This document shows positions 1-53,821 of a stretch of DNA of 53,821 bases, one piece after another. A model generated the notes under the pieces. It saw nothing but the letters and a program-made list of their open reading frames with translations. It searched no databases and was not told where the DNA came from. Position numbers and translations under genes: made by a program. Source of the stretch: Nemertoderma westbladi (lineage: Eukaryota; Animalia; Xenacoelomorpha); the NCBI GenBank assembly GCA_032718475.1, contig JAUCBJ010004101.1:1-53821 (forward strand). The letters are read 5' to 3'. Within the stretch, counting starts at the first letter, position 1; each line of letters begins with the position of its first letter.

Positions 1-2319
1 TGGACTCCTTGTTTTTTTCGTGCCCTAGGAGGCACATTCAAAATTACCAAAAATGTTCTCCAATGTTATATTATGAGTTCAATAATCGTGATCAGCATCT
101 AAAAAACCGTTATGTACCACAAATAAAATAATTTAGGCGATGTTCGCGCTTTCAGACCTTTAGCAGTTTAACCTGCCAAATTTAGGTGTCTTCTAGGTTA
201 TAAATCGACTTTAGCCTATGACGAGTATTTGATACACTACATTAGCCGAAGCCAGTCTATGCGCGACCATTCACCCGCTGGATATACCCGGGAGACTGGA
301 TTCGGAAGCTCTGACCTTATTGCGGTGTAGGCCTACTGTATTATTCGACTGATCGTTAATATATAATCTCTGACAAATATTATTCACTTTCGGGAAATAT
401 CAACAGTTCCTTTAGGACGTGGCGCTCTAAATATGTAAACAGAGTTATGACTTACACTAGACACAACGGGATGGCTATTGATTCACGTATAAAGCGCATT
501 CTTTAGGAGATGCTTTGTTATCTGTCACAATCATGCACACTACCGCACAATGCTGCACACCGATCTGCCGACCTTCACTAATTTTAGTCACATATAAAGA
601 GAACAGCAACCGACACATGTAGTGCCTATGAAATAGCATTAGATTCACTCCAAAACCAATATAATGTAAGTCGCAATTGCTATATGTAACCTGTCTCTTA
701 CCTTCAGTATATCAAGAAGATTGGGGTTTTATAATTATTTATCGATATTATCCAAATATAATAATATTCCATCAACTGATATAATTAATAACCGACAGTA
801 AATAGCAGTAAAAAGGCGGTGTTTGTAGGTGACAATATGATTTGTAACAATATGTTTTGGTTTGGATTGATAACAGTTATACGTTTCTATGATCAAAGCC
901 TACTAATGTTTTGCTAAAGCCTGAAACACAGAAATTCCAAAGCCGGTTTTCTGGCATCAGGAAAACTACACACTGACTGAATTGCGTGAGTTTCTGTATA
1001 CAATGTCCAACACAGAGTGAAAACCGCTCTGATTGGTCGACCGAACAAAGAACGAACAAAGAACAAAGAAAAAGTTACACGTGGACACAGCTGATAGATG
1101 TCGTCATCTTGAACTACACTGTATCAAGAGTATTTGGCTTATTGCGACATAAAATTGCTAGTTATGTCCGCTAAAGTACACATACAGAAGAAATGGCTTT
1201 TTATGTCCACTAAAACACCGGTACAGTAAGGAAACGGCTTTTTATGTCCGCCAAAACACCTACAGAGCACTTTGCGGGGAAAATAACTAGCTAGATCCGC
1301 AAAAGCCTTTACAGGCGAGCCATTAAAACTTTTGAAAATTTTAGCTGAAAATACTGGAGATGGGTGCAAGAAAGTCCTCTTTCTTGTCTTTCGTGACAGC
1401 ACGAAAATAAACATAGCTATGTTAATTTAAATTTTAGGAAAAGTCACGAAATGTTGGTTTTTCCCACCAAATGAATTACAAAAAATATTCTCAATTAAAA
1501 GACAGTTTAAAAGACAGTTTAAAAGACAGTTTAAACTATTTCATTTATTTTTTCAAAAACCTATAAATCTTGGCCAAAAGTTTAGTTTTTAGACTCAAAC
1601 CTAAAAACCTTATAGTTTGCACACAACCTAAGGATTCCGTCATTAGGTCATTTGGAGCAATATCCTAGTGCCGTTAAAGAAAAGGATCAGTTTACAGTAA
1701 CATGTTATTCGAACCAAAACAATAAATGAGAGTCAATTACATGTTACAGTTTAATTTTTGTGATAATGTAAATGTATACATAATGTGTGATAATAATTTA
1801 ACAAACTAATAATTGCAACTATCAAATTAGTTAGCAACCTTGTAAAAGCAAGCAAAGAGTCGGCCGAAGCCGGAGTCGACCCGAAGGCTTCTCTTTCGAT
1901 AGCTTCTACCCGAGGGTAGGGGTGGGCGCTACTCCTATCCCAAGATTTGCTCCCAGTTATTTAACTGGTACTCCAACCTTGTAATTCCGGTCAAATTCCG
2001 GCCGGAATTGACCCCAATCCGGCAATTCCGGCCGGAACCGGAATCAGGCAAACACCACCGGAATTCCGGGACATCCCTATTAACGACCCAACCACGCCAA
2101 CCTACTACTGATGGAATGGCAGCAGTGTAATCGACCTTGTATTTGTCGATGAATATCTCCTCAATGTATCTTCTATTAATATGGTGCATTGCATACTCTC
2201 AATACAAAACACCAACGAGACCATCTCCAAATCAGCCTGAAACGTTTAATTTTCCGGTTTATGTTTATTCGGGATTGCTACTTAATCAATTTATTAATTA
2301 ATAGTTTCAATATCTTTTT

Positions 2320-2448
2320 AGGGATGTACTTTACACTCCGATTTCCCAACTCTCGAGCCAGAATCCGTCGATGTTTCTTCGTCTTTAGGATCTTCCGTAT
2401 CTTATTTCCGTTTCCACCTCTTCTCGCGTTTCCTCGACTTCCCTTACC
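2320..2448 (-). pseudogene. 3'-truncated BAF-like exon (left edge of array)
   Basis: Matches the exon start through ...RELGNRSVKYIP, then breaks into unrelated sequence at ~2320, losing the GIG motif and the rest of the fold. Confidence 0.8.
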
Positions 2449-4045
2449 CTGAAAGAATTGTATTGAGCATTTTGTAAAATGATTTTACGATGTTTTGAGA
2501 ACCGAGTCACGAAAGTAAACTAATCAAAGTAAAGTTATCTTTGTACATTATTTCAGGGAATACGCACAAAGAATCACTTATTTCCAGTGCGATTCCCCCA
2601 GAACTACTGTATTCTGCCTAGAAGAAACTTACTCTTTTATCGATCGTTTAAGGATGCAAGGCGCATAGATGAAACCGGGTTAACTTGAACCCACGGTAGC
2701 CAGATATGTTAATTATAGGTAATGGGCTAAACGACAAGGATATCATCGCGGATATCATACTTTACAGTATATTTTCTGGCGATTTATTATATGTACTGTA
2801 TATGATATATCTGTATTTTGTACATAAAAATTTTCTGCACAAATTAAATTATTGTTATAATTATTATATTATTTATTATTATTTATATATATTTTTATAT
2901 TTATATTTAATTATTATATTATATTATTATTTATATTGTAAATTATATTGTACAGAAAATATATTTAATATATTTTCTGTACAATATAATTTGTGGCGAT
3001 GCGGATCAGTTTTAGAGCTATTCTGGTCCCCCTGGATGAAAAGTAGGGTAAAAGTAAAAAAAATTAAATGAAAAAATGTTGTGTTTGGTTGGATAATTGT
3101 GAAGGTATACGGGTTTTCGAGGTCGCTGAACATGATGACGCAACTATAAATAGTGCCCCAGGACGAAAAGTACAAGAAGTATCAAAAATTTCAACAGTGA
3201 AATTTTGCCATTGTTTGGATAATTCTGACGCTATGTACTGTATGTAGCCTTTCACAGTCGCTGATCACGATACAACTCGTTAGAATATTTGTGGTTACGC
3301 AACTATCGTTTTTGGTGCTTGTCTGGTGGGACGAAAAATACAATAAGACCAGAAAATCAGGTTTATTTGCCAGTAATGATTTAGGTTTACGCGAATTTGA
3401 TGCCATCATTATTCATTGTCTAAAGAGACCAACAGTCATAGCCATCGCGCGAACAAAGCGTCTTACATTATGCTATGACTCTAAGTTAAAGAAATATCAG
3501 TCAAATAAGCATGGGAAACTAAACATTATTTTTGATCAAACCTGTTGTCTCCTGAGCTAGAAAATCAGGATATCAATTTATTATTTTTGACCGTTTTGCA
3601 TGCTGTATCTCTCCGTACACAGTGTATATAATATAGTAGACCTACAATTCAATTATAATTAACATAATAAAAATAAACCCGCCTCTACATCGATTAATTA
3701 ACTCATACCAGGGGAGTGCACAGCCCTGAATATACAGTATCATTATTATTTATTCTATTGGTCTTTGATTAACGTACAGTACAGTAGGCACTATTTTATT
3801 GTGCATTAGATCTCTTTTAGCACTGCTAGTGTTTGTTCATGTAGGGCCTACTTATTGTTTTACCAGGAAGCTTTCGATTTCTAATACAGGTAGTAGCTAT
3901 AGATTTTATACAAATTCAAAAATATAATATAGTTTCAAATAATATTGTTGCAAAATTAATCTGTTTATAATAAATAGTCTAAAATACTGTTCCTGCGCAG
4001 TTGACCAATATAGTTAACGCTTTTACATTATTAATATTATTATAT

Positions 4046-4215
4046 TGTAGACTGCCACATATAATAATCAATGTCGAACAACATATACAATCAAACAAGT
4101 TACTGTAACTAAACTGTCCTGTAAACTGCTTTCCTATATAGCTATATAACACAACTAAGAGTTACACAATATTCATAAAGGTCAATCTGTGAACAAGGGT
4201 CAATCAGTCACTACA
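4046..4215 (-). repeat. 3' LTR
   Basis: Preceded on the minus strand by polypurine tract GAGGGGGGGAAG (4227-4216). Confidence 0.95.
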
Positions 4216-6180
4216 CTTCCCCCCCTCATCTTAGGTGGACGACCTCTTGGTCGAGGAAATTGAGAATGCTGGATAACGTGTGTGCATAGTCTCAAATGGT
4301 CGATGTGAATTACTTGATTCCACGTGGGTCTGTCAGGTATCGAAATACGGACATTAACTGGACCTATATGTTCTGTTACAACGTAAGGTCCATCCCATCG
4401 TGGTATTAGACTAGACGCCAAGCCTGGAGATGTTGGAGGTAAATGTGTCCGCCATACCTTATCCCCGACACAGAATTTCCGCTCTTCAGCTTTGTATATC
4501 TTGTCATGATATTCGTGTTGTCTGCGACGAAAGATTCGCGTTTTGTGGATAACATTATCTAGTTTAACTTGATTAATCGGTTTATCATTTATAATTCCCA
4601 ACCAGGATAGAGCTGGTATAGGTGAGTGAACTTGATTTACTACGTCCATTGGAGATAAACCTAGACTTTTATGTACAGAGTGATTGTAAGTAGAAACAAA
4701 TGAATCAATATGACAGTCCCATGAAGTTTGAGTACCATCTTTAGTTTCTACTAATTGCGCTCTAATTTGGTCCTTTATGGTTCTGACCAACCTCTCTGCC
4801 TTACTGGTTACTGTATTGTTGATTTTCTGTTGGCGACAAAAGTTTTTAAACTCATTTGAAATAAAGCATCGTCCTTGATCTGTCAATATGGTTTTTATTT
4901 CTAGGGGCTTTTGACATTTTCTAATCAATTTCATTAAACATCCAATGACAGTTGTTGAAGTTGTGTTTCCTACTGCGAACACATCTAGAAACCGAGAGAA
5001 ATGATCTACGACAACAAGCAAATGAGTGTTTCCAGTAGAAGACTTTGGGAAAGGGCCACAGAAATCCATAGCAACCCGCTCATAAGGTCTTGTAACCTCA
5101 GGTAGGGATTGAAGTGGCATCGGTGCTGGTGGTAAAACCTTTGCGCGAAGACACACATCACAATTTTTTAAGTAAGTCTTTAACTCCTTATCCATATTTG
5201 GCCAATAGCATTCCCGTTGTAATAATGATAACGTTTTCTCATAACCCAGGTGAGCACTATTGTAACCATGAACAGATTTGACAACTTTAGAACGAAGTCC
5301 TTTGGGCACAAATAACCTGGATTTATAAGTGTATATCCCTTCAACAGTTTTAGTGAATCGATAATTAATTCGGTCAAATTCGCTGTCAGCTTCTTGAAGC
5401 TGAATGAGTTCCTCTTTCGAAAGTTGTTTTAATCCCCCATTTTCACTCTCATCAAGCACAAACACATCCATATATGAACAATTACTAGGCAACCTAGAAA
5501 GCGCATCTGCCACTTGATTAGAAGACCCCTTTTCGTGTTTGATAGATTTTAATCCTTCAAACTCTAGAAGTCGTAGTTGCCAACGAGCAAGTCTACCAGT
5601 TGCAGTTTTATTATTAATTAGCCATTGTAATGGAGCATGATCAGACAAGACATGTACTTCAGCGCCATAAGTATAAGACTGGAACCGTTCCAATGCGAAT
5701 ATAACTGCCAATGCTTCCTTTTCTATTGTGGAATAGTTCTTTTCACTTGTAGTAAGATTCCTACTTGCAAATGCTATTGGGTGAAACAAACCAGCATTAT
5801 CTGTTTGACTTATGACGGCACCAACTCCAAGATTAGATGCATCGCAATGGACAAAGAATGGTTCACCAACTTTAGGGTGTACAAGAACTGGGGCACTAAT
5901 TAAGGCTTCCTTTAAACTTTCGAATGAAAATTCCTGTTCATCACTCCAAACAAATGGGACTTGTTTCCGTGTAAGTTCATACAATGGTTCAGCAATAAGG
6001 TTAAAGTTCCTTATGAATTGTCTATAGGTATTGACCAAACCCAGAAATTTTCTCACTTCAGAAACATTTGTTGGCGCTATCATGTTCTTAACAGCAATTA
6101 TCTTTGACTCACTTGGATGTACGCCGTCCTCATCAACAATGAATCCCAAAAATTCAACTCTTCTCTGTAAAAATGAACAT
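4200..6180 (-). CDS. pol: Pol part 2: RT thumb, RNase H, integrase
   Basis: CDAS...EKEALA...SDH (RNase H); HHCC; D-D-E core with short deletion before AERL; GPY motif; C-terminal RPRGRP. Confidence 0.9.
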
Positions 6181-7311
6181 TTTTTTTGGCTGGAGTTTTA
6201 ATTTTGCAACTTTTAATCGGCGGAAAACTTCACGAAGTATCTCTAAATGTTGCTTTAGTTCCGTTGTGACCACATAGATGTTGTCCATGTAGAAAACAAC
6301 GCACGACATGTCACCAAATAAATTACTCATTAATCTTTGGAATGTTGGTGGGGCATTATTTAGACCAAAGGCCATGACAACAAATTCAAAATGGCCAAGA
6401 CTACACGAAAACGCAGTTTTATGTCTATCATCTGAGGCAAGAGGTATCTGCCAAAATCCAGATGCCAAATCTATTGATGAAAAATATTTCGCTCCGTATA
6501 GTTTATCTAATAAATCAGAAATTCGTGGTAATGGAAATGCATCTTTCTCTGTTACAGCATTCAGTGCACGGAAATCTACGCACACTCTGTCGTTTCCATC
6601 AGGCTTCTTAACAATAACCAAAGGTGATGAATATGGTGAGGAAGAAGGAGTGATAATATCCTTATCCAGCATATCTTTAATATTAGACTCTAGGAGATCT
6701 CTTTTAGCCAAAGGAACATGGTATGGCCTCTGAAATATTGGTATCTCAGATTTAGTTTTTATGTGATGTTCCACAAGGTTTGTACGCCCAAGTGGTGGTT
6801 CAAACAAATCATTATATTCCTTTGTTAGAAAGTAAAATGTTTCTAAATGTTCACTGGGAACATCTCTATTTATAGTACATTTCTCGATTAAATTTATTGT
6901 GACTACTTTATCATTTACTGAAAGAGAAGAAGGAATACTATCCGAAAATTTTAGTGTTACATTTAGAGCACGTAGTCCATTGACCCCAAGAATGCATGGA
7001 TGAGCCGAATCTGTGGCCACGAAAACGTCTACATCGGCCTTAGAAGTGCCTATTTGAATTGGAATTTGACAACGACCTCGAACATTAAGGGGTACACCAT
7101 TCGCAGTTTTTAAGATGAACTGAGTTGGCTTTAACTGATTTTCAGTAACTAATGAAGAGTGCAGAATTGTAGAGGATGCACCAGAGTCCATCAGTATCTC
7201 GCAAATCTGCTCATTGATAGTTCCTTTAACAAAGAATCGACCTTGAGTTCTCTCATGGGCTATCACAGCAACAGTGGTGTCGCCCACCATCACTGTTGTT
7301 GGAAGTTTAAA
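6154..7311 (-). CDS. pol: Pol part 1: aspartic protease + reverse transcriptase (defective)
   Basis: LMDSGAS protease motif; RT motifs CVDFRALN, IDLASGFWQ, MAFGLNNAP; YxDD reads YMDN; frame broken at the A-run near 6180. Confidence 0.9.
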   Translation of the reverse strand, partial: FKLPTTVMVGDTTVAVIAHERTQGRFFVKGTINEQICEILMDSGASSTILHSSLVTENQLKPTQFILKTANGVPLNVRGRCQIPIQIGTSKADVDVFVATDSAHPCILGVNGLRALNVTLKFSDSIPSSLSVNDKVVTINLIEKCTINRDVPSEHLETFYFLTKEYNDLFEPPLGRTNLVEHHIKTKSEIPIFQRPYHVPLAKRDLLESNIKDMLDKDIITPSSSPYSSPLVIVKKPDGNDRVCVDFRALNAVTEKDAFPLPRISDLLDKLYGAKYFSSIDLASGFWQIPLASDDRHKTAFSCSLGHFEFVVMAFGLNNAPPTFQRLMSNLFGDMSCVVFYMDNIYVVTTELKQHLEILREVFRRLKVAKLKLQPKKMFIFTEKS

Positions 7312-8306
7312 TCAACCGCGGAAGATTGTTGCATAGAATCCGAAATGTAGTTAGCGTCAGTCGTAGCTGGTTGATACTGGTTATAATCTTGAGCGTACTG
7401 GAAACCATTGATTGATTGTTCCATCGTATTATTAAATGCCTGTTCTGTAACTGGTGCAACACTAGCGCGATAATTTGTTGGATTTTGGAAGTGTTGAATA
7501 TGGGGTGCTCGAAAATATTGATAACGAGGTTGTTGAAACCGTGGTGGTCTCATATTTTGCCGCATTCCCTCAGTGGCCTGAGGTCTATAGCCTTGTTTTA
7601 GTTGTTGGGTTTTTGAAGGACAATCTCGTTGTATATGGCCACGACCTTGACAACAGTAGCAGAGGATTGACTCACGTATCTGAGCATTTGCGCCAGAAAA
7701 CCTAACAGCATCAACCTCATCTTCATAGTTAAGGTATTCATTAACTGCCACAGACGAAGACGATATTGATGGAGATTGCTTATATGATGACTTCAATTCC
7801 TCATTTCGCGCAAGAGAGAAGGCACTCTCTAAATTTCCTGGATCCTTCAAGGTAAGTTTCTCCCGCAATTCGTCACGTAGACCAGCAACAAAGACAGAAA
7901 CTGCCAAATTATTCCTATGGGTTACTGCAATACCAGCAAATGCGTTCTTACAAATGTCTGAAATAGAGGCATAATAAGCGAGAACAGATTCGCCTGGCTG
8001 TTGTTTAGCTTTAAATGCTCGTCGCATCGCAAATCTAATTGCATTTCCTGGCCATAGCTTTGTATATAGATTTACTTCGATGTCATCGAAAGTGGGAAGA
8101 CTGGTATCCAAGAGAACACGAATCTTGTAAGGAACATAAGCAGGCAAACGACGAATTCCCTCTTGATCAACCCAGCCATTTACGGTGCAAGCCAGGCGGA
8201 AATCGCGAAAGAAATTTTCGATAGATTCACGGTCCTCATTTGCTAACTTTGGTGGAACTTCAAAATGCGTTTGTATTAATAGTTTGTCTGGCTTATTGTC
8301 TTCCAT
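7290..8306 (-). CDS. gag: Retrotransposon Gag
   Basis: 338-aa ORF after the PBS with capsid-like QQPGESV motif and CCHC knuckle CYCCQGRGHIQRDC. Confidence 0.92.
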   Translation of the reverse strand: MEDNKPDKLLIQTHFEVPPKLANEDRESIENFFRDFRLACTVNGWVDQEGIRRLPAYVPYKIRVLLDTSLPTFDDIEVNLYTKLWPGNAIRFAMRRAFKAKQQPGESVLAYYASISDICKNAFAGIAVTHRNNLAVSVFVAGLRDELREKLTLKDPGNLESAFSLARNEELKSSYKQSPSISSSSVAVNEYLNYEDEVDAVRFSGANAQIRESILCYCCQGRGHIQRDCPSKTQQLKQGYRPQATEGMRQNMRPPRFQQPRYQYFRAPHIQHFQNPTNYRASVAPVTEQAFNNTMEQSINGFQYAQDYNQYQPATTDANYISDSMQQSSAVDLNFQQQ

Positions 8307-8363
8307 TCTGGTTGTGAATGTTGATAATTTGTTCTTCGGCTGGTAAATTGATATTGATCATGA

Positions 8364-8381
8364 ATCCCACTTCTGACACCA
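8364..8381 (-). promoter_or_regulatory. Primer binding site, tRNA-Leu type
   Basis: TGGTGTCAGAAGTGGGAT 1 nt after the 5' LTR, complementary to a tRNA-Leu 3' end (...AUCCCACUUCUGACACCA). Confidence 0.85.
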
Positions 8382-8382
8382 G

Positions 8383-8552
8383 TGTAGACTGCCACATATA
8401 ATAATCAATGTCGAACAACATATACAATCAAACAAGTTACTGTAACTAAACTGTCCTGTAAACTGCTTTCCTATATAGCTATATAACACAACTAAGAGTT
8501 ACACAATATTCATAAAGGTCAATCAGTGAACAAGGGTCAATCAGTCACTACA
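8383..8552 (-). repeat. 5' LTR
   Basis: Direct repeat of 4046-4215, adjacent to the PBS. Confidence 0.95.
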
Positions 8553-8560
8553 ATATTATA

Positions 8561-9011
8561 TTAAAGCTTTTCGAAGTACATTTTGTCTGTAAGAACTTTA
8601 TCTTTCGGCATTTTCTTCCCTTTTCCACGTTTATTCGATCTTCCCCGTCCTTTCTTCCCCTGTAAATATCAATTCATATACTGTTACACTCACTTAATTA
8701 CGTATATGTACTGTATATAGTAGACCTAAACCCACATTATATCCTATATTATATTTAGTCAAACAAACCTTCCCTTTCTTTCCCTTTCCTCTACGACTTC
8801 TAGATCTGCTTCCTTTACCTCGGCGACTCCTAGACCTGCTCTTCTTTCCCTTCTTACTTCCCTTTCGTTTTTTACGTCTCCTTTTCTCCATTTCGTTCCT
8901 GCTGGTGGAACGATTACCACTCTTTGATAGGCTCCTACTTTTCCTTTCATCTAAGGCCCAACTCGGCAAACTATCCAACCCCAAATCACTTTCTTCAGGT
9001 TGAACAGACAT
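8561..9011 (-). CDS. Protamine-like (SNBP-like) basic protein, long form, 113 aa
   Basis: Exon 1 9011-8769 (MSVQPEESDLGLDSLPSWALDE...KRRRKKRKGSKKGKKSRSRSRRGKGSRSRSRRGKGKKGK|gtttgt). 109-nt intron. Exon 2 8659-8561 after tttacag| (GKKGRGRSNKRGKGKKMPKDKVLTDKMYFEKL*), phase 0. Confidence 0.75.
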
Positions 9012-9959
9012 AATTATTTAATATATTACCGATAATTATATATGTCCTAAACAAAAAATGATTTCAGAATTTCTTTTGTAAATCATTTTTCTCCTAATTG
9101 ATATAGATTGACAATTAGAAGAAAATACGTTACAAAAGAAATTCTGATATAATTTTTTGTTTACAGATTTTTGATAGATTTTGATTTTTTATAGATTGAC
9201 ATAGATTGATGTGCAGTTCTATTATATATAATATTTTGAATTCCAGAACTTAGTTTTGATTGGTTGATTTGAGCAATACTGTTCTGATTATTTGATTGGC
9301 TAAAACAAATTGGTATTTGGTGGCGCTTTTGGTGGGAGGTTTACCCGTTAACGGTGTTAATTTTGATGAGGGGCGAATCAGTGCAATTTAAAGAAGAACG
9401 CTTGAGTTAGGCGTTTCCATGTATTCACCATTAGAAAGACAAATAAAACTGCACCTACCTTCCCTACTCTCCCCTACATACTGTAGTATAAGTCGCACAG
9501 TTGTGTACAGTAGTCTTAGCTTCCTTACATTAATATTTTCTTAGTAAATAATGGCAGTGATTTTTTATGTCCTTTTATTTGACTTTTTTGTCCTCCTTTT
9601 TTTATTAATTGTGCATAATGACTTTTGTTGTCCCTTTAATGACTTTTGTTGTCCTTTTAATGACTTTTTATGTATGTATTTCTTCAAACTGTCAGACTGC
9701 TGATTTCTGGACTGTCAGACAGTTGATTTCAACTGTCTGATGCCAACTGTCTATGCCAAAACATTCAAAATTTGTTGATTTCTGGTCTGTCGGAAAGTTG
9801 GTTTCACTATGCCTGTGCCAAAACATTCCATGATTCCATGATTTATAGACTATGAGATAGATTTCCATATGCGCCTGTGGTAAAAGACTCTAAATTTAAT
9901 AGTTTGTGGTTGTTGTCGATAATCGATTACCACATAACGTAGCAAAACACTCATTTTAT

Positions 9960-11670
9960 AGCCAAAAACAATTACCAATTGATGGAAAGGAGCAGGTTAA
10001 GGCCGGATTTTCTAACCAAAACAATAAACAGTCACTTTACCAAATGAAGGAAAGGAGCAGGTTACAGAGGTGGGCCTTTCTAACCAAAACAATAAACGAT
10101 CATTTAACTAATTGAGGGAAAGGAGCGGGTTACAGAGGCGGGATTTTCTAACCAAAACAATAAGCAGTCACTTTACCAAATCAGGGAAAGGAGCAGGTTA
10201 CAGAGACGGAATTTTCTTAACCAAAACAATAAACGATAACATTACCAATTGAGATAAAGGAGCAGGTTACATAGGCGGGTTTTTCTAACCAAAACAATAA
10301 ACAGTCACTTTACCAAATCAGGGAAAGGAGCAGGTTACAGAGACGGGATTTTCTTAACCAAAACAATAAACGATAACATTACCAATTGAGATAAAGGAGC
10401 AGGTTACATAGGCGGGTTTTTCTAACCAAAACAATAAACAGTCACTTTACCAAATCAGGGAAAGGAGCAGGTTACAGAGACGGGATTTTCTTAACCAAAA
10501 CAATAAACGATAACATTACCAATTGAGATAAAGGAGCAGGTTACAGAGGCGGGATTTTCTAACCAAAACAATAAGCAGTCACTTTACCAAATCAGGGAAA
10601 GGAGCAGGTTACAGAGACGGGATTTTCTTAACCAAAACAATAAACGATAACATTACCAATTGAGATAAAGGAGCAGGTTACATAGGCGGGTTTTTCTAAC
10701 CAAAACAATAAACAGTCACTTTACCAAATCAGGGAAAGGAGCAGGTTACAGAGACGGGATTTTCTTAACCAAAACAATAAACGATCACTTAACTAATTGA
10801 GGGAAAGGAGCAGGTTACAGAGGCGGGATTTTCTAACCAAAACAATAAACGATCACTTAACTAATTGAGGGAAAGGAGCAGGTTACAGAGGCGGGATTTT
10901 CTAACCAAAACAATAAACGATCATTTAACTAATTGAGGGAAAGGGGTAGGTTACAGAGGCGGAATTTTCTTACCAAAACAATAAACGATCACTTAACTAA
11001 TTGAGGGAAAGGAGCAGGTTACAGAGGCGGGATTTTCTAACCAAAACAATAAACGATCATTTAACTAATTGAGGGAAAGGGGCAGGTTACAGAGGCGGAA
11101 TTTTCTAACCAAAACAATAAACGATCATTTAACTAATTGAGGGAAAGGGGCAGGTTACAGAGGCGGGATTTTCTAACCAAAACAATAAACATTCACTTTA
11201 CTAAATGAAGGAAAGGAGCAGGTTACAGAGGCGGGCCTTTCTAACCAAAACAATAAACGTAACTTTACCAAATCAGGGAAAGGAGCAGGTTACAGAGGCG
11301 GGATTTTCTAACCATAACAATAAACAGTCACTTTAATAATAATAATAATAATAATAATAATATTGGTTATTTATATAGCGCTTTTCTATGCTCAGCATAC
11401 TCAAAGCGCTTTTATTACAGTATTATCATTACCCCAGCAAAGCCAGGTTCCCATTATACCGCTGGGTTGACGTAGGCACTAAATGTCTAAAGTGTCTTGC
11501 CTAGGGACACAACAGTGCGAAATTTCTACAGCCTTTAGTCGACAAACTTGCACTTTACTAAATGAAGGAAAGGAACAGGTTACAGAGGCGGGCCTTTCTA
11601 ACCAAAACAATAAACTTTACCAATTCAGGGAAAGGAGCAGATTACAGAGGCGGGATTTTCTAACCAAAAC
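9960..11670. repeat. 68-bp minisatellite array, copy 1
   Basis: Unit gggaaaggagcaggttacagaggcgggattttctaaccaaaacaataaacgatcacttaactaattga, period 68 (10801 to 10869); alternating dimer in ~10140-10790. Confidence 0.95.
11336..11550 (-). mobile_element. 5'-truncated CORE-type SINE with L2-like tail
   Basis: Minus strand has TGTCCCTAGGCAAGACACTT (CORE-like), then AGCGCTATATAAATAA and an (ATT)n tail; flanked by cacttta direct repeat. Internally deleted copy at ~35577-35748. Confidence 0.6.
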
Positions 11671-12970
11671 AACCGGTCAGCCGGTAGGCCTACCAGTACC
11701 GTATTTAAATGGTAGGCTACACAGTAGGCCTACACAGCAGTACCGGTGCCGGTACCGGTACTAAAATACTTAAAATACCTGCTTTATACCTACATCTGTA
11801 CATGCAATACTATATACTATACTATACTATATACTAATACCGGTACTGATAGCCTGAGAGAACAGCAGTAGAGAAACCGGTAGCATGGAACCTAACGGTA
11901 AATTTCTGGAGGACATAAAAAGTAAAAAAAAAGCTAATACCGGTACTGATAGCCTGAGAGAACAGCAGTAGAGAAACCGGTTACATGGAACCTAACGGTA
12001 GATTTCTGGAGGACATAAAAAGTAAAACAAAAAGGACAAAAAAAGGATTTAAACGGACAGTAAAAATTATTGCGTTAAATAATCCCAAACAAACATAGCC
12101 TAGCTATGTAATTATATCCCTACAGTATGCTATGCGAGCTAGCAGTGACCGTAGATGAACCTACACTAGCACTGTCTGGGTGGGAGACAGTAATTTTTAT
12201 TAAATAAGACATTTATGTTTGATGTTATAAAACAAATTTTCCGTAGTTTTTTTATAATTTTGTACAGTACCGTAGATGGACTTTATTTTTCTCCTTTCTA
12301 TAAATTCCATTATTAGATTATATCAAAACAGATAAACAATAGAATTTACAATAAATTAAATAAATAAATTGTCCATAGTACCATTTTGGAAAAATATGAA
12401 TAGCTACACAATAGAGATATTGTATAGGAATACCGCTGTTGCCAACCAACTCATAAAATAAATAACACGTTCTAGAATTTTGTAAATTTATTAGATGAAA
12501 AAGATGGCCTACAGCGAATGATCGTTCTTGCAATCTTTGAACGCCTATATCTGAGCTGTTTCTCAACGAAATTCAGATATTCTTACATATTTGGAATCCT
12601 TGCAACTAAAGCTTTTTAATGATATGAAGAAATTACGACTAATCGGAAGAATGGCCACGATACGGAGGGTGCGATTTCGAAAAAGACAGTTTTTTAAACG
12701 CTTATAAAAAAAATTTCAAGACAAAATCGCAAATTCCGGCTTCATGGGGTCATCGACGGTGAGTGGAACTACAGTAGTTGTGTTTCAAATTTCAAGCAAC
12801 ATGATAAAGATTTTAAAAATTTGGGGGGAGGGGGGGGGGGGGGGGGGGGTCCGTGTCATCAGAAAATGACACTATATTACGGGACATGGTGTATATATTA
12901 GAGCAGAATTATCATTATTAATTATTTGCTTTTATTTTTAAACATACATGAATGATTAGGGGTGGTTGGA

Positions 12971-13121
12971 CCGTTAACAGTGTTGTAATTATTTTTTTGG
13001 AATTATTTGTAGGCGATTTGTGGGAATTATTTATTCCGTTAACAGTGTTGTGATTATTTGTGGGCATTAATTCCGTTAACAGTATTGGAATTATTTGGGG
13101 GCTGTTATTCCGTTGACAGTA
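12971..13121. repeat. Four-fold ccgttaacagt repeat module (8 copies in the array)
   Basis: Also at ~16858, 22238, 26558, 30588, 37157, 41119, 49228. Confidence 0.8.
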
Positions 13122-13493
13122 TTACATTTCTGTTAAATACATAAGTCAATAATTATTAGCTATCGACTCAGTAATTATCCGACCGAAGGAGATTTAAAGT
13201 TAAAAATATATTAAAAAATTTTATAAAAATATTTTAATAAAAATTAAAAAAAATAAAATAAAACCATTCTTACGATACAAACAGTAAATAGAACAACAAA
13301 CTCGTACGAAATTAAAATTACCGTGGACAGAATGAATATTTCATGTGATGGCGCGGAATTGAGTAGTTTTGTATTAATAATTAAATATAATGCAATGCTA
13401 CAAACAGCAAATAAATATTTAGATCTGGTTACATAACTATCCAATAATATGTGGGCTCAATCTATATTATTTACTCGAGTCGGCTGTTAACAT

Positions 13494-13829
13494 TTACGAG
13501 TAGTATGCTTCGCACATGATCGATATAGCTCTATGAGCTCGACGGGAATAGGCCTTGTAAAAGTGGTCCCCACAGATCTTGGAGAGCCACAGATGGAAAT
13601 CTTCCAGCTTCTCTCTTAGTAGAATGTACTTCGCTAAGACCTGGTAGGCGCGTGTGAATCCATTATTGGCGAGACTACCTCCGAATACTTCTCCTATTCC
13701 AGGGATGTACTTTACACTCCGATTTCCCAACTCTCGAGCCAGAATCCGTCGATGTTTCTTCGTCTTCAGGATCTTCCCTATCTTCTTTCCGTTTCCACTT
13801 CTTCTCGCGTTTCCTCGACTTCCCTTACC
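13494..13829 (-). CDS. BAF-like terminal exon, intact, without its own short exon 1
   Basis: 336-nt open exon with ctttcag acceptor. The upstream intron switches to the 'type A' spacer after gacaaggatatca (~14127). Confidence 0.65.
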   Translation of the reverse strand, partial: GKGSRGNARRSGNGKKIGKILKTKKHRRILARELGNRSVKYIPGIGEVFGGSLANNGFTRAYQVLAKYILLREKLEDFHLWLSKICGDHFYKAYSRRAHRAISIMCEAYYS

Positions 13830-15517
13830 CTGAAAGAATTGTATTGAACATTTTGTAAAATGATTTTACGATGTTTAATAATAACCGAGTCACGAAAGTA
13901 AACTAAAAAAAGTAAAGTTATCTTTGTACATTATTTCAGGGAATACGCACAAAGAATCACTTATTTCCAATGCGATTCCCCCAGAACTACTGTATTCTGC
14001 CTAGAAGAAACTTACTCTTTTAGCGATCGTTTAAGGATGTAAGGCGCATAGATGAAACCGGCTTAACTTGAACCCACGGTAGCCAGATATGTTAATTATA
14101 GGTATTGGGCTAAACGACAAGGATATCATCGCGGATATCATATCTCGTTCGAACGACTTTGCAGTATATTTTCTGGCGATTTATTATATATGTATATGAT
14201 ATATCTGTATTTTGTACAGAAAAATTTTCTGTACAAATTAAATTATTGTTATAATTATTATATTATTTATTATTATTTATATATATTTTTATATTTATAT
14301 TTAATTATTATGTTATATTATTTATATTGTAAATTATATTGTACAGAAAATATATTTAATATATTTTCTGTAAAATATAATTTGTGGCGATGCGGATCAG
14401 TTTTAGAGCTATTCTGGTCCCCCTGGATGAAAAGTAGGGTAAAAGTAAAAAAAAATTAAATGAAAAAATGTTGTGTTTGGTTGGATAATTGTGAAGGTAT
14501 ACGGGTTTTCGAGGTCGCTGAACATGATGACGCAACTATAAATAGTGCCCCAGGACGAAAAGTACAAGAAGTATCAAAAATTTCAACAGTGAAATTTTGC
14601 CATTGTTTGGATAATTCTGACGCTATGTACTGTATGTAGCCTTTCACAGTCGCTGATCACGATACAACTCTTTAGAATATTTGTGGTTACGCAACTATCG
14701 TTTTTGGTGCTTGTCTGGTGGGACGAAAAATACAATAAGACCAGAAAATCAGGTTTATTTGCCAGTAATGATTTAGGTTTACGCGAATTTGATGCCATCA
14801 TTATTCATTGTCTAAAGAGACCAACAGTCATAGCCATCGCGCGAACAAAGCGTCTTACATTATGCTATGACTCTAAGTTAAAGAAATATCAGTCAAATAA
14901 GTATGTGAAACTAAACATTATTTTTGATCAAACCTGTTGTCTCCTGAGCTAGAAAATCAGGATATCAATTTATTATATTTGACCGTTTTGCATGCTGTGC
15001 TGTATCTCTCCGTACACAGTGTATATAATATAGTAGACCTACAATTCAATTATAATTAACATAATAAAAATAAACCCGCCTCTACATCGATTAATTAACT
15101 CATACCAGGGGAGTGCACAGCCCTGAATATACAGTATCATTATTATTTATTCTATTGGTCTTTGATTAACGTACAGTACAGTAGGCACTATTTTATTGTG
15201 CATTAGATCTCTTTTAGCACTGCTAGTGTTTGTTCATGTAGGGCCTACTTATTGTTTTACCAGGAAGCTATCGATTTCTAATACAGGTAGTAGCTATAGA
15301 TTTTATACAAATTCAAAAATATAATATAGTTTCAAATAATATTGTTGCAAAATTAATCTGTTTATAATAAATAGTCTAAAATACTGTTCCTGCGCAGTTG
15401 ACCAATATACTGTAGTTAACGCTTTTACATTATTAATATTATTATATTATATTAAAGCTTTTTGAAGAACATTTTGTCTGTAAGAACTTTATCTTTCGGC
15501 ATTTTCTTTCCTTTTCA

Positions 15518-15911
15518 TCATTTCTTCGATCTTCCCCGTCCCTTCTTCCCCTGTAAATATCAATTCATATTCTGTTACACTCACTTAATTACGTATATGT
15601 ACTGTATATAGTAGACCTAAACCCACATTATATCCTATATTATATTTAGTCAAACAAACCTTCACTTTCTTTCCCTTTCCTCTACGACTTCTAGATCTGC
15701 TTCCTTTACCGCGGCGACTCCTAGACCTGCTCTTCTTTCCCTTCTTACTTCCCTTTCGTTTTTTACGTCTCCTTTTCTCCATTTCGTTCCGGCTGGTGGA
15801 ACGATTACCACTCTTTGATAGGCTCCTACTTTTCCTTTCATCTAAGGCCCAACTCGGCAAACTATCCAGCCCTAAATCGCTATCTTCCTCTTGCCCCTCT
15901 TGAACAGGCAT
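15518..15911 (-). CDS. Protamine-like protein, short form (94 aa)
   Basis: Exon 1 15911-15660; exon 2 15550-15518 reads GKKGRGRSKK then TGA TGA. Confidence 0.75.
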
Positions 15912-16024
15912 GCTTTTTCAATGTATTTACCAAAAATTATGTACAGTATTTCCTAAAGAAAAAATGATATCAGAATTTATTTTGTAAATCATTTTTCTCC
16001 TAAATGACATAAGTTGATGTGTCG

Positions 16025-16163
16025 TTCTATTATATATCATAGTTTGAATTCCAGAACTTAGTTTTGATTGGTTGATTTGAGCAATACTCTTCTGATTATC
16101 TGATTGGCTAAAATAAACTTGTATTTGGTAGGCGGTTTTGGTGGGAGGTTTACCCGTTAACGG
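16025..16163 (-). promoter_or_regulatory. Putative promoter of the protamine-like gene (repeated in each copy)
   Basis: TATATAA ~120 nt upstream of ATG; TTTGAA 16043-48; CCAAT boxes at 16067-71 and 16103-07; CCGTTAACGG palindrome 16154-63. Confidence 0.55.
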
Positions 16164-16845
16164 GATTCGGCATTACTATGTTGGGTACCCACTTTTTGAC
16201 CTTTTATTTGACCATGTTAATGGCTATTAACAGCCACTTCTCTTTCGAGACAACTGGCGGAATGGGTGAAGGGGTTCGGTGTCCCCACGCGTTTCGCTTC
16301 TGACGGCGGCCCACAGTTCTCAGGAAAGGATTTCCTAAGCGTCTGGGGAGTCGAGCCTATCACATCCTCCCCAGTTTACCCACAGAGTAACGGCCTTGCG
16401 GAGTCCGCTGTCAAGGCGACTAAGGCGTTTCTAACTAAGAAAAGGGGGAAACTGGACTCATCGTCATTCCAGGAGGGACTCCTGGAATCCCAGACAGCCA
16501 CATACAATCGTGGCGCGCGACCCCTACCCCCCTTAGCGGTAGGGGCACCTGTGGGGGTTCAAAACACCACATCGAAACGTTGGGACCGCACCGGGGTCAT
16601 TGTGGAATCCAATCCCAACCGGAAGTACAGCGTTCGGACGCCTTCCGGTCGGTGCCTCACCCGCAACCGCCGCCACCTCATCCAGGGCACGGCCACTGGC
16701 ATCAACGACGGCTCCAGCGCCGCCACGCCACAGAAGGGCGTGTTCACTGGGCTGACGAACAAGCCAGTGTGTCTCCCGATCGGCCACGCCGTTCCTACCC
16801 ACGCCGCCGAAGGCAACCGCCCAATAGACTATGATAGTTTGTGTA
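16164..16845 (+). mobile_element. Fossil Gypsy integrase fragment embedded in the repeat unit
   Basis: FGVP...SDGGPQF...SSPVYPQSNGLAESAVK integrase core and RNRRHL C-terminal motif; GC-rich; no LTRs; internal deletion. Confidence 0.85.
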
Positions 16846-17380
16846 GGGGTGGATGGACCGTTAACAGTGTTGTAATTATTTTTTTGGAATTATTTGTGGG
16901 CGATTTGTGGGAATTATTTATTCCGTTAACAGTGTTGGGATTATTTGTGGGCAGTAATTCCGTTAACAGTATTGGAATTATTTGGGGGCGGTTATTCCGT
17001 TAACAGTATTACATTTCTGTTAAATACACAAGTCAATAATTATTAGCTATCGACTCAGTAATTATCCGATCGAAGGAGATTTAAAGTTAAAGATATATTA
17101 AAAAATTTTATAAAAATATTCTAATAAAAATTAAAAAAAATAAAATAAAACCATTCTTACGATACAAACAGTAAATAGAACAACAAACTCGTACGAAATT
17201 AAAATTACCGTGGACAGAATGAATATTTCATGTGATGGCGCGGAATTGAGTAGTTTTGTATTAATAATTAAATATAATGCAATGCTACAAACAGCAAATA
17301 AATATTTAGATCTGGTTACATAACTATCCAATAACATGTGGGCTCAATCTATCTTATTAACTCGAGTCGGCTGTTAACAT

Positions 17381-18137
17381 TTACGAGTAGTATGCTTCGC
17401 ACATGATCGATATAGCTCTATGAGCTCGACGGGAATAGGCCTTGTAAAAGTGGTCCCCACAGATCTTGGAGAGCCACAGATGGAAATCTTCCAGCTTCTC
17501 TCTTAGTAGAATGTACTTCGCTAAGACCTGGTAGGCGCGTGTGAATCCATTATTGGAGAGACTACCTCCGAATACTTCTCCTATTCCAGGGATGTACTTT
17601 ACACTCCGATTTCCCAACTCTCGAGCCAGAATCCGTCGATGTTTCTTCGTCTTCAGGATCTTCCCTATCTTCTTTCCGTTTCCACTTCTTCTCGCGTTTC
17701 CTCGACTTCCCTTACCCTGAAAGAATTGTATTGAGCATTTTGTAAAATGATTTTACGATGTTTAATAAGAACCGAGTCACGAAAGTAAACTAAAAAAAGT
17801 AAAGTTATCTTTGTACATTATTTCAGGGAATACGCACAAAGAATCACTTATTTCCAGTGCGATTCCCCCAGAACTACTGTATTCTGCCTAGAAGAAACTT
17901 ACTCTTTTAGCGATCGTTTAAGGATGCAAGGCGCATAGATGAAACCGTGTTAACTTGAACCCACGGTAGCCAGATATGTTAATTATAGGTAATGGGCTAA
18001 ACCACAAGGATATCACAGAGAAATATATCCCAACATAAATTATATTGTATTAAAATAAATAAACAAACCTTCCCTTTCATCCCATTCCCTCTACGACTCA
18101 TTGACCTGCTTCTATTCCCTTTCTTCTTCGCAGCCAT
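17381..18137 (-). CDS. BAF-like protein with protamine-like basic N-terminal tail, complete two-exon copy 1 (134 aa)
   Basis: Exon 1 18137-18069 (MAAKKKGNRSRSMSRRGNGMKGK, donor AAG|GTTTGT). Intron 18068-17717, acceptor ctttcag|, phase 0. Exon 2 17716-17381: GKGSRGNARRSGNGKKIGKILKTKKHRRILARELGNRSVKYIPGIGEVFGGSLSNNGFTRAYQVLAKYILL...FHLWL...CEAYYS*. Aligns by eye to BAF ([27 protein letters not shown]...GFDKAYVVLGQFLVL...FREWL...WCDAFL). Confidence 0.85.
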
Positions 18138-18249
18138 TTTAGTCCCAACACGGATACAGTACCTGCTATTATTATCTATCCTAATTAATTTAAATTCTGT
18201 TACAAATTTAATAGAGCGATTCGTGTATGACAACTTTTTTCAATGTTTG

Positions 18250-18362
18250 TTATTTATATATGAAGACTAAATTCTAGAATTAGTTAACCCACCGATTAAA
18301 TTATATTATAGGTGGTTGATTGGATGTAATAAACTAACGGCGTATTAATTCTGTTAACGGTA
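18250..18362 (-). promoter_or_regulatory. Putative promoter of the BAF-tail gene (also ~23635-23745, ~44720-44835)
   Basis: TATATAAAT ~120 nt upstream of ATG, CCAATC at ~18318, TAACGG at ~18335 and ~18355. Confidence 0.5.
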
Positions 18363-18899
18363 TTCAGAATCCCCCCCCCCCCCCCCCTGGACATTACATT
18401 GTACTCATTCTAAAGTCTTAATTTGGAACAAGTCTCCACCACCCACAACCTACGTAGGTATGGGAGGCCCACTAAATTATTATACTGTACCTACAAATCC
18501 TAATCGCTTGAAATTTTAATCATAAACAATTGGGTCCTAATATTTATTAGCATGGTAATACTTATTTATATTAGCTTAAACAGGGTGTTATATATCTTTT
18601 GGGGCGAGCCCCGAAATATGCGAAGCCTTAGCATTGGGGTAGGCCTACCACTAATGATTTGTCTGTCGTTATTGTCTGTCGTCGTCGTCTAATATTTGAT
18701 CGCTAATAACTCGGTTATTCCATAATAAACTTAAACCAAACTTGGTACGTATGTAGACCGTCAAACGTTTAGAAAGAATCTGAAGTTTAGTCAAAAATCC
18801 GACTGTCTGACATTTTGCATTCTCGGGCCGAGAATGTCATGTACTTTTGGCGGGAACGGCGACCCACACATACAATGAAAAAAAAAAGAGTTTCGGTAT

Positions 18900-19235
18900 A
18901 ATTGTTAGTTAAAACTGATTTCTGAGATGTTTCTGACTGTTGTTAGGGGGTAAGTGTGATGAGTATTATTTTTCGCCAACTACTGTAGGTGAAGAAATTT
19001 GTTAAAAAGATAAGTTTGTGTAAGGCCGTGGACAGTTTTGTAAAACGAGATTATACAAAATAATGGCACCCGGTCTTGAGGAGAGGGGCTGTAGGTTGCA
19101 TTCCTTTTCGGTGCTACAGTAGCTAGTTTAAGGATATCAGTTCCGAGGTTGCTAAGAGATCAGAGCAACCTATGAGAGATGTCACACCATACAGCGCAGC
19201 CGTACTCCAACTTGGTCGTACATAAAACTGGTGTA
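18900..19235 (-). mobile_element. Decayed LINE RT remnant in the type B spacer (also ~24280-24615, ~45365-45705)
   Basis: Minus strand reads (VRP)...LEYGCAVWCD-like with frameshifts. Confidence 0.45.
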
Positions 19236-19602
19236 GGCCTATATTATAAGCTAAATAAATTTTAATATAATAAGATTAACCAGACTCAACTTCGATTAAC
19301 GCATACTAGGGGAGTGCCCTGCCCTGCCCTGAATATGTCATTATTATGTTAGTCCTTGGTAAGTATGTTATTGTGTAGACCTATTATAACTCTCTTATAT
19401 TAGTTAGCTAGTGTTTTTTTTCATATTGTTTTACCAGGCAGCTAGTGATTTCTAATAGTACAAATAGCTATCGATTTTATATAGGTAATTTAAAAAATAT
19501 AGGGTTTCAAATAATATTGCTGCACAATTTATTAATTAATATGTTTATTGTAAATCGTCTAAATTACTGCCACAGTTGGCCGGTATCGTAAACTGTTCGA
19601 TA

Positions 19603-20068
19603 TTAAAGCTTTTTGAAGAACATTTTGTCTGTAAGAACTCTATCTTTCGGCATTTTCTTCCCTTTTCCACGTTTATTCGATCTTCCCCGTCCTTTCTTTC
19701 CCTGTAAATATCAATTCATATTCTGTTACACTCACTTAATTACGTATATGTACTGTAAATTTATATGGTTTATATAGTAGACCTAAACCCACATTATATC
19801 CTATATTATATTTAGTCAAACAAACCTTCCCTTTCTTTCCCTTTCCTCTACGACTTCTAGATCTGCTTCCTTTACCTCGGCGACTCCTAGACCTGCTCTT
19901 CTTTCCCTTCTTACTTCCCTTTCGTTTTTTACGTCTCCTTTTCTCCATTTCGTTCCGGCTGGTGGAACGATTACCACTCTTTGATAGGCTCCTACTTTTC
20001 CTTTCATCTAAGGCCCAACTCGGCAAACTATCCAGCCCTAAATCGCTATCTTCCTCTTGAACAGGCAT
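19603..20068 (-). CDS. Protamine-like protein, long form (113 aa)
   Basis: Exon 1 20068-19826; exon 2 19701-19603 (...MPKDRVLTDKMFFKKL*). Confidence 0.75.
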
Positions 20069-20320
20069 GCTTTTTCAATGTATTTACCAAAAATTATGTA
20101 CAGTATTTCCTAAAGAAAAAATGATATCAGAATTTATTTTGTAAATCATTTTTCTCCTAAATGACATAAGTTGATGTGTCGTTCTATTATATATCATAGT
20201 TTGAATTCTAGAACTTAGTTTTGATTGGTTGATTTGAGCAATACTCTTCTGATTATCTGATTGGCTAAAATAAACTTGTATTTGGTAGGCGGTTTTGGTG
20301 GGAGGTTTACCCGTTAACGG

Positions 20321-22225
20321 GATTCGGCATTACTATGTTATGGGTACCCACTTTTTGACCTTTTATTTGACCATGTCAATGGCTATTAACAGCCACGTCT
20401 CTTTCGAGACAACTGGCGGAATGGGTGAAGGGGTTCGGTGTCCCCACGCGTTTCGCTTCTGACGGCGGCCCACAGTTCTCAGGAAAGGATTTCCTAAGCG
20501 TCTGGGGAGTCGAGCCTATCACATCCTCCCCAGTTTACCCACAGAGTAACGGCCTTGCGGAGTCCGCTGTCAAGGCGACTAAGGCGTTACTAACTAAGAC
20601 AAGGGGGAAACTGGACTCATCGTCATTCCAGGAGGGACTCCTGGAATCCCAGACAGCCACATACAATCGTGGCGCGCGACCCCTACCCCCCTTAGCGGTA
20701 GATAGATAGATAGATAGATTTATTTATACATTATGTAAAAACAATAACAAATACACCAAACAATGTACCGGTATAAAGGTATTGTCCAACATAACATATA
20801 GGATTACCCCTAAAGCTTTGCAGCTTATTTCCAAGGGGGTCCTTTATGTTACTTGGTTACAAATACAATATTACACTACGCTAACCTAAAACCAATATAA
20901 AACGTAATTAAACTATGTACATGTACAACTTTACCGAGAGCATGACAATGCCCGACTCAACGATAAAGATGTAATGTACAGAACAATTTATTATAAAACG
21001 TAATTACAGTATAAATAGTAAATAATTAATAAACTAATAACTTACTGTAGGACTATTGTACCTATTTTTACATTGCACACGGAGATGAGATTTAACTGCA
21101 GATTTAAAAGAATGTTGATTATTTAGGTTTTTAATTTCATTAGGCAGAGCGTTCCAATTTTTTATGCCGTTAAAAAAGAAAGTCTCAGATTCAAAGGATT
21201 TACAATTCGGGAGGTAGAAGTTTGAAGCACTAGCTCTGGTACTGTAAGAGTGTGTATCGCGTACTCTGTTGAATTTTTGTTTTAGGTAATTGGGACATTT
21301 ACCATTATACACTTTATGCACATGGTTAAGGCGTAGCTGCTTAACTCTACTATCTAAGTTAAGTAGTCCAGATTCAGAAAAGTCATCTGGAGTTAGGTGG
21401 TGCCTAGGTTTGTAGTCTTTAATAAATCGTACTACTTTATTCTGAGCTACTTGTAATTTACATTTAAGCTGTTTGGTTAAGCCTTCATACCAAGAAGAGC
21501 ACGCATAGTCCATGTGACACTGTATTAAAGAAGAGCAAAGTAACTTGCGGGAGTCGGTGTTCAAACTATTTTTATTTCTGTATAGAAACCTAAGCCTACT
21601 GTTAACTTTCGAGAAAATATTTTTCACTGTACTTTCTCCTGATAAGCAGTTATCCAATGTGGCGCCTAAATATTTAACTTCCTTTTTATTTTCAATCTTA
21701 TGTCCATTACTAGTGACTTCAAACTTAGTTACCTTCTTTAACTTTCTTTTGGAACCAAACAAAATACTTTCAGTTTTACCGTAGTGAATGGATAGCTTAT
21801 TATCAACCAACCACTCATTACAGGATTCTAGAACTGCACTTAACTTTTGGGAAATATGGATAGGATCTTTATGAGAGAAAATAAGAGCACTGTCGTCGGC
21901 ATATAAAATGAGTTTAAAATCGGGGCGCCTGTGCGGGTTCAAAACACCACATCGAAACGTTGGGACCGCACCGGGGTCATTGTGGAATCCAATCCCAACC
22001 GGAAGTACAGCGTTCGGACGCCTTCCGGTCGGTGCCTCACCCGCAACCGCCGCCACCTCATCCAGAGCACGGCCACTGGCATCAACGACGGCTCCAGCGC
22101 CGCCACGCCACAGAAGGGCGTGTTCACTGGGCTGACGAACAAGCCAGTGTGTCTCCCGATCGGCCACGCCGTTCCTACCCACGCCGCCGAAGGCAACCGC
22201 CCAATAGACTATGATAGTTTGTGTA
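20321..22225 (+). mobile_element. Integrase fragment split by a LINE insertion
   Basis: Same fragment, interrupted at 20701-21921. Confidence 0.85.
20701..21921 (-). mobile_element. 5'-truncated non-LTR retrotransposon (CR1/L2 group)
   Basis: RT C-terminal half LYADD...WLVDNKL...KYLG...HMDYACSSW...HSYSTR, stop at 21034; 3' UTR ends AATAAA + (TCTA)n. Confidence 0.9.
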
Positions 22226-22765
22226 GGGGTGGATGGACCGTTAACAGTGTTGTAATTATTTTTTTGGAATTATTTGTGGGCGATTTGTGGGAATTATTTA
22301 TTCCGTTAACAGTGTTGGGATTATTTGTGGGCAGTAATTCCGTTAACAGTATTGGAATTATTTGGGGGCGGTTATTCCGTTAACAGTATTACATTTCTGT
22401 TAAATACACAAGTCAATAATTATTAGCTATCGACTCAGTAATTATCCGATCGAAGGAGATTTAAAGTTAAAGATATATTAAAAAATTTTATAAAAATATT
22501 CTAATAAAAATTAAAAAAAATAAAATAAAACCATTCTTACGATACAAACAGTAAATAGAACAACAAACTCGTACGAAATTAAAATTACCGTGGACAGAAT
22601 GAATATTTCATGTGATGGCGCGGAATTGAGTAGTTTTGTACTGTATTAATAATTAAATATAATGCAATGCTACAAACAGCAAATAAATATTTAGATCTGG
22701 TTACATAACTATCCAATAACATGTGGGCTCAATCTATCTTATTAACTCGAGTCGGCTGTTAACAT

Positions 22766-23522
22766 TTACGAGTAGTATGCTTCGCACATGATCGATATAG
22801 CTCTATGAGCTCGACGGGAATAGGCCTTGTAAAAGTGGTCCCCACAGATCTTGGAGAGCCACAGATGGAAATCTTCCAGCTTCTCTCTTAGTAGAATGTA
22901 CTTCGCTAAGACCTGGTAGGCGCGTGTGAATCCATTATTGGCGAGACTACCTCCGAATACTTCTCCTATTCCAGGGATGTACTTTACACTCCGATTTCCC
23001 AACTCTCGAGCCAGAATCCGTCGATGTTTCTTCGTCTTCAGGATCTTCCCTATCTTCTTTCCGTTTCCACTTCTTCTCGCGTTTCCTCGACTTCCCTTAC
23101 CCTGAAAGAATTGTATTGAGCATTTTGTAAAATGATTTTACGATGTTTAATAAGAACCGAGTCACGAAAGTAAACTAAAAAAAGTAAAGTTATCTTTGTA
23201 CATTATTTCAGGGAATACGCACAAAGAATCACTTATTTCCAGTGCGATTCCCCCAGAACTACTGTATTCTGCCTAGAAGAAACTTACTCTTTTAGCGATC
23301 GTTTAAGGATGCAAGGCGCATAGATGAAACCGTGTTAACTTGAACCCACGGTAGCCAGATATGTTAATTATAGGTAATGGGCTAAACGACAAGGATATCA
23401 CAGAGAAATATATCCCAACATAAATTATATTGTATTAAAATAAATAAACAAACCTTCCCTTTCATCCCATTCCCTCTACGACTCCTTGACCTGCTTCTAT
23501 TCCCTTTCTTCTTCGCAGCCAT
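22766..23522 (-). CDS. BAF-like protein with protamine-like tail, complete copy 2 (134 aa)
   Basis: Exon 1 23522-23454 (MAAKKKGNRSRSRSRRGNGMKGK), exon 2 23101-22766. Canonical GT-AG, phase 0, open frame. Confidence 0.85.
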
Positions 23523-24989
23523 TTAGTCCCAACACGGATACAGTACCTGTTATTATTATCTATCCTAATTAATTTAAATTATGTTACAAATTTAATAGAG
23601 CGATTCGTGTATGACAACTTTTTTCAATGTTTGTTATTTATATATGAAGACTAAATTCTAGAATTAGTTAACCCACCGATTAAATTATATTATAGGTGGT
23701 TGATTGGATGTAATAAACTAACGGCGTATTAATTCTGTTAACGGTATTCAGAATCCCCCCCCCCCCCTGGACATTACATTGTACTCATTCTATTGTCTTA
23801 ATTTGGAACAAGTCTCCACCACCCACAACCTACGTAGGTATGGGAGGCCCACTAAATTATTATACTGTACCTACAAATCATAATCGCTTGAAATTTTAAT
23901 CATAAACAGTTGGGTCCTAATATTTATTAGCATGGTAATACTTATTTATATTAGCTTAAACAGGGTGTTATATATCTTTTGGGGCGAGCCCCGAAATATG
24001 CGAAGCCTTAGCATTGGGGTAGGCCTACCACTAATGATTTGTCTGTCGTTATTGTCTGTCGTCGTCGTCTAATATTTGATCGCTAATAACTCGGTTATTC
24101 CATAATAAACTTAAACCAAACTTGGTACGTATGTAGACCGTCAAACGTTTAGAAAGAATCTGAAGTTTAGTCAAAAATCCGACTGTCTGACACTTTGCAT
24201 TCTCGGGCCGAGAATGTCATGTACTTTTGGCGGGAACGGCGACCCACACATACAATGAAAAAAAAAAGAGTTTCGGTATAATTGTTAGTTAAAACTGATT
24301 TTTGAGATATTTCTGACTGTTGTTAGGGGGTAAGTGTGATGAGTATTATTTTTCGCCAACTACTGTAGGTGAAGAAATTTGTTAAAAAGATAAGTTTGTG
24401 TAAGGCCGTGGACAGTTTTGTAAAACGAGATTATACAAAATAATGGCACCCGGTCTTGAGGAGAGGGGCTGTAGGTTGCATTCCTTTTCGGTGCTACAGT
24501 AGCTAGTTTAAGGATATCAGTTCCGAGGTTGCTAAGAGATCAGAGCAACCTATGAGAGATGTCACACCATACAGCGCAGCCGTACTCCAACTTGGTCGTA
24601 CATAAAACTGGTGTATGCCTATATTATAAGCTAAATAAATTTTAATATAATAAGATGAACCAGACTCAACTTCGATTAACGCATACTAGGGGAGTGCCCT
24701 GCCCTGCCCTGAATAATATGTCATTATTATGTTAGTCCTTGGTAAGTACTGTATGTTATTGTGTAGACCTATTATAACTCTCTTATATTAGTTAGCTAGT
24801 GTTTTTTTTCATATTGTTTTACCAGGCAGCTAGTGATTTCTAATAGTACAAATAGCTATCGATTTATATAGGTAATTTAAAAAATATAGGGTTTCAAATA
24901 ATATTGCTGCACAATTTATTAATTAATATGTTTATTGTAAATCGTCTAAATTACTGCCACAGTTGGCCGGTATCGTAAACTGTTCGATA

Positions 24990-25440
24990 TTAAAGCTTTT
25001 TGAAGAACATTTTGTCTGTAAGAACTTTATCTTTCGGCATTTTCTTCCCTTTTCCACGTTTATTCGATCTTCCCCGTCCTTTCTTTCCCTGTAAATATCA
25101 ATTCATATTCTGTTACACTCACTTAATTACGTATATGTACTGTATATAGTAGACCTAAACCCACATTATATCCTATATTATATTTAGTCAAACAAACCTT
25201 CCCTTTCTTTCCCTTTCCTCTACGACTTCTAGATCGGCTTCCTTTACCTCGGCGACTCCTAGACCTGCTCTTCTTTCCCTTCTTACTTCCCTTTCGTTTT
25301 TTACGTCTCCTTTTCTCCATTTCGTTCCGGCTGGTGGAACGATTACCACTCTTTGATAGGCTCCTACTTTTCCTTTCATCTAAGGCCCAACTCGGCAAAC
25401 TATCCAGCCCTAAATCGCTATCTTCCTCTTGAACAGGCAT
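24990..25440 (-). CDS. Protamine-like protein, long form (113 aa)
   Basis: Exon 1 25440-25198; exon 2 25088-24990. Confidence 0.75.
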
Positions 25441-25692
25441 GCTTTTTCAATGTATTTACCAAAAATTATGTACAGTATTTCCTAAAGAAAAAATTATATC
25501 AGAATTTATTTTGTAAATCATTTTTCTCCTAAATGACATAAGTTGATGTGTCGTTCTATTATATATCATAGTTTGAATTCCAGAACTTAGTTTTGATTGG
25601 TTGATTTGAGCAATACTCTTCTGATTATCTGATTGGCTAAAATAAACTTGTATTTGGTAGGCGGTTTTGGTGGGAGGTTTACCCGTTAACGG

Positions 25693-26545
25693 GATTCGGC
25701 ATTACTATGTTATGGGTACCCACTTTTTGACCTTTTATTTGACCATGTTAATGGCTATTAACAGCCACGTCTCTTTCGAGACAACTGACGGAATGGGTGA
25801 AGAGGTTCGGTGTCCCCACGCGTTTCGCTTCTGACGGCGGCCCACAGTTCTCAGGAAAGGATTTCCTAAGCGTCTGGTGAGTCGAGCCTATCACATCCTC
25901 CCCAGTTTACCCACAGAGTAACGGCCTTGCAGAGTCCGCTGTCAAGGCGACTAAGGCGTTACTAACTAAGACAGGGGGGAAACTGGACTCATCGTCATTC
26001 CAGGAGGGACTCCTGGAACTTCGCAACTTCCCCTGCGCCCACGGAAAGTCGCCGGCTGAGATCTTGTTCGGTGACCTGGAACGCACTCGGGTGCCTACAA
26101 ATAGCAGGGCTTTCCTCGCCGACCACCAGACGACCCGCACGGAGCTCGACCAGGCAGTGCCCTCGCTCCTAAAATCCCAGACAGCCACATACAATCGTGG
26201 CGCGCGACCCCTACCCCCCTTAGCGGTAGGGGCACCTGTGCGGGTTCAAAACCCCACATCGAAACGTTGGGACCGCACCGGGGTCATTGTGGAATCAAAT
26301 CCCAACCGGAAGTACAGCGTTCGGACGCCTTCCGGTCGGTGCCTCACCCGCAACCGCCGCCACCTCATCCAGGGCACGGCAACTGGCATCAACGACGGCC
26401 CCAGCGCTGCCACGCCCCGTCCAACGCCACAGAAGGGCATGTTCACTGGGCTGACGAACAAGCCAGTGTGTCTCCCGATCGGCCACGCCGTTCCTACCCA
26501 CGCCGCCGAAGGCAACCGCCCAATAGACTATGATAGTTTGTGTAG
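25693..26545 (+). mobile_element. Integrase fragment (long variant, in-frame stop)
   Basis: Retains the LLELRNFPCAHGKSPAEILFG segment; TGA at ~25878. Confidence 0.85.
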
Positions 26546-27077
26546 GGGTTGATGGACCGTTAACAGTGTTGTAATTATTTTTTTGGAATTATTTGTGGGC
26601 GATTTGTGGGAATTATTTATTCCGTTAACAGTGTTGGGATTATTTGTGGGCAGTAATTCCGTTAACAGTATTGGAATTATTTGGGGGTGGTTATTCCGTT
26701 GACAGTATTACATTTCTGTTAAATACACAAGTCAATAATTATTAGCTAATCGACTCAGTAATTATCCGACCGAAGATTTAAAGTTAAAGATATATTAAAA
26801 AATTTTATAAAAATATTCTAATAAAAATTAAAAAAAATAAATTAAAACCATTCTTACGATACAAACAGTAAATAGAACAACAAACTCGTACGAAATTAAA
26901 ATTACCGTGGACAGAATGAATATTTCATGTGATGGCGCGGAATTGAGTAGTTTTGTATTAATAATTAAATATAATGCAATGCTACAAACAGCAAATAAAT
27001 ATTTAGATCTGGTTACATAACTATCCAATAACATGTGGGCTCAATCTATCTTATTTACTCGAGTCGGCTGTTAACAT

Positions 27078-27413
27078 TTACGAGTAGTATGCGTCGCACA
27101 TGATCGATATAGCTCTATGAGCTCGACGGGAATAGGCCTTGTAAAAGTGGTCCCCACAGATCTTGGAGAGCCACAGATGGAAATCTTCCAGCTTCTCTCT
27201 TAGTAGAATGTACTTCGCTAAGACCTGGTAGGCGCGTGTGAATCCATTATTGGCGAGACTACCTCCGAATACTTCTCCTATTCCAGGGATGTACTTTACA
27301 CTCCGATTTCCCAACTCTCGAGCCAGAATCCGTCGATGTTTCTTCGTCTTCAGGATCTTCCCTATCTTCTTTCCGTTTCCACTTCTTCTCGCGTTCCCTC
27401 GACTTCCCTTACC
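27078..27413 (-). CDS. BAF-like terminal exon, intact, orphan
   Basis: Same 336-nt exon (E->D near the C-terminus); type A spacer upstream. Confidence 0.65.
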   Translation of the reverse strand, partial: GKGSRGNARRSGNGKKIGKILKTKKHRRILARELGNRSVKYIPGIGEVFGGSLANNGFTRAYQVLAKYILLREKLEDFHLWLSKICGDHFYKAYSRRAHRAISIMCDAYYS

Positions 27414-29093
27414 CTGAAAGAATTGTATTGAGCATTTTGTAAAATGATTTTACGATGTTTAATAAGAACCAAGTCACGAAAGTAAACTAAAAAAAGTAAA
27501 GTTATCTTTGTACATTATTTCAGGGAATACGCACAAAGAATCACTTATTTCCAGTGCGATTCCCCCAGAACTACTGTATTCTGCCGAGAAGAAACTTACT
27601 CTTTTAGCGATCTTTTAAGGATGCAAGGCGCATAGATGAAACCGGGTTAACTTGAACCCACGGTAGCCAGATATGTTAATTATAGGTATTGGGCTAAACG
27701 ACAAGGATATCATCGCGGATATCATATCTCGTTCGAACGACTTTGCAGTATATTTTCTGGCGATATATTTATATGTATATGATATATCAGGTATCTGTAT
27801 TTTGTACAGAAAAATTTTCTGTACAAATTAAATTATTGTTATAATTATTATATTATTTATTATTATTTATATATATTTTTATATTTATATTTAATTATTA
27901 TGTTATATTATTTATATTGTAAATTATATTGTACAGAAAATATATTTAATATATTTTCTGTACAATATAATTTGTGGCGATGCGGATCAGTTTTAGAGCT
28001 ATTCTGGTCCTCCTGGATAAAAAATAGGGTAAAAGTAAAAAAAAAATTAAATGGAAAAATGTTGTGTTTATATGGATAATTGTGAAGGTATACGGGTTTT
28101 CGAGGTCGCTGAACATGATGACGCAACTATAAATAGTGCCCCAGGACGAAAAGTACAAGAAGTATCAAAAATTTCAACAGTGAAATTTTACCATTGTTTG
28201 GATAATTCTGACGCTATGTACTGTATGTAGCCTTTCACAGTCGCTGATCACGATACAACTCGTTGGAATATTTGTGGTTACGCAACTATCGTTTTTGGTG
28301 CTTGTCTGGTGGGACGAAAAATACAATAAGACCAGAAAATCAGGTTTATTTGCCAGTAATGATTTAGGTTTACGCGAATTTGATGCCATCATTATTCATT
28401 GTCTAAAGAGACCAACAGTCATAGCCAGCGCGCGAACAAAGCGTCTTATGCTATGACTCTAAGTTAAAGAAATATCAGTCAAATAAGTATGGGAAACTAA
28501 ACCTTACTTTTGATCAAACCTGTTGTCTCCTGAGCTAGAAAATCAGGATATCAATTTATTATATTTGACCGTTTTGCATGCTGTATCTCTCCGTACACAG
28601 TGTATATAATATAGTAGACCTACAATTCATTTATAATTAACATAATAAAAATAAACCCGCCTCTACATCGATTAATTAACTCATACCAGGGGAGTGCAGA
28701 GCCCTGAATATACAGTATCATTATTATTTATTCTATTGGTCATTGATTAACGTACAGTACAGTAGGCACTATTTTATTGTGCATTAGATCTCTTTTAGCA
28801 CTGCTAGTGTTTGGTCATGTAGGGCCTACTTATTGTTTTACCAGGAAGCTTTCGATTTCTAATACAGGTAGTAGCTATAGATTTTATACAAATTCAAAAA
28901 TATAATATAGTTTCAAATAATATTGTTGCAAAATTAATCTGTTTATAATAAATAGTCTAAAATACTGTTCCTGCGCAGTTGACCAATATAGTTAACGCTT
29001 TTACATTATTAATATTATTATATTATATTAAAGCTTTTCGAAGTACATTTTGTCTGTAAGAAATTTATCTTTCGGCAATTTCTTTCCTTTTCA

Positions 29094-29478
29094 TCATTTC
29101 TTCGATCTTCCCCGTCCTTTCTTCCCCTGTAAATATCAATTCATATACTGTTACACTCACTTAATTACGTATATGTACTGTATATAGTAGACCTAAACCC
29201 ACATTATATCCTATGTTATATTTAGTCAAACAAACCTTCCCTTTCTTTCCCTTTCCTCTACGACTTCTAGATCTGCTTCCTTTACCTCGGCGACTCCTAG
29301 ACCTGCTCTTCTTTCCCTTCTTACTTCCCTTTCGTTTTTTACGTCTCCTTTTCTCCATTTCGTTCCTGCTGGTGGAACGATTACCACTCTTTGATAGGCT
29401 CCTACTTTTCCTTTCATCTAAGGCCCAACTCGGCAAACTATCCAGCCCTAAATCGCTACCTTCCTCTTGAACAGGCAT
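29094..29478 (-). CDS. Protamine-like protein, short form (91 aa)
   Basis: Exon 1 29478-29236; exon 2 29126-29094 ending TGA TGA. Confidence 0.75.
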
Positions 29479-29730
29479 GCTTCTTCAATGTATTTACCAA
29501 AAATTATATACAGTATTTCCTAAAGAAAAAATGATATCAGAATCTCTTTTGTAAATCATTTTTCTCCAAATTGACATAAGTTGATGTGTCGTTCTATTAT
29601 ATATCATAGTTTGAATTCCAGAACTTAGTTTTGGTTGGTTGATTTGAGCAATACTGTTCTGATTATCTGATTGGCTAAAATAAAATTGTATTTGGTAGGC
29701 GGTTTTGGTGGTAGGTTTATCCGTTAACGG

Positions 29731-30575
29731 GATTCGGCATTACTATGTTATGGGTACCCACTTTTTCACCTTTTATTTGACCATGTTAATGGCTATTAAC
29801 AGCCACGTCTCTTTCGAGACAACTGACGGAATGGGTGAAGAGGTTCGGTGTCCCCACGCGTTTCGCTTCTGACGGCGGCCCACAGTTCTCAGGAAAGGAT
29901 TTCCTAAGCGTCTGGGGAGTCGAGCCTATCACATCCTCCCCAGTACAGAGTAACGGCCTTGCGGAGTCCGCTGTCAAGGCGACTAAGGCGTTACTAACTA
30001 AGACAGGGGGGAAACTGGACTCATCGTCATTCCAGGAGGGACTCCTGGAACTTCGCAACTTCCCCTGCGCCCACGGAAAGTCGCCGGCTGAGATCCTGTT
30101 CGGTCACCTGGAACGCACTCGGGTGCCTACACATAGCCGGGCTTTCCTCGCCGACCACCAGACGACCCGCACGGAGCTCGACCAGGCAGTGCCCTCGCTC
30201 CTAAAATCACCGACAGCCACATACAATCGTGGCGCGCGACCCCTACCCCCCTTAGCGGTAGGGGCACGTGTGCTGGTTCAAAACCCCACATCGAAACGTT
30301 GGGACCGCACCGGGGTCATTGTGGAATCGAATCCCAACCGGAAGTACAGCGTTCGGACGCCTTCCGGTCGGTGCCTCACCCGCAACCGCCGCCACCTCAT
30401 CCAGGGCACGGCCACTGGCATCAACGACGGCTCCAGCGCCGCCACGCCCCGTCTAACGCCACAGAAGGGCATGTTCACTGGGCTGACGAACAAGCCAGTG
30501 TGTCTCCCGATCGGCACGCCGTTCCTACACACGCCGCCGAAGGCAACCGCCCAATAGACTATGATAGTTTGTGTA
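29731..30575 (+). mobile_element. Integrase fragment (long variant)
   Basis: ORF 29835-30557 with integrase core motifs. Confidence 0.85.
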
Positions 30576-31110
30576 GGGGTGGATGGACCGTTAACAGTGT
30601 TGTAATTATTTTTTTGGAAATATTTGTGGGCGATTTGTGGGAATTATATATTCCGTTAACAGTGTTGGGATTATTTGTGGGCAGTAATTCCGTTAACAGT
30701 ATTGGAATTATTTGGGGGCGGTTATTCCGTTAACAGTATTACATTTCTGTTAAATACACAAGTCAATAATTATTAGCTATCGACTCAGTAATTATCCGAC
30801 CGAAGGAGATTTAAAGTTAAAGATATATTAAAAAATTTTATAAAAATATTCTAATAAAAATTAAAAAAAATAAAATAAAACCATTCTTACGATACAAACA
30901 GTAAATAGAACAACAAACTCGTTCGAAATTAAAATTACCGTGGACAGAATGAATATTTCATGTGATGGCGCGGAATTGAGTAGTTTTGTATTAATAATTA
31001 AATATAATGCAATGCTACAAACAGCAAATAAATATTTAGATCTGGTTACATAACTATCCAATAATATGTGGGCTCAATCTATCTTATTTACTCGAGTCGG
31101 CTGTTAACAT

Positions 31111-31446
31111 TTACGAGTAGTATGCTTCGCACATGATCGATATAGCTCTATGAGCTCGACGGGAATAGGCCTTGTAAAAGTGGTCCCCACAGATCTTGGA
31201 GAGCCACAGATGGAAATCTTCCAGCTTCTCTCTTAGTAGAATGTACTTCGCTAAGACCTGGTAGGCGCGTGTGAATCCATTATTGGCGAGACTACCTCCG
31301 AATACTTCTCCTATTCCAGGGATGTACTTTACACTCCGATTTCCCAACTCTCGAGCCAGAATCCGTCGATGTTTCTTCGTCTTCAGGATCTTCCCTATCT
31401 TCTTTCCGTTTCCACTTCTTCTCGCGTTTCCTCGACTTCCCTTACC
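31111..31446 (-). CDS. BAF-like terminal exon, intact, orphan
   Basis: Same 336-nt exon; upstream type A spacer is cut at ~32640 and the unit has no protamine-like gene. Confidence 0.6.
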   Translation of the reverse strand, partial: GKGSRGNARRSGNGKKIGKILKTKKHRRILARELGNRSVKYIPGIGEVFGGSLANNGFTRAYQVLAKYILLREKLEDFHLWLSKICGDHFYKAYSRRAHRAISIMCEAYYS

Positions 31447-32639
31447 CTGAAAGAATTGTATTGAGCATTTTGTAAAATGATTTTACGATGTTTAATGAGA
31501 ACCGAGTCACGAAAGTAAACTAAAAAAAGTAAAGTTATCTTTGTACATTATTTCAGGGAAAACGCACAAAGAATCACTTATTTCCAGTGCGATTCCCCCA
31601 GAACTACTGTATTCTGCCTAGAAGAAACTTACTCTTTTAGCGATCGTTTAAGGATGCAAGGCGCATAGATGAAACCGGGTTAACTTGAACCCACGGTAGC
31701 CAGATATGTTAATTATAGGTATTGGGGTAAACGACAAGGATATATTTTCTGGCGATATATTATATGTATATGATATATCTGTATTTTGTACAGAAAATTT
31801 TTCTGTACAAATTATATTATTGTTATAATTATTATATTATTTATTATTACATATATATATTTTTATATTTATATTTAATTATTATATTATATTATTTATA
31901 TTGTAAATTATATTGTACAGAAAATATATTTAATATATTTTCTGTAAAATATAATTTGTGGCGATGCGGATCAGTTTTAGAGCTATTCTGGTCCCCCTGG
32001 ATGAAAAGTAGGGTAAAAGTAAAAAAAAATTAAATGAAAAAATGTTGTGTTTGGTTGGATAATTGTGAAGGTATACGGGTTTTCGAGGTCGCTGAACATG
32101 ATGACGCAACTATAAATAGTGCCCCAGGACGAAAAGTACAAGAATAATCAAAAATTTCAACAGTGAAATTTTGCCATTGTTTGGATAATTCTGACGCTAT
32201 GTACTGTATGTAGCCTTTCACAGTCGCTGATGACGATACAACTCGTTAGAATATTTGTGGTTACGCAACTATCGTTTTTGGTGCTTGTCTGGTGGGACGA
32301 AAAATACAATAAGACCAGAAAATCAGGTTTATTTGCCAGAAAAGATTTAGGTTTACGCGAATTTGATGCCATCATTATTCATTGTCTAAAGAGACCAACA
32401 GTCATAGCCAGCGCGCGAACAAAGCGTCTTATGCTATGACTCTAAGTTAAAGAAATATCAGTCAAATAAGTATGGGAAACTAAACATTATTTTTGTTCAA
32501 ACCTGTTCTCTCCTGAGCTAGAAAATCAGGATATCAATTTATTATATTTGACCGTTTTGCATGCTGTATCTCTCCGTACACAGTGTATATAATATAGTTG
32601 ACCTACAATTCAATTATAATTAACATAATAAAAATAAAC

Positions 32640-33710
32640 TAGTAATTAATCTAGTAATTACAGGTTCATCAGAAACGGAAGGTGTAATATTAGTAGTCAT
32701 ATTATTATTATTTACCAAGTTTTGTGATCGATCATCATCATTCGAGTTTAAACCTGAGAGCCCGAACTGATTAGTTTGGCACCTCAACCGTTGGGTTGTG
32801 GATCGCACGTTCCGGGGTGCCCTTCTCCCGTCTCATTTGCTGGCTGATCGAGAGAGCCTTCTTCCGGCTCATTGGCTGGCTGATCGAGTGAGCCTTCTTC
32901 TTCACCCAGCACGTCGAACGCGTTGTGAAGATGCAAACTAGAGACCCGAGAACCCTCTTGAGGTCTACCAGCAGTATCATCAGAACCAGACAGAGGTTGT
33001 GAGTATTTGCCGGGAATTATTATCCATTCGGGATTTGAAGGAGTAGAATTCAGTGATCGTTGAAGCTGAACTGTAATTGGCGTCTGCGCCCCAGCATTTT
33101 CAACCGTCTCAGATTGTATAATACCCTGTTGTTGATATTCTGTGGCATCCATTTCAGCCTCGCAGAATGACTCTTCAATGTGCACGAGCGGATCTAGTTC
33201 TACAGTAGACCTGGTGACCGAAGAAGAGGACACAGTTGTGCTCGTTGGCGCGGGCGTAGTGGGCGCGGGCCTCCCCATAGTGGGCGCGCGCTGCCTCATG
33301 CGTTGAGCGGGCAGAACTGTAGTAGTAGGCGCGGACGGCCCTGAAGTGGGCGCGGGCGGCCCCGTGCGTTGCATGGGCGGCCTTGTAGTTGGCGCAGGCG
33401 GCCCCGTGCGTTGCATGGGCGTCCTTGCAGTAAACGCGGGCGGCCTTGCAGTGAACGCGGGCGGCCCCGTGCGCTGCATGGGCGGCCCCGTGCGTCGCAC
33501 GGGCGGCCCTGTAACTGTGGGCGCGTGCGACCCCGTGCGTTGCGTGGGCGGCCCTGTAGTGTGCGCGGGCGGCACTATGAAACCAAATGAATTACGGTAA
33601 CCTCGTTCATCGATTGTGTAACCTCTCCGATTCCTATTGTACTGATAATCAAATGCTTGATTACTATCATTTAGTGTGTCCCTTCCTTGTTGGAACCTGT
33701 TGTACTCGTT
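32640..33710 (-). mobile_element. Foreign insert with Pro/Thr-rich repeat ORF, probable LINE ORF1 fragment
   Basis: ORF 33575-32784 with GC-rich QRTGPP repeats and LHLHNAFDVL resembling the L-x-N-R-F-x-x-L motif of LINE ORF1; abrupt junctions with array sequence. Confidence 0.45.
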
Positions 33711-34069
33711 TATTAATTGTGCATAATGACTTTTGTTGTCCCTTTAATGACTTTTGTTGTCCTTTTAATGACTTTTTATGTATGTATTTCTTCAAACTGT
33801 CAGACTGCTGATTTCTGGACTGTCAGACAGTTGATTTCAACTGTCTGATGCCAACTGTCTATGCCAAAACATTCAAAATTTGTTGATTTCTGGTCTGTCG
33901 GAAAGTTGGTTTCACTATGCCTGTGCCAAAACATTCCATGATTCCATGATTTATAGACTATGAGATAGATTTCCATATGCGCCTGTGGTAAAAGACTCTA
34001 AATTTAATAGTTTGTGGTTGTTGTCGATAATCGATTACCACATAACGTAGCAAAACACTCATTTTATAG

Positions 34070-35870
34070 CCAAAAACAATTACCAATTGATGGAAAGGAG
34101 CAGGTTAAGGCCGGATTTTCTAACCAAAACAATAAACAGTCACTCTACCAAATGAAGGAAAGGAGCAGGTTACAGAGGTGGGCCTTTCTAACCAAAACAA
34201 TAAACGATCATTTAACTAATTGAGGGAAAGGAGCGGGTTACAGAGGCGGGATTTTCTAACCAAAACAATAAGCAGTCACTTTTCCAAATCAGGGAAAGGA
34301 GCAGGTTACAGAGACGGGATTTTATTAACCAAAACAATAAACGATAACATTACCAATTGAGATAAAGGAGCAGGTTACATAGGCGGGTTTTTCTAACCAA
34401 AGCAATAAACAGTCACTTTACCAAATCAGGGAAAGGAGCAGGTTACAGAGGCGGTATTTTCTAACCAAAACAATAAACGATCACTTAACTAATTGAGGGA
34501 AAGGAGCAGGTTACAGAGGCGGGATTTTCTAACCAAAACCATAAACGATCATTTAACTAATTGAGGGAAGGGGGTAGGTTACAGAGGCGGAATTTTCTAA
34601 CCAAAACAATAAACGATCACTTAACTAATTGAGGGAAAGGAGCAGGTTACAGAGGCGGGATTTTCTAACCAAAACAATAAACGATCACTTAACTAATTGA
34701 GGGAAAGGAGCAGGTTACAGAGGCGGGATTTTCTAACCAAAACAATAAACGATCATTTAACTAATTGAGGGAAAGGGGTAGGTTACAGAGGCGGAATTTT
34801 ATAACCAAAACAATAAACGATCACTTAACTAATTGAGGGAAAGGAGCAGGTTACAGAGGCGGGATTTTCTAACCAAAACAATAAACGATCACTTAACTAA
34901 TTGAGGGAAAGGAGCAGGTTACAGAGGCGGGATTTTCTAACCAAAACAATAAACGATCATTTAACTAATTGAGGGAAAGGGGTAGGTTACAGAGGCGGAA
35001 TTTTATAACCAAAACAATAAACGATCACTTAACTAATTGAGGGAAAGGAGCAGGTTACAGAGGCGGGATTTTCTAACCAAAACAATAAACGATCATTTAA
35101 CTAATTGAGGGAAAGGGGCAGGTTACAGAGGCGGAATTTTCTAACCAAAACAATAAACGATCATTTAACTAATTGAGGGAAAGGGGCAGGTTACAGAGGC
35201 GGGATTTTCTAACCAAAACAATAAACATTCACTTTACTAAATGAAGGAAAGGAGCAGGTTACAGAGGCGGGCCTTTCTAACCAAAACAATAAACGGTCAC
35301 TTTACCAAATCAGGGAAAGGAGCAGGTCACAGAGACGGGACTTTCTAACCAAAACAATAAACGATAATTTAACTAATTGAGGGAAAGAGGCAGGTTACAG
35401 AGGCGGGATTTTCTAACCAAAACAATAAACAGTCATTTTACTAAATGAAGGAAAGGAGCAGGTTACAGAGGCGGGCTTTTCTAACCAAAACAATAAACGG
35501 TAACTTTACCAAATCAGGGAAAGGAGCAGGTTACAGAGGCGGGATTTTCTAACCAAAACAATAAACAGTCACTTTAATAATAATAATAATAATATTGGTT
35601 ATTTATATAGCGCTTTACTATGCTCAGCATACTCAAAGCGCTTTTATTACAGTATTATCATTACCCCAGCAAAGCCAGGTTCCCATAAAGTGTCTTGCCT
35701 AGGGACACAACAATGCGAAATTTCTACAGCCTTTAGTCGACAAACTTGCACTTTACTAAATGAAGGAAAGGAACAGGTTACAGAGGCGGGCCTTTCTAAC
35801 CAAAACAATAAACTTTACCAATTCAGGGAAAGGAGCAGGTTACAGAGGCGGGATTTTCTAACCAAAACAA
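34070..35870. repeat. 68-bp minisatellite array, copy 2
   Basis: Same unit and flanks as copy 1, different variant order and count. Confidence 0.95.
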
Positions 35871-37679
35871 CCGGTCAGTCGGTAGGCCTACCAGTACCGT
35901 ATTTAAATGGTAGGCTACAAAGTAGGCCTACACAGCAGTACCGGTGCCGGTACCGGTACTAAAATACTTAAAATACCTGCTTTATACCTACATCTGTACA
36001 TGCAATACTATATACTATACTATACTATATACTAATACCGGTACTGATAGCCTGAGAGAACAGCAGTAGAAAAACCGGTAGCATGGAACCTAACGGTAAA
36101 TTTCTGGAGGACATAAAAAGTAAAAAAAAAGCTAATACCGGTACTGATAGCCGGAGAGAACAGCAGTAGAGAAACCGGTTACATGGAACCTAACGGTAGA
36201 TTTCTGGAGGACATAAAAAGTAAAAAAAAAAAGGACAAAAGAAGGATTTAAACGGACAATAAAAATTATTGCGTTAAATAATCCCAAACAAACATAGCCT
36301 AGCTATGTCATTATATCCCTACAGTATGCTATGCGAAATAGCAGTGACCGTAGATGAACCTACACTAGCACTGTCTGGGTGGGAGACAGTAATTTTTATT
36401 AAATAAGACATTTATGTTTGATGTTATAAAACAAATTATCCGTAGTTTTTTTATAATTTTGTACAGTACCGTAGATGGACTTTATTTTTCTCCTTTCTAT
36501 ACATTCCATTATTAGATTATATCAAAACAGATAAACAATAGCATTTACAATAAATTAAATAAATCCATTGTCCATAGTACCATTTTGTAAAAATATGAAT
36601 AGCTACACAATATAGATATTGTATAGGAATACCGCTGTTGCCAACCAACTCATAAAATAAATAACACGTTCTAGAATTTTGTAAATTTATTAGATGAAAA
36701 AGATGGCCTACAGCGAATGATCGTTCTTGCAATCTTTGAACGCCTATATCTGAGCTGTTTCTCAACGAAATTCAGATATTCTTACATATTTGGAATCCTT
36801 GCAACTAAAGCTTTTTAATGATATGAAAAAATTACGACTAATCGGAAGAATGGCCACGATACGGAGGGTGCGATTTCGAAAAAGACAGTTTTTTAAACGC
36901 TTATAAAAAAAATTTCAAGACAAAATCGCAAATTCCGGCTTCATGGGGTCATCGACGGTGAGTGGAACTACAGTAGTTGTGTTTCAAATTTCAAGCAACA
37001 TGATAAAGATTTTAAAAACTTGGGGAGAGGGGGGGTCCGTGTCATCAGAAAATGACACTATATTACGGGACATGGTGTATATATTAAAGCAGAATTATCA
37101 TTATTAATTATTTGCTTTTATTTTTAAACATACATGAATGATTAGGGGTGGTTGGACCGTTAACAGTGTTGTAATTATTTTTTTGGAATTATTTGTGGGC
37201 GATTTGTGGGAATTATATATTCCGTTAACAGTGTTGGGATTATTTGTGGGCAGTAATTCCGTTAACAGTATTGAAATTATTTGGGGGCTGTTATTCCGTT
37301 GACAGTATTACATTTCTGTTAAATACACAAGTCAATAATTATTAGCTATCGACTCAGTAATTGTCCGACCGAAGGAGATTTAAAGTTAAAGATATATTAA
37401 AAAATTTTATAAAAATATTTTAATAAAAATTAAAAAAAATAAAATAAAACCATTCTTACGATACAAACAGTAAATAGAACAACAAACTCGTACGAAATTA
37501 AAATTACCGTGGACAGAATCAATATTTCATGTGATGGCGCGGAATTGAGTAGTTTTGTATTAATAATTAAATATAATGCAATGCTACAAACAGCAAATAA
37601 ATATTTAGATCTGGTTACATAACTATCCAATAATATGTGGGCTCAATCTATCTTATTTACTCGAGTCGGCTGTTAACAT

Positions 37680-38015
37680 TTACGAGTAGTATGCTTCGCA
37701 CATGATCGATATAGCTCTATGAGCTCGACGGGAATAGGCCTTGTAAAAGTGGTCCCCACAGATCTTGGAGAGCCACAGATGGAAATCTTCCAGCTTCTCT
37801 CTTAGTAGAATGCACTTCGCTAAGACCTGGTAGGCGCGTGTGAATCCATTATTGGCGAGACTACCTCCGAATACTTCTCCTATTCCAGGGATGTACTTTA
37901 CACTCCGATTTCCCAACTCTCGAGCCAGAATCCGTCGATGTTTCTTCGTCTTCAGGATCTTCCCTATCTTCTTTCCGTTTCCACTTCTTCTCGCGTTCCC
38001 TCGACTTTCCTTACC
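37680..38015 (-). CDS. BAF-like terminal exon, intact, orphan
   Basis: Same 336-nt exon (Y->C: VLAKCILL); type A spacer upstream. Confidence 0.65.
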   Translation of the reverse strand, partial: GKESRGNARRSGNGKKIGKILKTKKHRRILARELGNRSVKYIPGIGEVFGGSLANNGFTRAYQVLAKCILLREKLEDFHLWLSKICGDHFYKAYSRRAHRAISIMCEAYYS

Positions 38016-39684
38016 CTGAAAGAATTGTATTGAGTATTTTGTAAAATGATTGTACGATGTTTTGAGAACCGAGTCACGAAAGTAAACTAAAAAAAGTAAA
38101 GTTATCTTTGTACATTATTTCAGGGAATACACACAAAGAATCACTTATTTCCAGTGCGATTCCCCCAGAACTACTGTATTCTGCCTAGAAGAAACTTACT
38201 CTTTTAGCGATCGTTTAAGGATGTAAGGCGCATAGATGAAACCGGGTTAACTTGAACCCACGGTAGCCAGATATGTTAATTATAGGTATTGGGCTTAACG
38301 ACAAGGATATCATCGCGGATATCATATCTCGTTCGAACGACTTTGCAGTATATTTTCTGGCGATTTATTATATGTATATGATATATCTGTATCTTGTACA
38401 GAAAAATTTTCTGTACAAATTAAATTATTTTTATAATTATTATATTATTTATTATTATTTATATATATTTTTATATTTATATTTAATTATTTATGTTATA
38501 TTATTTATACTGTAAATTATATTGTACAGAAAATATATTTAATATATTTTCTGTAAAATATAATTTGTGGCGATGCGGATCAGTTTTAGAGCTATTCTGG
38601 TCCCCCTGGATGAAAAGTAGGGTAAAAGTAAAAAAAAATTAAATGGAAAAATGTTGTGTTTGGTTGGATAATTGTGAAGGTATACGGGTTTTCGAGGTCG
38701 CTGAACATGATGACGCAACTATAAATGTGCCCCAGGACGAAAAGTACAAGAAGTATCAAAAATTTCAACAGTGAAATTTTGCCATTGTTTGGATAATTCT
38801 GACGCTATGTACTGTATGTAGCCTTTCACAGTCGCTGATGACGATACAACTCGTTAGAATATTTGTGGTTACGCAACTATCGTTTTTGGTGCTTGTCTGG
38901 TGGGACGAAAAATACAATAAGACCAGAAAATCAGGTTTATTTGCCAGAAAAGATTTAGGTTTACGCGAATTTGATGCCATCATTATTCATTGTCTAAAGA
39001 GACCAACAGTCATAGCCAGCGCGCGAACAAAGCGTCTTATGCTATGACTCTAAGTTAAAGAAATATCAGTCAAATAAGTATGGGAAACTAAACATTATTT
39101 TTGATCAAACCTGTTGTCTCCTGAGCTAGAAAATCAGGATATCAAATTATTATATTTGACCGTTTTGCATGCTGTATCTCTCCGTACACAGTGTATATAA
39201 TATAGAAGACCTACAATTCAATTATAATTAACATAATAAAAATAAACCCGCCTCTACATCGATTAATTAACTCATACCAGGGGAGTGCAGAGCCCTGAAT
39301 ATACAGTATCATTATTATTTATTCTATTGGTCTTTGATTAACGTACAGTACAGTAGGCACTATTTTATTGTGCATTAGATCTCTTTTAGCACTGCTAGTG
39401 TTTGGTCATGTAGGGCCTACTTATGGTTTTACCAGGAAGCTTTCGATTTCTAATACAGGTAGTAGCTATAGATTTTATACAAATTCAAAAATATAATATA
39501 GTTTCAAATAATATTGTTGCAAAATTAATCTGTTTATAATAAATAGTCTAAAATACTGTTCCTGCGCAGTTGACCAATATAGTTAACGCTTTTACATTAT
39601 TAATATTATTATATTATATTAAAGCTTTTCGAAGTACATTTTGTCTGTAAGAAATTTATCTTTCGGCAATTTCTTTCCTTTTCA

Positions 39685-40069
39685 TCATTTCTTCGATCTT
39701 GCCCGTCCTTTCTTCCCCTGTAAATATCAATTCATATACTGTTACACTCACTTAATTACGTATATGTACTGTATATAGTAGACCTAAACCCACATTATAT
39801 CCTATATTATATTTAGTCAAACAAACCTTCACTTTCTTTCCCTTTCCTCTACGACTTCTAGATCTGCTTCCTTTACCACGGCGACTCCTAGACCTGCTCT
39901 TCTTTCCCTTCTTACTTCCCTTTCGTTTTTTACGTCTCCTTTTCTCCATTTCGTTCCGGCTGGTGGAACGATTACCACTCTCTGATAGGCTCCTACTTTT
40001 CCTTTCATCTAAGGCCCAACTCGGCAAACTATCCAGCCCTAAATCGCTATCTTCCTCTTGAACAGGCAT
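39685..40069 (-). CDS. Protamine-like protein, short form (91 aa)
   Basis: Exon 1 40069-39827; exon 2 39717-39685 (GKKGRARSKK*). Confidence 0.75.
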
Positions 40070-40321
40070 GCTTTTTCAATGTATTTACCAAAAATTATGT
40101 ACAGTATTTCCTAAAGAAAAAATGATATCAGAATTTATTTTGTAAATCATTTTTCTCCTAAATGACATAAGTTGATGTGTCGTTCTATTATATATCATAG
40201 TTTGAATTCCAGAACTTAGTTTTGATTGGTTGATTTGAGCAATACTCTTCTGATTATCTGATTGGCTAAAATAAACTTGTATTTGGTAGGCGGTTTTGGT
40301 GGGAGGTTTACCCGTTAACGG

Positions 40322-41105
40322 GATTCGGCATTACTATGTTATGGGTACCCACTTTTTGACCTTTTATTTGACCATGTTAATGGCTATTAACAGCCACGTC
40401 TCTTTCGAGACAACTGGCGGAATGGGTGAAGCGGTTCGGTGTCCCCACGCGTTGCGCTTCTGACGGCGGCCCACAGTTCTCAGGAAAGGATTTCCTAAGC
40501 GTCTGGGGAGTCGAGCCTATCACATCCTCCCCAGTTTACCCACAGAGTAACGGCCTTGCGGAGTCCGCTGTCAAGGCGACTAAGGCGTTACTACTGTAAC
40601 TAAGACAGGGGGGAAACTGGACTCATCGTCATTCCAGGAGGAACTCCTGGAACTTCGCAACTTCCCCTGCGCCCACGGAAAGTCGCCGGCTGACGACCCG
40701 CACGGAGCTCGACCAGGCAGTGCCCTCGCTCCTAAAATCCCAGACAGCCACATACAATCGTGGCGCACGACCCCTACCCCCCTTAGCGGTAGGGGCACCT
40801 GTGCGGGTTCAAAACCCCACATCGAAACGTTGGGACCGCACCGGGGTCATTGTGGAATCAAATCCCAACCGGAAGTACAGCGTTCGGACGCCTTCCGGTC
40901 GGTGCCTCACCCGCAACCGCCGCCACCTCATCCAGGGCACGGCCACTGGCATCAACGACGGCTCCAGCGCTGCCACGCCCCGTCCAACGCCACAGAAGGG
41001 CATGTTCACTGGGCTGACGAACAAGCCAGTGTGTCTCCCGATCGGCACGCCGTTCCTACCCACGCCGCCGAAGGCAACCGTCCAATGGACTATGATAGTT
41101 TGTGT
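40322..41105 (+). mobile_element. Integrase fragment (frameshifted, different deletion)
   Basis: Same fragment with small insertion at ~40590 and deletion at ~40693. Confidence 0.85.
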
Positions 41106-41377
41106 AGGGGTGGATGGACCGTTAACAGTATTGTAATTATTTTTTTGGAATTATTTGTGGGCGATTTGTGGGAATTATTTATTCCGTTAACAGTGTTGGG
41201 ATTATTTGTGGGCAGTAATTCCGTTAACAGTATTGGAATTATTTGGGGGTGGTTATTCCGTTGACAGTATTACATTTCTGTTAAATACACAAGTCAATAA
41301 TTATTAGCTATCGACTCAGTAATTATCCGACCGAAGGAGATTTAAAGTTAAAGATATATTAAAAAATTTTATAAAAA

Positions 41378-43588
41378 TCTATCTAATATATATAAATCTC
41401 GATTGTCTGTGTGTTTGTCATCGGCTATACAATCGAACCCATCTCGATGAAATCTCGCTTGCTATAGCTCGTTAGAAAGGTCTCGCTCTAACTCGTTGCA
41501 ACGTAATACTCAGAGTCGTCTGAAGTTCGCCCGTCTGCCGCTAGAGGGCGATTTTCGTGATTTTAGGGCGAAATTTATTGAATTATTTCGGTTCTTCTAT
41601 CGGTAATTAATGATTTAGAGGGCTAACATTTATCCCACCTAGTATAAAATTAACATGGGTAGATTCGCCGTGTCCCATTCTCACAAAGTTTTTATTTTAT
41701 TCGAGTGTTTAATATAAATATGTATGATTATTTATTAATTAAAAATCAAATAGTGTATAAATATGTCATATTCGCCAAGCACGATCGAATTGGCCTATTG
41801 GTATTGAATAGGGAAGGATTGTTTTCTGTATCATAGCAACGTTAAGGTAATTATTGAACTGCAGCTAGCTGGCTGGGCACAGATAAGGAGCAAGCAGGCT
41901 GGAGTGTTGATTGGGGTGGGTTTGGGTTGTCTATTGCGAATTGCTCAGAGTAATTCTGCTTTCTCAATCACAATCATTGGCTGCATGGAAGGAGAGGTTT
42001 ATAACATTTTTGTTTTACTGTTATGAATATTAAAAGTAAAATAATTATTTCTGTAGGCCTATACTTACTGTATTATTATTTTATCGAATATTATACATCT
42101 AATCTCGATGAAATCTCGCTTACTATAGCTCGTTAGATAGGTCTCACCCTAAGTCGTTGCAACGTAATACTCAGAGCCGTCTGAAGTTCCCCCGTCTGCC
42201 GCTAGAGGGCGAATTGTCCGATAGTGAAAACCTGATCTTATTGGGTTGTTTTTAATGCTTTTGAGCTGAAACTTGGTAGCTATATACTGCAGCATAGGCT
42301 GTATTATTTCCGGAGTCACTGGGTTGTCTACAGTTCCCCAGTCTACCGTTAGAGGGCTAAATGTCTGAGAGTTAACATCTTCTCCAACTTTGTTATTTAC
42401 AATCCGTTTAGACTGAAACTTGGTAGGCATCTACTACAGCATAGACTGTATCTTTACTGAGTAGCAGAGTCGTCTACAATTCCCCGGTCTACCGCTAGAG
42501 GGCGAAATGTCTGAAAGTTAACATCTTCTCCAACTTTGTTATTTTTAATGCTTTTGAGCTGAAACTTGGTAGCTATATACTGCAGCATAGGCTGTATATT
42601 TTCGGAGTCACTGATTTGTCTACAGTTCCCCAGTCTACCGTTAGAGGGCTAAATGTCTGAGAGTTAACATCTTCTCCAACTTTATTATTTACAATCCGTT
42701 TTGACTGAAACTTGGTAGGCATCTACTACAGCATAGGCTGTATCTTTACTGAGTCGCAGAGTCGTCTACAATTTCCCAGTCTACCGCTAGAGGGCGAAAT
42801 GTCTGCAAGTTAACATCTTCTCCAACTTTGTTATTTACAATCCTTTTAGACTGAAACTTGGTAGGCATCTACTATAGCATAGGCTATATCTTTGCGGAGT
42901 AGTAGAGTCGTCTACAGTTCCACAGTCAGCCGCAAGAGGGCGAATTGTCTGATAGTGAAAACCTCATCCCATTTGGTTCTTTTTAATCCTTTTGAGCTGA
43001 AACTTGGCAGGTATCTACTACGTCCTAGGCTCTATCTTTACGGAGTTGCAGAGTCCTATACACTTCCCCAGTCTACCGCTAGAGGGCGAAATGTCTGCAA
43101 GTTAACATCTTCTCCAACTTTGTTATTTACAATCCTTTTAGACTGAAACTTGGTAGGCATCTACTACAGCATAGGCTCTACCTTTACGGAGTCGCAGAGT
43201 TGTATACAGTTCCCCTATCTGCCGCTAAATGGCGAATTGTCTGATAGTGAACACCTCATCCCAATTGGTTCTTTTTAATCCCTTTGAGCTGAAACTTGGC
43301 AGGAATCTACTACTGTACAGCATATTCTGTATCTTTACTGAGTCCCAGAGTCGTCTACAGTTCTTCAGTCTACCGCTACTGTAGAAGTCTGAATGTGAAC
43401 ATCTACACCAATTTTGTTATTTACAATCTGACTAAAGTTGAAACTTGACAGTTATCTCTTATGGGGGTGGTGTTTTATTTAATGATGGTGTCTGTTCCAT
43501 ATGCAGTTCTCCAATCTCCCACACATATTCATATATCATCTGCACATGCACTAGAAAGCTGTGGCCCGAAGGGCCACAGGCTTTCTAG
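41378..43588 (+). mobile_element. Non-autonomous Helitron
   Basis: Starts TCTATCTAATATATATAAA, ends with GC hairpin ctgtggccc-gaa-gggccacag and CTAG; inserted between A and T with no TSD (empty site ataaaaa|tattc in other units). Confidence 0.92.
42180..43450 (+). repeat. 146-bp tandem repeat (~9 units) inside the Helitron
   Basis: gaaacttg anchors at 42268, 42415, 42561, 42707, 42853, 42999, 43145, 43291, 43440. Confidence 0.9.
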
Positions 43589-43852
43589 TATTCTAATAAA
43601 AATTAAAAAAAATAAAATAAAACCATTCTTACGATACAAACAGTAAATAGAACAACAAACTCGTACGAAATTAAAATGACCGTGGACAGAATGAATATTT
43701 CATGTGATGCTGCGGAATTGAGTAGTTTTGTATTAATAATTAAATATAATGCAATGCTACAAACAGCAAATAAATATTTAGATCTGGTTACATAACTATC
43801 CAATAATATGTGGGCTCAATCTATCTTATTTACTCGAGTCGGCTGTTAACAT

Positions 43853-44609
43853 TTACGAGTAGTATGCTTCGCACATGATCGATATAGCTCTATGAGCTCG
43901 ACGGGAATAGGCCTTGTAAAAGTGGTCCCCACAGATCTTGGAGAGCCACAGATGGAAATCTTCCAGCTTCTCTCTTAGTAGAATGTACTTCGCTAAGACC
44001 TGGTAGGCGCGTGTGAATCCATTACTGGCGAGACTACCTCCGAATACTTCTCCTATTCCAGGGATGTACTTTACACTCCGATTTCCCAACTCTCGAGCCA
44101 GAATCCGTCGATGTTTCTTCGTCTTCAGGATCTTCCCTATCTTCTTTCCGTTTCCACTTCTTCTCGCGTTTCCTCGACTTCCCTTACCCTGAAAGAATTG
44201 TATTGAGCATTTTGTAAAATGATTTTACGATGTTTAATAAGAACCGAGTCACGAAAGTAAACTAAAAAAAGTAAAGTTATCTTTGTACATTATTTCAGGG
44301 AATACGCACAAAGAATCACTTATTTCCAGTGCGATTCCCCCAGAACTACTGTATTCTGCCTAGAAGAAACTTACTCTTTTAGCGATCGTTTAAGGATGCA
44401 AGGCGCATAGATGAAACCGGGTTAACTTGAACCCACGGTAGCCAGATATGTTAATTATAGGTAATGGGCTAAACGACAAGGATATCACAGAGAAATATAT
44501 CCCAACATAAATTATATTGTATTAAAATAAATAAACAAACCTTCCCTTTCATCCCATTCCCTCTACGACTCCTTGACCTGCTTCTATTCCCTTTCTTCTT
44601 CGCAGCCAT
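43853..44609 (-). CDS. BAF-like protein with protamine-like tail, complete copy 3 (134 aa)
   Basis: Exon 1 44609-44541, exon 2 44188-43853. Same structure; one N->S change (GSLASN). Confidence 0.85.
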
Positions 44610-46071
44610 TTAGTCCCAACACGGATACAGTACCTGTTATTATTATCTATCCTAATTAATTTAAATTCTGTTACAAATTTAATAGAGCGATTCGTGTATG
44701 ACAACTTTTTTCAATGTTTGTTATTTATATATGAAGACTAAATTCTAGAATTAGTTAACCCACCGATTAAATTATATTATAGGTGGTTGATTGGATGTAA
44801 TAAACCAACGGCGTATTAATTCTGTTAACGGTATTCAGAATCCCCCCCCCCCCCCCTGGACATTACATTGTACTCATTCTATTGTCTTAATTTGGAACAA
44901 GTCTCCACCACCCACAACCTACGTAGGTATGGGAGGCCCACTAAATTATTATACTGTACCTACAAATCCTAATCGCTTGAAATTTTAATCATAAACAGTT
45001 GGGTCCTAATATTTATTAGCATGGTAATACTTATTTATATTAGCTTAAACAGGGTGTTATATATCTTTTGGGGCGAGCCCCGAAATATGCGAAGCCTTAG
45101 CATTGGGGTAGGCCTACCACTAATGATTTGTCTGTCGTTATTGTCTGTCGTCGTCGTCTAATATTTGATCGCTAATAACTCGGTTATTCCATAATAAACT
45201 TAAACCAAACTTGGTACGTATGTAGACCGTCAAACGTTTAGAAAGAATCTGAAGTTTAGTCAAAAATCCGACTGTCTGACATTTTGCATTCTCGGGCCGA
45301 GAATGTCATGTACTTTTGGCGGGAACGGCGACCCACACATACAATGAAAAAAAAAAGAGTTTCGGTATAATTGTTAGTTAAAACTGATTTCTGAGATGTT
45401 TCTGACTGTTGTTAGGGGGTAAGTGTGATGAGTATTATTTTTCGCCAACTACTGTAGGTGAAGAAATTTGTTAAAAAGATAAGTTTGTGTAAGGCCGTGG
45501 ACAGTTTTGTAAAACGAGATTATACAAAATAATGGCACCCGGTCTTGAGGAGAGGGGCTGTAGGTTGCATTCCTTTTCGGTGCTACAGTAGCTAGTTTAA
45601 GGATATCAGTTCCGAGGTTGCTAAGAGATCAGAGCAACCTATGAGAGATGTCACACCATACAGCGCAGCCGTACTCCAACTTGGTCGTACATAAAACTGG
45701 TGTAGGCCTATATTATAAGCTAAATAAATTTTAATATAATAAGATGAACCAGACTCAACTTCGATTAACGCATACTAGGGGAGTGCCCTGCCCTGCCCTG
45801 AATATGTCATTATTATGTTAGTCCTTGGTAAGTATGTTATTGTGTAGACCTATTATAACTCTCTTATATTAGTTAGCTAGTGTTTTTTTTCATATTGTTT
45901 TACCAGGCAGCTAGTGATTTCTAATAGTACAAGTAGCTATCGATTTTATATAGGTAATTTAAAAAATATAGGGTTTCAAATAATATTGCTGCACAATTTA
46001 TTAATTAATATGTTTATTGTAAATCGTCTAAATTACTGCCACAGTTGGCCGGTATCGTAAACTGTTCGATA

Positions 46072-46357
46072 TTAAAGCTTTTTGAAGAACATTTTGTCTG
46101 TAAGAACTTTATCTTTCGGCATTTTCTTCCCTTTTCCACGTTTATTCGATCTTCCCCGTCCTTTATTTCCCTGTAAATATCAATTCATATTCTGTTACAC
46201 TCACTTAATTACGTATATGTACTGTATATAGTAGACCTAAACCCACATTATATCCTATATTATATTTAGTCAAACAAACCTTCACTTTCTTTCCCTTTCC
46301 TCTACGACTTCTAGATCTGCTTCCTTTACCGCGGCGACTCCAATACAATTCAAACAT
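46072..46357 (-). pseudogene. 5'-deleted protamine-like copy with a new in-frame ATG (58 aa); promoter hit by a LINE
   Basis: Most of exon 1 is replaced by ~30-bp filler giving MFELYWSRRGKGSRSRSRRGKGKKVK (46357-46280). Exon 2 46170-46072 is intact. Confidence 0.65.
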
Positions 46358-46538
46358 TTTTGAAATAATATGTATTTACCAAAAATTATGTACAGTATTT
46401 CCTAAAGAAAAAATGATATCAGAATTTATTTTGTAAATCATTTTTCTCCTAAATGACATAAGTTGATGTGTCGTTCTATTATATATCATAGTTTGAATTC
46501 CAGAACTTAGTTTTGATTGGTTGATTTGAGCAATACTC

Positions 46539-46540
<2 letters not shown>

Positions 46541-46580
<40 letters not shown>

Positions 46581-48480
46581 CGATTCACCCCGTTCGGGGT
46601 AATTTAATTGGCTAAAACGGTTCATATAGTAAACATGTATATACAGTGTACAGTTACACGATAAAGTATAGAGTTTAGAGATACGGTAAGTAACATTAAA
46701 TAATTAAAACGGTACTATGTGGTTTAATGACACAGAATGGTTGTTATATTAAAATGTTTACAATGCATAGTTGTTTGCTAGTGCGTTGAGAGAGGGACAG
46801 TCCTTGCATGTTAATGCATGATGTAGTTGTATATCTTCTTCATCGCAGTAGATACAGCGGCAATCAGTGCTAATTTCATGGAAAGGATGTTTATTGGAAC
46901 AGATTTTATAATGGAATCCATGGAATGTAGCTCTTGTCACAGCATGTCGGTTGGTTTGTCCAGGCTGTCTCCAAGTTTCTGATGCGAAGGCAGGTCCACG
47001 TTTATAATTCATGGATTCAAATATTGTTTCCTTTTCAACACGGCAAGCTTTGTATTGTTCAATAATATTTGCCTTGAACATTAAGGGTCTTTTCGTTATT
47101 AGATCTTCTATAAAGGTTGGAGTGCCTATAAGTTTCAAAGCCATTGTATTGGACGCATTTTTTGGCAATCCTAGAAGACGTTTCATAAAAGCTGCTTTTA
47201 TTCTATCTATGTCTTTGAGGTTGGATAGTGTAAAATATATGCCAATCTCAGAAAATGCGTAGGTGACCATCGGTTCTATTTTCATTCTAAATATTTTTAC
47301 CCCTGTGGCTATTGATATTAGCTGCAGGTTCCTCAAGCAGCCAATTGCGGCATAAGATATCCTCTTCTTCGTATCTATATGTTTAGAGAAACAAAGTGTT
47401 GGCTGCAAGATAACTCCCAAATATTTATAATGGTTACAAAATTCCACATTCTCATTATTGTATATTAATTTATCTGTTCTGCGTAATGGGCCTCCCCTTC
47501 TAAATTTCAAAATTTTGGTTTTCTTTAAATTTACAGCCATTTTGTTTAATTTGCACCATTTGTGGAGCTCGTGTAGCGCTGTTTGAATGTGTTCTCGATT
47601 TGATGAATAGATTACTAAATCATCTGCGAAAAATATAAACCTGAGAGTATCAGCAATGAGACGTAATGTCGAGGCAAGATCTGCGATGAACATCAAAAAA
47701 CATGTTGGAGAAAAACAGTCTCCTTGGAGTATTTCTCGTAACTGCTCTATTGGGTTTGAGAGTTTTATGCCATCGTAAATTTTTACTGTGTTCCGAAATA
47801 TGTCCCTGATAAGATTATACACTTTACCCTTTACGCCAAATATAGTGTAGAGCTTGTACATTAGGATTGATCGATTTACAAGATCAAATGCCTTCCGTAG
47901 GTCTACGAATGCTGCATAAACTACTCTCTGAGATGATGGGCGGCTGGCTTTGTTGATGATAGTGGATACGTCGTCAAGGAGCTTTTTAAGGGCATGCAAC
48001 GTAGATTTACCACACGTAAAGCCATACTGCTCTTCCGGTAATAGGTGAGCAATGTGCTTTCTAACTCTCTGGTTTATAATAGTGGTCAGCATTTTAAGCA
48101 TGACACAGATTAAAGCTATCCCACGGTAATTGTCCGGTAGTGATTTATTTCCCGTCCCTTTATACATTATCTTGATTAAACTCGTTTTCCATTGGAGTGG
48201 TATTTTGCCAATGTCTAAACACATGTTGTATAAACATACTAGTGTTGTTAAGATCACAGATGCGCTTATTTTAATATGCTCATTAAAAACGCGATCAGGT
48301 CCACATGCCTTTTTATCAGAAGATTTCCCTATTGAAGCCGACACCTCATCCTCCGTTATGGGTGAGTTGTACCATTGGTCGTCTGCCAGTTCATGAACGG
48401 TTGGCATTGGTGTTACGACGTCTGTATCATCACATTTCCCCAGTAATTGCGTGAAATGATTTTCCAGTTCTTCTGTTGGG
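46541..48480 (-). mobile_element. 5'-truncated non-LTR retrotransposon with intact RT and poly(A) tail
   Basis: ORF 48407-46758: KACGPD, NYRGIAL, FVDLRKAFD, QGDCFSP, FFADD, KYLG, C-terminal Cys/His cluster; T-run 46544-46580. Confidence 0.92.
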
Positions 48481-48531
48481 AATAAACTTGTATTTGGTAG
48501 GCGGTTTTGGTGGGAGGTTTACCCGTTAACG

Positions 48532-49215
48532 GGATTCGGCATTACTATGTTATGGGTACCCACTTTTTGACCTTTTATTTGACCATGTTAATGGCTATTA
48601 ACAGCCACGTCTCTTTCGAGACAACTGGCGGAATGGGTGAAGGGGTTCGGTGTCCCCACGCGTTTCGCTTCTGACGGCGGCCCACAGTTCTCAGGAAAGG
48701 ATTTCCTAAGCGTCTGGGGAATCGAGCCTATCACATCCTCCCCAGTTTACCCACAGAGTAACGGCCTTGCGGAGTCCGCTGTCAAGGCGACTAAGGCGTT
48801 TCTAACTAAGACAAGTTGGAAACTGGACTCATCGTCATTCCAGGAGGGACTCCTGGAATCCCAGACAGCCACATACAATCGTGGCGCGCGACCCCTACCC
48901 CCCTTAGCGGTAGGGGCACCTGTGCGGGTTCAAAACACCACATCGAAACGTTGGGACCGCAACGGGGTCATTGTGGAATCCAATCCCAACCGGAAGTACA
49001 GCGTTCGGACGCCTTCCGGTCGGTGCCTCACCCGAACCGCCGCCACCTCATCCAGGGCACGGCCACTGGCATCAACGACGGCTCCAGCGCCGCCACGCCA
49101 CAGAAGGGCGTGTTCACTGGGCTGACGAACAAGCCAGTGTGTCTCCCGATCGGCCACGCCGTTCCTACCCACGCCGCCGAAGGCAACCGCCCAATAGACT
49201 ATGATAGTTTGTGTA
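48532..49215 (+). mobile_element. Integrase fragment (short variant)
   Basis: Same deletion as the 16164 and 20321 copies. Confidence 0.85.
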
Positions 49216-49750
49216 GGGGTGGATGGGCCGTTAACAGTGTTGTAATTATTTTTTTGGAATTATTTGTGGGCGATTTGTGGGAATTATTTATTCCGTTAAC
49301 AGTGTTGGGATTATTTGTGGGCAGTAATTCCGTTAACAGTATTGGAATTATTTGGGGGTGGTTATTCCGTTAACAGTATTACATTTCTGTTAAATACACA
49401 AGTCAATAATTATTAGCTATCGACTCAGTAATTATCCGACCGAAGGAGATTTAAAGTTAAAGATATATTAAAAAATTTTATAAAAATATTCTAATAAAAA
49501 TTAAAAAAAATAAAATAAAACCATTCTTACGATACAAACAGTAAATAGAACAACAAACTCGTACGAAATTAAAATTACCGTGGACAGAATGAATATTTCA
49601 TGTGATGGCGCGGAATTGAGTAGTTTTGTATTAATAATTAAATATAATGCAATGCTACAAACAGCAAATAAATATTTAGATCTGGTTACATAACTATCCA
49701 ATAACATGTGGGCTCAATCTATCTTATTTACTCGAGTCGGCTGTTAACAT

Positions 49751-50086
49751 TTACGAGTAGTATGCTTCGCACATGATCGATATAGCTCTATGAGCTCGAC
49801 GGGAATAGGCCTTGTAAAAGTGGTCCCCACAGATCTTGGAGAGCCACAGATGGAAATCTTCCAGCTTCTCTCTTAGTAGAATGTACTTCGCTAAGACCTG
49901 GTAGGCGCGTGTGAATCCATTATTGGCGAGACTACCTCCGAATACTTCTCCTATTCCAGGGATGTACTTTACACTCCGATTTCCCAACTCTCGAGCCAGA
50001 ATCCGTCGATGTTTCTTCGTCTTCAGGATCTTCCCTATCTTCTTTCCGTTTCCACTTCTTCTCGCGTTCCCTCGACTTCCCTTACC
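49751..50086 (-). CDS. BAF-like terminal exon, intact, orphan (right edge of array)
   Basis: Same 336-nt exon; intron homology stops at ~50149 (accgagtca) and unique sequence follows. Confidence 0.6.
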   Translation of the reverse strand, partial: GKGSRGNARRSGNGKKIGKILKTKKHRRILARELGNRSVKYIPGIGEVFGGSLANNGFTRAYQVLAKYILLREKLEDFHLWLSKICGDHFYKAYSRRAHRAISIMCEAYYS

Positions 50087-50904
50087 CTGAAAGAATTGTA
50101 TTGAGCATTTTGTAAAATGATTTTACGATGTTTAATAAGGACCGAGTCATTTAATAATTATATTTAATATCCGCGAAGAGTATTATTTAGTAAACGTTTT
50201 CTTGAATTACGTAAATGGTGATTATTTTTTTTTCTTACCTGAAATTCAAAAGTAAAATTTGGAGGGAGCACGGAGGCCAGTACCCAACGCAGCTGATGAG
50301 ATTGCTGAGATAGATGGCTTGAGGTTATTTGAGGTTCTATGTATATATGTATATTGAGTTATAGATTGTTAACTAATACTCTATTCTATGTATGTACTAT
50401 CATTAGTAAATTTTACAACTCTGAAGTATTGTTTTTTTAAAAAAAGAATTATAGACACCTTGCCTGGCTGAGGTAGCAGCACCAAGACCACACATTAACA
50501 ATTTCCATAATAAATATAAATTATTGTGTGCGATTTAATTTAATTTGATAGATATTAAAGAAATTATTATACTTGATACTTGAACAGTTCGAGTTCATAT
50601 TACTGCCACGATCATGTCGCTTCTACTAAGATATGAATTATCAATCATTGATCACTTATCGCGGAGTCGTTTTTCATATTTGGACATATTATTCAGCTAT
50701 TCGTTTTCCGCACCTCATTAATAATTTCCCTTCCCTTCATGCACTGGGATTAACTCTGTTTGCTGTGCTCTAGGTATAAACAAATATCCAAGATAATTGA
50801 GAATTCATCACGCCTATCCCTCACGTCCTCTCATTTAATTCCCTTTACATTCTATTATTATTGGTGGTTCACATTTTCTGGGCTCGCCGTTTATTGGGCA
50901 ATGA

Positions 50905-51420
50905 CCCGGAGCCGGAACCAATCTAAGGGTCGGAACCCATCTCCGGGACCGATACCCATTTCCGTAACCCAAACCCATCACCGGATACCATGAATAACCC
51001 GAACCCATCTCCGGGACCGGAACCCATTTCCATAACCGGAACCCATCTCCGGATACCAGGAATAACCGGAACCCATATCCGGGACCGGAACCCATTTCCA
51101 TAACCGGAACCCATCTCCGGATACCATGATTAACCCGAACCCATCTCCGGGATCGGAACCCATTTCCATAACCGGAACCCATCTCCGGATACCATGAATA
51201 ACCCGAACCCATCTCCGGGACCGGAACCCATTTCCATAACCGGAACCCATCTCCGGATACCATGAATAACCGGAACCCATATCCGGGACCGGAACCCATC
51301 TCCGGATACCAGGAATAACCGGAACCCATATCCGGGACCGGAACCCATTTCCGTAACCGGATCCCATCTCCGGAACCAAACCCACCTCCGAATCCGTAAC
51401 CCACCTCATCACTGAACCCA
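50905..51420. repeat. 68-bp compound minisatellite built from ccggaacccat subunits
   Basis: Anchors 51017, 51085, 51153; subunits of 19/20/10/19 nt. Confidence 0.9.
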
Positions 51421-53505
51421 TCTGTGGTGTCGGATGACCTTACATCCGATGAACGTCGCTGAGTTTCGTTTCAGTCAATCGTGCTGCTTAGGTTGGCGTC
51501 GAACCAGCACCCGTAGACGATATCGCCGTTCTCATTGAGACTGTCGATCTCTAGCTACGTCGTCTCGGCTACCTGTTGAATCGCGTGGTTCACCTCCTGT
51601 ACTGCCTCCATCTACGCCCTGTTTAGAGTTTTTTTTAGAACATAAATAAATATATAAAATTGCTAACAACTTTACTTTTTACATCAGTAAGAATTTTAGG
51701 ATAAACTCTGATATTAACTTAATCTACGCAGTATTAACTATAGCTTTATGTTCTCCTGGGATTTTGGTAGGCAATATCACATAAAGCACTCATATCCCCT
51801 TTCATCACACATCATCTTTGTAAACCCCAGAGGATTATTATTTTTAACTCTCAACCTGACAGATTTATTGCAGTGGCTCTTAAGAAGGGAGGCTATATAA
51901 ACGCAACTGTAGGTTATGCTCGACTTATTCAAATCCTACTCAATAATACATTAACCTTGATCTGTCAAGATATCTGACATGTTAATACTACTTACACTTA
52001 GTATGCTGCGTTAGAACGTGTCCCACGTAACAGTAATGGCACAAGGACAGTGTAAAAGTTATCTTTGTATTATTAGATTTCGTTACCGTTACTGCATTTT
52101 GTTTTTACAAACAATTATATTCTTAAAAGGTTACTTTTTCGCTCGAATATCCCCCAAAATCGGGAGAAAAAGTTCCATTTTTTTCCCTAGGGAAAAAAAA
52201 TAAACCCATAGGATTGCATTCATTTTACTTTTTTCCCGGTTAAAAAAGTAAAATAAAATATTTTTGGTGGAATTTCTTAAATTTTATTACATGTGATCAA
52301 ATAGCAACGACGTAGAAAAGGTTTGGAAGTAATTTGAGCAAAATCCATTCACACACTCAAAAGTTATTGCACCTTTAGTATCTACAAGGCGAACTCAAAA
52401 AAGGAACTGAATATCCAATATTGGTTTATGTAGTTAAGCGGCTCTCTAGTTGCGTAATAAATATTCGAAAACACTAAATTATTTAACTTGACTTTAAAAA
52501 TTATTTGAATCTCAGTAACTATGGAAACAATATAGTAAAATACTACGATTCAATTTATTTTGTAACTCTGTACTGTATACCGGTATCGCTCTTATTATAC
52601 ATATATTTATATATCTATTATATGTTTTATTAAAAAATTGAGCAACAAAAAAGTACCAATTTAAGAATAAAATTACGTATAACATGGGAAAAAACGTAGA
52701 ACAATATTCTCTCGACCATTTATTAACCTCACTGGCGCTCGGTAAATAGAATACCTCGAGAATAATAAAAAAAGTTCTACTTTTTTTCCCATGTAATAAA
52801 TAGTTATTTCAACCAATTTGTTCCCAATTGATCGAGTTGACAGATTGGAGTTTGTAAAAAATACTTATTTATTACTCGGGAAAAAAGTATAACTTTTCAC
52901 AATTCTCAATTTTCTTTCAATTTAAAAAAAAATGTTCTACGCTTTTTAAAATGTTATAAAATGTGAGAAATGCCACAATAAATATTTAACTTAGTTTATA
53001 ACGAGATTTATATATGAAGTTTGTTTTATCAACAATCGATTTATAATGTTACATTTTTGAAATAAAACTTTATAAAAATGTATAAAACTTGTTGCAAAAT
53101 GCTGATTTAATCATAGTGGTTTTACTCGCACTCACTCACTACGTTTGTTCAGGTCAAATATGCTGTAAATTGTATAAAGTGCTACTTTTTACCACTGGTA
53201 GAAGTGAATATACTATAATTAATTGTTTTTGTCTGTTCGTTAATGGAATATACGGATATAATACATGAAGCAAGTAAATCTGTATAACATAATATATTTG
53301 GTGAAGGTTGTAGTTTGGACGGATATAATACTGGTTTGTTGCCAGGGCAACGTGTAAACAAAAAGCGAGAATTAATGATAAAAAGAGATAATAATACCTG
53401 AAGCATATAAACTTTATTATTACCGAGACCGGGGCCGTGGTACTTTTAATAAGTTCTTCTTGGTATATTTACTTATAGAAGTGAAACTTTTTTCTTCTCT
53501 TTCAG

Positions 53506-53637
53506 CTCTCAGCTTCCTGTGCCACAGCGCCCGCAGTGTAGCGCCCAGGGCACCGAGAATAATCCTACTGGGTCCGCCCGGATGTGGAAAGAAAACCCAG
53601 GCGGCTCTACTGGCCCGCAAATATACACTCGTTAACA
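53506..53637 (+). CDS. AK8: Internal exon of an adenylate kinase 8-like gene (start of second AK domain)
   Basis: Polypyrimidine tract + ttcag| acceptor and |gtgagt donor; 132 nt, phase 1-1. LSFLCHSARSVAPRAPRIILLGPPGCGKKTQAALLARKYTLVN has an AK P-loop and resembles AK8 ([32 protein letters not shown], from memory). Confidence 0.8.
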
Positions 53638-53821
53638 GTGAGTATAGGGACTTTATGTTAAATAAATATAATAATGTTTTATGCGAAGTATTGAGCTGCG
53701 AGGTGAACTATTAGGCAACAACTAGCGTAGCTCTGTATCGACCGATACTTATATAATTGTTAAATGTTATTCCACATAAAATACATTTCGTATAAAATAT
53801 TAATTTTCACTAATCGCTTTT

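Follow-up and report, generated by a model that had tools for sequence, protein, structure and literature searches.

The 53,821-nt stretch of Nemertoderma westbladi DNA analyzed here (hereafter, the window) contains, from 2.3 to 50.1 kb, an array in which nine copies of an exon encoding a BAF domain alternate with seven copies of a small, protamine-like gene (hereafter, the partner). The complete BAF gene adds a basic, RS repeat-containing tail to the N-terminus of the BAF domain (hereafter, BAF-tail) and, judging from its sequence, is a chimera of BAF and the 5' end of a protamine-like gene. Its product is probably a sperm nuclear basic protein that would condense DNA together with the protamine-like partner. 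The BAF exons in the array are the following.

18069..18137, minus strand: exon 1 of BAF-tail copy 1, 23 codons, K/R/S/G-rich, with the ATG at 18137 and a phase-0 GT donor
17717..18068, minus strand: intron of copy 1, 352 nt, GT-AG, 6-8 stops per frame
17381..17716, minus strand: exon 2 of copy 1, 111 codons (~21 tail residues, then the whole BAF domain) and the stop
22766..23522, minus strand: whole copy 2, same two-exon structure
43853..44609, minus strand: whole copy 3, same two-exon structure
13494..13829, minus strand: intact exon 2 in a type B unit, with a different spacer in place of the promoter and exon 1
27078..27413, minus strand: intact exon 2 without exon 1, type B unit
31111..31446, minus strand: intact exon 2 without exon 1, type B unit
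37680..38015, minus strand: intact exon 2 without exon 1, type B unit
49751..50086, minus strand: intact exon 2 at one edge of the array, similarity stopping 63 nt into the intron
2320..2448, minus strand: exon 2 broken after codon 43, without exon 1, at the other edge of the array

The three whole copies show only 2-5 differences over 757 nt. The 3' end of their intron is pyrimidine-rich, the acceptor is the sole AG within the final 60 nt, and the unspliced reading ends after 46 codons. Because the intron is closed in all frames and offers this single AG, and because the first Met of exon 2 comes no earlier than codon 105, the BAF domain could be produced only by splicing, and the 18069/17716 splice is predicted from these signals. 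The predicted product consists of 134 aa (pI 11.0-11.1, net charge +26/27, 25% K+R), of which the N-terminal 44 form a K/R/S/G-rich tail with an RS repeat (net +16/17, 36-39% K+R). An earlier, sequence-only reading of this DNA had described a gene of 23 and 111 codons in three complete copies, with a basic RS tail attached to BAF; both the gene structure (at 17381, 22766 and 43853) and the tail are confirmed, and the six exon 2 copies that lack exon 1, five intact and one broken, are an addition to that description. The type B spacer that replaces the BAF promoter and exon 1 is found at 14128-15056 and also near 2759, 27712, 31741 and 38312, and an AT-rich inverted repeat lies close to its breakpoint.

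By both profile and fold, the BAF-tail protein is a member of the BAF family. Exon 2 matched the Pfam family PF02961 (SAM_BAF) with E ~2e-17 and 64 bits, against a cut-off of 25, in all three copies scanned, and matched human BAF among the PDB sequences (E 1e-11). An AlphaFold2 model of the protein, which rests on an 89-row BAF alignment, has a mean pLDDT of 84 and five helices, with low confidence for the first 20 residues. When this model was used as the query in a Foldseek search of the PDB, the top 8 hits were all human BAF, with TM-scores of 0.80-0.83 by target (0.82 over human BAF). The full BAF fold asserted in the sequence-only reading is, accordingly, borne out by the Pfam match and by the predicted structure.

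The gene that alternates with BAF, not mentioned in that reading, also consists of two exons and lies on the same strand.

19603..20068, minus strand: partner, long form, 81 + 32 codons, 124-nt intron, acidic 21-aa leader and RS/K/R/G region
24990..25440, minus strand: partner, long form, 113 aa, 109-nt intron
8561..9011, minus strand: partner, long form, more diverged, with an LTR element 8 nt past the stop
15518..15911, minus strand: partner, short form, 94 aa, two TGA at exon 2 codons 11-12
29094..29478, minus strand: partner, short form, 91 aa
39685..40069, minus strand: partner, short form, 91 aa
46072..46357, minus strand: damaged partner without the normal start and most of exon 1, LINE poly-A in the promoter, another in-frame ATG remaining

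The partner product comprises an acidic leader (21-24 aa, net charge -5 to -7) followed by a K/R/S/G region with two RS repeats, and contains no BAF domain. Three copies encode 113 aa, three with tandem stops encode 91-94 aa, and one is damaged. The two adjacent TGA codons (15518-15550, 29094-29126 and 39685-39717, minus strand) yield a more basic short form, and each of the three short-form copies is located 5' of a BAF exon 2 without exon 1. Overall, K+R account for 39-41% of the partner (pI 11.7-12), reaching 53-63% in the basic part, where there are 15 RS/SR steps. A Pfam scan of both exons of one copy produced no family match, and a word-limited search for near-length homologues of exon 1 returned 11 candidates, none of them at E <= 1. 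The lack of a folded domain and the acidic leader are protamine traits, but the share of Lys (20-23%) is at least that of Arg (17-20%). Both genes encode proteins with the composition of sperm basic proteins, being small (134 aa for BAF-tail, 91-113 aa for the partner), highly basic and K/R-rich, with RS repeats, and it is composition that makes the partner a candidate sperm protein. N-terminal precursor cleavage is reported to be common in protamines, and cleaved-leader protamine precursors resemble the partner in that a non-basic leader precedes basic clusters and RS repeats (PMC12216123); unlike them, the partner has Lys as frequent as Arg, is Gly-rich, and has no Cys and no sequence relative found in our searches. 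Amplified genes of sperm basic proteins are likewise described as fast-evolving and often arranged in tandem arrays (PMC9917458).

The two genes are clearly related around the splice junction. In gap-free, junction-anchored comparisons, the final 45 nt of exon 1 agree at 36 positions (codon-shuffle mean 16.9) and the initial 48 nt of exon 2 at 32 (shuffle mean 18.1), values reached by 0 of 5000 shuffles in both cases; at the protein level, 12 of 15 and 8 of 16 junction-flanking residues, respectively, are identical. Both introns are in phase 0 and begin with the same 8 bases (8/8). Free local alignment detects the similarity of the first exons (score 49, 0 of 500 shuffles) but not that of the second exons, for which 47 of 500 shuffles scored as high, so that significance there is obtained only when the comparison is anchored at the junction. 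The similarity ends ~16 codons into exon 2, where BAF starts. Elsewhere, the introns barely align (24 of 500 shuffles), and neither the 3' flanks (483 of 500) nor the TATA-to-ATG stretches (101 of 500) align; a search for a trace of BAF-core DNA 3' of the partner gene found none (458 and 405 of 500 shuffles as high).

Upstream of the start, at the same distance from the ATG, the two genes have in common a block that ends with TATATAA at -122 to -125 (2 of 500 shuffles), a CCAAT context (16/19 nt; 9 of 500 shuffles) and paired MYB-like sites. These promoters were compared by anchoring since MAFFT misaligned them.

18254..18360, minus strand: predicted promoter of BAF-tail copy 1, with two MYB-like sites, CCAAT, the partner-shared block and TATA at -123

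There are 44 TATATAA sites in the window, of which 10 have CCAAT and MYB-like sites upstream, and 9 of these 10 are the promoters of the 9 genes with an intact start, a count for which the windows were picked after the promoters had been seen and in which the copies are not independent. Given that the genes agree in the promoter block, in the exon sequences on both sides of the junction and in the donor, the tail is homologous to the protamine-like gene and the BAF gene is chimeric. Either a BAF sequence was added to one copy of the basic gene, or the latter originated by loss of BAF. This homology of the tail, the intron position and the promoter to an interleaved, free-standing protamine-like gene strengthens the case for a sperm chromatin protein, and, with such a neighbor, the tailed BAF is better supported than when it was first described. 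Furthermore, because all donors and acceptors are in phase 0, the BAF copies without exon 1 would be reachable by splicing from exon 1 of the upstream partner, which could give a longer fusion protein.

MYB sites are linked to male germ cells. Our literature search for this link found no supporting paper. MYB, CCAAT and TATA boxes are generic, and the sequence does not indicate the tissue. Conceivably, the two proteins could be a basic chromatin pair that functions in the oocyte, in a compact somatic nucleus or in antiviral capture of foreign DNA, which BAF is reported to bind (PMC13443024). We regard such a role outside sperm as decidedly unlikely: a leader followed by an RS/K/R region, without any folded domain, is a layout typical of sperm basic proteins, and tandem amplification together with fast divergence fits these proteins as well.

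The residues of the BAF core bear on what the protein might do. The DNA-motif residues K6, G25, I26, G27 and V29, as well as H7 and R8 (human numbering), are identical to those of human BAF, so the helix-hairpin-helix motif G25-I26-G27-x-V29 is intact at the sequence level, and Thr occupies the position of human Ser4; K6 is, presumably, a DNA-binding residue of BAF. K32, K33 and N70 of human BAF are changed, the first two to G/S. Conservation reaches 80% or more at 16 positions across 88 BAF relatives, and the BAF-tail core keeps 10 of these, the six changed ones being F10, E13, P14, K18, G47 and L50. The substitutions relative to human BAF include F10I, E13R, P14E, G47A, Q48K, L50I, L58D and W84M; A12, F39, L52 and W62 are retained. 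The roles of G25, which faces DNA (PMC6212729), and of L58, P14 and Q48 are those given in PMC6212729 and PMC5638020. The homodimer of BAF centers on G47. G47 and W84 are located at or near the dimer interface and, although G47A is conservative (A is found at this position in 7% of the 88 aligned BAFs), DNA bridging by the BAF-tail core is not assured because of G47A, W84M and the replacement of K32/K33 by G/S. As for the nuclear envelope, P14 is reported to lie buried when BAF is complexed with lamin (PMC6212729), and L58 is a LEM-binding residue whose replacement by Arg abolishes LEM binding and spares DNA bridging, according to PMC5638020. L58D and P14E are non-conservative changes at the LEM and lamin surfaces, but, given that the identity of the LEM contacts (3/8) and lamin contacts (2/6) is close to the ~33% background, the loss of nuclear-envelope binding by the core is only suggested. 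With respect to charge, both the tail and the core are unusually basic: the net charge of the core is +10, compared to a median of +1 and a range of -5 to +9 in the 86 of the 88 aligned BAFs that were long enough to be scored.

Compared with BAF (BANF1; PF02961; PDB 1CI4, 2EZX, 6GHD and 9J8M), the BAF-tail protein has the same five-helix fold (TM 0.82), the G25-I26-G27-x-V29 motif, K6-H7-R8 and a Thr at Ser4; it differs in its 44-aa basic RS tail, ~33% identity, the +10 core and its encoding in a multi-copy array. A second comparison is with mammalian BAF-L (BANF2), a divergent paralogue of BAF with links to spermatids and to the exchange of histones for protamines (PMC8877947; 10.1101/2024.05.16.594580), and it is possible, though fairly unlikely, that the BAF-tail protein is a spermatid-stage regulator of this kind rather than a bulk packing protein. 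Such a regulator would be expressed from a borrowed testis promoter, would use its tail as a signal for import or RS docking, and would act at the nuclear envelope or while histones are removed, possibly heterodimerized with ordinary BAF. Mouse BAF-L is reported to be testis-enriched, to bind histones and protamines and to affect their exchange (PMC8877947), to heterodimerize with BAF, with weak DNA binding of its own (PMC13443024), and to act at the spermatid envelope (10.1101/2024.05.16.594580), with conflicting results of its knockout in mouse across these sources (PMC8877947; 10.1101/2024.05.16.594580; PMC13443024). The modest basicity of the BAF-tail protein (25% K+R) and the retention of A12, F39, L52 and W62 fit a similar role. 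However, its core is more basic than those of all 86 scored relatives, the L58 and P14 positions are charged, and its amplification alongside a protamine-like gene suggests that large amounts are needed. BAF-L also differs in its weak DNA binding, and the available parts of these reports describe neither a basic tail nor a fusion with a protamine gene.

In a 50%-identity library, we found 132 BAF matches, to which the BAF-tail core is ~33-43% identical, with none above 43%. N-terminal extensions of at least 20 aa occur in 49 of these 132 relatives, and none of the 132 has an RSRS/SRSR run in its extension. The sole strongly basic extension is that of P0111 from the acanthocephalan Neoechinorhynchus agilis (97 aa, 32% K+R). 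P0111 and P0135 from this species (KAL7672967.1 and KAL7672968.1) carry K/R-rich N-terminal extensions of 97-111 aa with a net charge of +24, and N. agilis BAF might be an independent case of a basic-tailed BAF. A word-limited search for near-length homologues of BAF exon 2 gave 8 candidates, none at E <= 0.001. In a quick tree of 87 rows, in which only 2 of 84 branches are well supported, BAF-tail sits on a long, unplaced branch (1.53 vs a median of 0.54), and orthology to vertebrate BAF-L (BANF2) cannot be read from this tree.

The array is interspersed with mobile elements and satellites. A young Ty3/Gypsy LTR retrotransposon (4046-8552, minus strand), with 170-bp LTRs that are 99.4% identical, a 4-bp target duplication, and gag, protease-RT and RNase H-integrase in separate frames, is inserted 8 nt past the stop of the partner copy at 9011-8561. 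A LINE-type reverse transcriptase frame (46544-48518, minus strand, 586 aa) has its poly-A tail in the promoter of the damaged partner. An integrase-like retroelement fragment (16221-17003, plus strand), with equivalents in each unit, and a 37-bp tandem repeat carrying MYB-like hexamers sit between the BAF 3' end and the next partner promoter and were duplicated with the genes. Satellites with 68/137-bp, 146-bp and 68-bp units are located at 9972-11335, 34085-35581, 42172-43428 and 50931-51390, and a 6.5-kb duplication comprises 9974-16487 and 34215-40652. A Pro/Thr-rich frame of 319 codons (32784-33743, minus strand), with a 21-bp repeat and no Pfam match, occupies the place upstream of the BAF exon at 31446 where a partner copy would be expected. 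An adenylate kinase exon (53508-53638, plus strand), which we take to be AK8-like, adjoins the array; its two-domain relative is P0133 (58%). With its GT-AG introns, this adenylate-kinase-like exon and its Gypsy and LINE elements, the window has the features of eukaryotic, probably animal, DNA. Between unit types, the partner 3' flanks are 68-77% alike, compared to 97-99% for the coding parts, which suggests gene conversion or module shuffling.

Transposon debris is present in every repeat unit, as might be expected if these were not host genes at all, or not expressed ones, that is, a cassette borne by a virus or transposon, or a chance basic frame beside a BAF pseudo-exon. This appears highly improbable in view of the canonical introns, the TATA/CCAAT promoters and the junction homology that far exceeds that of shuffled sequences. 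A viral origin was specifically rejected: none of the 38 viral-contig and 492 metagenome pattern matches was confirmed, and there was no viral fold match at E <= 0.001.

Selection tests within the array have low power, the copies being 97-99% identical. All 8 full-length copies of BAF exon 2 are free of stops and indels. Among these, there are 1 synonymous and 5 non-synonymous changes on 77 and 256 sites (p 1.0), two of the latter five falling in whole copies, and hence no sign of purifying selection at the codon level; in the 7 copies with both regions, exon 2 nevertheless changed less than the intron (6/336 vs 18/288, p 0.006). In partner exon 1, the 6 synonymous and 6 non-synonymous changes on 50 and 193 sites (p 0.02), counted in 5 of the 6 copies with the one carrying a 9-nt insertion left out, indicate some constraint. 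We consider it unlikely that the array is conflict-driven or decaying and that the chimera is a young by-product of the protamine-like gene duplicating repeatedly, for the most part without function or with a dominant-interfering effect, comparable to the Drosophila Mst77Y or Dox-type amplifications. The absence of exon 1 in 6 of the 9 BAF copies, the early stops in 3 of the 7 partner copies and the damage to another, the interruption of the array by LTR and LINE insertions and satellites, and the lack of a codon-level purifying signal in BAF exon 2 would all be explained in this way, and short-lived sex-chromosome amplifications of such genes are described (PMC9917458, PMC10120018). Against such decay, the whole copies retain full promoters, and a core that is only ~33-43% identical to any BAF keeps the fold, with 8 of 8 full exons open, which requires long selection before the recent duplications.

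In the preferred explanation, sperm DNA packing, the chimeric gene combines a fast-evolving BAF domain with three features of its protamine-like neighbor, namely the promoter, exon 1 and the place of the intron. Through the shared MYB/CCAAT/TATA promoter, both genes would be co-expressed in late male germ cells. The BAF core may dimerize and bridge two DNA duplexes, the +17 tail may neutralize phosphates along the DNA, and the altered lamin and LEM surfaces could free the protein from the nuclear envelope. In the partner, cleavage of the acidic leader would convert a precursor into the mature protein. Phosphorylation of the RS repeats, and also of the Thr at the position of human Ser4, might time loading and release. 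SRPK1 acts on protamines. Its action on RS repeats has been shown for the lamin B receptor (PMC5617974), and BAF dimers are reported to compact chromatin in vitro (PMC5638020). Arguing against sperm packing, 25% K+R and a pI of 11 are weak beside protamines.

The packing design would be the same as that of two known groups of sperm proteins with different globular cores. The H1-derived PL proteins of molluscs, tunicates and wasps similarly combine a small globular DNA-binding domain with a disordered K/R-rich tail and co-occur with a tail-only basic protein, as described in PMC13148410 and PMC5550673. Their core, however, is a winged helix, whereas that of BAF-tail is BAF, a dimeric bridger, and its tail is short and exclusively N-terminal; lacking a winged helix, BAF-tail falls outside the H1-derived PL proteins. 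The Drosophila HMG-box proteins (Mst35A/B, tHMG) illustrate the use of a chromatin domain other than that of H1 in packing sperm DNA, and they are less basic than protamines and tandemly amplified with degenerate copies (PMC9917458); they have a different fold, and the tail of BAF-tail is traceably shared with a free protamine-like gene. The sequence-only reading had presented protamine-like sperm proteins as derivatives of histone H1, and such a class does exist, but the fly HMG boxes show that not all members have this origin (PMC13148410). It also knew of no described example of BAF co-opted in sperm; we, too, found no BAF with a protamine tail among the literature matches listed, where older and subscription invertebrate sperm work is thinly covered such that another name is possible, although a tail-less BAF-L is reported in mouse spermatids (PMC8877947). 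As the fly HMG-box proteins and BAF-L precede it, the "new class" is a candidate rather than a result. The chances are about even that BAF joins the H1 winged helix and the HMG box as the third globular core of sperm packing proteins and that the array records its origin, via in-frame joining of BAF to the protamine-like exon 2 or, in reverse, the origin of a protamine by loss of BAF.

Sperm packing proteins are usually traced to H1, with the fly HMG-box proteins as the main exception. If the present explanation is correct, BAF-cored packing would be another independent origin, based on the principle of dimeric cross-bridging combined with charge neutralization. Because the protamine-like gene adjoins the BAF gene and has its promoter, exon and intron position in common with it, the DNA itself may show how a protamine made of a tail alone is connected to a protein with both a domain and a tail, with the parent-like gene alongside. 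The BAF-tail protein is small and should be easy to express, which makes bridging and compaction directly testable. Finally, these findings suggest that the spermatid role of mammalian BAF-L could reflect repeated recruitment of BAF to sperm.
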